From: Rebecca billardiae RCC1528
Taxonomy: Eukaryota > Protista > Haptophyta
NCBI GenBank assembly: GCA_965240325.2
Contig: OZ251238.1
Coordinates: forward strand, 1,488,001 to 1,552,000
DNA: 64,000 nt
Direction of reading: 5' to 3'
Part shown: positions 1 through 64,000 of the stretch, piece after piece
Position numbering within the stretch: the first letter of the stretch is position 1
How the letters are laid out: the number at the start of each line of letters is the position of its first letter
The notes under the pieces: generated by a model
Database searches by the model: none
What the model saw: only the letters and a program-made list of their open reading frames with translations
Told to the model about the DNA's origin: nothing
Position numbers and translations under genes: made by a program

Positions 1-50
1 ACGTACGGATGATATATCGAATATATCCTGCTGCCGAAAGAATCCCTTGA

Positions 51-2175
51 TCAGAGCGAGACCCACTTTTTGGATGCGTTGAAGTGGAACGTCTTCCGGC
101 CCAGCACCGCGCCGTGCGAGGGCGCGTAGTAGGCCGGGCCGGGCGCGCGGCCGGCTGCGCCGAGCGCGGGCGCGGCGGCGGCGGCGGCGGGCGGGCGGCG
201 CGCGCGGACGGGAGGTGAGCCTTTGCTTTTTGAATTCAAAAGGGCCCCGTGATGGTCTTTGGCGGCCGCGCGCGCGCGCTGGCCGCCCGGCCGGCTGGCC
301 GCGAGCGAGGGCGGCGCCGTGGCTGGGCATGATGCGCCGCGCGGCGCGGCGCGCACCGTCTGGGCCCGCAGCCGTCCTGCTCACGCCGCTCATGAAGACG
401 CTCGACGAGATCGCCGCCTCCTCGTCCACGCCGCGGAGCGTCTTGTGCCCGGAGGCGGTGGGCGCGTTGCGCGTGTCATACGCGCCCGGCCCCGGCGTGC
501 CTTGGAGCATCACCCGCGAGTGGCGCTGCACCGGGTGGCCGAAGCGGTCCTGTGTGCGCGCGGCGGCGCGAGAGGGCGGCAGGCGGGGCGATCACGGCGC
601 GCGGCGGGCGAGCACGGGCGTGTGAGGGCGGGACTTGAGAGCGCGCGCGAGCCGCGCCGCGCGGCGGCAGGCGCGACGGCCACGAGCCGCGCGGCGGCGG
701 GCGGGCCGGGGCGCGCGGCGCAGCGGCCGCGTGTCGCCGCGACCGCGCCCCGGCCCGGCCGCCGGGGCGGGGCCGCGGCGGCCGGGCCGCACGGCGGCCG
801 GGCGCGCACGCGCGGCCCCGCCGCCGTGCGCGCTCGGCCGCTGGCGCCGGCGCCCGGACCGTGCCGCCGCCTCGGCAGGGCGCGGCGCGCGCGCGGCGCG
901 GGCGCCGGCGAGCGGGCGGCGGCGCGCGCGGGCGCGGGCGCGCAGGCAGTCTGTTGCACGAACCGTGTTTCCAAATCGAAAGACGTGAGAAGGCCCGGCG
1001 GCGGCGTTCTTTGCGTAGGCGTCGGTGACCACCTGGGGTGCGTACGTGCCGGGCCCTGGCGTCACCGCCGCCGCGAGCGCCGGAGGCACGCCGCCGCCCG
1101 CGCCCACGCCCACCGCGCCGCCGTTCGGCGGCGGCGGCGCACTCGAGACGCCGAGTGTGATTTCTCTCGGAAGCTTTGGCGCGGCTGAGTTCGGCTCGGA
1201 GAGCGTGCGCGCCACGCCGGAGGCGAATGGCGCGCTCGGCCCGCGGTGGAAGCCGTCGCGCCCGGACGCGCCGTGCGCCGGCCGCGGGTCGTACGCGCCT
1301 GCGCACGGCGGCGCAGCGCGGTGCGGCGCACGCGCGCGTCGGCCGTCGTCGCCGGTGGGTGCGCCGTGGGCAGCCGGCGCTGTAACCGCATCTGTAACCG
1401 CATCTGTAACCGCATCTGTAACCGCCAACAGGGGCGGGCGCGCGCGCGACGCACCTGGTCCGGGCGCGTCGCGTCCGGAGAGGAGCGCGGCGCCCGTCGC
1501 CGCCGCGAGCGTCGAGTTGGGCGGCGGGAAGCGCGGGTTGGTGGACGCGAACACGTGGCTCTGCTGCTGCGCGCGGCCGGGGCCGTGCGCGCCGCGGCCG
1601 GGCGCGGCCGCGGCCGCCGCCTCGCCGAGCGGCGGGGTTGGGTCGTAGCTGCCCGGACCCGGCAGCGGCCTGCTGTCGGCGCCGTCGGGGCGGAGCGCGC
1701 GCCCGCCCTTCGCCGGCTGGAACGGCCGCGACACCGCGCGCGCGTCCGAGCCCGTCGCCTTGTAGCGGTGCGAATCGTAATTGCCAGGTCCAGGGCTGGC
1801 TCGCGCGCCGGCGGCGGCGGGCGCGGTGCGGCGCGAGCGCGAGGCGAAGCCGACGCCGTAGCCGCGCTTGCCGATGGAGGGCGCGGAGCGGAGCACCGTC
1901 GAGCCCCCCGCGTCGTACGCGCCCGGCCCAGGCGCGTCGCTCACGCTGTCGAGCGAGAAGCGGCTTGCCTGCGAGCCGAAACCCTCGCGCGCGCGAGTGT
2001 CGGCGAGGAGGGTGGTCTCATAGCGCGACGGGATGGTGGCCGTGGTGGGCGGGCGGGGCGCGGCGGTGAGCCGCTGCCCGGCGGTGCGCGAGAGGTGCAG
2101 CCGCCCCGCCTGCGCGGCGCGGCCCGCCTGCCGGTAGTTCACCTCCCCGTCGGGGGCGCTCGCCACCTCCGCCAT
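51..2175 (-). CDS. STPG1: Sperm-tail PG-rich (SHIPPO) repeat protein, STPG1/MAPO2-like; exons approx. 2175-1455, 1298-964, 549-357, 154-51
   Basis: Repeated PGPG(A/N/S/T)Y motifs with interspersed FxS..RF segments; C-terminus KTFHFNASKKW; GT-AG introns join GNT|DRFGHP and D|AGRAPGPAYY in frame. Confidence 0.75.
1381..1424. repeat. Intronic tandem 12-mer (TGTAACCGCATC)x~3.7
   Basis: Directly visible within intron 1299-1454. Confidence 0.9.
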
Positions 2176-5140
2176 CGCCTTTGCCGGGGAGCGGGCCGCG
2201 CGGGCGAAACGGACAATATCTCCACCCTGCTTTGCCCTGACTGTCTCTTCTGTGTATCATATCTGAGTTAGGGTTGTGCACGTTAAAACATAGTAAACTG
2301 TAAACTTCATGAAGCTGTTATCGTACGGGTACCGGGTACTGTCTGCACTTGTACTGCCAAAGGTCAAAGGACCTATCCATGGCCTCCGGTGCGGCCGGAA
2401 GTCCCACGGTTCGCGATGGCGTCCGCGCGCGCGAGCTCTACAACGGCGCACGGCTCAGGGTGGCGAGCGGAAGGGTCGGTACGGTCGGTATGGGTGCCGA
2501 GGTGGACGATTGACCCGATGGGCTGCCATCTGAGGGCGAACTTGGCCCGCTCGAGCTCGACGATCTGGCCGACGGTCGCGATTCCCTCGATGACGGCGAC
2601 AACCGCGCGCCCGACGAGGCCGTTAAGACGCCACCCGGCTCAGAGCCCGCGCGCGACGCTGGGAGTGGGGTATGTGCATTTGATCCAACGCCCAGCCAGG
2701 GCGACGCGCACGGTCAAGGTGCCCAGCTCTCTCGCGGACGCAGGCGAGGCGGCGGTTGCGGTCCGGCTCACGCCCTCCTGGTGCCCGGCGTGCGGTCCAG
2801 CGTTCCACCCCACCTGCTGCAACGCCTACCACGGCTGGTAGCCCGCTGATCCAGACGACTAGTGGGCACGCACGTTTCCCCGCGGAGCGCGAGCGAGCGC
2901 TGCCGCTGACACTCGATTCGTGCGCGCGCGCGGCCGACAGAAGTACTCATCACGTCAGCCAGTGCGCGCACGCACCCGCGCGCGATGATGCCAACGACTA
3001 CTCAGGGCATCCGACACGGGCCGGCGTGAGCCAGGGAATAGTGGGCGATGCTATCCGCCCACGCTGCACTCGTAGCACGCGTTTCTGGCTGACCAGAGCG
3101 CCTCAAGGTGTGAGCGTAGGTGAAGGCAGAAGGGTGGGATCCCACCCAGGCCACCGAAGCTCCTTGACCTTAGGCCCTTCGGATTTGTGACCGTCACGTG
3201 TCATGTAACCGTGGGCGTGATGTGGCATGTGCGACAGATGAAGATTGGCCTATACCCAACTCGAGGTCGCTGGATTGAGCGAGCTGTCGTCACTGGCAGC
3301 GCGGAACGCCACGCTCTCAACGCCCTGAAGAGATATACAGTGTGACACGCGGTCCATCATCGCCGAGTCGAGCGGCGCGCCACCACTGGCGAGGACGCGC
3401 GCGCGTGAGGCGCATACGCGCAACGCCGAGCACGCGGCGCGCACGCTCGCGCCGCGCCGTATGCCTCGCGCCGTGCGGCCGCAGGTCCCACACCGCGCGC
3501 ACGCGCCACCGTGGACGGCCGCGCGCGCGCTGTCGAGCACGTGCTGGAACCTCGGGGGTTCACTGCCACAAAGCCACAGGCTGCACTCCAAGCACTGGAC
3601 CTGGTAGTTGTGCGTCATCATGGGCCATGTCGTTGGCGGCACCGCCTAGCGCCCCGGCGCCTTGATGTCGCGCGCGCATCGGCCTACTGTTCGGCGTCAG
3701 TGCTTCCTGGTACTCTTCAGCAGTACTACTGTACATACCTGTCCTTGCGAGCGGCTTCCTGACAAGCTGCATACCTTGCGCTGCATGCAATTGCTGGCTT
3801 CACGGGCATGGCTGTCTAGCCTCGCGCGCTGCGATCGCTCAGCAGTTTCATGGCCATGGTGCGCTCGAGCTGTCGTGTCATGCAGCTAGGTGTGCACAGC
3901 ATGACAGCAACGACCTCGCGCGTAGCTACAGTCGCACGCGAGAACGCCATCGGCCATGCGTGCCGGCCGGATGGTGGCTTCCATCTCGTTCGTCGGCGCG
4001 CCCAGATGCAATTCAGCGGCGCGAGGGTTGGTCACTGCGCCTCTCCTGTCTCCAACTGCCCAGCAGGCATCGCGCGTGCGGGCGCGAGCGCGAGCACATG
4101 CTGCACTGAATACACTCAGCCATGTGCAGCGGGCCGGCGACCCCTTCACTTCCGGAGCAAGAGTCCGGGCGGAGTCATGATGGCATCTCACAGCCCGGGA
4201 CGGAGTAGACAGCTACTCCGGCGGTTCTTGGGTCCGGGCCGACAGAGCAAACGCCCTGTCGACAGAGCGGGGCCCCGCGCGTACCCCCATGGTGTGAATG
4301 CGCCGCCGGTCTACTACTATACTTATTTTTCAGACTATCTCGAGATTTCGTCAGGCGATCAGTATTCAGACCATGCGCGCCGGAGGTGATGGCTCCAGAA
4401 GCTTCGCGCAGCTGCGCAGCCTGGCACGTCGTCATCTCCTCGGGCGTGCACGTCGCCTCAGTTGTAATAAGTATCATACTTCACGACGACGTGGCATGCA
4501 ATAACAGTCAGAATATTGGCCCAGGACCGATGACGTCGGCTGCCTTTGGCGGAGCAGCCGATTTGAACGTGAAAGGGAGCGCGCACACCCGGGCGCCAGC
4601 GGCTGAGTGGTCAAAAGGAGAGCGGAGTGAGCAGGGGCTCGCAGAGCGGTGCTATCATCAATCAATCGCGGCGACGAACCACATCGTCGCGCGCCGTGAT
4701 TGCCCACTAAGACGGAAAAGTCGACATCAATACAGTACTGACCACGAGGCCAATCCTTGATTAGAAGAAGCAGGCATGCATCATTATCGTTGCCGCGGCG
4801 ATGGATCCACGAATCAAAACTCGCGGAGCGCGAGGGCGGCCTACTTCGAGATGATTACGACGGTTGCATGGCGCCTAGGATTCGGGACCGAGGCGGCTGG
4901 GCGGCGGCGATGATGAGCAAAAAGTGCTCACCGTGCCCCTTCTCCGAATGCTCCGACCGATGCATCTGCTGCATCATCTCCCGCGCATCTCCGCAAAACT
5001 GGCGCGCCGCGAATCCAGGCGCGAGGGCCGCGCGGCGCCGCGACTCGCTTTCCCGAGCAGTCTGCAGGCGTGCGCTCAAATTCTAGCCGCTCGAGAGCGG
5101 CGAGTGGGAGGTTGCGCCGAGACCAGTGGTCCCGTGCAGG

Positions 5141-6333
5141 ATGCATCGCGCCGCGCTGTGCGTCGCGCTCGTCGCGTGCTTGCTCGGCGGGACGACGGCG
5201 CAGTTCGCGCCGCCGAGCCCGCCACCGAGCCCGCCGCCCAGCCCGCCCCCGACGCCGACTCCACCGTCCCCACCGTCTCCGCCTCCGACGCCGCCGCCGT
5301 CGCCGCCGCCGCCGCTGCCGCCACCATCCCCGCCGCCGAGCCCGCCGCCGAGCCCGCCGCCAAGCCCTCCGCCGCCGAGCCCGCCGCCAAGCCCCCCGCC
5401 CAGCCCGCCGCCGAGCCCGCCGCCGAGCCCGCCACCGAGCCCCCCGCCGTCGCCGCCGCCGAGCCCGCCGCCGCCGAGCCCGCCGCCAAGCCCGCCACCG
5501 AGCCCGCCGCCGAGCCCGCCGCCGTCGCCGCCGCCGTCACCGCCGCCGTCGCCACCGCCGACCCCGCCACCGTCGCCGCCGCCGTCCCCTCCGCCGTCGC
5601 CGCCGCCGAGCCCGCCGCCGAGCCCGCCGCCGTCGCCGCCGCCGAGCCCGCCGCCGTCGCCGCCGCCGAGCCCGCCGCCGTCGCCGCCGCCGACCCCGCC
5701 GCCGTCGCCGCCGCCGTCGCCGCCGCCGTCGCCGCCGCCGAGCCCGCCGCCGTCGCCACCGCCAAGCCCGCCGCCCTCGCCGCCGCCCTCGCCGCCACCG
5801 TCGCCGCCGCCGTCGCCGCCGCCTACGCCGCCGCCGTCGCCGCCGCCATCGCCGCCGCCGTCGCCGCCGCCGACCCCGCCGCCGAGCCCGCCGCCGTCGC
5901 CGCCGCCTACGCCGCCGCCGTCGCCGCCGCCGAGCCCGCCGCCGTCGCCGCCGCCGAGCCCGCCGCCGTCGCCGCCGCCGACCCCGCCGCCGTCGCCGCC
6001 GCCGTCACCGCCGCCGGCGCCGCCGCCCTCGCCGCCGCCGCCGTCGCCACCGCCGAGCCCGCCGCCCTCGCCGCCGCCCTCGCCGCCGCCCTCGCCGCCG
6101 CCCTCGCCGCCGCCGCCGAGCCCGCCGCCGAGCCCGCCGCCGCCACCCTCACCGTCGCCGCCGCCGCCGTCGCCGCCACCCTCGCCGCCGCCACTCCCAC
6201 CGCCGAGCCCGCCGCCGCCGCCCATTTCGCCGTCCCCGCCGCCCTCGCCGCCGCCGCCGCCGCCTCCGCCGGCGCCGCCGCCGTCGCCGCCGCCGCCGCC
6301 GTCGCCGCCATCCCCGCCGCCGCCGCCGCCCAC

Positions 6334-6370
<37 letters not shown>

Positions 6371-6728
6371 CCCTCGCCCTCGCCGCCGCCACCCTCGCCG
6401 CCGCCCTCGCCGCCGCCCACGCCGCCGCCCTCGCCGCCGCCGCCGCCGAACCCGCCGAGCCCGCCGTTGCCGCCGCCGAGCCCGCCGCCGCCGCCGCCGC
6501 CGCCGGCGCCGCCGCCCTCGCCGCCGCCGCCGCCCTCGCCGCCGCCGCCGCCGGCGCCGCCGCCCTCGCCGCCGCCACCGCCGCCGCCGCCGGCGCCGCC
6601 GCCCTCGCCGCCGCCGCCGCCCTCGCCCTCGCCGCCCTCGTCGCCGCCGCCGCCCTCGCCCTCGCCGCCGCCGCCCTCGCCGCCGCCGACCTTCGACGAG
6701 CCGCCCAGCCCGCCCGCCGCGCCGCCCG

Positions 6729-6772
<44 letters not shown>

Positions 6773-6818
6773 CCGCCGTGCCCGCCGCCGAGCCCGCCGC
6801 CGCCACCGAACCCGCCCA

Positions 6819-6855
<37 letters not shown>

Positions 6856-8674
6856 AACCCCCCCGCCCAGCCCGCCGCCGCCGCCGATCCCGCCGAGCCC
6901 GCCGCCGTCGCCGCCGCCGCCGCCGGCGCCGCCGTCGCCGCCGCCCTCGCCACCGCCGCCGCCAACGCCGCCGCTCAACTTTTGGGCCACCTCGGACGAG
7001 TTCACGACGTGCACGTACTTGCAGAGCGACGCCACCGTCGGCGTGCACAAGTGCCGCTACGTCGAGAACGACTCCGTACTCGCCGGCACGCTGCCCGCCG
7101 CCCTCGCCACGCTGACCGAGCTCGAGCGGCTCACGGTCGGCCAACTGGTGACCGGAACCATGCCCACGGAGATCGGCAAGCTCACGCGTCTCTTTGAGCT
7201 CCTGATGGTAGGATCGCTTACGGGGGGCGACGCGCTGGACATGGACGTCGTGCTGCCCACCGAGATCGGCCTGCTCACCGACCTGCACCGCCTGTCCCTC
7301 GCCAACGTCGTGACGCTCGGCAAGATCCCGACCGAGCTGGGCAACCTCAAGCGCGTCGAGAAGGTGCAATTGGTCAGCGTGTCGTTTGACGGCTCGCTCC
7401 CCACCGAGATCGGCGCGTGCGCGGAGCTGAGGGAGCTCGAGATCGACACGGTCACCGGCCTCACCGGCACGCTCCCGACGGAGCTGGGCCAGCTGCTGAA
7501 CGACGCCTCGCGCTGGAACCCGAACAACAGCGCCGACGAGTACAACAACGACTTGGACGACATCACCAGCGGCAGCGACGAGGTGGGCGGCGACGTCCGA
7601 TTGACCGTGCAGAACTGGGAGAGCCTCGAGGGTACGCTGCCGACGGAGTTCGGCCACATGAGCGCAGCGTCCCTGCTCCGCGTGGCGCAGAACCTCAACA
7701 TCGTTGGCGTCATCCCGACGGAGGTCGGCACGATGGTGCACTTGTCGGACCTGATCCTGCGCGACAACAACCTGCACGGCATCCTGCCGACGGAGATTGC
7801 GCTGATCGCGCGGCGGGAGAAGATCGAGAAGGTGAACGGCGCCATCAAGCCGCTCACTGGCGGCGCGCCGCTCCAGAGTCTCTCGGTGCAGGGCAACGTC
7901 ATTGGCGGCAAGATCCCGACCGAGTTCGGGCTGATCACCGGTGGCGGCCTTGCTTGCACCCTCACCGACTCCAGCTCGACGTGGCACACCGACCAGGGCC
8001 TCGCCTTCCAGGACAACTTCTTCTCCTTGCCCGACGGGCCGGCCAAGCACCCCTTCGAACAGTCGGACTGCTCCTCCTTCGCCACGTACCCGTCGCCGCC
8101 CTCGCCGGTCGTGGCGTCGGATCCGACGCCCGGCTCTGGCAGCCTCATCATCACGGGCCAGGTGACGCTCGGCGGCACGGTGGCCAGCTGCGCGATCGCC
8201 TCGGCGGGGCTCAAGCGGGCGCTCGCGAGGGGCCTCGGCATCTCGGAGGACGACGTCAACATCGTGTCGTGCGCCGCCGCCTCGATCCGCATCGTGTACG
8301 AGATCACGCAGAACACGGCCACGTACACGGACAGCGTGACGATCGAGCAGAAGCTGTCCAACACGGTGCTGCTGAAGGACATCGAGAGCCTGATTGCGCA
8401 GGAGACGGGCTTCGCCATCGTGCCCGGCTCGGTGACGATCCTCGGCATCGCGACGGTCAACCTCACGCCGCCGCCGCCGCCGAGCCCGCCGCCCTCGTCG
8501 CCGCCGCCGGCGCTCCCGCCGACGGCGACCGCGCTGTCGGACGAGGAGCTCGCGGGCGTGGTCGTCGGCACGATCGGCGGCTGCTGCTGCCTCGTCGGCG
8601 CGTGCTTCCTGATCTACTGGTACGTGATCAAGCCGAAGCAGCAGGACGGGGGCGCGCAGGTGTCGCGCGCCTGA
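5141..8674 (+). CDS. Single-pass surface protein: signal peptide, ~600-aa Ser-Pro(3-5) extensin-like rod, LRR domain, C-terminal TM helix, short tail
   Basis: ATG 5141 MHRAALCVALVACLLGGTTAQ; (SPPP)n; ~10 repeats of G.(L/I)PTE.G.L; hydrophobic LAGVVVGTIGGCCCLVGACFLIYWYVI followed by KPK; uninterrupted ORF. Confidence 0.85.
5207..6972. repeat. Coding low-complexity CCG-rich array encoding (SPPP)n
   Basis: Near-continuous ccg/tcg/agc codon repeats. Confidence 0.95.
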
Positions 8675-9540
8675 GCGTGCGCACGCGGCGCCGCGCCGCC
8701 CGCCGGCGCGGTCGGCCCGGCCGCAGCTCGCGTGGCGGCCGCGGCGGGCGGCCGCGCGCGCTGCGGACGGCGGCGCGCCCGCGCCGTGGGCCTCCGTTCA
8801 CTCCTCCGCCCTCCACGGCCGGGCGTCACCAACGACTTCGAGCCCTGCATCGCCTTTCTTATTCTCCGCTCCCATCCTCCCCTCATCTGCTCCATCGTCC
8901 CTCGGCGGCCACCGCCCCGAGGTGGCGGCGTCGGCATACGCACGCTTTCACCATGTCTTCACTTCAATCAACACGAGCTCGGCGGCGGCCGCGCGGCCGC
9001 ATCGCCGCGCTCGGCGCGGCGCGCACGGCGTGCCGGCGCCGGCGCACTGCGCACCACGCGTCGCTGCAGTGCGTCGGCCGCCAGCGGCCGCTGCCGCCTC
9101 GTCGGCCGCCGCCGCCGCCGCCGCGCACGCGCGACCGCGCGTGCACCCGCTGCACGTCACCCTCATCGCCCTCCTCGGCGCGTCGCGGTGACGACGCTCA
9201 CCTCGTCCGCCCTCGCGGCGCAGCCGCGCCGCGCTGGCCCGCATGGCCGCCACCCTCGCCTCGTCCGCTCGAACAGTGATCGATTGCGCGCCCTTCCGGC
9301 GCGTGGCACTCGTCGGCGTGTCCGCACGCGCCTGATCCGGTGCGTGGGCGGCACGGCGTCCGAGAGCCCCGCGCCACCACGCCAGCGCATGTGCTCTTCA
9401 CGGGACGACTGACTGAGCGAGCCCAGGCGGCCCCGACGATGATGCGGGCGCGCGCGCCTCCGGCGGCGGCCGCTGCCGCCTGCGCGGCGCCGGACGACTA
9501 CGTAGTAGTATAGCAGCGCAGTAGTGTCATGATGATTATA

Positions 9541-9564
9541 ATACATACATACATACATACATAC
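9541..9564. repeat. (ATAC)n microsatellite in an AT-rich intergenic island
   Basis: atacatacatacatacatacatac visible. Confidence 0.9.
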
Positions 9565-10462
9565 TACTAATATATAATAATACTGATTTTTTTTACAATA
9601 TTACTAGAGCTATATATACTGCTTATTAATAATGACGACGTATCTCGTCAGATTCAATCTCGGTGTCGATCGATCACTCGCACTCGCTGCTTGGAGAGCC
9701 AGCTGCTACCGATCCCAGCTGCTGCGCCTTTGAGCTGCGTGGTTGTTTCGCAGCTTAAATTATAATGCCCCCGTGCCAATAGTTACGACTGTTATAATAT
9801 ATATATATACTTATACATATATGTATAACATTAGTGATGTAGCCACCATAATAACTACCATTGCCGTTTTGATTGAAGTCGCGTGCGATGGCGCTTCCCG
9901 CCCGCGAGACACCTGCTCGTGATATGACGAGGGCCTACTTAAGTGAGTACTTTCCGCACCGAGCCCGACGCTCGGCAGGTGGATCGCGCGAGGTGGCGGT
10001 TGTCGTGCGCAGCGCTTCTACTGCTGTGGCCCTTGCGAGCGCTCGACGTGCAAGTCAGGCTAGGACCGCCCCAGGTCGCACGATCGTGTCCGGACGCGCC
10101 GAGCGTACTGCTCCAAACGCGTCGACTTTGGCCCCCAGTCGACCTGCACGCGAGACGACGCGAGGGCAGCAATCGCGAATCGGGCGAAAGCACGTCTCGG
10201 GAATCCCGGCGCACGATGCTGAATTGCGCAGTCCGCGCCGGCGTTGGATCTGGCGCGCGCCGCCCACGCGCTCCGCGCCATCCAGGAACCCTTTTTCGGG
10301 CCGAGCGTCCCCAGTCCTTGGGAGCTGCGAGGGCGCCCGGTGGTGAGCGAGGCGTTCAGTTTCTGTTCTTGGCGAGGCGATTTTTTCATTCTTCCTGCTG
10401 ATGTATTCTTTTCTGCTTTTTCCCGGACACTACAAGGCCTGTTTTATTTCGTAGTCTAGCTA

Positions 10463-11686
10463 CAGTTTACTAAGAATAAGAGACGCACACAGCTCAGGCA
10501 GGCGAGATCGTATTTGCAGTTTACTAATAAGAATAAGAGACGAGCTCAGGCAGGCGAGATCGACGCCCGCCAACTGTCACCGCCCATGGAGCCGTCGCCG
10601 ATGGCTGCGCCGCCGGAAAATTCGTTCAGCCGTCCGCCTGCGAGGCCTGGATGAGGGCTGCGGCCGCGTCGCGGCGCGCCAGCGCCCGTCGTCCTCGCCC
10701 CACCGTCGTCCACAAAACGTCCGCCGCGGTCGTCCGAACTCGCCGACTGGGCGCCGATGCAACAGCGCGCCGACAGGATGTAGTACTATGGAATGTGGAG
10801 CCCCACTGTCGGTTGGGGAAGGCGTGTACAGTATCAAGCGGCATGACAGTACTGACATTCGCCAAAACGCGGTACAATGGCGGCTTGCCCGCTGGTGGTG
10901 GGTACCGGCAGTAGTGATGGCACGCCGTTGGCGCATGTTCGTACTAGGGCGCTGAGCTGTACTGAAAGATGATGCCACGGTTTGCTGCTTAGCCTTGCCA
11001 TGGTGCTTCGCCATGATACAGAGGTCACTCGCAGGGCACGGCAGTGAGACGTCGCCGCGCCGCCGGCGGCAAACCGCAGTTACGGACGCGCTGCAAGCTG
11101 CAAGCACTCTGCCTTGGCTTCTTCGCGCCCATGTCAGTTGGTGAACCAGGATTGTTGAACGATAGATGGACTGCAAACGCTACCAGCTCTACTCGCTCCG
11201 CCGCCACTTCCTTGTCGAGCGTGAGATGTTTCCGTTGCGTGCGCTCGCATGCAGCTTGCCGCCTGCATTTGAACGTGGTCACGGCAGGTTGGTGGGCCGG
11301 GTGTTCAGGCCTCCTCGGCGTAGATGACGACAAGGTGCGTGCCACGCGCACCCTTGTCGCGCGGAAAGGCGTGCACACGCGTCCTCGCGCATCTTTCAGG
11401 CTGCAGTCTTGGCCAAGATGATGAGAACAAGCCTGCCAGTGCCGCGCAGGCGCGAGCGCGCGGAGAGTTCTGGGATCCGACCCATGGTGTTGGGTGTACC
11501 TCGTGTGCGACAACGACGAGGCGGACGAGCGCCGCAACTGGATTCGTGCACTCACCGGTCACCGAGGAGTGCACGAATCGCATTCCTTGCGCACGTGGGG
11601 GCCGCCATCGACCGAAACAAATCAACTGTAGAAGAGAGATACTGTGACTGTCCGTGAGCCTTACGCACGTTAAAACAAATAAACTG
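10463..11686. mobile_element. Putative degenerate or non-autonomous TIR DNA transposon with CAGTTTA ends flanked by TA
   Basis: TA|CAGTTTACTA at 10461 and TAAACTG|TA at 11680-11688. The left ~320 bp recurs inverted at 44365-44654; the right-end motif GCACGTTAAAACA..TAAACTG|TA recurs at 2278-2302. Confidence 0.5.
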
Positions 11687-12283
11687 TAGGACGACGGCAA
11701 CTCCCAGTGGCCGGAGACCGAGGTCATGGTACCGACTCCATCGTGCCGGGGGCGAGGGCCGCTGAGTTCCGAGCGACGCCGAGGCCGCCCGGCCCCTCCC
11801 TCCCGCTCCCGAGCGCCGCTCCGCTGCCGCGGGCGTGCACGCCGCCAAATCCAATTCGACGCGCGCGGCGCTGCCATGCTGTCGACGCTTCAACCGGGTC
11901 GTCGGTCGACTGCCGCCGCGCCCGCGCCCGCCGCCGAGCCCACCGGGTGCGCCCACGCGCCGCGCGGCACTCGCGCGGGCGCCGAACCGACCGGCGCCGC
12001 CGCGAGCGCCCGCGTGAGGGGCGCGTCAGAGAGGGGGAAATTCGCGGGTGTTAAGCTTGGAAAGACACTATATATATATATACCGATTCCCACTGGCGAG
12101 CTAGCACCGCTAGCACCGTAGCACGGGTTTGTCGCCGTGACATAATATAGCGCGTAATAATTATTACATGCATATATTATATATTAACGACGTGGTATGC
12201 AACGGGCAGGCGTCAGAGTCAATAATATTAATAATAAATGACGAATAATATGGAATCGTCTCAATCTGTCGTTATTAAGTACT

Positions 12284-13004
12284 TATTGGGTAAACGCGAG
12301 CTCCGAGCGTCTCGAGCCCTGCTAAAAGCTCACCGGCACGTCCTCGGGCGCGTCGTCGGTGACGCCCACGAAGGCAATCTCGACCCTCGCTCCTCTGACG
12401 AGCGAAGCTAATCCTCCTGCCGCAACCAACTTTCGGTTGCGCAGGGTGACACGGCGTTTTGCGGCCCGGCTCGGGAATCTTGTAACCTTCCTGAGCCCCG
12501 CTTCCGTGCGTCCGCCAATCGCAGGCGTTACCGACGCACCGCCGTAAGCTCATCTTTCCCCCAGGTACTCGGTAATGTCATCGGACCTGGGTAAGCTGCG
12601 CACGGACCCATGATCCCGGATTCTCGATTCTCAAAACTGAGAATCCGGGCGTCCATGAATGAAGTGATCGAGTCCGTTGTTCCTTGGACTCTTCCACGAT
12701 GGCGCCCGCCTGTGCCGCCGGCGTGCCATCCGTGCCGCGTGCGCCGGGCCGTACCGCCCGCGCACGCGCCGCGTCCGTGTCGCTCCGCGTCCGCGCTGCC
12801 GCGTCCGCGCTCCGCGTCCACGTCGCTCCGCGCCAGCGCTGCTGCGCTCGCGCTCCTGCCGCCGCGCGCGCCGCGCGCGCGCGCCGCCAGAGCCAGCCAC
12901 TGCGTAGCTGATGCCGCCGGCCCGCCTGGTGCGGCGCCGGCCCTGACGTCCCAGCGGCGACGCCATCTGCTGAGATGCGCGCCCCAGGCTGCGTCAGCTC
13001 AACA
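12284..13004 (-). repeat. 3' LTR of copia-1 (TG...TA on minus strand)
   Basis: Direct repeat of 18931-19651; no difference found by eye. Confidence 0.95.
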
Positions 13005-13040
13005 CCCCCCCTCGACAGCCATAGCCGCGAGCTGCGCCGC

Positions 13041-16000
13041 TTACCGCGCGCGCGTCGGGTGTCGGTCCACCATGATGGCGTCGACGTGCCGCTTGAACGT
13101 CGCACCGTCCGTCGCCTTCGTCATGATGTCAGAGTGGTTGAGCGAGGTGTGTACCTTGACCACCTTCACCTTGCCACCCTCCTGCGCGTCACGCACATAG
13201 TGATGCTTGATCTCGATGTGCTTCGAGCGCTTGTGGTGCACAGGATTCTCCACGAGGTCGATAGCCCCCTTGTTGTCCTCTCGCACCTCCGTCGCGGCCC
13301 GCGGCGGCTGCCGCATGGACTCGAGTATGCTCCGCAAGTAGCTCACCTCGCGGCAGCAATCGCTCAGCGCGACGTACTCCGCCTCCGTCGAGCTCAGCGA
13401 GACTGTACCTTGCAGCCCGCTGTGCCACGACACCGGCGCCCCATTGTAGAACACAATGTATCCACCCGTCGACCTGCCCTTGGTCTCCACCGGATTGCTT
13501 GCCCAATCGGAGTCAGCGAAAGCAAGTAGGTCGGGGTGCTCGGAACCTGTCGCAAACTTGAACAAGATTCCCAATCGCGGGCATCCACGTAAGTAGCGCA
13601 GCACGCGCTTCGCACTTACCAGATCCACCGCCCGCGGACATGACATGCGTCGCGTCAGCATGTTCACCGCGTGCGCGATGTCCGGCCGCGCCGTGACCAT
13701 CGCAAACATGAGACATCCCACCATCGCCTGGTAGTTCTCAATCTCCGCGCGCTGCAGCAACGCCTCGTCGTCGTCGCTCAGCTGCGCCCGCGCCGCCGGC
13801 TCCGGCGTGCGCGCCGGCGTGCTTGCGTTCAAACCGAACCGCTGAAGCACGCTCTCGACGTACGGCCCCAGATGCATCAGGATGCCGTCGTCATGAACTT
13901 CAAACACGGCGCCCAGGAACTTATCGAGCCGCTCACTCAGCTTGATCTCGTAATGCTCCTTCAGGTCAGCCGCCAGCTTCTCCACCGCGCGCGCGTCGCG
14001 CGTCAGGTTGAGAAACAGCAAGTCGTCGACAAAGCCGCCCGCGATGATGAACTCGCCCGGCGCCGACTCCTTGACGTAGATGCACGGCGCACTCGGACAC
14101 TCCGAGAAGCCGCGCGCGAGCAGCTGGGTGCGGTGCGTGCGATGCCACGCGCGCCCAGACTGGCGTAGGCCCGGATACGCCTTCAGGCTCCGGCCCACGA
14201 CTTTGTGCCCCGGCGGCGCCTGCGTGCTCGGCACGTAGCCCGGCGGGAATGAGAAGAGAGGCCGCTCATCCGGCTTCAACTCCGAGTTGAGGTAGGCGTC
14301 CTTGACGTCGCCCTTCGACAGTATGCCCAGCGCCGCAACCGACGCTGCACCCAAGTCGACTCTCGCGCCAGCCTGCTGAGCGGCGATCGCCACGAGTAGT
14401 CGCACTTGTTCCGGCCGGATCGTCGGAGCAAAGACCTCCTGAAAGTCGATCCCCGGCCGCTGTAGGTTCCCCAGTAGCACCGACCGCGCCTTGAAGCGCG
14501 TCACCTCGCCCTCCGGGTTCGACTTCACGTCAAAGACCCACTGGCTCGGCAACACTCGCGTGCCCTCCGGAACCACCACCTCCTCCGAGGTGCCGAGCAA
14601 CTTGTGACCTTCCAAGTGCTCGAGCATGGCGCCCTGCCACTGGGGCGCCTCCGCCGACCGCATCGCCTCGCGATAGTTCGTCGGCACCTTCACGTTGATC
14701 TTCTGGAACACCGACGCGGCGCTGACGACGGCAGTAAGCAGCTGCGGCCGTCGGCGTGACGTCCGATCCCTGCGAAGCGGATCGTGTCCCATATCCAGAC
14801 CGGGCGGCGGCGCGTCCTCGATCACGCCGTCGTCACCGTCTGCGCCGCGCGGCGGCCCGCCAGCATCTGCTGCGGCCCCGCGCCGTGATTCCGTCGGCGG
14901 TATCTGATCCTGCCGACCCGTCTGCGTCATCGACGCGCCTGCCCCGCCACGCCCGCCCTGCGGCGTCGGCGTCGACGGCTGTGCGCCCGCGCTGCTGCAC
15001 CCGCGTTGTCCCGCGTCCACGCTGCTGCGCCCGCGCCCCGACGTTGACGCATCTGCGTCGTCGTCGTACCCGACGTCGAACTCTGTCGCGTCGTCATCCC
15101 CGGCGTCGGCTGGCGTCTCGCCGCCATCGCCGTCCTCGTCCTCACCGTCGGCGTCACCGCCGACTGGACGATGTCCGCCGCTTACCGCGGCGTCGTCACC
15201 ATCACCCACGTACGCGCCACCGTCAGGTGCGCCCAGCGACGAGTGCCCCCCCTCGACCAGGTCGGTCTCGTCGATGCGTACGTCACGTGAGTGAACGAGA
15301 CGTCCGTCGTCTAAACGACATACGTACCCAAGCACGTAGCGCCATGTACCGCGCCACTGCACGCCGTGCCCACCCCAGAGATAGACACGTCCGGGTAGTG
15401 CGCGCTGCTTCAGCTGCCCCAATGCATTGCGCCGTGCGCCCAGCATCAGCACGCGGCAGCGCGCGCCAAACGCCACGTGATGCTTCCACGTCGGACGTTT
15501 GCCAAAGAACAGCTCATCCGGCGTGAGCCACTCGATGTCTCCATCGTCACGAATGATACCACGTGACGCCAGTCGATTGCGCGACGCGCATGCGTGCCAC
15601 GCCGCGTAGTGCCAATCGACCCTCGAGACTCCACGCGCAACGACCGTGGCGCGCAGTCTCGACTTCAGCGTGCGGATAGCGCGTTCCGCCACGCCATTCG
15701 AGCTCGGCGAGTCGGGCGCCGACGTGACCGTCGACGAGAACCCAAGCTTCGCCAGCTCACCCTCGACGTACGTACTCAGCAACGTCGAGCCACCGTCGGT
15801 GTGAATATGGCGTCGCGCCATAGTACACCCCGACGCCAGGACCCAATGCGACATGTGCATGGCCCCTGTTCCAAGCAACTGCGCGTACCAGCGGAATGCC
15901 CGACCAACCTCGGCGTCATCCAAGCTGCGTAGCGCGTACACTTGCCATCGACGTGAATGCCCATCGATGAATATGATCCCATGAGGATACCCTCCACGTG

Positions 16001-16325
16001 CGCCATCGGCCCCAACTGGTAAGTCGATCCGCGCCATAGAGAAGATGTCGACGTGCGTCACCTGCCCAGGGTAGTGCGCCGTCGGCATCGCGTCCGCGAA
16101 CGACCGCCGCGTCATGCCCGCCGCCGACTGCTCGTCGAGCGACTCACGCCGCGCGTTCGCCCCCTCCATCCCCTCGGCCACGCGTCGCGTGCGCTCGAGT
16201 AGACGTTGGTCATTGGTGCCCGTTCGAACCGACCAAGTGCGCAACCACGCCGGATCAGCGCCTCGCGCCGCCTCCGTAGTGTTTGTGGTTCGCACCTGCG
16301 CGGGTTCCGGGCTTAGGCGTTTGGG
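13041..16325 (-). CDS. pol: copia-1 Pol (integrase, RT, RNase H), in the -1 frame relative to Gag-PR
   Basis: Integrase HVDIF/HTDGG/SNGVAER; RT SQWVFDVK, RFKAR, DVKDAYLN, GLRQSGRAW, FVDD; RNase H ADSDWA, SSTEAEY, EDNKGAI, KHIEIKHH. Confidence 0.92.
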   Translation of the reverse strand, partial: PKRLSPEPAQVRTTNTTEAARGADPAWLRTWSVRTGTNDQRLLERTRRVAEGMEGANARRESLDEQSAAGMTRRSFADAMPTAHYPGQVTHVDIFSMARIDLPVGADGARGGYPHGIIFIDGHSRRWQVYALRSLDDAEVGRAFRWYAQLLGTGAMHMSHWVLASGCTMARRHIHTDGGSTLLSTYVEGELAKLGFSSTVTSAPDSPSSNGVAERAIRTLKSRLRATVVARGVSRVDWHYAAWHACASRNRLASRGIIRDDGDIEWLTPDELFFGKRPTWKHHVAFGARCRVLMLGARRNALGQLKQRALPGRVYLWGGHGVQWRGTWRYVLGYVCRLDDGRLVHSRDVRIDETDLVEGGHSSLGAPDGGAYVGDGDDAAVSGGHRPVGGDADGEDEDGDGGETPADAGDDDATEFDVGYDDDADASTSGRGRSSVDAGQRGCSSAGAQPSTPTPQGGRGGAGASMTQTGRQDQIPPTESRRGAAADAGGPPRGADGDDGVIEDAPPPGLDMGHDPLRRDRTSRRRPQLLTAVVSAASVFQKINVKVPTNYREAMRSAEAPQWQGAMLEHLEGHKLLGTSEEVVVPEGTRVLPSQWVFDVKSNPEGEVTRFKARSVLLGNLQRPGIDFQEVFAPTIRPEQVRLLVAIAAQQAGARVDLGAASVAALGILSKGDVKDAYLNSELKPDERPLFSFPPGYVPSTQAPPGHKVVGRSLKAYPGLRQSGRAWHRTHRTQLLARGFSECPSAPCIYVKESAPGEFIIAGGFVDDLLFLNLTRDARAVEKLAADLKEHYEIKLSERLDKFLGAVFEVHDDGILMHLGPYVESVLQRFGLNASTPARTPEPAARAQLSDDDEALLQRAEIENYQAMVGCLMFAMVTARPDIAHAVNMLTRRMSCPRAVDLVSAKRVLRYLRGCPRLGILFKFATGSEHPDLLAFADSDWASNPVETKGRSTGGYIVFYNGAPVSWHSGLQGTVSLSSTEAEYVALSDCCREVSYLRSILESMRQPPRAATEVREDNKGAIDLVENPVHHKRSKHIEIKHHYVRDAQEGGKVKVVKVHTSLNHSDIMTKATDGATFKRHVDAIMVDRHPTRAR

Positions 16326-18931
16326 GGCGGCGCAGCGCCAACGCGCCCCCGCCCCGCGCCCACGCGCCGCACTGGCGCCCTGCGCCGTGCGCGCGCCTCC
16401 GCCGGCGCATCGCCGACGTCCGGCCCCACCTGGCGCCGTACGATCTCGGCGCGCAGCGTGGAATCGCGCGGCAGCTGCACGACGCCGCCTCCCAGCGCCG
16501 TAAAGTCCGCAGTGTTGCCGCGCTGCGAGTAGTGGAACTCGATGCCTGCGTCCGCGCAGTGCTCGACCGACAGCAGCGGCGCCGTGACGCGCCGCGACGC
16601 CCACGCCTCGATCTCGAGCGTGAGGACCTTGTCGCTGTCGTCGTCCGCCGCAAGCTTGACCACCAGGGTCCCGCGGTGAGTGACCCGCTCCCGCGCACCG
16701 TTCCCCCACTCGATCTGACATGCGCCGTCCACCGGGGTAAGATTCGTCAAATCCTCGGCCATGGCGATGTTCTTCCGTGCGCCAGTGTCAAACACCAACG
16801 CCCGCGTGTTGTCCTCCGGCGGCGCCACGCGTGCCTCGGCCGCCCGCGCCGCGACGATCTCGATGTCCTCGTCGCGCTGCGCCCTGCCGCCGATAGCCGC
16901 GCCAATAGGCGCCAAGCCGAGTCCGGCGCCGGCGCCGCCGCCGTCTCCGGCGTCAGCGTCACCGTCGCCACCAACGGCGCCGTCGGGCTCGTCACCCTGC
17001 TCGGGTGCGAACGCGACCTGCGTGCGGACCGTGCCGCCGCCGTTGCCATTCCCGACCACGGCGCGGGTGCTGCCCCCGCCACCGCCGCCGCCACCGCCAC
17101 CGCCGCTCCGATGTGAGCCACGGCTGCGATCCGACCGCGTCGACGCCGCGTCATCGCCAGCGTTCGAGTCGCGATCAGCCTGCGTCACCTGCGGGCAGTA
17201 ACGCTTGATATGCCCCACGGCGCCGCACTTGTAGCAGCGCGGCCCGTGCGCGTCGTCGGAGTTGTCCTGGCCTCCGCGGCCGGCGCCACGGCCAGTGCCG
17301 CCGCCGCCACCGCCACGACCTCCGCCGCCGCCACCACGGCCAGCCGGCGACGTCGTGTCGCCGCCGCCGCCACCCGCCGACGCCGCTGCCGCCTGCGCCA
17401 GGCGGAGCCCGTCGATTGGGTGCGCGCGGGTAGCGCCACCGCCTCCTGGCGTGCGGCCACCCGCCCCTGGGCGCCCAGGGCCGCCGCGGTCAACCCGCTT
17501 GCCCTTGGAGAAGTCCCAGTCCTCGAACTTGCCGTTGAGCTCGTGCACGAGCTCCTGCACGTCGAAGTTCGTCACGGTCCTGTAGTCCTTCGACTCGTAC
17601 CGCGTCCGCATCTCGATGCCCGCGCCCACCGACGGAATGAACTCGATGAGCCGCGCAAGCATCTCCGCCGCTGGCGCTGCGTCACTCAGCTCCTGCAGCA
17701 GCACGTGGTTGTGCTGTAGCACCTGGAAGAGCTCGAGGGCGCCGACGCCGTCCTTGCCGCAGTCCGGCAGGACCGTCCGATGCCAGCGTGCCCGCACCGA
17801 CATGTACTTCCGCATGTCGTCGGGCTTGCGCATGCGCAGGATCGTCTTCCACAGGTACAGAAACTCGCGCCCCGGCGTAAGTGCGCCCCGGCGCGCGCGC
17901 TCCTCCTGCACCTCCGGCTGCGTCTCCATGAGGCGGTTGATGTGCTGCCACGCAGCCTCCGTCACCCACGACCGCAGCTCGGTGCGTAAGAAAGCCGTCC
18001 CTTTCTCGTACTGCGCCCCGGCGTACTTGGCGGGGTCCGCCTCGTCGCCGTCCGGCGCTGCCTCCAACACGCTCTGTCGGAGCTTGATGTCCAGCATGGC
18101 GTGCTCGCTCGCCTGCCGCTCATACATCTGTTCCTCGGTCTCGCGCTCGCGGCGGTAGAGCTCGCGCGCGCGCGGATCGAGCGTCACGGCAGCGCCGCCC
18201 GCGGGCGCCGCGCCACCGATCCCGCCGGCGCCGCCCGTAGGCACCGCGCCGACGCCGGCGCCGCCCACAGGCGTCGCGCCGTCAGTCCCAGCCGGCGCAC
18301 CTGCCGCGCCGCCTGTGCCCACACCCGGACCGGGTGTACCGGCCGCCGGACCCGGAAAAATTCCGGATCCGCCGCCCGCCGCCGGACCTGAACCCGGTCC
18401 GGTCGCCGTCGGGCCGCCCGGAGTGGCTAAACCACTCCCCGCGCCCGCCGAGGCAGCCTGCGCGTAGCTTGGCGCCTGCCTCGCCCCCGCCGCCGCCGCC
18501 GCGCGTTCCGCCGCGGCCCGGCGCTCGGCGTGCTCGCGGCGCTCGTGCTCGTGGCGATGGTCGAGCAGCCGCTGCTGCAGCGCGTAGTTCTCACGCGCCA
18601 GGTCCATCCGCTCGGCACTGACCTTGATCATCTTCGCCGCGGATGGGTTGAAAGTTGCCCACGTCGAGTTGTACTCCTCGAGCGTGTTGATGCGGTGCTC
18701 CGCGTTCGGGCCATGCGTCACGATGATGCCGTTCAGTGCGGACATCGTAGCACCTTGCCCCGCCGGAAGCGCCGCCAGCCTGCTCGCCGATTGCGCGAGC
18801 CAGCGCTGCTGATTGCCCTTGTCGTTGAGCATCCCCACGTCGACCGAGCCGTGCATCCGGCCGCTCGTGCCCATCGGCGCGATCGATGAGAAAGCGCCGC
18901 GCGTACGATCCCTCCCGATCGCTGCATGCAT
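16313..18931 (-). CDS. gag: copia-1 Gag-protease ORF (start codon uncertain)
   Basis: Zinc knuckle CYKCGAVGHIKRYC; aspartic protease motif LVFDTGA with downstream PLLSV. Confidence 0.85.
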   Translation of the reverse strand: MHAAIGRDRTRGAFSSIAPMGTSGRMHGSVDVGMLNDKGNQQRWLAQSASRLAALPAGQGATMSALNGIIVTHGPNAEHRINTLEEYNSTWATFNPSAAKMIKVSAERMDLARENYALQQRLLDHRHEHERREHAERRAAAERAAAAAGARQAPSYAQAASAGAGSGLATPGGPTATGPGSGPAAGGGSGIFPGPAAGTPGPGVGTGGAAGAPAGTDGATPVGGAGVGAVPTGGAGGIGGAAPAGGAAVTLDPRARELYRRERETEEQMYERQASEHAMLDIKLRQSVLEAAPDGDEADPAKYAGAQYEKGTAFLRTELRSWVTEAAWQHINRLMETQPEVQEERARRGALTPGREFLYLWKTILRMRKPDDMRKYMSVRARWHRTVLPDCGKDGVGALELFQVLQHNHVLLQELSDAAPAAEMLARLIEFIPSVGAGIEMRTRYESKDYRTVTNFDVQELVHELNGKFEDWDFSKGKRVDRGGPGRPGAGGRTPGGGGATRAHPIDGLRLAQAAAASAGGGGGDTTSPAGRGGGGGGRGGGGGGTGRGAGRGGQDNSDDAHGPRCYKCGAVGHIKRYCPQVTQADRDSNAGDDAASTRSDRSRGSHRSGGGGGGGGGGGSTRAVVGNGNGGGTVRTQVAFAPEQGDEPDGAVGGDGDADAGDGGGAGAGLGLAPIGAAIGGRAQRDEDIEIVAARAAEARVAPPEDNTRALVFDTGARKNIAMAEDLTNLTPVDGACQIEWGNGARERVTHRGTLVVKLAADDDSDKVLTLEIEAWASRRVTAPLLSVEHCADAGIEFHYSQRGNTADFTALGGGVVQLPRDSTLRAEIVRRQVGPDVGDAPAEARARRRAPVRRVGAGRGRVGAAPPPNA

Positions 18932-19651
18932 ATTGGGTAAACGCGAGCTCCGAGCGTCTCGAGCCCTGCTAAAAGCTCACCGGCACGTCCTCGGGCGCGT
19001 CGTCGGTGACGCCCACGAAGGCAATCTCGACCCTCGCTCCTCTGACGAGCGAAGCTAATCCTCCTGCCGCAACCAACTTTCGGTTGCGCAGGGTGACACG
19101 GCGTTTTGCGGCCCGGCTCGGGAATCTTGTAACCTTCCTGAGCCCCGCTTCCGTGCGTCCGCCAATCGCAGGCGTTACCGACGCACCGCCGTAAGCTCAT
19201 CTTTCCCCCAGGTACTCGGTAATGTCATCGGACCTGGGTAAGCTGCGCACGGACCCATGATCCCGGATTCTCGATTCTCAAAACTGAGAATCCGGGCGTC
19301 CATGAATGAAGTGATCGAGTCCGTTGTTCCTTGGACTCTTCCACGATGGCGCCCGCCTGTGCCGCCGGCGTGCCATCCGTGCCGCGTGCGCCGGGCCGTA
19401 CCGCCCGCGCACGCGCCGCGTCCGTGTCGCTCCGCGTCCGCGCTGCCGCGTCCGCGCTCCGCGTCCACGTCGCTCCGCGCCAGCGCTGCTGCGCTCGCGC
19501 TCCTGCCGCCGCGCGCGCCGCGCGCGCGCGCCGCCAGAGCCAGCCACTGCGTAGCTGATGCCGCCGGCCCGCCTGGTGCGGCGCCGGCCCTGACGTCCCA
19601 GCGGCGACGCCATCTGCTGAGATGCGCGCCCCAGGCTGCGTCAGCTCAACA
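18931..19651 (-). repeat. 5' LTR of copia-1
   Basis: Direct repeat of 12284-13004. Confidence 0.95.
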
Positions 19652-19941
19652 GTACTGATGAAATATTAAAACAGCAAGCCTATATATACTATATATATAT
19701 AATTATAATCGGTCATAATTCCGCGTGGCTGCTCGCACGGCGAACGCCCACGGCATTGCTGTCGCTGGCGGATGCGCCCCGCGTGTCCGTCAACCCTTGC
19801 GCTCGATCGAGCCCGAACAAAAAATAAATATTAAAGCGCACGACATCAACGGTGCCGCCGCCCTCTCTCGCGCGCGCGCGCGTCGCGGCGCCCGGCAGCC
19901 GCCGCGCGCGCTCGCAGCCGCTCGCGGCCGCAGGCGCCCGC

Positions 19942-21057
19942 TCAGGCCTGCAGCGACGGGTTTTGCTGCATGTTGAGCAGGCACGAGATGAACGACTCGG
20001 CGATGCGCTTGAGCACGCGGATGAAGACGGAGCGCGCCATCACCGAGGTGCTCGGCTGCTTGCACTGCGTGTACCTGCCAGTGTGCGCGGCGCGCGCGGC
20101 GGCGCGCGCGCGCGGCGCGCGCGTGAGCGGCGCGCGCCGCCAGCGCCGGCCGCGCGCGCGCGCGCATCGGCGCGCACTTGTCGTGCAAGATGTCGCGCTT
20201 GTTGCGGTTGATCTGCGAGAGGATCCGGCCGAACAGCTCCTCGGGCGGCAGCTCCCACGTCTCGTTGCGCGTCGCCTGGTCGGCGTGCTTGAGCAGCTGC
20301 GACCTGCGGCGGCGCGGCGCGGCGCGCGGGCGGCGCGCGGCGCGCGGGCGGGCGCGGGCGGTGGGCTCAGCGGGGCTCGGCGGCCGCGCGGCCGCACGGC
20401 CGCGCACGCACCAGTCCGCCATCGCGCTCTCGATCTTGAGCGTGCGCGAGCGCTGCACCCGCGCGAGCTCCGAGAGCCCGCCGGCGGCGCCCGCCGCGGC
20501 GCCGCCCGGCCGCTTGGCCGCGGGCGTCGGCTTGACGCGGTGCCGGTTGTGCAGGTAGTAGAGAAGCATCATCGTCGAGTGCTGCGCGTTGCGCAGCTCG
20601 TTGAACTGCCAGTGGAAGACCTGGCACTTCTCGAGGAACGACGCGCGCGAGTCGATCAGCTCGTTCGACATGAGCGGGTCCGGGTCGTGGATCCGTCCGT
20701 CCGGCTGTGGCGCGCGCGCGGCGCGCGGCGCGCGGCGGACGGCAGCCAAGGCGCATCCGCCCGTGAGGAAGCAGCACGCCAAATCAAAGGAAAGCATGGC
20801 GGCCGTTTTTCCGTGCTCAGGGTTGGTTTTGGGTGGGGGCTGGGCGCGCGGCGCGTGCGTTGGGCGCGTGGGTGCGCGCACCGTGGGCGGCTTGCACGCG
20901 TTGGAGGAGGTGCCGACGTGCTGCGCGTGCAGCGTGACGACGATGAAGTGGTTGCGCATCGACTTCATCTCCTCGGTGAGCGCCTCGACCATGTCGGTCA
21001 TCGACGACTGCTTCGCCGCCTTTGGCGCCTTGGCGGCGGAGCCGCCGCCGCCGCCGC

Positions 21058-21088
<31 letters not shown>

Positions 21089-24000
21089 CTCTGCGGCGGC
21101 GGCGGCGGCGGCGGCGGCGCCGCCGCCCGTCGAGGGCTGGCGCGCGAGCGCCTTCTCCGCGCGCTTGTTCTCCTCCTTGAGCTTGTTGTGGATCGACGCC
21201 GCCCAGTGGTCCCCCGAGAAGAGCGGGATTTCTGAGACGCTCTCGAGTCCCTTGAACTCCTCGAGCATGTCCTGGTAGTCGGCGACGATCTCGCGCCCCT
21301 TTGCGATGTCGAGCATGCGCTCGTACCACTGCTTGAGCTTGAGCAGGCCCATCCGCTTGTTCACCTGCGAGGCGGGCGTAACGGCGGGCGTAACGGCGGG
21401 CGTAACGGCGGGCGTAACGGCGGGCGTAACGGCGGGCGGGGGCGCGCGTGTGCGCGGGGCGGGGGGCGGAGGCGCGCGCCAGGCAGCCGGCGGGCGCGAG
21501 GCGCGGCGCGGCCGCGGCCGCTGCCGAGCCGGCCGGCGGCAGCGAGCGCCGCGCGTCCGCCGCGCGTGCGCGGGCGTGGGCGCGGGCGCGCGCAGCCCAC
21601 CATGTCGTCGGGGTGGCCGTAGAAGATGTAGTCGTCGCCCTGCTTGGGCGGCGAGACCCAGATGTGCGCGTGCGTGTACCCCAGCGACTTGACGTGCTGC
21701 AGGTACGCCACCTGCGTAACGGCGGGCGTAACGGCGGGCGGTGGCGGTGGCGGCGCTCGGCGTGAGCGCGCGGTGCGCGGGGGCACACACACGCGCGCGC
21801 ACACACATGCGCGCCACACGCGTGTCCACACGCACACACACCCGCCGCCCCGCCCGCCGTTACGCCCGCCGTTACGCCCGCCGTTACGCACGCACCAGGA
21901 TGGCGTGGTAGACGAGCGTGCGCCTGTGCTCCGGCGAGGACTGGAAGTAGCGCACGCTGTCGAGGTACGAGATGTAGACACGGTTCGTGTTGGGCGGCGG
22001 GCACTCTGAGCCGTACTCCTGCACGTACATTGCGAAGAAGCAGACGTCATGCCCGCGCTGCTTCTGGAAGGCGAGCACGCACTTTGAGCGGTACGGGAAC
22101 TCGGTCGGGTACTCGGGGCCGTCCGGCCGCGCCTGCGCCTGCGCCGCGAGGTGCGCCTGCACCGACTCGTTCACCTGCGCGTGCGAGTGGGCGGCGCGCG
22201 CGCGGCGTGTGGCGTGCGCGCGTGGGCGTGGCCGCGCGCGCGCCGCGCGCGCGCCACGCCGTGCGCGCATGCCGGGCGCCGCCGCGCGCGCGCCGCGTGT
22301 GCGCCGCACCTTCTCCGCCTTCTCGACGCACGAGACGACGCGGACGGTGACGGGCGAGGCGGTGACGCCCGCGCCCTCGAGCTCCGTGCCCACGTACGCC
22401 TCGAGGCAGCGGCTCAGCGCCGTGTGTGGAAGCGCGTCCGCGCCCGGCACTACTAACTCGTCCGGCAGCGCGCGCCGCCGGTTGGCGCGGCACGGCTCGC
22501 AGTACCACTCGGTGTCCTCGGGCGTGTCCTCGCCTTTGAAGAGCGCGCAGACCCAGTGGTGCCTGCGTGCGCGCCGCGCGCGGGTGCGTGCGTGGGGGCG
22601 GCGGCGTGCGCGCGCGCCAACGAGGGCGCGAGACGGGGGGGAGCGGGCGGGCTCAGCGCGCGCGCACAACGCCGCCGCGCCGCGCTCGCGCGCCGCGCGC
22701 CGCGCCCACACGCCGCGCGCCCAGCGTGTCACACGCGTGGCCCGCGCGCGTGGCGCCCGCGCGCAGTGCGCCTCCCCTCGTGCTCCGCGCACACAGCGCT
22801 CCACGGCCCCCTTGCGCGCGGCGCGCGTGTGTCCCGCGGCGCAAGCTGTTGTGTGCCCCCGCGCGCGCGGCGGGCCTTGCTCCGACGCATGCAAGGGGGG
22901 CAGCGCCGTACGCGTGGTGCGCGTGCGCCGCCGCCGCCGCCCCGCCGCGCGGTGCGCGTGTGCCGCCCCGCCGCGCGTGCAAGGGGGGGCCCGGCCCGAC
23001 GCGCGCGTGCCGGCGCGAAAACGCATGCGCGCAGCGCGCGCGTGCCGGCGCGAAAACGCATGCGCGCACCACGCGTGGCACTCCTCGCACTGAACCCAGT
23101 TGTCGACAAACTCGGGGCGGTCACGCTCCTTCCGCTCGATGAAGAGGGAGAGATCGACCGGCCGCGCGACGAGCTCGAGCATCGCCGCGCCCGGGTCGGC
23201 GCAGTTGCGCATCTCGCCGAAGCACCGGTTGCACAGCTTGACCGACGGTATCTCGTCCTCGCGCGCCTCATCCCAATACCGCCATCGCTGGTGAATCCCC
23301 GCGAGGCACTTCTCGCAGTACATCGGCGGCGGCTTGAACGTGCGCTTGTCCTGCAGGCACGACGAGCACACCAGCCGCAGCCGCGAGCGCGGGAGGCACT
23401 TCTCCTCGCCGCTGCGCGCGCGCGGGCACGTGCGCGCGCGCAGGCGGGCGCGCGGCCGGGGGGCGGCGGCGGCAGCGTGGGTGGGGCGCGTGAGCGAGGG
23501 AGCGGTGAGGCGTGCGCGGCGGGTGCGGCGGGTGCGCTCATGTGCAGTCGGCCGCGCGGCGCGCACCCGCCGCGAATCATCACGTCGTACACGATGGTCG
23601 CCGGGTAGAGCGCGGCGTGGCCGCCCGCCTTGCCGCCGCCGCCGCCCGGGCCGCCGGCGGGCGTGCCGACGTGCGCGCGCATCACGGTGCCGGTGCGCCA
23701 CTCACCGGAGGAGGCGGGGCCGTCCGCGCCCGCGGCGGCGCGCTTGCCGACCGCGGGGAAAAAAACCTCCACGCAAAAGCCGGACTCGAGCACGTCCTCC
23801 TGTGCCGCGGCGGCCGCCGCCTCGCGCTCCGCCGCGGCGGCGGCGGCGGCGGCGTGCGCCATCGGCCCGCCCTTCAGCCCGCCGCCGCCGCCGCCGCCGC
23901 CGAGCCCGCGCCCGCCGCCGTTGGCAAGGCCGCCGCCGTCTGCGCCCTCCGCCTTCACGCCGCCCGGCACGCCGCCGCCCGGGAGGCTTCCGGGAAACTT

Positions 24001-24377
24001 CTCCTTCTTGCGCCGCTTGCCCGGCACGGCGGCCGCGGCTGCGCGGCGCGGCGGGCGGGCGGGCGTGCGCGCGCGCGCGCGCGGAACGGGCGGGCGCGCG
24101 TGAGCGCTCGCGCGGCGCACACGCGGAGCGCGCGCGGCGCGCGGGCGGCGCGCGGGCGGCGCGCCGCGCACCGCCGTCCGCACCGCCGCCGCCGTCCGCG
24201 CCGCCGCCGCCCGCGCCGCCGTCGGCCGCGCCCGCCGCCGCCTTTTTGCGCTTGGCGCCGGCGCCGCCGCCCGCGACGCCGGCGGAGCGCTGGCGCTTGA
24301 GCGCTCCGGCGGCGTCGTCGGCGGCGGCGCCCGCGCCGCCCGCGCCCGCATACGCACCCCCGCCCAGCCCGATCCCT

Positions 24378-24409
<32 letters not shown>

Positions 24410-26085
24410 GCCCGGCGCGAGCGCGCGCGCGGCGCCGCCGCCCGCGCCCGCGCCGCCGCCGCCCAGCCCGCCCGCCGCCGAGCTCACCGCCCCCATCTTC
24501 GCCGCGGCCAGCTGGCGGCGCAGCGGCAGGCAGACAGGGCACATCTGGTCCTGGCACTCGCGGTGGTGGCGCATCAGCTTCTTGCTCAGCGCGCAGCGCG
24601 GGTACTGGCACGAGTCGCCCGCGCGGCACTGCCGCGTGTGCTGCGTCACGAGCTCCTTCGTCTGCCCGCACTCGGCGACGCGGCAGTCCGACGCCTGACA
24701 TTTCATCACGTGTGCTAGCACGAGCAAAAAGCGCGCCTGCGCCTGCACGTGCTTCTGCTGCGCGAGCGCGGGGTCGGGCGGCGCGGCGGTGGCGCCGGCG
24801 CCGCCGCTCGGCGGCGGCGCCGCGCCGCCGCCGCCGCCCGCCGCGGCCGAGCCGGCCGCGCCGCCGCCGCCGCCGCGCGCGGCCGCGGCCGCGGCGGCCG
24901 CGGCCGCGCCGCCGCCGCCAAACCCGCCGCCCGCCGCGCCCGCCGCGCCGCCCGCCGCGGGCGCGCCGCCGGCAAAGACGGGCGCGCCCGCGCCCGCACC
25001 GCCCGCGCGGCCCACCGCCGCCGCCGCCGCCGCCGCCGCGTGCGGCGTCGCGGCCGCGCCGCCGCCGAGCCCGCCGCCGCCGCCGCCGCCGCCGCCCGCC
25101 GCCGCGGCCGCGGCCGCGGCCGCCTGCTGCTGCCGCTGCGCTTTTGCGCTCAGAATCTGCGCGAGCTCGTGCTTGGCGCGCTGGCAGTAGGAGATCGGGC
25201 ACTTGCCCGGCTGGTGCGTGCAGTGCTGCGCGCGGAGCGGAGCGGAGAGCGCCGCCGCGCGGGTGGGTCGAGTGAGCCAGTCGGCGCGCGCACGCGCGCG
25301 CGGCGCGCCGCCGCGCGCACGCAACGCGCCGCCCGAGCGCGCGTGCGTGCGCCGCCGCCGCCGCCCCCGGGCACCCACCTTGGCGTGGATGTAGGTGAGG
25401 GGCTTGAGCTTGGTGCAGATCGGGCACGACGCGGTGGAGCACTGCAGGAAGTGGTGGTGGATCTGCGCGAGCGTTCGGGTCCGGGTAGGGTGCGCGCGGC
25501 GCGGCGCGCGGCGCGGCGCGCGGCGAGGCGCGGCGGGCGGCGGGGGCGGCGGGGGCGGCGGGGGCGGCGGGGGCGGCGCGGCTGAGCGCACGGCGCGCGG
25601 CGGCGGCGGCGGCGCGGACGGGCGCGCGGCTCGGCTGCGCGCGGCGCACGCCACTGCGCCCGCTGCGCGCGCGCACCTTCTTCATCTTCTCGCAGTGCCC
25701 GATCTCGCAGTTCGCGTTCTGACAGCCCGCCGCGTGCACGAGCACCGCTGCCGCTGCCATCTCGAGCCTCTGCGTCTGCTGCGCGGAGCCGGGACGTGCG
25801 GCGGCGGCGGCGGCGGCTGCGGCGGCGGTGCCTGTGGAGGCGGAGGCTGCGGCGGCGGCGGGGGGCGTGGGCAAGGCGGCGGAGCCGCCGCCGCCGCCGA
25901 GCGCGGCGGGGAGCGCCGCCGCGCCGCCGCTGCCGCCGGCGCAGCCGCAGCCGCCGCCGCCGCAGCCGGCCGCGCCGCCCGCCGCCGCGCCCGCGCCGCC
26001 GCCGCACGCGCCGGCCAGCAACGGCTTGGGCTCGGCGGCGGCGGCGGCGGTGCCGGCGGCGGCGCCAGCGGCCGCGGCCGCGGCC

Positions 26086-26121
<36 letters not shown>

Positions 26122-27113
26122 TCCTCCTCCTTCACCTTCACGTCGGGCGGCGCGGCCGCGGCCGCGCCGCCCGCCGCGGCCGCGCCGCCGCCCGCGGCCG
26201 CGTCCGCCGCGCCGCCGCCGCCGCCGCCGCCGCCCGCGGCCGCGCCGCTCGCGGGCGCGCCGGCCAGCGCGGCGGGGTTGGCGGTGGTGCTCGCGCCGAT
26301 GGCGGCGGCGACGGCGGCGAGGTTGCTCGCCGCGCCGCCGTCCGCATCACCCTTCAGCGCGCCGCCGCCAACGCCCGCGAGCCCGCCGGCCGCCGCCGCC
26401 GCGGCGGCCGTGGCGGCGGCCGCGGGCGCGCCGCCGGCCGCCGCGCCCGCGCCGCCCGCCGCGTCGGTCGGCGGCGGCGCGGCGCCCGCGCCGCCGGCCG
26501 CCGCGTCCCCCGCGGCCCCGGCGGCGCCGGCTGCGCCGCCCGCCGCAGGCGTCGCCACGCCGTTGGGCGCGTCGGCGGCGGCGGTGCCGGCGGCGGCGGC
26601 GGCGGAAGCGGCGGCGGCGTCGGCGGCGCCGGCGCCGGCCGTGCCGGCCGCGCCGCCTGCGGCCGGGGTGGGCTCCGGCGCCGCCGGCGGCACGGGCGCG
26701 CCCGCGCCCTGCGCCGCCGCGCCCGCCGCGCCCGCCGCCGCGCCCGCCTCCGCGCCCGCGCCCGCGTCCGCGCCGGCGGCGGCGGCGGCGGCCGCGCCCG
26801 CGGCGGCCGCGCGCGCGCCGTCCGCCGCGCCGGCCGCGGTGGCCGAGGGCGCGGCGCCCGCGGCGTCGTCGCCAGCGGGCGGTTGCGTGGGAGGCTTGGG
26901 CCGAGGCACCGTGAGCTGCTTCAGCGCCAGCCGCAGCGCCGGCGCGTCATCTCCCGCGATCTCGCGCACGTGCCCCAGGAACTGGTGGCGGTCGAGTTGA
27001 ACCTCGCGCTTCTGCAGGCGCTGGACGAGGTCCTCGAGCTGGTCGCACTTGTCGTTGGGGATCTGTCCGCGGATGGCTTTGATCAGGTCCGGCAGGCTCA
27101 CCGACTCCGCCAT
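19942..27113 (-). CDS. EP300: CBP/p300-family (KAT11) histone acetyltransferase, multi-exon: RST-like N-terminus, two TAZ zinc fingers, Tudor-like segment, RING/PHD, HAT
   Basis: [84 protein letters not shown]; TAZ-type His/Cys arrays at ~25750-25170 and ~24720-24530; ATG at 27113; many GT-AG introns. Confidence 0.9.
21371..21890. repeat. Three intronic arrays of the 12-mer GGCGGGCGTAAC (x5 at 21371-21430, x2 at 21713-21740, inverted x3 at 21851-21890)
   Basis: Directly visible. Confidence 0.92.
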
Positions 27114-27636
27114 GCCGCGCCTGGGCCCTCCCGAGCCGGTCGCGCGCGCGGCGGCCGACAAAAGGCCCGGCTGCGCGCCGGCGGCGGTGAGGCGGCGAGG
27201 TGGGCGCCTCGGGCGCCGAGCGCCAGCGGGCGGCGCTCGGGCGTGCGCTTCGCCGCGCCTTTCGCGCGGCGGACGTTCGCCGCTGGGGCCGCCTCGCGCC
27301 GCTGGGCCCCGCTGATGCCGGGCTCCCGCGGGCGCTGGCGGTGGCTGCGCCCCAGTGCTGTGGACACTGGGCGGCGAGCGCTGGGCGGCGCTGTGGAGGG
27401 CTGCGCTGCGGCGGCCGCTTTGACGGGGGGCGGCCTTCGCGCGCACACTGCGTTTTTTTGGCCCTCGCTGCGAGCGCTCGCTCGCCAAGCCGCGCGCAAG
27501 GGCTTTCGAGCGGGTGGCCCGGCGTCCGGAGAGTCCGGTGAGTGCTCCGGACGCACCCGGACGGCGCCCCTTGATTGCGCCGACTGCGCTGGGGCCGCGC
27601 CGGGAGCGGCGGCCCCGACACGCCGACGCAAGGACG

Positions 27637-28635
27637 ATGGCAGCCCGCCCCGCGACGCGTGCGCTCCTCGCGCTCGCCGCGGCCGTGGCGCTGGCGCACG
27701 GCGCCGCGCCCGCGCGCGTGTCGCGCGGCACGAGCGCGCTGCTCCGCGCGCCGCCGCGCGCCGCGGCGCACCACCATCGCGCGCTGCCGCACCCGCACCA
27801 CCGCCGCCGCGCGGCGCCGCGCGCGGCGGTCGCCGCCGACGCCGCCGCCGACGCCAAGGCGGCCCTGCTCGCGTTCAGCGCGCCGCTGAGCGACGCGGTG
27901 CGGCAGCAGGGGGCGGTGTCGGAGCTGGTGCTCGAGCTCGAGCGCGCCAACCCCACCGCCGCCCCGGCGCGCGCCCCCGGACTCCAGGGCGACTGGGCCG
28001 TGCTCGCTCCCGGACTTTTCGGCCCAGGACTCGTCGACTCGCCGACGCGCGAGCTCGCGCTTGCGCTGTACGCGGGCGGGCTGAAGCCGGGGCTGCTGCT
28101 GCAGCTGCTGGACAAGCTGCCCGCACCCGCGGCGGGCGCGCTCTCCGTCGACGCCCTCGCCGTCGCCATCCGCCCGTACGGCGGCGCGGCCGGCGCGGCC
28201 GGCGCGGCCGGCGCCTCGCTGCTCTCCGCAACCGCGACGCTCGCGGCAAGCGTTTTGGGCCGAGCCTCGGGCTCGCTCTCGCTGCGCTCGGAGCTCGAGG
28301 TGCAGGGCGACGCGAGGCTGTGCGAGACGTACACCGCGCTCGAGCTCGGCGGGCGCAGCGTGCGCGCGCGCCCGCGCGCCGCGCCGCGCGCGCCGCCGAC
28401 GCCGCCAAGCGCGCCGCTGCGCCGACCAAAGCCGCCGCCGCGCCCGCGCCGCGCCCGCGCCGCCCGCGCCGCCCGCGCCGCCCGCGCCGCCGCAGGTCGA
28501 GATCCCGGCGCAGCTGCGGCCGAGCCGCACGCTGCTCGTCACGTACCTCGACGAGGAGCTGCTCGTCGTGCGCGACGAGTCCGGCGTCGCCGAGGTGCTC
28601 CGCCGCGACTCGCCCGTGCCGGTGGCGTGGGAGCC

Positions 28636-28673
<38 letters not shown>

Positions 28674-28861
28674 CGGTGGCGTCGTCGGCGTCGGCGGCGT
28701 CGGCGTCGGCGGCGGGTGCGGCGTCGGCGGCGGGTGCGGCGTCGGCGGGAGCGGCGGCGAGCGGCGGCGTGGAGGGGCTGTACACGCCGCCCGCCGGGGG
28801 CGCGGCGGACGCGGCGGACGACGGCGCGTCGGAGGACGAGATGCCGTCCGACCTCGACTGA
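27637..28861 (+). CDS. Plastid lipid-associated protein (PAP/fibrillin) with signal peptide; intron 28360-28495
   Basis: AKAALL, LELERANPT, LQGDW and TYLDEELLVVRD motifs; hydrophobic N-terminal leader; removing the GT-AG intron restores the frame. Confidence 0.8.
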
Positions 28862-29060
28862 GCCCCCGCCTGGGAGATTGCGATCTCGCGCAGCGAGCGG
28901 TCGGAGGACGAGATGCCGTCCGACCTCGACTGAGCCCCCGCCTGGGAGATTGCGATCTCGCGCAGCGAGCGGTCGGAGGACGAGATGCCGTCCGACCTCG
29001 ACTGAGCCCGCCCCGCCTGGGAGATTGCGATCTCCCGAGCGAAATTGCGATCTCGCGCAG
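28829..29060. repeat. ~72-bp tandem triplication spanning the fibrillin stop codon
   Basis: TCGGAGGACGAGATGCCGTCCGACCTCGACTGAGCCC...GAGATTGCGATCTC x3. Confidence 0.92.
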
Positions 29061-29538
29061 CGGGCGGCTGCGCGGCTCGCAGCGCCAGCGGCTGTCTCGT
29101 GCGCGCACGCACACACCCGCCCACCACGGCGGCACGCGCCGGCCGCACCTGCGCCGAGCGCCGCTGACGACGGGACGCAGACGCGTCCGTCCGCCTGCCA
29201 GCAGATTGCAATCTCAAGCCAGCAGATTGCAATCTCAACTCTGGCGCCTCGGCGGCGGCGCGCGAGGCGGCAGCGGGACTGCTCGCTGCGACGGCTGAGG
29301 GCGCCCGGACTCGGCGAGAAGAAGGAAGAGGGCGCGTGCGCGGGCGACTGGGCGAGCACGCCAGGGCGCGCCCTGCCGGCCGCCGTCGTATATACCTATT
29401 GCTACCTCTGCATATATATGCTTCCGTCCGCGCGCACGCTATATATGCGCTATATCGTCATATCGTCATAATCGTCTCTCCTCAGCGCCGGGCGCCACGG
29501 TGACGGGACCCGGTCTGGCGGTCACGGACCGTCAGGCG

Positions 29539-32500
29539 TCAGCTGAAGAAGTACTCGGAGCGGCGCACCTCGTCGAGGTCGAGCGAGCCGCGCGGCGGCG
29601 GCGGCGGCAGCACGTCGGCGAGCTCGGGGTGGCGGCGCAGCACCTCGGCGCGGAGGCCGTCGAGCAGGTCCTGCGAGTGCAGCTCGACGAACTGGTCGCG
29701 CAGGATGTGCGCCATCGGCTCGACCGTGCCGGCGTGCGTCCAGAAGCTATCGTGCACCGCAGCGAACGTAATCCCGTGCGCGTAGCACTGCACCGCGGTC
29801 TGGAGCATGTGCGTCGAGTCGAGCGAGTGGACGAAGTTGGGCGCGAAGGCGGTGGCCTGCTTGCGCGCGTTGACGCGGAAGCGCGGGTCCCACGTGGGAA
29901 CGTTGAGCCGCTGCAGCGGGGTCTTGATCGTCGCGGTGTCCGGCGTGCGGTACGGCTGCGCGACCGGCAGCCCGAGCGGCGTCGTCCAGCGCATCGGCTC
30001 GTTCGTGTGCTGCGGGCGGCGGCGGCGGCGGGCGGGCGGGCGGCACGGTGAGCGGAGCGGGCGGCCAACGGGCCCGCCGCGCGGCAGGCGGCGCAGCCTC
30101 CATCCGCGCCCGCGCGCGACACACAGCAGGGACCCAACATCCGGCGAGGCGCGAAAAAAAGAGGGAAAGGAAAAACACCGACCAGAAAAGGACAGAAAAG
30201 AAAAAGAAAAAGAAAGGAAAAAGAAAAAGAAAAAGAAAAGGCGCAGCACTCACCCGACACACGGTGGAGGCGACCTCCTTGAGCCAGCGCATGCACGCGT
30301 CGGCCTCGGAGAAGACCTCGCCGAGCGAGGCGAGCGTCACCGTCGCCACGTGCACCGAGAGCCGCCGCACCGCTGCCTCGCTCAGCGCGCCGCCCCGCAG
30401 CTCCGGCAGCGCGGCGAGTTTAGACTGCACCTGATCGGCAGCGCCGACGGCTGTGACTCCGTAGACGGAGGTCATGACGGTCTGCTTGACGACCTTGCGC
30501 GAGAGGAGGGCGCGGAGCGGGAGGCGCGCCACGCCACCCTCGCACGCGTCCGCGCCCTCGCCCACGCCCGCCGCCGCGGCGCCGACCGGCCGATCCCCGA
30601 TCTTTTGCAACACGCGCTCGAGCACGCGCGTGTACACGTCACCCGGGCGATCGCCCGGCGTCAGGTTGACTTGTGCGCCGCCCTCCGCGTCGCGGCCGAG
30701 CGCCTGGCGCGCGAGGGGCGGCGTGGGGCGTGGTGGGGGAGGGCGGGCGAGGTGGTGGGGCGCGTGAGCGCATGCGCGCGCGGGACGGCCGGGCGCACAC
30801 GCACACGCGCACGCGCACGCGCACGCGCACACACGCGCGCACACGCACACACACACGCACACGCGCACGCACACGCGCACGCACGCACACACGCACGCGC
30901 ACACGCGCACACGCACGCGCGGCACAGAGGGGCCCCACACAACGGGGCGCGCGGGGAAGGACACGCGCCGCGCGCGCGCTCCGCACCGCGTAGTGCTGCA
31001 GCCCGTTGCACGAGCCATCCATATGCACCGGCAGCGCAGACGGCGCAAGCGGCCGCGCGTGCGCCGGCACGCGGTCGAGACGCGCCAGCTCGACGCAGCA
31101 GGCGAGCGCTTGGAACGGGTTCTCGCGGTCGAGCCACCAGCCGGGGTCCGCGGCGGTGCCCGCCGCGCCGGCGCCGCCGCCCGAGCCCGCCGCCGCCGAC
31201 CCCGCGCCGGCGGCGGGCGCGAGCTCGGCGAGCGGCCGGTCGCCCAGCGGGTCGCGCGCCGCCGCCAGCACGTGCCCCCAGTGCGCGTCCGCCCACGCGG
31301 CGCGCTCGGCGAAAGGCGCCTTGTCGAAGCCGCAGAGGTTGGCGAGGTGGACGCGGAGCCAGAAGAAGCCGCGCTCGCCGAGCGGCCTCGGCTCGGCGAA
31401 GGTGAGCAGCGCGCGCGCGCCGTCCGCGCCCATGTGGTTCAGGTTGGGCGGCAGCGGGTACGCGCGCCCGCGGAAGTCGGCGTTGTGCGGAAAGTACAGC
31501 CGACCCCCGGACTCTGGGCCCCCGGACTCTGGGCCCCCGGACTCTGGGCCCCCGGACTCTGGGCCCCCGGACTGTGGGCGGCCGGAGCGGTCGGCGGGCG
31601 CGGCGGGGTCGGCGCGCGCGGCGCACGCGCTCGCCTGCTCGAGCTTCAGCGCGGCGTCGCACGCGAGCGAGTGCTGCTCGCGGTTCGCCTTGTGCACTCG
31701 GAAGCGCTCCGCGAGCCACGCTCGCCGCACGGCTTCGACGCGCGCCGCCTCCGCCGCCGCCTCCGCGGTGGGCGCGGCGGGCGCGGCGGGGTGCGGGGCG
31801 AGGCGCGCCGCGCGCCGCGCGGCGCGCTCGTCCTTCGCCGCCGCGAACGCCGCCGCCACCTCGGGCGGCGGCGGCGGCAGCGGCTGCGGCACGCGCCTCG
31901 GCAAGCCCGCCACGCCGCCGCCGCGCTCATAAAACAAAGCGCGCTGCGCGGCGAGCACGGCCGTGTCGACGCGCCACGCGGTGAGGCCGAGGACGGAGAG
32001 GGCGAGGTAGAAGCGCGACGGGCCGCCCGGCTGGGCCTGCATCTCCGCCGCCTGGTCCGCGCGGAGCGAGCGCACCACCTCGCGCGGCAGCGAAGCATAG
32101 CCGCCACTTTCGACGCCCGTCCACGGCAGCGGCGGCACGCGCATCGGCAGCAGCCGCATCTTGGTGAATGGCGCGAGCAGCGCGGCGGCGGCGGTGCCGG
32201 GCGCGCCGCCGCCGCACGCCGACGGCGACGCCGCGTCCGCTGAGAGCGCCGCGGTGAAGTCCGCGTGCAGCGCCGGGTGCAGCGTGAGCGTGCCGAGCTG
32301 CCGCGCGCGCCCGCCGCGCCGCCGAGATCCGATCTCGGCGCGAGATCCGATCTCGGCGGCGCGCAAGTCCGGGTGCGCCTCGACGGCGTGGCTCACAATC
32401 GGCAGGCGGAGGAGGCGGGCGTCGTCGTCCGCCACGCCGCGCGCGCGCGCGGCGAGTGCCGAGTGCGGGCCCGGGCCGCCCGCCGCGTCCGCGCCGGCGT

Positions 32501-34352
32501 CGAACCAGCCGACGTCCGCCGCCGCCGCCGCCGCCTCCGCCTCCGCCGCCGCCGCCGCCGCCTCCGCCTCCGCCGCCGCCGCCGCCGCCGCCGCCTCCGC
32601 CTCCGCCGCCGCCTCCGCCTCCGCCGCCTCCGCCGCAGCGCGCGCGGACGCCGCCGCCGCCGCCGACGACGGCGCCGCCGCCGGTGGCACGCGCCACGCC
32701 GCGTGCACGTCCGGCTCGACGGCGCGGCCGAGCGGGTCGCGCGCCGCCGCGTCGCCGCCGTCCGCCAGCCACGCCGCCGCCTCGGCCGCGGCCAGTTCAA
32801 AAGTGCATGCGCCGTGCAGCGCTGAGATGACGAGGGCGGCGCCGGCTTGCGCGACGCCGGGCTGCGAGGCCCACGGGCACGGCGACATCTCGGGCGGCGC
32901 GCCCGCCCCAACCAGCGCCGCGCCGCCGCCGTCGGCACCCGCCGCCGCCGCCCCGCCCGCGCCCGCCGCCTCCGCGCGCCGAGCGTCGCGCCGCCAGCGC
33001 CGGCGCGCGCGCAGCCACACGTCCAAGCGCTTTCGGTCCGACTCCTCCTTGAGCGCGGCCGCGAGCGCGCCGGTGAGCTCGTGCAGCGGCGCCTGCCCCG
33101 CGCCCGCGCGCAGCAGCAGCGAGAGCGTCACGTGCACGCCGAGCGTCGCCGCCACGTCCAGCTCCGTGCAGCCCGCAAGCGCGGCCCACGCGCGCGACTC
33201 GCGAGACGGCCGCGCCTGCTTGCGCGCGGCGGTGAGCGCGCGCCCGCGCGCCGCGCCGCGCGCGCCCGCCGCCGCGTCGGCGGCGGCGGGCGCGGCCCCT
33301 GCGGGCGGCGGCGGCGGCAGCGAGCCGTCCTCGGCGGCCGCGCCCGCGAGCTGCCCCGCCGCCTCCGCCGCCGCCGCCGGGGCCACCAGCCCGCGCTCGG
33401 CGGCGGCCGCGGCCGCGTCGGCGCCCGCCGCCGGTGCCGGGCGGAGGAGGCCGCGCTCGGCGGCCGCGGCCGCGAGCGCGCGGTGGAGCTGGTCGCACCA
33501 GTCCTTGAGGCAGGAGCGCGGCACGAGCGCGCCCACGCGCGAGCCCAGCTTGCGGCGCACCAGCTCGGCGCGCGTCTCGAGCTGCCGCTGCAGCGTCTCC
33601 GCCGCCGCGAGATTTTCATCTCGGAGCTGAGATCGCACGAGATCGTCCCGCACATAGCGGCTGGGCGGCTCGAGCGTCGCGTACGGCGGCACGGCGAGCG
33701 CGCGCGCGTGCGTCGCCGGCCGCGCGGACGCACACGCCGCCGACGCCGCCGTCGCCACGGCCGACGACTCGCGCCGCGCGCCCCTCGCCGCCGCCAGCGA
33801 AGCCAGCTCGCCCTCCAGCGCAGCGAGCCGCTCACGCAGTTCTTCGCCGTGGAGCGAGACGGCCTCGGCCTCGAGGAGGGAGCGCTCGAGCGCGGCGGGG
33901 AGGGGCTGCGAGGCGGCGGCGGCCGCGGCGTGCTGCGCCTCCGCGCTCGGCGCCGCGAGCGCGCCGCCGCGCCGCGCCGCCGGCTGCTGCGGCCGCGCGG
34001 GCGGCGCGGGCGCGCCCGGCGGCAGCAGCGGCTCGAGCCACGGCGAGAGCTCGGCGGGCTCGTGCGCCCAGGCGGAGGTGAGGTCGGGGTCGAGGGGCTC
34101 AAAGTGGAGCAGCGCGTCGTCCTCGTCCAGCGCCGAGCCCACCTCGCCGCGCAGCAGCGCGTCGAAGACGGCGAGCGAGCGCGGCGCCGCCTGCTGCGTG
34201 CTCAGCGCGCGCGCCCACTGCGACGCCGCGCGCGGCGGCGGCGGCGGCGGCGCGGCGGGCGGCGCGGCGCGGCGGGCGGCGGCGCGCAGCAGCGCGCGGC
34301 CGTGCGCGCGGAGCGGCGCGCCGAGCCCCGCGCCCACGCCGCGGCCGTGCAT
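29539..34352 (-). CDS. POLRMT: Nuclear-encoded T3/T7-type single-subunit RNA polymerase (mitochondrial type); introns approx. 30703-30986 and 30011-30252
   Basis: FPHNADFRGRAYP, PVHMDGSCNGLQHYA, RKVVKQTVMTSVYGVT, PNFVHSLD, VHDSFWTH, terminal YFFS; Arg/Ala-rich transit-like N-terminus. Confidence 0.93.
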
Positions 34353-34634
34353 GGCGGTGCGTCGGCGCTGGCAGGCGCAGCGCCACGAGCCTGTTGCCTC
34401 GCGACACGCCCGAGTCGCGAGGTGCAGCAGAAAGGTGGCGCAGCGCGGCACATTATTTGGGCGAGTCCGGTGGATCTGTTTAGGTCTGGAGCTACTTTAC
34501 TCACTTGGTCGTACATTGGTCAAGCGGCGTCCTTGATTCGCTGTTTCGTTCGTCGCTTTCGGTCGCTCGGCGCGCGCGCGGAGATTTCAAAGAAATAGAG
34601 GGGGTAGAACCGAAAGCTCACCTCCCGGACTGAA

Positions 34635-36320
34635 ATGACCGGGCTTCAGAGTCCGGACGGCTTGCCCCAGCTCCGCGCCGCCGCACTTGGCAAAGACTGG
34701 CGTCGTCCGCCCCTGATCCCCGCAGCCATGCTCACCGATGCCGCACGGGCGGAGCTCGTCGCCGTATTCCAGGCGAAGAGCGCCGAGTGGGAGAAGAGGA
34801 AGACGAAGGGGAACGCCAACGGCTTGCCGCAGATCGACCGCGTGCTGGAGCTGAAGCTCATCAAGGTGCGGCACAAGCTCAGCCAGCGGCAGATCGCCCT
34901 CGCGTACAAGCGCTACCTCGATCCGCCCCAGCGTGTGAAGCTGGCGCCGGTGAGCGGCTTCGTCGAGTCGACGCTGAAGCAGCTAGGCGACAGGTCGCTC
35001 ATCGTCAAGCGCGCCGTCGAGTTCTGCCGGACGAGTTCTCATGCGGCGATGTTGATGGGTGATCCCACGCCAGCCCGCTTCGACAAGCTGGCCTCGGCGC
35101 TCGGGGACGAGCTCGAGGAGCGCGTGCGGGCCATGGTCGACGTGATGGCGACTCACCGCGCGAAGTCAACCACGGCGATCGGCAACGTGCGCTCGGCCTT
35201 CCACTCGGAGCTGCGTGAGACACGACAGGCGTTTATCCAGGAGCACGCGGCGCGCGCAGAGGAGGCGATCCGGAGCTTGTCAGCTGTGAACGCTCGGCCC
35301 ATGTTGCACGTCGCGCTCCTGGACGAGCTGGACGAGGCGCTCTTCGCGGCCACGTGCGAAAAGCTCGCCGCCCACCCACCCGTCCAGGTGCCACCGACCT
35401 GCTCGCCGGATGTGAAGGACCTCCGCGCCCAGCTCCTGTACTACCTCACCGGCTGGCTCATGCGCAAGGTGCAGGCTGCCGCTTGCCACGGTACCAAGGC
35501 GCTCCTGGAAGCGGGGCCCTTTTGGCTCGCGTGGCTCAAGGCGAACGGGCTCGCGAGCAGCGATGTCGTGTCCCTCTGGGATCTGCCGTCGGTGCGTACG
35601 CTCAGGCGCAACGTGCACGACTCTGCCCTCTACCTCCCACGCAAGGAGCTATTCATGCTCGTGTGGAGGATTGAGGAGCACGTCGTCGCCGTCCTCACTC
35701 GGGACCACATCGCGCTCGTCAGGGGCGACATCATGCTCGAGGCGTCCAAGCTCATCCTGGCTAGTGCGGAGTGCGCAGCGCTCTTCGCTGCCACGCTGCC
35801 CGACCCCAAGCCTGCCGAGGCGGAGCAGCGGGCCCTCTTCGAGTTCCTCGTGGACAAGTACATGCGCGTGCGCGGCCCGAACTTTGCACGCACGGCTCTC
35901 GATCACATGTTCACGTCGCTCACCGTGGAGAGCCAGCGGGCCAACCTGCGCACCAAGCTCGCTACGGTCGCGGCGAAGTCGCCCGGCGCCCAGCTCAGCG
36001 TGCCGGCGCCCGAGGCGATGCTGACGCATCGTGAGTCGCTTGCCAAGGCGATTGCGCTTGGAGACGTCGACGAGGCTGATGGCGAAGGGCAGTCAGCAGA
36101 GGAGGTGAAGGCTGATGAGCGCATGGTGGACTCGTTCTTCGCAGACATCGAGAGCGAGCAGCAGCGCTGCCTGCTCGACGACGAGGTCAATGACGGTGCT
36201 GATGTCGAGCACCTCGACTTGATCACGAAGGGCGTGCAGGCGTGCTTCGGCAATGCAGCCAGCGCGGGCGGCAGTGCAGACCCCTTTGCTGTGAGCGGCG
36301 ATCATGCTGACGACGAGTGA
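34635..36320 (+). CDS. Transposon ORF2 (561 aa, intronless), resembling the C-terminal domain of P/THAP9-type transposases
   Basis: Clean ORF starting 16 bp inside the left TIR; motifs LYYLTGWLMRKV, LYLPRKELF..V..IE, FLVDKYMRVR; acidic tail. Confidence 0.7.
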   Translation: MTGLQSPDGLPQLRAAALGKDWRRPPLIPAAMLTDAARAELVAVFQAKSAEWEKRKTKGNANGLPQIDRVLELKLIKVRHKLSQRQIALAYKRYLDPPQRVKLAPVSGFVESTLKQLGDRSLIVKRAVEFCRTSSHAAMLMGDPTPARFDKLASALGDELEERVRAMVDVMATHRAKSTTAIGNVRSAFHSELRETRQAFIQEHAARAEEAIRSLSAVNARPMLHVALLDELDEALFAATCEKLAAHPPVQVPPTCSPDVKDLRAQLLYYLTGWLMRKVQAAACHGTKALLEAGPFWLAWLKANGLASSDVVSLWDLPSVRTLRRNVHDSALYLPRKELFMLVWRIEEHVVAVLTRDHIALVRGDIMLEASKLILASAECAALFAATLPDPKPAEAEQRALFEFLVDKYMRVRGPNFARTALDHMFTSLTVESQRANLRTKLATVAAKSPGAQLSVPAPEAMLTHRESLAKAIALGDVDEADGEGQSAEEVKADERMVDSFFADIESEQQRCLLDDEVNDGADVEHLDLITKGVQACFGNAASAGGSADPFAVSGDHADDE

Positions 36321-36537
36321 CTCCGACTACGATGTATCATCAATGATTGGTTAGCGCGTCATCGATATCGTCACGTGTCATCATATCAGTCACAGATATT
36401 ATACATCATAGGTGAGCAGCGCGCCACGGCGCCGGGCACTGTGTGACTGGGCCTGACACTGTGAGTCCCGTCATGCTAGTAGCAGCGCTCGCCGCCGGAT
36501 TACTGTAATTTACGTACTTATTCTAATATATATATAT

Positions 36538-37100
36538 TGATTGGCGCTTCGCGCGTGTCGTGCGGTCCTTACTGTGTTTCGTGGGGCGAAGGGGCGTCCC
36601 CCTTGCTGATGAGTCAATGGCTGGTTTCAGGTTGGCTGATGTTTTTAGTCTGGTGAAAGCTGATGGAAGTGGCATCGAAGATTTTGGAATCTTCGTGTGC
36701 CTGCTTCCCTCGGTCGGAATGCTCTCGGAATTCCGTTGATTGCCTTCGGGTCATTGCACGAAAGCTTCCTGTGATGATCGGGACGTCTCCTCGAAATGAA
36801 AAGAAAGTTCTGATGACTGCATGGTAGTCTCTGGTCCAGTTCAGGGTACCTTCCCAAGTGGTGAAGAATCCCTGGACCCTTGGATGTGTAGTCCGAAGAC
36901 CTCATGTGTGTGCCGATGCTCCTTATCTTTGGAGTAGTAACTTGCATGAACAATGGCTGCTGTTGGCCTTGCTCTTGAATGGTGAAACCGATTGAATTGC
37001 ATGATGAAAGTCTGTAGCTTGGCGGCTGAAATTGCTCAGCGCCTTGGAATTAAAGTCTCGAGCTGGGGAATGGCGCCGATGGCTGCCTTGGACTTTGACA
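36538..37100 (-). repeat. 3' LTR of copia-2
   Basis: Direct repeat of 43767-44329; no difference found by eye. Confidence 0.95.
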
Positions 37101-37107
37101 CGCCCCC

Positions 37108-40100
37108 TCAATTCGAAACTGGTGTAACCATGATGTCTCGAAATTTGGTGAACTTGTCCTTGGGTAGCGCCTTGGTCAGACAATCGGCGATGTTTTCCGA
37201 GGTGTGCACCTTGGTGATGTTGACTGCACCGAGGTCGACACAATCTCGAATAAAATGGTGTCGTACGTCGATGTGCTTGGTGCGCTTATGATGAATGCTG
37301 TTCTTTGAGAGATCAATCGCCCCCTTGTTGTCCTCGTGGATCACAATGGGAGTCTTTTGACTGTTGAGGATATAGCTGATGACGTCGCGTAGGTAAACTG
37401 CCTCTTTGGCTCCTTCCGCGAGTGCGACATATTCGGCCTCACAGGATGAAAGGGTTGTGATTGACTGCTTGAAGGTGCGCCACGATACTGGGCCGCCAGC
37501 ATGGAAGTAGATATAGCTTCCGGTCGAGCGGCGATCTTTTGTATCGTTGGCCCAGTCCGAGTCCACAAACATCTCCGTTCGTGGCTGAGTAGTAGCCGTT
37601 GATGTGAAAGTGATGCCGGAATTCTTTGTCCCGGCCAAGTACCTGAGCACTCGCTTGGCACCTTTAAGGTCGTTCGAGCTTGGGCTTGCCATGTGCCTTG
37701 CCAACATATTGACTGCATAGCTGATGTCGGGTCGGCAGGTGTTCATGATGAATAGTAGCGCTCCGACAATTGCTCGGTAGGTCTTTGATTCCTCCGGCGA
37801 GCACGATGATGAATCGTCTGTCTCGACTGCTGTCGGATGCTCTGTTGCCGATCTGCACGGGTTGTCGACGGGCGTAATGTCGCTCATGTCGTGCTTCTTG
37901 AGGAGATCGGTGATGTACTGTGACATGGAGATAGTCGTCGACTTGGGCCCCTGGGCGATACTCATGCCTAGGAAAGTCGTTGCTGGTCCCAGATCCCGGA
38001 GGGTGAATTCTTTTCGAATTTCTCCGATAATCGAGCTGGGTCTTGCGCTGTCGGGGGAGCTGCTCAGAATAAGCAGGTCGTCCACGTACACTGCGATGAC
38101 GTCGATGATGTCTCCTGAGGTGCGGACGAAGATGCACTCCGACTGTGTGAGTTTCTTGAATCCTTTCTCTCGCAGTTTCTGGCTGAGGCGGATGTGCCAT
38201 CGTCTGCCGCTCTGCTTAAATCCTGGAAGGGCCATATCCCAGTCAGCCGCGACCACGTGTCCCTCGGGTGGCTTGAGGGCACACGGGTACAGCGGGGGTA
38301 GCGTAGTGTAGATCTTCAGGCCGTCCTCCAATGGGGCTTGGAGGTACGCCGTACTCACGTCTGCAGAGTGGATGATCCAAGGTCTTTCTGGTGTTCGTAG
38401 CTCCGTCGTCAGTGCCAATAGGAGGCGTACGTTCTCGTACCGGATAGTAGGCGAGAACACCTCGTCGTAATTGACTCCTTGAATCTGGCGGAAGCCTTGA
38501 CCAACCAATCTTGCCTTGTACCGTTCGATGGTACCATCTGGATTGGCTTTGACCTTGAAGACCAGCTTCGATGGGATAATTGCTTTCCCTTTGGGAACAA
38601 TGACGGGCGTGAATGTGCCCAGCCTGTCGTGGGCCTCGTATTCTTCCATGATAGCCCTTGTCCAATCGGATGCTTGCTTGCTCTCCATCGCTTCCTTGAA
38701 CGATGTAGGTACCGGGATATCTGATGCGAGCTGCGCGAGCTGCGCGCGCGCGCGCGCGCGCCGCGTCGGCGGGAAGTATGACTTGCCAGTCATGTTGCGA
38801 GTCCGCTGTGGGCGGCGATCGGCGGAGGGAGGAGGCTGCTTTGGCTGCGGTGGCGTATTGCTCTGTGATGGTCCGCCTCCAGCTCCGGGGCCGTCTCCAT
38901 CACCGTCGTCGCCGTTGCCATCATCTCCCTTCTCGTCGTCGTCGGGTTTGTCCCTGTCGTCCTCGTCGTCATCGTCGTCTGATTTCTCGTCCGGCGATGG
39001 TGGATCGTCTCCTCCGCGCTCGGAGCCGCTGTCGGCGTCACTGCTGCTGCTGGCAAACTCTTCGTCGCCCTCCTCGTTGGTGTTGCTGTCACGGGTCTTA
39101 CCAGCATCTGCACCTTGAGGAGGTCGCCGAGCGCTCCACGCCAGCAGGGGGTCCCGAATTTCGCGGATCTCCTTGAAATGCGTAGAGATTCGATCCAAAA
39201 TGACTTGCTCGTTGAACTTGACGTGCCGAGTGATGACGATTTTCCCGTCGTCGGCACTCAAAACGATGTATCCGTGCGATCGCTTGATGGTGCCTCGCTC
39301 GAAGATACCGTCAAATCCGTATCCCAGTAAGATGCCCTCCCGCGCGCGCGGGAGTAGCTTGTTCTGCTTGTTGATCGACTGTACGAGGTAGATGCAGGGC
39401 GAGCCCCAAACTCTCAGCTTTTGCAGGAAGGGCCCGGGCGAGGTGCCAAACATCAGCTCGTGCGGTGAAACCAGCTTGCCATCGCTGGTAGGATGCTTGC
39501 TCATCAGGTTGCGTTGCGCGGCAGCGCACTTGGCTGCCCAATACCACCATTTGTGGTGTACGCCTGAGAGGTACAGCATTGTCCTGGCGTCATTCATGAT
39601 GACTCCGAGGCCACGTTCGGCGACGCCGTTCAGCTGCTGCGTGTGGGGGGGCGACATGTAGTTGCATAGCATGTCGTACCTGCGAAGGACTCGGTTCCAA
39701 TTCTTTGAGTGTAACTCTCGGCCTCCGTCGAGGTGAATGGTGCATCCGGCGATGCCCTTGTTCTGCATGGTGGCGGATAGAGAGTTGGCTCCCATCTCGC
39801 TGGCCATGAGGTCGAGCTTCTCCGGCGCTTCAGCCTTGTTTTGCATGTCGTAGAAGCGCATGTATCCGGAAAAATCATCGATGAATAGAGTTCCCCACCT
39901 TGGAGTCTTTGCGGGCAGCCCGTTGATGGGCCCGATGACATCGTTGTGGAGCATCTCGAGCGGTCGAGTTGTTCTCTCACGTGTGCCCGGGAACGGCTTG
40001 GCCTTGAACTTGGCAACGTCGGAGGGCTGGTACGTGCAGGGCGATGCCTCCGACATCTTGTCGTTCGCGCGGTAGGTTGCGCGTACACGCTTGATATCGG

Positions 40101-43100
40101 CATATCCTAGTCTGGATTGCCAGAGCGTGATCTTCCGCCCGTTCTTGATCGGGTCGACGTCTGGTGGCACGTCGTCCGCGGTGGCCGGCATGGCTGTCTC
40201 GGCCTTGGGTACGACTGTCTTGAATCCGACGGTGTTGTCGGGGCGCAAATGAACCCTCTTGGGGCCGATGCGGATGTATGGTCGTTCGTCGAACACCACA
40301 GCCATTCCGACCGCGGCGAACGCGTTGACTGAAAAAAGAGTAGTATCGAGATCTTCGACTCCGACGACGTTTTCCAGGCACACCGGCACGGTTGTGTCTG
40401 AGTCGGCGTCAAGTAAGTATACGTACATGTCGCCTGCCTTGGATGCGTGTAGCTCAATGTCGCGCTTGGCGACCTTGACAGACATGCTGATCGGGTGAGC
40501 ATTGTGTAGCAGGCCGAGGTTGATATCGACAAATGATTGGGACGCGCCCGAGTCCAGATACGCGTATTGCGTCGGCTCGAGATCTGCGTCATCGGGTTCC
40601 GGGTCGATGTCCTCGTCTTGCACCATCTGGGCCCGCGGCCTCCCCGCCCGCTTTTGGGGCGGAGGTACTTTGATGAACTTGCCGTCGCGCCCGCCGGGCT
40701 TGGCGGGCGGCCTGAAGTTGCCCTGCCTTGGTGCACCGGGCGGCCTGGGTGGCCGCAAGTCTGGATGTAGCTTCCAGCACCGCTCTGCGGTGTGGTTGCG
40801 TAGCCCGCAGTGCGAGCACGTGACGGCTGGTTGTCGGCGGTCCGCCTCCTCAGTATTGAGAGCGTGCGCGGGACCGCCCCGCTTGGGGTCACGTTGCGTT
40901 GCCTGTCGTCCCTTGGGCGACTGAGTCCAACGCCTGTATGCGTCCTCGATCTGGGCGGTGAGCTGTTCGGTCTGCGCCACGCATTGCTGGGGCGACATTG
41001 AACCGTAAATAGAGATGACGGTCGAGTAGACCTCTGGGTGCTCGTGCATCCCGTTGTACAACTTGAAAACGAGGAGTGTGGCGTCGTCTAGCTCTCGATA
41101 GCGTGATGCGCGTACCATCTCCACCGTTTGCTTGATCATCTCGGGGCCGCTCACCGGGGTCGGTCGGTCCGGGTAGAGCTTCTTGAACTCAGCTCGGAGC
41201 TCCGACATGGTCGATACGTTCAGCTCGTGCTCGAAGATTTCGAGCAGAGTATGTAAATTCAGGAAATTCTCATTCGGGTTCACGATGTGCCGTTTCGACT
41301 CGAGGTACGAAAAGAGACTCGGCAGCATCATGTCCTTGATACGCTTGAAAAGTACTTCCACCGATCGCTCGTAGACGATCGTCATCTGCATGATGGTGGT
41401 GTCAGCATCCATGTTTGCGAATGCGGTTGCGTACGGTTCCCGAATAGCATTTTCGGCTGTCCACACGGCGGCCTCGGCCAACGCGTATCCGGAGAGCCTG
41501 GCCTCGACGAGGGTGACCATGGACGACGTAGTGTCGGTCGCTCTTCCCTTGAAGGAAGCCTTGACCTCGGTGACTGCGTCCTTGATCGCTCCGTGGATAG
41601 CCATTTTCGATTTGATTGTGAAGAAATTCAGCTTGTAGCTTCCGACGCCGGGCTGGCTTGTCTGCACAGCCATCATTGCATGTGCGTCGGGCAAGTAGGT
41701 GATGCAAGCTTCGCCTCCATTTCTGCGCGTTCGTGGTGACGCGTCGAGCGAGCTTGTCTCAATGTGGTCCTCTGCTGTGGCATAGCTGCCCATTTCCGAC
41801 GATGTAGAAGACTCGTCCCCATCGCTGCTCTGCTGTGCGCTGTTGTCGTCACCAGTCGTGGCAGGTGGGTAGTTTGTGACACCACCAGGTGGGCCGTCGT
41901 CAGCCGGCGAGTGTCCCTCGCTCGCTTCAGAAGTCAGCCCATAGAACTCTTTGTGCAGGAAGCATGCGACACCTGGCTGTAGGAGTGCGTCATTACAATG
42001 GAACATGAGATCGAACTTGCTTTGGTGAAGCTCGTCCCTCTCCCGCACATAGTCTCCAACTGTGTAGTTGTGACCTTGCCGCTCTGCGGCTGCTGCGATG
42101 AAGCCTCCCGAGTAGATAGTGCATCGTTTGGATGGCCGCCAAGGGCAAATATCATCGAGGCTGGCGCCTGCGTCGTTCACGACGCTCAGGCTGCGGCGAT
42201 CAGCCGCTGCGACGGGTCCGTCCTGCCGGTGGAAGTGAATGCCATCATCATCGATGTCAATCCCGTCGTTCATCGCTGCAAACTGGATAATCTGCTCGTC
42301 ACATTCGAGCTGATGCTGAACTTGGATGGCGTCTGCGCATCGGTAGCTGCAGACTCTGCCCATCCCACAGATGATGCATTCGAGGGTGCAATGCATCGAT
42401 GTGCACGACTGATTGTCGCATGGCTGGCGCGACTTCGGATCATCGTCGTCAATCTCACTCCACTGGCTGCAGTAGATGCCGTTGCCCATGTTCTTGCGCG
42501 TCGGGATCTCCGGGATGATGCAATCGAAGGTCTCGCCTACACCATACCAACTGCTGACAGCCAGGAGGGGGTAAGTGCACAGGTATGAGGACATGCGATG
42601 CTTGTCGCGCGCAGCGTGTTCCCATGCTGCCTTGTTGCAGCACAAGATGGATTGGGGCCGGTCACTCGAGTCGCTGCACATACCTCCAATGGTGAAGATG
42701 TCGTCTCCGATGTCCATCGGATCCTGGTAGACGAGTCCGTTGATGTCGATGGCCGCATCCTTGAGCACGTTGAGGACATCATTGAGGCTCAACGCGTCCG
42801 GCGGCGGGGTCGAGCCGCGCGCGAGGTCGTCAAGCTGCGGCGCGAACTCCTCGAACGGCTCCGACCGCTCATCGCCAGGGATCTGGCCCGGGTCGAAGGG
42901 GTAGTGGCTGTGCGGCTCCTTGAAGTCGGTCACGACGCTGATGGTCGGGAGGTCGCCCGCCATCGCGTCCGCCTCCGGCGCTGCGACGCTGCTGCCTCCA
43001 TGCTGGTCGTGTCCAGTCGCAGTCGGCGACGCCGAGTCCGGGGATTCCGTCTGTGTCGTAGCGTCGCGATGCAGCGACTGCGACGACGGCGAGTCGTCCT

Positions 43101-43767
43101 TCTGCGAGGACGGGGGCACTCGCCATTGCTCAGGGAGCACGACGGGCTGCTTGTAGTCCCAGCCCAGCGTGCCGGAGGGCCGCGGGCCGTTTGGGTACTT
43201 GTCGTGCGCCGACGATCGCTCCTGCGCGCTGGGGATCGTCATGGGTTCAGTTGCGCGCGCGCCGGTGCGCGGCGCGGCGCGCTCGGCCTCGCTGTGTTGC
43301 GAGGGATGGTATCGGTGGCCCCGCGAGTGGGGCGGGTGCCAGTGCGCATGCGCGGAGTTGGATGGCCTTGTGCTCTCCGCGAACCACGTCCCGTCGTAGG
43401 GTACGAGGTTGTCGTCGCTCCGCCGGTGGTGCTTGTACTCGGTCGGTGCGTGATGCCGGCCGCCGCCGTTGCCTTGGCGACTGGGGCCTTGCTCGCCACG
43501 CGGGTAGTGTCCGTCGTGGCGGTCGCGGTTCTCGATGGAGCTGCGACTGTCCTCGTAGAAGGTACGCGGGCTCCCGCCCTGGTCGTACCATCGCGAGGAT
43601 GGGAACTCGATGTCTTCCTTGCGGCCGGTGTCGTTCCGTGCCGATCCGGCGTTGTCGCCGAAGTCGATGTCGAGGAGCATGGGGCTCCCGTGGTGGCGGA
43701 GCCGTTCGTTGCGGGTCCGCTTGCGCTGATTGTAGGATCGGACGACGTTGTGCACCCGTGAGCTCAT
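37108..43767 (-). CDS. copia-2 Gag-Pol polyprotein (2219 aa) with a long N-terminal extension
   Basis: CSHCGLRNHTAERC knuckle; YLDSGAS protease; HNDVIGP/HLDGGRE/LNGVAER integrase; RYKARLV, YVDD RT; VDSDWA, SSCEAEY, KHIDVRHH RNase H. Confidence 0.95.
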   Translation of the reverse strand: MSSRVHNVVRSYNQRKRTRNERLRHHGSPMLLDIDFGDNAGSARNDTGRKEDIEFPSSRWYDQGGSPRTFYEDSRSSIENRDRHDGHYPRGEQGPSRQGNGGGRHHAPTEYKHHRRSDDNLVPYDGTWFAESTRPSNSAHAHWHPPHSRGHRYHPSQHSEAERAAPRTGARATEPMTIPSAQERSSAHDKYPNGPRPSGTLGWDYKQPVVLPEQWRVPPSSQKDDSPSSQSLHRDATTQTESPDSASPTATGHDQHGGSSVAAPEADAMAGDLPTISVVTDFKEPHSHYPFDPGQIPGDERSEPFEEFAPQLDDLARGSTPPPDALSLNDVLNVLKDAAIDINGLVYQDPMDIGDDIFTIGGMCSDSSDRPQSILCCNKAAWEHAARDKHRMSSYLCTYPLLAVSSWYGVGETFDCIIPEIPTRKNMGNGIYCSQWSEIDDDDPKSRQPCDNQSCTSMHCTLECIICGMGRVCSYRCADAIQVQHQLECDEQIIQFAAMNDGIDIDDDGIHFHRQDGPVAAADRRSLSVVNDAGASLDDICPWRPSKRCTIYSGGFIAAAAERQGHNYTVGDYVRERDELHQSKFDLMFHCNDALLQPGVACFLHKEFYGLTSEASEGHSPADDGPPGGVTNYPPATTGDDNSAQQSSDGDESSTSSEMGSYATAEDHIETSSLDASPRTRRNGGEACITYLPDAHAMMAVQTSQPGVGSYKLNFFTIKSKMAIHGAIKDAVTEVKASFKGRATDTTSSMVTLVEARLSGYALAEAAVWTAENAIREPYATAFANMDADTTIMQMTIVYERSVEVLFKRIKDMMLPSLFSYLESKRHIVNPNENFLNLHTLLEIFEHELNVSTMSELRAEFKKLYPDRPTPVSGPEMIKQTVEMVRASRYRELDDATLLVFKLYNGMHEHPEVYSTVISIYGSMSPQQCVAQTEQLTAQIEDAYRRWTQSPKGRQATQRDPKRGGPAHALNTEEADRRQPAVTCSHCGLRNHTAERCWKLHPDLRPPRPPGAPRQGNFRPPAKPGGRDGKFIKVPPPQKRAGRPRAQMVQDEDIDPEPDDADLEPTQYAYLDSGASQSFVDINLGLLHNAHPISMSVKVAKRDIELHASKAGDMYVYLLDADSDTTVPVCLENVVGVEDLDTTLFSVNAFAAVGMAVVFDERPYIRIGPKRVHLRPDNTVGFKTVVPKAETAMPATADDVPPDVDPIKNGRKITLWQSRLGYADIKRVRATYRANDKMSEASPCTYQPSDVAKFKAKPFPGTRERTTRPLEMLHNDVIGPINGLPAKTPRWGTLFIDDFSGYMRFYDMQNKAEAPEKLDLMASEMGANSLSATMQNKGIAGCTIHLDGGRELHSKNWNRVLRRYDMLCNYMSPPHTQQLNGVAERGLGVIMNDARTMLYLSGVHHKWWYWAAKCAAAQRNLMSKHPTSDGKLVSPHELMFGTSPGPFLQKLRVWGSPCIYLVQSINKQNKLLPRAREGILLGYGFDGIFERGTIKRSHGYIVLSADDGKIVITRHVKFNEQVILDRISTHFKEIREIRDPLLAWSARRPPQGADAGKTRDSNTNEEGDEEFASSSSDADSGSERGGDDPPSPDEKSDDDDDEDDRDKPDDDEKGDDGNGDDGDGDGPGAGGGPSQSNTPPQPKQPPPSADRRPQRTRNMTGKSYFPPTRRARARAQLAQLASDIPVPTSFKEAMESKQASDWTRAIMEEYEAHDRLGTFTPVIVPKGKAIIPSKLVFKVKANPDGTIERYKARLVGQGFRQIQGVNYDEVFSPTIRYENVRLLLALTTELRTPERPWIIHSADVSTAYLQAPLEDGLKIYTTLPPLYPCALKPPEGHVVAADWDMALPGFKQSGRRWHIRLSQKLREKGFKKLTQSECIFVRTSGDIIDVIAVYVDDLLILSSSPDSARPSSIIGEIRKEFTLRDLGPATTFLGMSIAQGPKSTTISMSQYITDLLKKHDMSDITPVDNPCRSATEHPTAVETDDSSSCSPEESKTYRAIVGALLFIMNTCRPDISYAVNMLARHMASPSSNDLKGAKRVLRYLAGTKNSGITFTSTATTQPRTEMFVDSDWANDTKDRRSTGSYIYFHAGGPVSWRTFKQSITTLSSCEAEYVALAEGAKEAVYLRDVISYILNSQKTPIVIHEDNKGAIDLSKNSIHHKRTKHIDVRHHFIRDCVDLGAVNITKVHTSENIADCLTKALPKDKFTKFRDIMVTPVSN

Positions 43768-44329
43768 GATTGGCGCTTCGCGCGTGTCGTGCGGTCCTTA
43801 CTGTGTTTCGTGGGGCGAAGGGGCGTCCCCCTTGCTGATGAGTCAATGGCTGGTTTCAGGTTGGCTGATGTTTTTAGTCTGGTGAAAGCTGATGGAAGTG
43901 GCATCGAAGATTTTGGAATCTTCGTGTGCCTGCTTCCCTCGGTCGGAATGCTCTCGGAATTCCGTTGATTGCCTTCGGGTCATTGCACGAAAGCTTCCTG
44001 TGATGATCGGGACGTCTCCTCGAAATGAAAAGAAAGTTCTGATGACTGCATGGTAGTCTCTGGTCCAGTTCAGGGTACCTTCCCAAGTGGTGAAGAATCC
44101 CTGGACCCTTGGATGTGTAGTCCGAAGACCTCATGTGTGTGCCGATGCTCCTTATCTTTGGAGTAGTAACTTGCATGAACAATGGCTGCTGTTGGCCTTG
44201 CTCTTGAATGGTGAAACCGATTGAATTGCATGATGAAAGTCTGTAGCTTGGCGGCTGAAATTGCTCAGCGCCTTGGAATTAAAGTCTCGAGCTGGGGAAT
44301 GGCGCCGATGGCTGCCTTGGACTTTGACA
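43767..44329 (-). repeat. 5' LTR of copia-2
   Basis: Direct repeat of 36538-37100. Confidence 0.95.
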
Positions 44330-44364
44330 TATATAGCAGATTATTACGCGACTATACGTATCCT

Positions 44365-44654
44365 CATCCTGTCGGCGCGCTGTTGCATCGGCGCCCAGTC
44401 GGCGAGTTCGGAGGACGACGTTTTGTGGCGGACGACGGTGGGGCGAGGACGACGGGCGCTGGCGCGCCGCGAGGCGGCCGCAGCCCTCATCCATCCAGGC
44501 CTCGCAGGCGCCGGACCGGGGGGGCTGAACGAATTTTTGATATTTTTCCGACGGCGCTACCGCCATCGGCGACGGCTTCATGGGCGGTGACAGTTCGGGC
44601 GGGCGTCAATCTCGCTTGCCTGAGCTGTGTGCGTCTCTTATTCTTAGTAAACTG
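44365..44654 (-). repeat. Inverted partial copy of the left end of the 10463-11686 element
   Basis: Diverged reverse complement of 10463-10780, ending TAGTAAACTG|TA. Confidence 0.85.
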
Positions 44655-44841
44655 TAATAATATATCGCGATATTAATATATAATGTATATATTAAAATAG
44701 CCGCGTTTCAATTATATATATATTAAATATAACGTACTGACGGGCGTGTAGACTATAGATGATGACATATACATGTATGCAGATGATGACGATGATGCGC
44801 CATGATGGTCGACGGTATGCGTGCACAACATGCTATCTTAA

Positions 44842-47800
44842 CTAACCTGACCGGTCGTCATCCGACCGCAGCCGCTTGCGCGACGCCGACGACGACTTGC
44901 TGCGCCGTTCCTTCGCCAGCTCACGGTGGCGCTGCGTGAGCCCGCACACGTCGCCGTGGCGGCCGTCGTTGCAGTCGCCCTCGTCGACGTAGCGCACGTT
45001 GAGACCCCTGATGTCCTCCGTCAGGTCGGGCGCAGCTCGCATCATCGCCACCATGCCCGCCATGTACGTCGCGCGCATCCCTTGCGCCACCGTGGGGTGG
45101 CCGCCCTGCACCTTGCGGCGCACCTGCCCAAAGTGGTGCTCGAGGCAATCAGTGCTCAGCCGGCGCTGCACGATGGTGGCGGTCGGGTGACGCGTGAGCG
45201 TGACGAGGCTGACGCCGACGATGCCCAGGATGGTCCATCGCATGTCCTCCCACGTCTCCTTCGCGAAGAAGTACGTCCCCGCGATCTCGGCCTCGGTCGC
45301 GCCGGCGCTCGCCAGGTCCTCGCGCCAGGTGGTGAAGTAGTCGAGGATCTCGAGCAGCTCCTTCACCGGTTTCAGGTTGTCCCTGTTGATGTTGCCGACG
45401 TGCTTCTTCGGGTTGCCGTGATCCACGCGGCCGTTGCAGAGGTCCATGAAGCGGTCGAGGTGCACGCACAGCTCCTTCAGCGCCCCCAGGCTCTCCGCGT
45501 CAGCTGGGTGCCGAGCCTGATACTCGCCGATCATCTCCACCGTTTTGGCCGAGAAGATCTGCACAGCGTAAGGCACGCGCTGCTTGGTGTACGCGTTCGG
45601 CTCGAGATGGTACTTGGAGAGGTGGTAGTAGATGGTCATCGCCGCATTGCCGAGCGTGTCCCGGCCCTCCAGCGTGTCCTTCACCTTCTTGATGAGGTCG
45701 AGCCCGAGCTCCGCCCACAGCTGCCTGTCCGTCTCCTCCGGGCCGTGGGGCTTGTGCAGCTTCCGCGCGCTCGCGAGCGCGTTGCGCAGCTTCTTGATGA
45801 GGTGGGGGAAGTCGGAGATGATGAAGATCGGCCTTTCCGTGCCGAAGACGGGGTGCGGCATGGCCACCTTGAAGTCGAGGTGCTTCTTGAGGAGCGCGTC
45901 CAGGCCGAGGTTGACGGCGAGATCCAGCTTGGCAATCACGTCGGCCACCGACAAGGTTGCCTGTGCGTGCATGAAGCCTCTGTTCTCTCCGGCACCGTCG
46001 CACACGACAGCGTCGACGTTGAGGCCGACGTAGTAGAGAGCGCGTATGACCTCATGCACGCGCGCGATGATGTCCGCCGGCGTCGATCTGCCCACCGGCC
46101 ACTGCGCCACGGGGAGCCGGATGCGCTGCTCGCCGAGTCCGTTGTAGTAGAAGACGAGCACTCTCTCCGCCACGTCCGCCTCCGACACGCCAGCTGTTGA
46201 AGGCCCGGTCTGCTGCTCGGCGAGCGCCGACTCGAACTGGCGAGCGACCACGTCGAGGTCGCGCGAGCCGGCCACAAACCCGTCGACGCGGTGCGTGTGC
46301 ACGTTGTACTTCACGCCGCGCTTGCAGTAGTACTCGTCGAAGCCGAGCGCGCCGTCCGTGTCGTGGTCGCCCTCGACCAGCTTGAAGGCAAGAGGCAGGT
46401 CCTTCAGGTGCGCTAACATGATGCCGTCGTCCACGGTGGAGACGTTGATGAAGCTCGAGAGAGCGCGCGCGCCCGGCATGAAGAAGAGCGTGGACGTGCG
46501 CATGTACGCCGACTGCCCCATGCGCGCCATCAGCTCCGCCATGAAGCGCATCGTCTCCGGGTGGTATCGGAACGAGCGCTTCGACTTGCCGTCTGCGCGC
46601 TTGGCCGCGTTCGTCAGCATGTCATCGAATATGTGGAACGCGACGCTGCCCTCCGGGAAGAGCTGGGCGAAGAGCATCTTGGCCTGCTTCGCACTGGCCT
46701 GCGCGGTAGCATCCCCGCCGGCTGCCGCGCCGCCACGCCCATCGCCGGTGGACGACGAGCCGGCGGCGCGGCCATGCTCGCGCCCTGCGCCGCCGTCGCG
46801 GCTCGGGCCCGCTCGCCCGCCACCACGCTCGCCGCCAGCGGACTCGTCGTCGCCCACATCGTCGCCGTTAAAGACAATGCCGAAGGTATCGGCGACGTCG
46901 AGCACAAACTGCTTCATGTCCTGGGCGCTCTTGTCATCCAGCTCCACGCCGTGCTCGGACATCACCTTGGCTGCACGAAGCCGCGCGTCGCGGAAGCCGT
47001 TCACGACCGGCAGCGCGAGCGAGGGAGACTCGGCGATGAGCGCCGCGGGGATGCCGTGACCGGGAAGGTGGTGAGGACGAGGCGGCGTGGCGGGTGGCGC
47101 GCCCTCGCCCGCGGCGTGCGCGCGTGCCGAGGGTAGAGCAGTCGCAGCTGCCGCGCCGATGGCGCTCGCCCCCGCCAGGCCCGCCGCGGCGACATCAGCA
47201 GCTGCCGCCGTTGGCGCCGGTGCGCTGCGCAGTGCCGCGCCCACGGAGCGCGCGCGCTCGTTGCGGGCCGACCACTGCGCGCGCAGCGCACGCTGCGCGC
47301 CCTGGCACGAGGCGCATGCGTGCTGCGCGTCGGGCATGGCGAGGCTGCAATTCGGGCTGCGGAAGTGGCCGTCCGTACACATGTAGGCGACCACGTCCGG
47401 CCGGAGCTGCGTCCCTTGCTCGTTCGCCGAGCGACCGTGCACGAGAACGGCACCGGTGGGGTTGGCCCCAAGCAGCAGCTGATGCGCTCGGCTCCCAACG
47501 CACGGGAGCGGCGGCTCGAGCTGCCAGCGCGCAAACGAGCCCAGGTCGCGCGACGATCTCAACTCCATGTACTTGTCGTAGCCGTCATCGTCAAGGCTGC
47601 GGACACCTCTGCACAGCGCCATGCCGTCTGCAGCCGCCCGTGTGAAGCAGGCGAGCGCCCGGCTCACGTCGTCATCGGTGCGCATGGGCATGCCGGACAG
47701 GCAGACGCCGTCGAGCGAGATGAAGCTCGTGAGCGCGTCCACGCCATCCACAGCCTCGCGCACGAAGAGGATCGAGTCGGAGAGGATCGAGTCGCGCAGC

Positions 47801-48705
47801 ACCGCCTCGCCGCCGCTAGACTTGAACGCCCGTAGGAAGTCGCCACCGGCTTCTGTCTGCAGCCCATCAGCCGCGCAGCGCTGCGCCGCCAGTCCGAGCA
47901 GAGACGACGGCTGGCGCTGCTCAGCCGCCGGCGCGGCCGCAGATGGAGGCGGTGCCTCCGGAGCAGGGGGCGGCGGGGCGGGAGGCGCGAGTTGGTGCCC
48001 GACGCCGAGCTTTCGTTCGAGAAGCGCATACGCGCTCACGAGCCCGCCGCCCGCGTCTCGCCGGTCATTCACGCGCAACGGCTTGTGTGCGAGGATGAGG
48101 CCGAGTGTTCTCGCCCGAGGCTCGAGCTCCGTGCCGTGCGCGCCGTCCGACGAATCGAGCGACACGCCCACCGTGGGCGCGACAGACCGCAGCACCTCGG
48201 CGAACTCGTCGCGTGCGAGCAATGCAGCGAGCGCGCGCTCCTCGACAGCCCCATCCTCGTAGAGGGGCGCCAACAACTGCTCGAGCTGGAAAACAGGAGC
48301 CGGTGGGCATAGATAGCTCGGCTGCCCGGCCGGCTTCACGTAGTACACCATCCGTCCGTCTACGACACCGGGGACATGCCGCGCTCGGTCTTTGATGATG
48401 TCGTGGGGCGAGCCGTTGCCCGTCAGGTGCTCCGCCAGCGCCTTTGCCATGTTGATATCCCCAACCCACCAGTTCGCCGCCAACCTGTAGTGCGCACGAA
48501 ACGAGGGCGGTTCGGGGGCGCCAAAACGGGTGAGATTCGTGTCCCTCAAGGTTCGAGCGGTGGGTAAGCACACTGCCCCGCTGGCTCCATACTTTAGGGA
48601 CACGAAATTACGCGCAGTATCTCTGTGTTGGGCAGTCGCGCGCCACGCGGGCAAGTTTGGGGCTCGACGCTCAGGCCCGGTCGCGGGCGCACCTGGAGAC
48701 ACCAT
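44842..48705 (-). CDS. P-element/THAP9-family DDE transposase (~1290 aa, intronless; first in-frame ATG at 48705)
   Basis: RYHPETMRF...AY...MPGARAL; GFDEYY..GVKY....VDGFV; VVCDGAGENR; SDFPHLIKKLRN (D-x2-H); KQRVPYAVQIFS; LSTDCLEHHFGQVR...GGHPT; upstream RSPNC-x8-CASC. Confidence 0.88.
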   Translation of the reverse strand: MVSPGAPATGPERRAPNLPAWRATAQHRDTARNFVSLKYGASGAVCLPTARTLRDTNLTRFGAPEPPSFRAHYRLAANWWVGDINMAKALAEHLTGNGSPHDIIKDRARHVPGVVDGRMVYYVKPAGQPSYLCPPAPVFQLEQLLAPLYEDGAVEERALAALLARDEFAEVLRSVAPTVGVSLDSSDGAHGTELEPRARTLGLILAHKPLRVNDRRDAGGGLVSAYALLERKLGVGHQLAPPAPPPPAPEAPPPSAAAPAAEQRQPSSLLGLAAQRCAADGLQTEAGGDFLRAFKSSGGEAVLRDSILSDSILFVREAVDGVDALTSFISLDGVCLSGMPMRTDDDVSRALACFTRAAADGMALCRGVRSLDDDGYDKYMELRSSRDLGSFARWQLEPPLPCVGSRAHQLLLGANPTGAVLVHGRSANEQGTQLRPDVVAYMCTDGHFRSPNCSLAMPDAQHACASCQGAQRALRAQWSARNERARSVGAALRSAPAPTAAAADVAAAGLAGASAIGAAAATALPSARAHAAGEGAPPATPPRPHHLPGHGIPAALIAESPSLALPVVNGFRDARLRAAKVMSEHGVELDDKSAQDMKQFVLDVADTFGIVFNGDDVGDDESAGGERGGGRAGPSRDGGAGREHGRAAGSSSTGDGRGGAAAGGDATAQASAKQAKMLFAQLFPEGSVAFHIFDDMLTNAAKRADGKSKRSFRYHPETMRFMAELMARMGQSAYMRTSTLFFMPGARALSSFINVSTVDDGIMLAHLKDLPLAFKLVEGDHDTDGALGFDEYYCKRGVKYNVHTHRVDGFVAGSRDLDVVARQFESALAEQQTGPSTAGVSEADVAERVLVFYYNGLGEQRIRLPVAQWPVGRSTPADIIARVHEVIRALYYVGLNVDAVVCDGAGENRGFMHAQATLSVADVIAKLDLAVNLGLDALLKKHLDFKVAMPHPVFGTERPIFIISDFPHLIKKLRNALASARKLHKPHGPEETDRQLWAELGLDLIKKVKDTLEGRDTLGNAAMTIYYHLSKYHLEPNAYTKQRVPYAVQIFSAKTVEMIGEYQARHPADAESLGALKELCVHLDRFMDLCNGRVDHGNPKKHVGNINRDNLKPVKELLEILDYFTTWREDLASAGATEAEIAGTYFFAKETWEDMRWTILGIVGVSLVTLTRHPTATIVQRRLSTDCLEHHFGQVRRKVQGGHPTVAQGMRATYMAGMVAMMRAAPDLTEDIRGLNVRYVDEGDCNDGRHGDVCGLTQRHRELAKERRSKSSSASRKRLRSDDDRSG

Positions 48706-48998
48706 CGCCGGCGCCGCTCGCGTCGTCGGTTTGGTCGGTGGAGTTTCTGCGTGGTCGCATGGCTTCAAGCCCCGGGCTGCACGTCGGGCGTGCACTGCAC
48801 GAGCCGAGAGTCAGCGCGGCTGCGACGAGGTGCAGGGCGAGGAGCAACCAGGGCATCTCCGCGCCTGAGGGCGTGACGAAGCTGAAGCCCGGTGTTCCGG
48901 AGCGAGCAGTCTGAAACCATATTAATCGGGAGAGCTTTCGGTTCTACCCCCTTCGCGCCAAACAGGTGCGGCCGGACTGCGCAGCATGCGTCTCCGCC

Positions 48999-51271
48999 TC
49001 ACGGCGCGGCGGCGCCGCCCTTGGGCACGCGGTTGCGCTCGAGGCGCGGGCGCAGCGCGGAGAGCGCGATGAGCATCGCCTCCTCCGTCCGGATCGTGCG
49101 CGAGCCCTGCGACGGGCACACGTTCAGGTACAGGTCGAAGAGCTCTGCGCCGCCGCGCGCCCAGGCGGCCGCGACGCGGCGGCGCGCGCGCGCATGCGAG
49201 CGTCGCGCGCGCGTGAGCGCCGTGCGCGCGCGGCGGCGGCGAGGGCGGCGCGCCGTGCGCGCTGCACGCGCGCACCTGCCGTGCGCTCGGGCGGCACGCC
49301 GAGGCTCGCGTCCTCGCGCACGACCGCCTCGAGCCCCTCGACGCCTGCGGCAGCCGCGGCCGCGCGCCCGGACTGGCGCGGTCAGCGGCGCACGACAGCA
49401 CGCGCGCGCGCGAGGGCGGCGCGCGCGCGAGGGCGCGGACGCGCGCACCGCCAAACACGACGAGGCAGTGCCGAAACCTGGGCAGCTTCCACTTCCGGTC
49501 GTCCAGCAGCCCGGACGCGCCGTTCTCCGACGTCCCAAGCACAAGGTCGTAACCGCCGCCGCGCGGCGCGGCGGCGGCTGCGCCGAACGGGCCCTCGGCC
49601 CACGCGCGCTCGAGCGAGGCCGCGACGCGCGTGCGGTACCCCCAGTACACGCCCTGCCGCCGTCCGTCCGCGCGCGCGGGCGCGCGCCATGCCGCGGGCG
49701 TGGAAATCAGAAACGCGCGAAAAAAGCCCAATGAAAATTCCAGAAAAACAAATGCATTCGTCCAAAAAACATGGGCGCAGAAAGGTCAGGCGAAGGTGGG
49801 CGCACCGCGCGCACGCGCGCGCGCCGCACCTGCGCCTCGCGCGGCTCGGAGGGGGCGACGACGCGCGCGTGCGTGCCCACCGCCGTGGGCATGCGCACCG
49901 TCACGCGCACGCCCGGCACCAGAGTCCGGTCCAGCCGGACCGGCGCGCGCAGCCCGACGTCGGCGGCGCTCGGCGCGTCGGCCGGCGAGGCCGCGGCCGC
50001 GGGGCGCAGCGTCACGCCCTCGCGGTACGGCAGCGAGCGGTCGTGCGCGCGCATGTGGTGCGGCATGTCGAGCGGCGCCATCAGGCCCGCCAGCCGCAGC
50101 TCGGGCGAGAGCGGGAACAGCGCCTGCGACCACCGCCGCCAGAGCCGTCCCCGCCAAACCCGTCACCGCCAAACCCGTCACCGCCAGAGCCGTAACCGCC
50201 AAACCCGTAACCGCCGCATTGGGGCGCAGGTCAGAAGGCGGGGGTTGCGCGCGCCGAGGGCCAGGGGGCGGTCGCAGGGTTGGGGCCCAGGGGGTGCGCA
50301 CGGGGTCGGCGGGTGGCGTGGCGCTCGGGGTCGGAGAGCAGCGCACGCCCCAAGGGTCGGCGGGGTTGGGGCGAGCGCGCGCGGCGCGGACCGCTGCCGA
50401 GCGCCGGCGGCGGGTCGGGCGTAGGGGGGCGGCGTGGGCGCGCGCACCTTGCGCAGATACTGCGGGCACTCCGCGTATTCGAGCAGCCGCGCGAGCTGCG
50501 CGCACGCCGCCGCGACCGCCGCCTGCGCGCCGTCGGCGGTCGGCGCCGCACCGCCGCCGCCGCCGTCGGCGCCGCGCCCTCGGGGCTCGACCGCGGCGGC
50601 GGAGGCGGCCGCGGGCGTCTCGAAGATGATCACCTGCGCACGCCACACGCGCGCGCGCGCACACCACCGCGGTCAGCAAGCACGCAACCGCCCGGGACAC
50701 CCGGCGCAGAGCATGCGCGGCGCATACGCGCGGCCCAAGCGCCGGGGCCCCGGACTCGGCGCTGAGCGCGCGCGGTGTTCTGTGCGGGTGCGGGTGGTGT
50801 GTGCCCAGGCCGCGGCGCGGCGCGGCGAAGCGCTGCGCGGCGCTGCGGATGGCGGCCCTGGCCCGGGCCTCCGTTGCCGCTGCGCTGCGCTGCGCTGCGC
50901 TGCGCTGCGCTGCGCACCTCGTCGACGTTGAAGATGGCGAGGGCGCGCGCGACCTGCGCGGCGAGGTGGGTGCGCAGCTCGCGCGTCTGCGCGTTCAGCA
51001 GGATCGAGCCGGGCAGCGCGACGGAGAGCGTCCACGGCCGGCCGGCGCGCGCGGCGCCGCCAGCGGCCGGCGGCGGCGGCGCGGCCGGCGGCGGCGCGGC
51101 GGCGGCCGGTGGCTGCGGCGCGGCGCGCGGCGCGGTGGCGCCGACGAGGTGCTCGGCGGCGGGCACCACGCGCGCCAGGTGCTCCGCCGCCGCCGCCGCC
51201 GCCGCCATGCGCTGCATCGGCCCGGGCTTCTTGCGCTTCTTGCCGCGCGCGCGCTCGTCATCGGCCGCCAT
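48999..51271 (-). CDS. SPOUT1: SPOUT-family methyltransferase C9orf114/SPOUT1 homolog, multi-exon
   Basis: TLSVALPGSIL.NAQT.EL, LLEYAECPQYLRK, PLDMPHH, YREGV, GVYWGY, GTSENG, NVCPSQGSRTIRTEEA. Confidence 0.9.
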
Positions 51272-51439
51272 CGTGCGGCCCGCGGCCGTCACTCGTCAGT
51301 GACGTCTGTGACGACGTGATTTTGTGATTGTCCGGGCCCGCCGCGCCTCGCCGGCATACACGAGTCGGCGTCCCCGCGGCGGACGGCCGGGCGCGGCGCG
51401 CTCCGCCCTCCCGCGCGCGCGGCGATCGGCGGCGGCGCC
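51272..51439. promoter_or_regulatory. Probable bidirectional promoter (SPOUT1 / MBOAT)
   Basis: 168 bp between divergent start codons; clustered TGACG/CGTCA motifs at 51287-51320. Confidence 0.45.
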
Positions 51440-53180
51440 ATGCGCTCGGACGAGTCGTACGCCGCCATCCTCGCGCTCTCCGTCGTGTGGGGCGCGCTCG
51501 CCGCGCGCGTGCGCGGCGCGCGCGCGCGCCGGCTCCTCGGTTTAGTTCCCGGAACTTTCCTGTGCGGGCTGTTCGGGCTGTGGCACGCGCCGCTGGGCTC
51601 GGCGGGGCTGTACGCGCTGCTCGCGCGCACGCCGCGCCGCACCGCCGGACTCGTCGCCTTCGCCTACGCCTTCAGCTGCCAGCTCGCGCTGCGGCTGCGG
51701 CTCGTGCCTGGCGCGCGCGCCGGGCTGGACGGGCTGGGCAACGGCCTCTACCTCGTGCTCACGCTGCGCCACGCGTCGGTGGGCGCGGAGATGGCGGACG
51801 CCGCCGCACCCGCCGATGCCGCCGCCGCCGCGCCGCCGCCGACGCGCGCGGCCGACGCGCCGCCGCAGCAAACGCAGCAGCAACCGCCGCACCCGCCGCC
51901 GCCCGCGGCCGTGCCTTCGAGCCTCTTCGAGTTCCTGAGCTACTCGCTCTCGTTCTACGGGCTGTTCACCGGGCCGGTGCTAACGTACGCGCAGCACGAG
52001 GCGGGGCTCGCGCGCGGCGCCGCCGGCGCCGCCGCGGGCCGCGGCGGCGCGGCGGCGGCGCGGCGCGCGGCGCTCGGCGCGGCCGGCCGCGCGTGCGCTT
52101 ACGGCGCGGCGTATCTCGCGCTCCGAGATCGAACGCCGTTCGTCGGGTACGTGGGCACGGCGGCGTTCGCCGCCGCGTGGCCGCGGCCCGCGGCGCGGCT
52201 GGCCTACTGCTTCGTCGCCGTCGCGCAGTACCGCTTCAGATTCTATCTCGCGTGGGCGATCACGGAGGCGGCGGGGCGGCTCGCGTTCGGGCCGCCGACG
52301 CCGAGATTGCAATCTCGCCCGCCGCTGTCAACGCCGCCGCTCGCGGCAGGGAGCAGCGCCGGCGTCTCTGCGGCGGAGGCGGGGCTGGACGCGTCCATCG
52401 CCAACGTGCACGTCCCCACCATCGAGCTGGCCACGCGCGCGCGCGCGCGCGTCCGCGCGTGGAACTCAAGTGCAACCGCCGTGCTCTACTCGGTCGTGTA
52501 TAGGCGGTTACGCTTACGGTTACGGTGGTGGGCAGATGGCGGCGGCGGGGCGGACGGGCGCGCCCCGCCGAGCGCGCACCGCCGCCCGCGCGGCGGCGGC
52601 GGCGGCGGCGGCGGCGCGGAGCGGGCGCTTCGAGTCCTGGCGACTTTTCTCGTCTCGGCGGTCTGGCACGACACCGCGCCAATTACGCCCAAATATTATT
52701 TGTATTTCCTGCACCTGCCGCTGCTCGCGGCGGCGTCGGACGTGATGGGCGAGCGCGTGTACGCGCGGCTGCCGCGCGCCGCGGCGCCGCTCGTGTGGGC
52801 GTACGAGGTGCGCCGCAGCCGCGCGCGCCGCCCTGTGTCGCGCGCGGCGCCGCGACCGCGCGCGCGCGCACACCCTTGCCGCGCCGCCCGCCCGCCGCCG
52901 CCGCCGCCGTTCTGACCAAACGCGCCCGGCCCCCTGCACGCGGCACGCCACGCGCGCGCGCGCGCGGCGGCGGCGGCAGGTGAGCGCGTTCAACTACTTC
53001 TCCTCCGCCTTCGTCGCGCCCTCGAGCGCGCAGCTCCTCGCCGTGTGGCGCGCGCACTACTGGCTGGGCCACGCCCACCTGCTGCTCGCAGCGGCTGTGG
53101 AGGCGGGCGCGCGCGCCGCGGACGCGGCGGCGCGGCGCAGCGGGGCCAGCGCGGCGGCCCGCCGGCCCAAGGTGGCGTGA
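51440..53180 (+). CDS. MBOAT-family lysophospholipid acyltransferase; intron approx. 52808-52979
   Basis: PSSLFEFLSY..F..LFTGP..Y, RFRFYLAW, RAWN, TFLVSAVWH (catalytic His), YYLYF; multiple TM segments. Confidence 0.85.
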
Positions 53181-53911
53181 ATGGGGCGGAATCGATGCTC
53201 GCTCGTCGGGCGGCGGCCGTCCGTGAGCGCAGGCTCCGGGACAGGCGGCCGCCACGCGGCGCGACGCGAGTCTGAGTCATCGCGCGCGCGCTGCGCTGCA
53301 TCAGCATCGCGTCATGCGCATGTCGATCATCACCGGACAGTTGTGACACTGATGACAGTCGACAGTCATCGTCATCGGGCGTCACGCGCGGCGCGGACTA
53401 CTGCTGACGACCGCGTATAGCGTCCGCAGGCGGGCGCCACGTGCCGGGCGGCGGTTCTAGCTATAGCGACTGATATATATATATGCTGCACTATACGGCT
53501 ACGCACTTAGCTGATTCAGTGCGGCGGCGGTGGCATAGCAGATCGCGCGCGTCGTCGATCGTCGCGGCGAGTAGGGCGCAACGACTGCTTCGATATCGCG
53601 ACGACGACGATGATGGATGCATGCAGGATGCGCGGACGACGAACCGCAGCGCCACCCGTCGCGGCTGCCCGCGCCCCGCTCGCGGGCCGGGGCGCGCGCT
53701 CGTCGATGATCGCGGACGAGGCACTGGCAGCGGCGCTGCTCGCATCCTCCGCAGTTCCGCGGCCGTCCCGCTGCGGCACTGCTGGCCTGCTGGGCAGCTG
53801 GCGCGCGCCGCACGGCCAAGCTGTGTCCATCTATCTGTACACTGTCAGCACGCGCGCAGCCGGCAGCCGGGTGCCCAGGGCGACTGCCCGTGGCGCCGGC
53901 GGTGATCGGAG

Positions 53912-56900
53912 TCACTCGGCAGCGGCCGGCGCCGCGCCCTCCCCGCCCGCCTCCCACCAGAGCGGCGGCGACGAGGGCAGCCGCGCCGTCAGCACCTGCC
54001 GACGCGCGCGCGCGCGAGGGCGGGCCGCACACGCGCGCACACCGCCGCGCGTGAGCTGCGCGAGGCGCCGCTTCGGGCGGCGAACGGCGCGCAGCCACGC
54101 CCGCACCGCCGCGAGCGCGCAGAGCTGCCGCGGCGCTCGCGCGCCGATCACCCGAGCTCGCGCGGAGATCGCGCGGAGATCGGCGCGAGATCGGCGCGAG
54201 ATCGGCGCGAGATCGGCGCGCGCACCTCCACCCCGGTCTCAGTCACCAGCAGCATGTGTTCGAACTGCGCGGAGGGCTTGCCGTCCGTGGTAACGGCCGT
54301 CCAGCCGTCGGGCCAGAGCTTGTCGCGCCACGAGCCCTACAGGGCGGGCGGGCGGGGCGGGGCGCGCGGGGCCCCGGGGCGGGTCAGCTCGAGCCGCGGC
54401 CGCGGTCGGCGTGCCGGGTGCGCCTCGAGATTGCGCGAGATTGCGCACCATGTTGATCATGGGCTCGATGGTGAAGCAGTGGCCCGCCTTCATCAGCCCC
54501 TTCGCCTTGTTCCCCGCGTAGTGCGGGATGGAGGGCGCGTGGTGGAACGTCTCGCCTGGACGGCAGCGGCACGCGCGCACACACGCGCACACACGCGCAC
54601 ACACGCGCACACGCGCACGCGCACACGCGCACGCACACACGCACGCACAGCAAGTGTGCGGGGGTACGGGGAGCGTCGACACGGGGGCGCGTGGGCACGG
54701 AGGGACGGCACGCGAGCCCACGTGGGCCCGCGTATATATCTCTCTACATGGGCGCACACGGCGGGCCCGGAGCCACGCGCCGCGCGCCGCGCACCGATGC
54801 CGTGCCCGCAGTACGTGCGGTCGACGGAGAAGCCGCACTTCTTGACGTGCGTGGCGATCACGTCGCCCACGTCGCGGTAGCGCGCGCCGGGGGCGCACAT
54901 CGCGATCGCCTGCGCGGGGCGGCGCGGTGGGGCCCGGTGGTGCGCCGTGGGGTGTGGTGGGCGGTGCCGCGGTGGGCGCGCGCGCGGGTGCCGCAGTGGG
55001 CGGGTGCCGCGGTGGGCGCGCAGTGCCGCAGTGGGCGCGGTGGTGCCGCAGTGGGCGCGCAGTGCCGCAGTGGGCGCGCAGTGCCGCAGTGGGCGCGCGG
55101 ACCTTCTGCAGCGCGTCGTGCGAGCACTTGACGAGCGCCTTCACGTCCGCGGGCACCGCGTCGCCCACGCAGAACGTCTCGTTCAGGTCGCCGTAGTAGC
55201 TGCGGCGCGGGGCGGATGCCGCGCGGCAGCGCCGCAGCGCGGTGGCTGTGATGAGTCGAGCTGAGGCGCGCGCGGCGCGGTGTCCGCGCACCGTGCGCGG
55301 GTTGACTGCCGAGCGCCGCGCGCCGCGCGCTCGGCACACCCGTCGAGGATGGCGGTGACGTCGACGTTGACGATGTCGCCGTTGCGCAGCTCGCGGTCGT
55401 CCGGGATGCCGTGGCACACGACCTCGTTCACCGAGGTGCACACCGACTGGGGGGTAGGGGAGGGGTAGGGTAGGGGGTAGGGTTGGCAGCCGCGCGCCCG
55501 CAGCCCTGCCGCCCCATGCGCGCGGCCATGGCACGCGCCACGCGCCCAGCCCTCCCCTCCGCCCGGCAGCCGCCGCTGCCGCTGCTGCTCCTGCCACTGC
55601 AGCTGCTGCTGCCACTGCTGCTGCTCAGCCGCCGCCTCCACAGCGGCCCTGCGCCTCGCGCCCCCTCCCCTCCGCACCGCCCCTCGACGCCGCCCCTCGC
55701 GCTGGTGAACCCACCCACCGCCCTAACCCTAACCCTAACCCTAACCCACCCACCTTCGGCAAGTTCCGTGTCAACCCTCACCCGAACCCTAAACCCGAGC
55801 CCGAACCCACCTTCGGGAAGTTGCGGTAGTTGAGCGGCGCGGGGTACGCGCCCGCCTCCACCGTCGCCTCGTGCACCACGCGGTCGAGTTCGTCTGTGGT
55901 CGCGCCCACGCGCACGGCCGCGTGCGCCTTGTCCAGAATCTCGCGGCCGAGGCGCGCGACCTTGCGCGCCTGCGCGGCGTGCGCGCGCGCGGGGGTGCGC
56001 GCGGCGCGCGTGAGCCGCAGCCGCGCCCTGTGCCACGCAGCGGCGGGCGGTGCGCCTCCCGCGCCTCCCGCGCGCGGCGGCCGCTCGGCGACGCGACGCG
56101 CCTTGGCCGCCTGCGCGGCGCTGAGGACCGGCGGCGTCATCTGGTGCGGAGATTCGATCTCGAAGCTGGGCACGCCCTCCTCCGACTCGGCGTAGTCCGG
56201 CACGTTGGGCGCGCACGACGGCGGGATCTGCGCGGCGGCGGCGGCGGCGGCGGCGGCCGGGAGGCGGGGCGGGGCGGGAAGGGCGCGCGCCGGGCGCGGC
56301 GGCGCGGCAGCGCTCAGCGCGCCGCCGCGGGCCGGCGGCGGCGGCGCGCACGCGCGGCGCGATGGTCGGCGGCGGCAGCGCGGGCGGCAGCGTCGGTAAG
56401 CGGCACGCGCGCGCACCGGCCGCCTGACCGACACGCGCCCCGGCCGCAGGGCGCCCGTCCACCCAAAGTTGGGCGGCCCGAGCGCGAACGAGCGGCCATT
56501 GTTCAGCGCGTACATCCACGGGCCGCGCTCCAGATCCGCTGGGTGGTCGGAGTGGAGGGTGCGGAGGAGCTCGGCGTGCGCGTGGACGGCGGTGCTCAGC
56601 TCGGACGCCACCACGATCGGCACGCCCGGCGCCGCCGCCCCTGACGCGCCGCCCTGCGCCGGCGCGGCGCGCGCGAGCGTTTCTGCCACCTCGTCCGCAC
56701 CCGCCCAGTCGGCCGCCATCGCGCGGAGCTCGGCGGGCGGGACGAGGGCGAGGCGCGTGGCGAGCGCCTTGAAGCGCTCGGCGGTGCTCTCCGCCTTCGC
56801 CTTGTGGCACACCAGCGCGAGCGTCGTCAGCACCTTCACCGGCGCGCGCAGCAGCAGCACCGCGTCGGCGGCCGCGCCGCGCTCGGCGCGCAGCGGCTCG

Positions 56901-57070
56901 ACGACGGCCGGGACGAAGCGCGGCCACGAGTGGAGGACGAGAAGGAGCTGGCGCGAGGCGGTCTCCGCCGCGGCGAGCTCCTTCCGCTGCTCCGCCTTGC
57001 TCAGCTTCGGCGGCGCCGCCGCGGGCGCCGAGCCCTCCGTCGCCTGCGACGTGGACGCCGAGTCCGCCAT
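53912..57070 (-). CDS. METAP1: Methionine aminopeptidase type 1, multi-exon
   Basis: [24 protein letters not shown]|[66 protein letters not shown]. Confidence 0.93.
55721..55808. repeat. Interstitial telomere-like repeats, (CCCTAA)4 plus degenerate units, within a METAP1 intron
   Basis: ccctaaccctaaccctaaccctaacc at 55721-55746. Confidence 0.85.
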
Positions 57071-57236
57071 GCTGGAGGAATCCCAGCACACGGGGCCGCG
57101 CGCGACTGTCCAGTGCCCAGCGCCGGGGGCGGCGCTTGGCTCCTGGCCGTTGCGAGGGCGGCTCTCCCGAGTGGCTTGCGCTCGGCTTGCACGGGAAGCA
57201 CCCGCGGCCGTTCAAAGGCGAGCGCGCGGCGCGGGG
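57071..57236. promoter_or_regulatory. Probable bidirectional promoter (METAP1 / IFT22)
   Basis: 166 bp between divergent start codons. Confidence 0.45.
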
Positions 57237-58315
57237 ATGGCGGACCCGCGCGCAAAGGTGATCGTGGTGGGCCCGTCCAAGGCGGGCAAGACGAGGTGCG
57301 CGCCCCCCGCCCCCGCCCCGCGCGCGCAGCGCAAGGCGACCGGCGGCGGCGGCGGCCGGGCGCCGACTTGGCTTTCGGTTTGGCGCCGCGACGCTCGCGC
57401 CCTTCCCCCCACGGCAGGCTGGCGAACCAGATCGCCGACTTTGAGAGCGAGCCGAACCTGGAGGCGTACACGCCCACCGTCGGCGTGCGCATCCTCGAGT
57501 TCGACCGCGAGATCTCGCACACCGCCAAGCGCGGCGGCCAGCACTCCGTCTCGCTCGGCGTTGAGCTCTGGGACACGTCCGGTGCGCCGCGCCGCGGGCT
57601 TAGGGGTGTAGGGTTGGGGGGTGTAGGGTTAGGGCGAGGGTGCTGCGCGTGCGCATGGGGCCCGCACACGCCGTCGGTTATAGACGGCGATGGCCCGCCC
57701 GCCCGCGCGCCCGCGCCAGCCCCCGCGCGCCGCCCGCCCGGCGCTGCGCCGCGCAGACGCGCGGGCCCCAACCGTTTCCGCGGCGCGGCCCGCCCCGCGC
57801 GCTGTGCGGCGGCAGGCGACAAGCAGTACGAGGCGTGCTGGCCCGCCATCCTCGCCGGCGTCTCCGGCGCCATCCTCGTCTTCGACCCGGACTCCCCCTC
57901 AGGTGAGAAGGAGGCGGTCCGCTGGTTTTCGGCGTTTTTGCAAAAGCTCGGGCTGAAGGACTCGCAGCTGCTGGTGCTGGCGCACCACAAGGCGGGCGAG
58001 GGCGGCGCGGGCGTGGACTCGCTCAAGCCGACGGCGCCACGTGCGCGCGTGCGCGCGCCCCGCCCGCGCGCCGCGCGCCCCACGCCGCCGCGCCCGGCGC
58101 GTGCCTCACTCGCCCGCGGACGCGCGCGCGACGCGCGCGCGCGCGCCCGGCGCCGTGGGCGAGCAGCGCGCGGGCTGCAGCAGTTCTCGCTGGTGGACAC
58201 GACGCTCGACTCGGCGGCGGGCGTGCGCGCCGTGCGGCAGGCGGTGGACGACTACCTCGCCAAGGTGGGCGCGATCGCGCTGGAGAAGCACGAGGCGGAG
58301 CTCGACAACCTCTGA
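57237..58315 (+). CDS. IFT22: Intraflagellar transport protein 22 (RABL5 small GTPase), 4 exons
   Basis: KVIVVGPSKAGKT, YTPTVGVRILEF, VELWDTS|GDKQYEACWPAI; no G4 NKxD, as typical for IFT22. Confidence 0.9.
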
Positions 58316-58656
58316 ACGAAAGACCAAGCAAATTAGCAAACTGGCTGCTTTTCCGCTTTTTGTGGGAGGAAATCAGAACAGGCCGGAGACTGATGCGACG
58401 AAGCGCTGTGAGGCTTTTGTACCCGGAAAGCACTCAGACTTGAATGAGCGCGCTCTGAAACATATATGGCGGAATCTGCTGTACGTTGGGACTTCAGCAG
58501 ATGTAGTCAAACTGTACCCGCATGACTCATAGTCCCCCACCAAACGGCAACGCCGAGCGGCCGGGTTTCGTCCGATGAGCGTCCGAGTCACCTCCACCCT
58601 CTCGCCGTGCATCAGATCAGCCCGTTGTGTGGCGCCACGCGCGCGCGCGAACGGTC

Positions 58657-59793
58657 ATGACGTCGCCAAGCGTGGGGCCAAAGGACGAGGCAGACGCGGT
58701 CGACGGGACGCCGCCGGACGTGACGGAGCGTGCTGCGTCGCCCGCTCCAACCGCACCCGCCGCCACGCCGCCGCCGCCGCCGCCCGCCGAGCCGAGCGCG
58801 CGCGGTGCATCCCCGTCGCCATCGTCGCCGCCGCCGCCGCCGCCCGGCGGCACGCGCGTCGCGCCCACGGCGCGCGGCGCCGCGGGCGCGGCGCTGGTCG
58901 GCGTGGCCGATCATCCACCGCCCTCCGCCGCCACGGCGGCGGAGGAAGCGGAGGAGGAGGGCGCGTGCTACATCTGCCTCGATGGCGCGGGCGCGGCGGG
59001 CTTCTTGGCGCAGCCGGCGTGCTGCTGCGGCGGCTCGCTGCGCGCGCACGCGGCGTGCTTCGAGCGCGACCTGCGCACCAACCTGCGCTCGTGCTGCCCC
59101 ACCTGCCGCTTCCCGTACCGCCAGCGGCACACGGTGCGCGCGCACTCGGCGTGCGAGCAGGCGGCGCGCTCGCTCGCGCGGCCCACCACCGCGGGCACGG
59201 CGGGTGCGATGGTGGCGGTGGCGGCGGTGCTGGTGTGCGGGCACGCGGCGCACGCGGCGTTCCCGACGGCGCTCGGCGCGCGCTTCGAGCTCTACCTCCG
59301 CCTGCTCTACCTCGGCGCCGGCCTCGCGCTCGCGCCCGCGCTCGCCTTCCTGACGCTCGCGTGCCTGGCGCAGCCGGTGGCGACGGCGTCGCTGGCGGTG
59401 CGCGCGCCGACCGCGGCGGAGGTGCGCGCGTGGGCGGAGGGGCGCGCGCCGGGCGAGGAGGAGGCGGAGGGCGCGGACGCGCTGCCCGTGCTCGCCACGC
59501 TCGAGCTGCCCGTCCCGCGCGAGCGCCGCGACAAGGGCGAGGACCTCGGCGCGCGCTCGCTGCTCGAGCTCGCCGCCGACGCCGACGCGCGCCGCGCCGC
59601 CGCCGGCGCGCGGCGCGGCGGCGCGGCGGCGCGCGGCGGCGCGGCGGGCGGCGTCGTGGGGCGAGACGTCGAGGCGGGCGGCGGCCGCATCGGGGCGGGC
59701 GCGTGGGTGGCGGGCGGCGCGCGCCGCGGCGGCGGCTGGCTCGGCTGGGCGCTGCGCGGCGGCGGCGGCACGCCGCGGCAGCCGCAGCCTTAG
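58657..59793 (+). CDS. RING-CH (RINGv, MARCH-like) membrane E3 ligase
   Basis: CYIC...CCCGGSLRAHAAC...CPTC (C4HC3) followed by two hydrophobic helices. Confidence 0.75.
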   Translation: MTSPSVGPKDEADAVDGTPPDVTERAASPAPTAPAATPPPPPPAEPSARGASPSPSSPPPPPPGGTRVAPTARGAAGAALVGVADHPPPSAATAAEEAEEEGACYICLDGAGAAGFLAQPACCCGGSLRAHAACFERDLRTNLRSCCPTCRFPYRQRHTVRAHSACEQAARSLARPTTAGTAGAMVAVAAVLVCGHAAHAAFPTALGARFELYLRLLYLGAGLALAPALAFLTLACLAQPVATASLAVRAPTAAEVRAWAEGRAPGEEEAEGADALPVLATLELPVPRERRDKGEDLGARSLLELAADADARRAAAGARRGGAAARGGAAGGVVGRDVEAGGGRIGAGAWVAGGARRGGGWLGWALRGGGGTPRQPQP

Positions 59794-59920
59794 GCGGGTG
59801 GGCTGGCAGCGTTCCCGTCAGTCGTCGTCACAGCAGTGTAGCCGCAGCAGCCGCAGCAGCCGCAGGCGCAGGCGGGTGGGCTGGCAGCGTTCCCGTCAGT
59901 CGTCGTCACAGCAGTGTAGC
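59792..59920. repeat. 51-bp direct repeat (period 78 bp) at the RING-CH stop codon
   Basis: AGGCGGGTGGGCTGGCAGCGTTCCCGTCAGTCGTCGTCACAGCAGTGTAGC at 59792 and 59870. Confidence 0.9.
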
Positions 59921-60231
59921 AGCAGCAGCATATCAGTAGCTGCTGCTGCTCCGTCCGGGATTCTCCGTCGCCGGCGAGGCGCGACTGATCTAGCGCGCTC
60001 TAATCGCATCCTCATCGTCATCATCATCAATAACATGTCATCAGCGCTGCTGTCGGCCGGAGCAGTCAACCGTCGCCACACAGACATGGCGGTAGCAGCG
60101 TTGTAGTCCGGTCCCCGGGTCCCGCGGCCGCGGGGCCTCTGGCCGTCTGCTGCGCAGTGCCCGCGCTGGGGCACGGCGTAGCCGTATACAGCTTGCTGCT
60201 GCTGAGGGCTGCTGCCGCTGCTGCGCGCTCC

Positions 60232-61854
60232 TCAGAGCAGCGCCAGCGCCTCGCTCTGCTTGTCCGCCTTGGCGCGCAGCAGCACGGCGGCTGCGCCCAG
60301 CCGGCCCAGCCAGCACACGCCAAGCAGACACGCGGCGCCCACCAGCAAGCCGGCGGGCTGCGCGGCGCGCCAGGGCGACGGCGCGCCGAGCGCGGCGGCG
60401 CCGAGCGCGAGCTCGACCGCCGCCGTCCACACGACGATGCGCGCCTCGCCGCGCGCGCTGGTGTCGCCCTGCAGCACCACAAGGGGCGTGGCCGCGTAGA
60501 GGAGGAAGGAGTAGACCACGGCACTGACCCACGCCCCACACCCGCTGTCGTCCTTCAGCGCGAAGCGCGCGAGGGCGACGAGCACGGCGAACGCGCCGAG
60601 CAGCGGCGGCGCCAGCCAGTTGCCGAAAGCGCAGCCGAACAGCGCGATCGGCAGCGCGCGGCTCACCACGCCGAGCGGACCGAGCGCGCGCGCCGCCCAC
60701 ACCGCGCCGCCGCCGCCCCCCCCGCTGCCGTCGCGCGCGCCGGGGTAGTTTGCGACGCGCATATCGTTGGCGTGGACGTCGGCGAGCACGAGGCTCATGC
60801 CCGCGACGGAGACGGCGAGCGAGACCCACGACAGCGCCGACGCGCGCCCCGCGCCCAGCCACAGCAGCACGTACCCCTGCACGAACACCTGCGGCGCCGC
60901 CTCGAGCGCCACCTCAAACTGCTTGAGGTAGAGCACCTCCGCTGCCTCACCTGGGTCGACGTGATTGCCGCGCCACACGCGCAGCACCGCCGCGTGCACG
61001 GCGCCGAGCTGCAGCACGCTCGTCACGGCCGCGCCGGCGCTCTCGTTGCAGCTCGGGGCCCTGCCAATGATCCTGTTGACCCCATCCACGCCCAACGCGC
61101 CGATGCCGAGCGCCGCCAGCGTGTTCAGCCCGACGCAGCCGAGCGCGATCGCCGCCCAGCCGTGGTGGCCGCAGCGGTACCACTCGGTCGCGAGCAGCAC
61201 GTCCGTCACGCCGTCGGTGGTTGCGAGCAGCGCGCCGCCGAGCATCAACGCCGCCTTCTTCGTCTCGTCCCGCTTGGCGGGCAGCCGCATCACCAGCCAG
61301 CCCATGGCCATGGCGCCCGCCGCGGCCAGGAGCACCACCGCCGCAAGGCCGAGCTTCTCGAGCACCGTCTCGGGCGAGCGGAGGAAGTGCTTGTCCTCGC
61401 GGCCGATGCGCTGGAGGCACAGCGCCGTCTCCAGCCGCTCGTCCTGCGCCTCGGGCTCGCCCGCATCGCCCTCCGTCGGCAGCGTCTCGTCTGCAGCCGC
61501 GGGGGCGCTCGGCTCGCGCGCCGTGCGATTGGGCGGCGGCGGCGGCGCAGGCGCGGCCGCGTGCTCGGTGGTGTTGTCTGACGTCATCGCGTCGTCTTGG
61601 GGCGTGGAGGCAGCCGTCGCGTTCGTCTCGCACGCGCCGCCGTCGCACGCCGCCGCCGCAGTGCCGTCGTGCAGCTCGTCAGCCGCGGCCGCCGCGAGCA
61701 GGGCGCGCGCTCGCGCGTGACGCGTGTGCGCCGAGCGCGCAGCCGCCGCATCGCCGAGCGGCAGGGCGAGGAGCGGCGCGGGCACGCACGCGAGCGCGAG
61801 CGCGAGCAGCGGGGCCACGCGTGCAGCCGAGATGCGCGAGGTGCCGAGGGCCAT
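60232..61854 (-). CDS. XK-related (Xkr scramblase-like) multi-pass membrane protein
   Basis: TDGVTDVLLATEWY and FEVALEAAPQVFVQGY (ExxPQ motif); about 8-10 hydrophobic segments. Confidence 0.7.
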   Translation of the reverse strand: MALGTSRISAARVAPLLALALACVPAPLLALPLGDAAAARSAHTRHARARALLAAAAADELHDGTAAAACDGGACETNATAASTPQDDAMTSDNTTEHAAAPAPPPPPNRTAREPSAPAAADETLPTEGDAGEPEAQDERLETALCLQRIGREDKHFLRSPETVLEKLGLAAVVLLAAAGAMAMGWLVMRLPAKRDETKKAALMLGGALLATTDGVTDVLLATEWYRCGHHGWAAIALGCVGLNTLAALGIGALGVDGVNRIIGRAPSCNESAGAAVTSVLQLGAVHAAVLRVWRGNHVDPGEAAEVLYLKQFEVALEAAPQVFVQGYVLLWLGAGRASALSWVSLAVSVAGMSLVLADVHANDMRVANYPGARDGSGGGGGGAVWAARALGPLGVVSRALPIALFGCAFGNWLAPPLLGAFAVLVALARFALKDDSGCGAWVSAVVYSFLLYAATPLVVLQGDTSARGEARIVVWTAAVELALGAAALGAPSPWRAAQPAGLLVGAACLLGVCWLGRLGAAAVLLRAKADKQSEALALL

Positions 61855-62564
61855 GCGTGCGCGGGGCGAGGAGGTGTTGATGACGTGCGGCCGGATGGCT
61901 TCAAGGACGTGATGACGCTTCGGAGAATCGGAGCACGCGAGGCTCGTCATTGATGAAGAGGCGCCGACGCGTTCGAGATGCGCTGCACTCGCGCTCGCAT
62001 CAATTCATTCATTCTCGAGGAGAATCCGCGTCGCACCCCAATCACAGTCCGGCCCGGCCCGGACCACCACACCATTGGCGGCCCCATCCATGGCAGACTG
62101 CGCGGCGCAGACACGCCCAGGCGGCTATGCTCGGAGCAAGGGCCGTGGTCATCACCGCCATCACGGCATCGCGGCAGCGTGCGCGTCGGAGTCGGGTGCT
62201 CTATGATGTGTGCGCACACATACACACGGACGAGTACGCCAGCGCCACCGTCTCGTCAGGCCGCGTTGCTGACTGCCGTGTGAGCGCGCAGCGACCAGGC
62301 GCGGGCAGGCGTTGCTGCAGGCGAGGCGCGGCGGCCGCGCGCGCCTTCTCGCCCCGCCGCCTAAGCGCACGATGCGCCGCCGCGCATTGCCTGGAATCAG
62401 ATGGCGGCTGCTGCTCCGTTGCGGCGCGCCTGGCATCAGCGCGCCGCCCTCAGCCGCGCGGCGCGTGGCGGCGCGCACGGGCCGCTGGAGCGTCCACAGT
62501 GCCGCCCGCGTGCGCAGAGGGCGCGCGCGCTGGCCCTCGTCGTCGGCGAGGAAGGAGGCACGCG

Positions 62565-64000
62565 TCACCGCCGTCTCCTGCGTCGCTTGGCGCGGCCATC
62601 GCCGTCGAAGCCTGCCGCGGCTGCCGCCGCCGCCGCTGCTGCGGGGAGGGGCCCCCGGCCGGGCGCGTGGCGGCGCGGCTTGGCGGGCCGGCGGCGCGGC
62701 TTGGCGCGCGGCGGTCGGACGCGCGGCGTGGCGGGTGCGCAGAGCACGCTCTCGAACCAGCCCTCGCGCACGCCACCGCCGAACCCGCCCTCCTCATCCG
62801 CGCCACCACCGCCGCCGCCGCCGGCGCTCAGCGCGCCGCGCAGCAGCGCGCGCGCGCGCCACCACTCCTGGGCAAGCGCCGCCCAGCGCTGCGGCGTGAG
62901 CGAGCGCGCGAGATTGGGCGCGAGATCGCGGCCATCTCCGTCGGCGAGATTGCGCGCGCCGCCGGCCGCGGCGGGGTCGGCGACGTGCGGCGGTGGGCGC
63001 AGCGCCGCGTCGGACGGCGGGCCCGCCGTGCCCGCTAGCACCGACGCGTCGGCGTCGGTGACGCGCGCCGGCGGCGCGTGCACGCACACGCTCGCGGGCG
63101 CGCCGCGCGACGCGTCGGCCTTGGCGCGCCCCCGCCGCCGGCGCCGCGTCGCCGCCACGCCGCCGGCGCCGCCGTCGCCGTCGTGCGCGGGCGCGGCCAG
63201 GGCGAGGCGGAGCAGCGCCCACTCGAAGAAGCCGAGCAGCACCGCCGCGTGCCCGGACCCCGCCGCGCCGCTCCCGCCGCCGCTCCGCAGGAACGAGATT
63301 GCGATCACGCCGTGCGAGATCGAGCCGAGATTGCCCCGCGACGCGTCGCTCAGCCGGCGGCGGCGCGCCCACAGCTTGAGCGCGCGCAGCAGCGGCGCGG
63401 CGCGCGCGTCCGCCGCCACGGCCGCGCGCAGCAGCGCCACGTGCGCCATCGACGCGGCCGGTCCGGCGCTCCGATCCGGAAACACGGCAACGTCCACCGG
63501 GATGGCGAGGGCGGCGCCGCTCCCGGACTCTGGCGTGCCGGACCGCCCGGACTCGGGCGCGCCGGAGCCGGACCGGGCGGCGGCAGCCGCGCTGTGCTGC
63601 TGCCGCCGCCGGCGGCGTGCCGTGCTGCCGCTGTGCTGCTGCGCCGCGCCCGCTGGCGGATGGCCGCCGCCGCCGCGCTCGGCGCCGCCCGCCCCTGCGG
63701 CTGCGGCTGTAGCGGCCGAGACCTCCGAATCTGATGATGACGCCGGCCGAGCCGGTCGCCGCTCTGCGGCCGTGCCGCGCGCGAGGGCGGCTGTGTCCAC
63801 CGTGGCGACGAGCTTGAGGATGGGCACGCGCGCGCGGGCGAGCGGGAGCAGGGCGTGCACGGAGACCGCCGCGCCGAGCGCGGCGCCGCCGTCCGCTCCG
63901 AGGCGCGCCGCCAGCTGCCCGACGGCGCTGCCCGGCCGCGGCACGCGCGTGCGGCGCGCGCCGCGCGCGCCGCGCGCGCCGCCGGCCGCCGACGCGTCGG
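62565..64000 (-). CDS. Non-canonical poly(A) polymerase / terminal uridylyltransferase-like protein, 5' part outside the window
   Basis: ARVPILKL, VDVAV, PLLRALKLWARRR.L.DASRG.LGS, LLGFFEW, VADP...RNLA. Confidence 0.75.
   Translation of the reverse strand, partial: DASAAGGARGARGARRTRVPRPGSAVGQLAARLGADGGAALGAAVSVHALLPLARARVPILKLVATVDTAALARGTAAERRPARPASSSDSEVSAATAAAAGAGGAERGGGGHPPAGAAQQHSGSTARRRRRQQHSAAAAARSGSGAPESGRSGTPESGSGAALAIPVDVAVFPDRSAGPAASMAHVALLRAAVAADARAAPLLRALKLWARRRRLSDASRGNLGSISHGVIAISFLRSGGGSGAAGSGHAAVLLGFFEWALLRLALAAPAHDGDGGAGGVAATRRRRRGRAKADASRGAPASVCVHAPPARVTDADASVLAGTAGPPSDAALRPPPHVADPAAAGGARNLADGDGRDLAPNLARSLTPQRWAALAQEWWRARALLRGALSAGGGGGGGADEEGGFGGGVREGWFESVLCAPATPRVRPPRAKPRRRPAKPRRHAPGRGPLPAAAAAAAAAAGFDGDGRAKRRRRRR

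Follow-up and report, generated by a model that had tools for sequence, protein, structure and literature searches.

A P-type transposon of an alga-like genome with a putative C-terminal transposase domain on a second, convergent gene

Outline of the element and its nested insertions

The window, i.e. the whole 64-kb stretch of DNA that was analysed, contains a two-gene P-type element at 34599-48952 (14,354 bp), which is embedded in the GC-rich sequence of an alga-like genome. A sequence-only reading of this DNA had described perfect 21-bp terminal inverted repeats (TIRs) enclosing two intact, tail-to-tail ORFs, with a length of about 6.3 kb once nested insertions are removed, and this outline agrees with the features listed here.

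34599..34622, plus strand: left TIR, perfect over its outer 21 nt
34635..36320, plus strand: ORF2, 561 aa, intact and convergent with ORF1
34638..34649, plus strand: left subterminal 12-nt motif ACCGGGCTTCAG, a candidate binding site
36538..44329, minus strand: nested Ty1/copia LTR retrotransposon, foreign to the P-type element
44365..44657, no strand: dispersed repeat of ~290 bp in the spacer between the ORFs
44842..48795, minus strand: ORF1, 1317 aa from a GTG, P/THAP9-type transposase without a THAP domain and without a C-terminal domain (CTD)
48882..48893, minus strand: right subterminal 12-nt motif ACCGGGCTTCAG
48929..48952, minus strand: right TIR

Each TIR is 24 nt long; the two differ at one position and are identical over the outer 21 nt. 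Their sequence is found at just these two sites within the window, where 0 are expected by chance. The motif ACCGGGCTTCAG is likewise present in two copies in the window (0 expected), which are inverted relative to each other. The left copy lies 18 nt inward of the perfect TIR and overlaps the first ATG of ORF2, the right copy lies 38 nt inward, and the distances from the TIRs therefore differ between the two ends. A wider search for inverted repeats that might define larger boundaries returned GC-rich low-complexity noise alone. The 8-bp target duplication, a feature of the P superfamily, is absent at this single copy: the flanks (AGAAATAG vs TCGCGCCA) contain no target-site duplication, either directly at the element ends or in shifted registers.

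A single copy of the element was seen, and in another sample it apparently occupies the same left flank (same 9 nt), with no sign of recent mobility. The two sequences differ at 4 positions (3 nonsynonymous, 1 synonymous), which is too few for a selection test. The depth at the element is ~3x and similar to that of unique sequence, a figure from a single sequencing run of unknown library type, the contigs of which do not cover the body of ORF1. A phage-type RNA polymerase gene lies next to the element, which is ~150 bp upstream of its longest ORF.

The LTRs of the Ty1/copia element (36538-37100 and 43767-44329; 563 bp each) are identical and flanked by the target duplication TATAT (36533-36537 and 44330-44334), and the empty site is spanned by a contig of another sample; this insertion is very young. 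The dispersed repeat, of which a second copy is located at 10514-10780, shows a contig depth 13- to 40-fold above its neighbours and is probably a nested fragment. Without both insertions, the P-type element has a length of about 6.26 kb.

The catalytic gene ORF1

The textbook view of P elements and THAP9 is that of transposases made of a single protein. ORF1 had been read from its translation as a transposase with the P/THAP9 catalytic motifs that ends soon after the catalytic Glu and has no recognisable THAP domain, and the domain searches bear this out. The following domains were assigned.

45970..46365, minus strand: N-terminal half of a TNP-like RNase H, ORF1 aa 811-942 (PF21787)
45415..45624, minus strand: putative TNP-like GTP-binding insertion, weakly matched, ORF1 aa 1058-1127 (PF21788)
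45082..45159, minus strand: C-terminal half of the RNase H with the catalytic Glu E1219, ORF1 aa 1213-1238

The match to PF21787 (TNP-like RNaseH_N) has an E-value of 1.9e-7 and 31.9 bits (curated cut-off 24.6). The match to PF21788 is weak (E 0.027, 15.3 bits, cut-off 24.8) and lies at the expected place between the second Asp and the Glu; in a phmmer search, this insertion segment aligns to 6p5a_A 331-418. A further weak, collinear match was obtained to PF21789 (RNaseH_C), and the Glu motif ...DCLEHHF... aligns to DIVEHFFGSMR of 6p5a_A. ORF1 thus contains both halves of a TNP-like RNase H with the DDE residues. Beyond E1219, 98 aa remain, which form a basic tail. The THAP domain (PF05485) gave no match in ORF1 at E<=1 in Pfam, and a CTD-like segment is absent from ORF1 and from every other frame of the element apart from ORF2. 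At the other end of the protein, where the first ATG is at 48705, roughly 700 aa have no domain assigned, and the N-terminal 530 aa were unrecognised by a language-model feature search.

The partner gene ORF2 and its protein family

ORF2 is composed of a homeodomain-like module, a long helical region, a CTD and an acidic disordered tail, in this order. Three of these parts are delimited as follows.

34716..34940, plus strand: homeodomain-like three-helix domain, ORF2 aa 28-102, putative DNA-binding module
35400..35936, plus strand: modelled core of P/THAP9 CTD type, ORF2 aa 256-434
35979..36317, plus strand: acidic tail, ORF2 aa 449-561, predicted to be disordered (pLDDT below 50)

The first ATG (34635) is 36 nt from the element end and leaves little room for a promoter; the second ATG (34728, M32) coincides with the onset of both family conservation and the confident part of the model. 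The model of aa 28-102 matched at least 12 homeodomain entries (Z 5.2-6.2, 53-60 aligned residues), each covered over most of its length, and 8 family members show conservation of this region. In total, 21 remote homologues of ORF2 were found with E-values down to 5e-22. The motifs that had been pointed out in ORF2 are located where they were described, and they correspond to the blocks with the strongest conservation in a genuine protein family, namely YY(I/L)xGW, LP...GxLxY(A/P)SxxLFxxVWxVE and YxRMRGxDF.

By sequence alone, ORF2 and its family profile gave nothing significant against Pfam or the PDB. No Pfam match was obtained for ORF2 at E<=5, PF22824 and PF12596 included, and PF22824 (THAP9_C) was matched by 1 of 18 family members, at region 2 with E 0.14. 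The PDB sequence searches yielded compositional matches only, to apolipoprotein A-I or designed helical proteins. A word-indexed homology search with ORF2, the ORF1 core and the family profile returned nothing beyond a 99% copy, and a scan of bacterial and archaeal genomes returned no relative, as expected. An identity as SGT1/ecdysoneless, indicated by a language-model search with low recognition, was rejected, as it has neither Pfam nor structural support.

Structure comparison was more informative for the core, the model of which has a pLDDT of 89.6. In a search of 48,161 PDB chains with a method other than Foldseek, the CTD of the Drosophila P transposase (6p5a_B 617-734) ranked first with Z 10.3 and 118 of 118 residues aligned, followed by a match with Z 6.6, and the full-length ORF2 model gave the same top result. 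In the ESM-Atlas shape search, the best four matches of the core all belong to THAP9/P-transposase clusters (TM by query 0.56-0.67), and the rows below have values of 0.47 or less. The proposed structural similarity of ORF2 to P-family C-terminal regions is therefore recovered in the PDB-wide and ESM-Atlas searches but not by Foldseek, which returned poor helical matches and no P/THAP9 protein from the PDB and the Swiss-Prot part of AFDB with either model, full or core.

A motif comparison was made with the TNP and THAP9 consensus sequences of CTD regions 1-3 (preprint 10.64898/2026.08.31.747927) by hmmsearch of the ORF2-family A3 profile and with 2000 shuffles. The regions align to the profile in order (R1 11-21, R2 62-91, R3 145-162). 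The real score was reached by 0 (R1), 0 (R2) and 112 (R3) of the 2000 shuffles for the TNP consensus and by 9, 0 and 1 of 2000 for the THAP9 consensus, so that 5 of the 6 consensus regions outscore at least 99.5% of the shuffles. The ORF2 core accordingly carries the three helical regions in the order (L/E)YIAGY..., GGLxxPSxxL...E and basic (I/M)R helix, and its model is equivalent in fold to the solved P transposase CTD. The motif, ESM-Atlas and PDB tests, which are independent of each other, agree with the earlier suggestion that the CTD missing from ORF1 is carried by the convergent ORF2, and they support the P/THAP9 CTD fold predicted for the ORF2 core.

The arrangement of the two genes is conserved. 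A convergent pair of an ORF2-like gene on the plus strand and an ORF1-like gene on the minus strand is present in four distant metagenomic loci (L004, L008, L010, L011) with 24-46% identity, and the transposase is CTD-less and short-tailed in each; the co-occurrence that had been suggested as a check is thus found in all four. Six further loci have no informative partner region, owing to short length in five and to decay in one. In many unrelated metagenomes, relatives are represented by short contigs that resemble repeats, some of them frameshifted. The dN/dS of 0.6-0.7 between metagenomic copies is unreliable, because the copy pairs contain frameshifts. A description of a two-gene P element was not found in the literature searched.

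Interpretation and comparison with known systems

We consider it fairly probable that the element is a P-superfamily cut-and-paste transposon with a transposase encoded in two pieces, the core by ORF1 and the CTD by ORF2. In this arrangement, ORF1 would supply the catalytic core, in which an insertion of GTP-binding type would interrupt the RNase H fold, and a basic tail that may correspond to a nuclear-localisation signal, which it resembles. ORF2, convergently transcribed from the other end, would supply the all-helical CTD. We infer that it joins an ORF1 dimer on the element ends by physical interaction, and the helix-turn-helix module at its N-terminus may have a DNA-binding specificity for the subterminal ACCGGGCTTCAG sites, a role played by THAP in animal P elements. 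Expression of ORF2 would then gate or tune transposition. Since the CTD is deposited as a separate chain (6p5a_B), its supply as a separate polypeptide is structurally plausible.

The element shares with Drosophila P and vertebrate THAP9 the RNase H core, here with a putative insertion domain, the collinear TNP-like Pfam domains, an all-helical CTD that agrees in its three conserved regions and in its predicted fold, and short TIRs with inner sites that are unequally far from the two ends. However, P and THAP9 are single-gene systems in which the CTD ends the transposase polypeptide, whereas here two convergent genes are present and the CTD is fused to a homeodomain-like N-terminus on the second one. 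Further differences are the roughly 700-aa unassigned N-terminal region of ORF1, its lack of a THAP domain, the missing 8-bp duplication at this copy and the host, which is an alga-like protist instead of an animal; THAP domains are restricted to animals (PMC7776569). The 66-kDa repressor and the 87-kDa transposase of the P element resemble the present case in that the C-terminal third including the CTD is the variable part (PMC7776569). Drosophila makes this switch by retaining an intron (IVS3) within one gene, whereas here it would be the expression of a second gene.

PIF/Harbinger elements consist of a DDE transposase and a Myb/SANT-like DNA-binding protein. By analogy, a catalytic subunit would be accompanied in both cases by a second protein with a small helical domain of DNA-binding type, which may bring the enzyme to sites near the termini. 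However, PIF/Harbinger belongs to an unrelated transposase superfamily, and its partner does not represent a split-off part of the transposase fold. RAG2, a kelch/PHD protein, has no relationship to RAG1 in any region, whereas ORF2 is homologous to a domain inside the transposases of its relatives. The RAG1-like/RAG2-like ProtoRAG elements are similar in that their TIRs enclose a catalytic and an accessory gene in convergent orientation (PMC7204232). The element adds to the short list of two-gene eukaryotic cut-and-paste transposons such as Harbinger and RAG-like elements, but unlike in these, its second gene is a part split off from the transposase architecture. P-type elements that lack THAP are thereby also recorded from protists of marine or freshwater habitats.

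The CTD of P/THAP9 is described as functionally uncharacterised and its fold as one known only from THAP9 homologues (preprint 10.64898/2026.08.31.747927). A CTD on its own gene, fused to a putative DNA-binding module and retained in distant elements beside a catalytic gene that lacks the CTD, offers an experimental handle, as expression of the catalytic subunit is possible both alone and together with the CTD protein. A more tentative proposal, which we regard as possible rather than probable, is that such P-superfamily transposases are obligate two-subunit enzymes, in which the CTD-less catalytic subunit would need the separate CTD protein and the homeodomain-like module of the latter would read the subterminal sites instead of THAP. 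If so, the CTD of animal P/THAP9 could stem from an ancient fusion of genes, or the present lineage from a fission, and the element would be a natural split system for learning the function of the CTD.

ORF2 may instead be a dispensable regulator, an inhibitor or integration tuner, with ORF1 competent alone and the CTD protein restraining or redirecting it, which we consider unlikely. DmTNP and hTHAP9 are reported to retain excision and integration when the CTD is truncated, with integration being favoured in the case of THAP9, so that the CTD partner may not be essential (10.64898/2026.08.31.747927); in Drosophila, moreover, inclusion or omission of the C-terminal third by splicing is the switch between transposase and repressor (PMC7776569). 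However, retention of the pair among elements at 24-46% identity argues for strong selection on both genes, and in the solved complex the CTD touches transposon and target DNA (PMC7776569). According to older literature cited in the same source, transposition is catalysed only by the full 87-kDa protein (PMC7776569).

It appears very improbable that the locus has become a relic without mobility, or that the gene pair has been co-domesticated and now serves the host, with the TIRs as leftovers. The missing target-site duplication, the one copy in the window, the ~3x depth like that of unique sequence, the 9-nt left flank shared with another sample and the position next to the RNA polymerase gene would all fit such a state, but the 21-nt TIRs are perfect and paired with subterminal motifs, and relatives in the form of repeat-like, partly frameshifted contigs behave like a transposon family. 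Finally, an origin of ORF2 as an unrelated captured host gene or chance GC-rich ORF with a coincidental match to the P C-terminus, to which the absent Pfam match, the Foldseek result and the weak SGT1/ecdysoneless pointer might lead, is made very improbable by the 21 homologues and by the probability of under 1e-6 for a chance 561-codon ORF at roughly 65-69% GC (estimated from base composition), and it is already contradicted by the conserved linkage to TNP-like genes and by the P/THAP9 CTD identity on which the two structure searches and the motif test with its shuffled controls agree.

Boundaries and genes of the element

The P-type element stands out by its composition, with 53-70% GC per 2-kb bin as opposed to 62-84% in the very GC-rich window. 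Its main features are as follows:

34599-48952, inverted repeat pair bounding the element: 24 nt with one mismatch, outer 21 nt perfect
34635-36320, plus strand, ORF2: 561 aa
36538-44329, Ty1/copia LTR retrotransposon in the spacer between ORF1 and ORF2: RVT_2 match 6.7e-49
44365-44657, dispersed repeat of ~290 bp in the spacer: 82% copy at 10514-10780
44842-48795, minus strand, ORF1: 1317 aa from GTG, first ATG at 48705
18 nt inside the left and 38 nt inside the right perfect terminal inverted repeat (TIR): copies of ACCGGGCTTCAG

The sequence-only reading, which described perfect 21-bp TIRs around two tail-to-tail ORFs and about 6.3 kb without nested insertions, agrees with these data: the outer 21 nt match exactly and occur within the window only at the two element ends (chance expectation 0), ORF1 and ORF2 converge, and ~6.26 kb remain after removal of the copia element and the dispersed repeat. 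The subterminal 12-nt motif ACCGGGCTTCAG is present in exactly two copies in the window, in inverted orientation, and their unequal spacing recalls the P element, where binding-site spacing differs between both ends (PMC7776569). No target duplication was found at the element, the flanking 8 nt being AGAAATAG at one end and TCGCGCCA at the other. Together with the single copy seen and a left flank of 9 nt that is identical in another sample, this is a weak point for the mobility of the element. Three Logan contigs (L001-L003), each from a different run of one sample, all start at exactly 34590, which is 9 nt before the left TIR and may be an assembly-graph branch caused by a repeat or polymorphism boundary. 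The sole run that contains the sequence has ~3x depth, is of unknown type and leaves the ORF1 body uncovered.

The minus-strand gene was described as a P/THAP9-type transposase that ends soon after the catalytic Glu and lacks a recognisable THAP domain, and the Pfam search bears this out, as no THAP domain was found in ORF1 and TNP-like domains follow in the correct order:

ORF1 aa 811-942, TNP-like RNaseH_N: 1.9e-7, over the curated cut-off
ORF1 aa 1058-1127, TNP-like GBD: weak match
ORF1 aa 1213-1238, TNP-like RNaseH_C: weak match

The only phmmer match for ORF1 in the PDB is the Drosophila P transposase, with alignments of ISDFPHLIKKLRN to FSDTPHLIKLVRN and of DCLEHHFGQVR to the catalytic Glu motif DIVEHFFGSMR. 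The C-terminus lies 98 residues past this Glu, with a tail rich in Lys, Arg and Ser, and the profile of the ORF2-family core detected no segment resembling a C-terminal domain (CTD) in ORF1 or any other frame of the element.

ORF2 and the C-terminal domain of P/THAP9 transposases

ORF2 has no match in Pfam and is a member of a real gene family: phmmer, run exhaustively on 1.84 billion representatives, yielded one 99% copy and 21 remote homologues (E down to 5e-22). The first ATG of ORF2, 36 nt from the end of the element, overlaps with the left copy of the subterminal motif, and Met32 (34728) is a better fit to where conservation and the confident model begin. The family alignment comprises a conserved N-terminal region and a core bearing three strong blocks, in the order LLYYIxGWL, LP...GxLxYASxxLFxxVWxVExxYxxLLT and LLxxYxRMRGRDFxR. 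Several members carry YYI(A/S/T)GY(L/M), near the P/THAP9 region-1 motif YIAGY.

A 2026 preprint (10.64898/2026.08.31.747927) lists consensus strings for the three CTD regions conserved among TNP and THAP9 homologues, and these were scored on the ORF2-core profile with 2000 shuffles each. The regions are collinear with the profile (11-21, 62-91 and 145-162) and land on its three conserved blocks. For regions 1, 2 and 3, the real score was reached by 0, 0 and 112 shuffles with the TNP strings and by 9, 0 and 1 with those of THAP9, so that five of the six comparisons (at most 9 of 2000 shuffles) support the motifs proposed from sequence. PF22824 (THAP9_C) gave a sub-threshold match in one family member at region 2, equally far from the start of the domain.

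The model of the core is confident (pLDDT 89.6, pTM 0.85). When it was compared with 48,161 PDB chains in a search independent of Foldseek, the first-ranked match was residues 617-734 of 6p5a_B, the CTD in the strand-transfer complex of Drosophila P transposase (Z 10.3, 118/118 residues aligned; next match Z 6.6), which was also the top match of the full-length model (Z 9.9 over model residues 256-428). In the ESM Atlas shape search, rows 1-4 were all THAP9/P-transposase clusters (TM by query 0.56-0.67 over 136-148 aligned residues, with rmsd 3.0-3.8 Å), followed by unrelated rows at TM ≤0.47. The proposed structural likeness was thus recovered by the PDB-wide and ESM Atlas searches; Foldseek missed it wholly, and sequence-only searches of PDB and Pfam gave no significant match for it. 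Based on the structure searches and the motif test, the ORF2 core is very probably a homologue of the P/THAP9 CTD.

Outside the core, ORF2 residues 28-102, conserved in eight family members, superpose on at least 12 homeodomain entries, including MATalpha2, engrailed, HOXB13, CRX and DUX4 (Z 5.2-6.2, 53-60 aligned residues, most of each target covered). This region is a putative DNA-binding module, a lead rather than proof, because small three-helix folds match easily. Residues 105-250 are modelled as long helices, and the acidic residues 449-561 are predicted to be disordered.

Recurrence of the gene pair and a proposed two-component transposase

The convergent co-occurrence of both genes recurs in four metagenomic loci, each with an ORF2 homologue on the plus strand and an ORF1 homologue convergent to it (identities below are those of the ORF1 homologue); the last three loci were obtained by a pattern scan of metagenome contigs:

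L004 (JGI metagenome), ORF2 homologue P0002: 33% identity, E 3e-18
L008: 33% identity over 285 aa
L010: 46% identity
L011: 40% identity

All four transposases end 62-101 aa past the Glu with a basic tail; that of L004 includes the Glu motif TDKVEHHF and lies 48 nt downstream of the P0002 gene. Among the loci examined, the ORF2 family was neither fused to a transposase nor in an obvious host-gene context; five further loci are too short to judge pairing, and L012 is seemingly decayed. Read in one frame, the ORF2-like genes of L009 and L011 contain 8 and 3 in-frame stops and are probably decayed or frameshifted copies. On contig L014, DUF6570 and a SAP-containing PIF1 helicase form a Helitron-like pair (2768-7169) upstream of the gene for the family protein P0018.

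The catalytic core and the TIRs place the element in the P superfamily. Four features usual there are absent: its transposase has neither a CTD nor a THAP domain, it carries two genes instead of one, and this copy lacks the 8-bp duplication. Full-text literature searches turned up no account of a P element with two genes. The best explanation is a heteromeric transposase, for which we infer interaction, DNA specificity and requirement: ORF1 would supply the catalytic core and ORF2 the CTD, perhaps also end recognition. In PDB entry 6p5a the CTD is a separate chain, which makes its supply by a second polypeptide structurally reasonable. The main rival reading is that ORF2 acts as a regulator, given that Drosophila P transposase and human THAP9 without the CTD reportedly still excise and integrate, and that CTD deletion is reported to favour integration in THAP9 (10.64898/2026.08.31.747927), whereas transposition has been described as catalysed only by the full-length 87-kDa protein (PMC7776569). 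In Drosophila, IVS3 splicing includes or omits the C-terminal third (PMC7776569); in the heteromeric transposase, the presence of this part would instead depend on a second gene.

Nested insertions and neighbouring genes

The copia element has two LTRs of 563 bp each, 100% identical, and a TATAT target duplication. L001, a 2,039-bp contig from another sample, starts at 34590, covers ORF2 and the spacer and continues directly into 44330-44389; it is the copia-free allele (empty site), and its junction recurs at a loose end in the mapping of sequencing reads. The insertion is very recent, because it is absent from that sample. Its internal region is wholly filled by one uninterrupted 2219-aa ORF, whose ATG includes the final base of the 5' LTR, leaving no separate primer-binding stretch. 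The contig depth of the dispersed repeat is 13-40x that of adjacent unique sequence (run X1), and its unit reaches further left in other copies.

The left neighbour (30639-34451, minus strand) appears, from its translated motif HMDGSCNGLQHYA, to be a phage-type single-subunit RNA polymerase gene. On this side, the element is ~150 bp upstream of where the longest ORF of the polymerase gene begins; on the other side, a gene that may be divergent starts near 48987.
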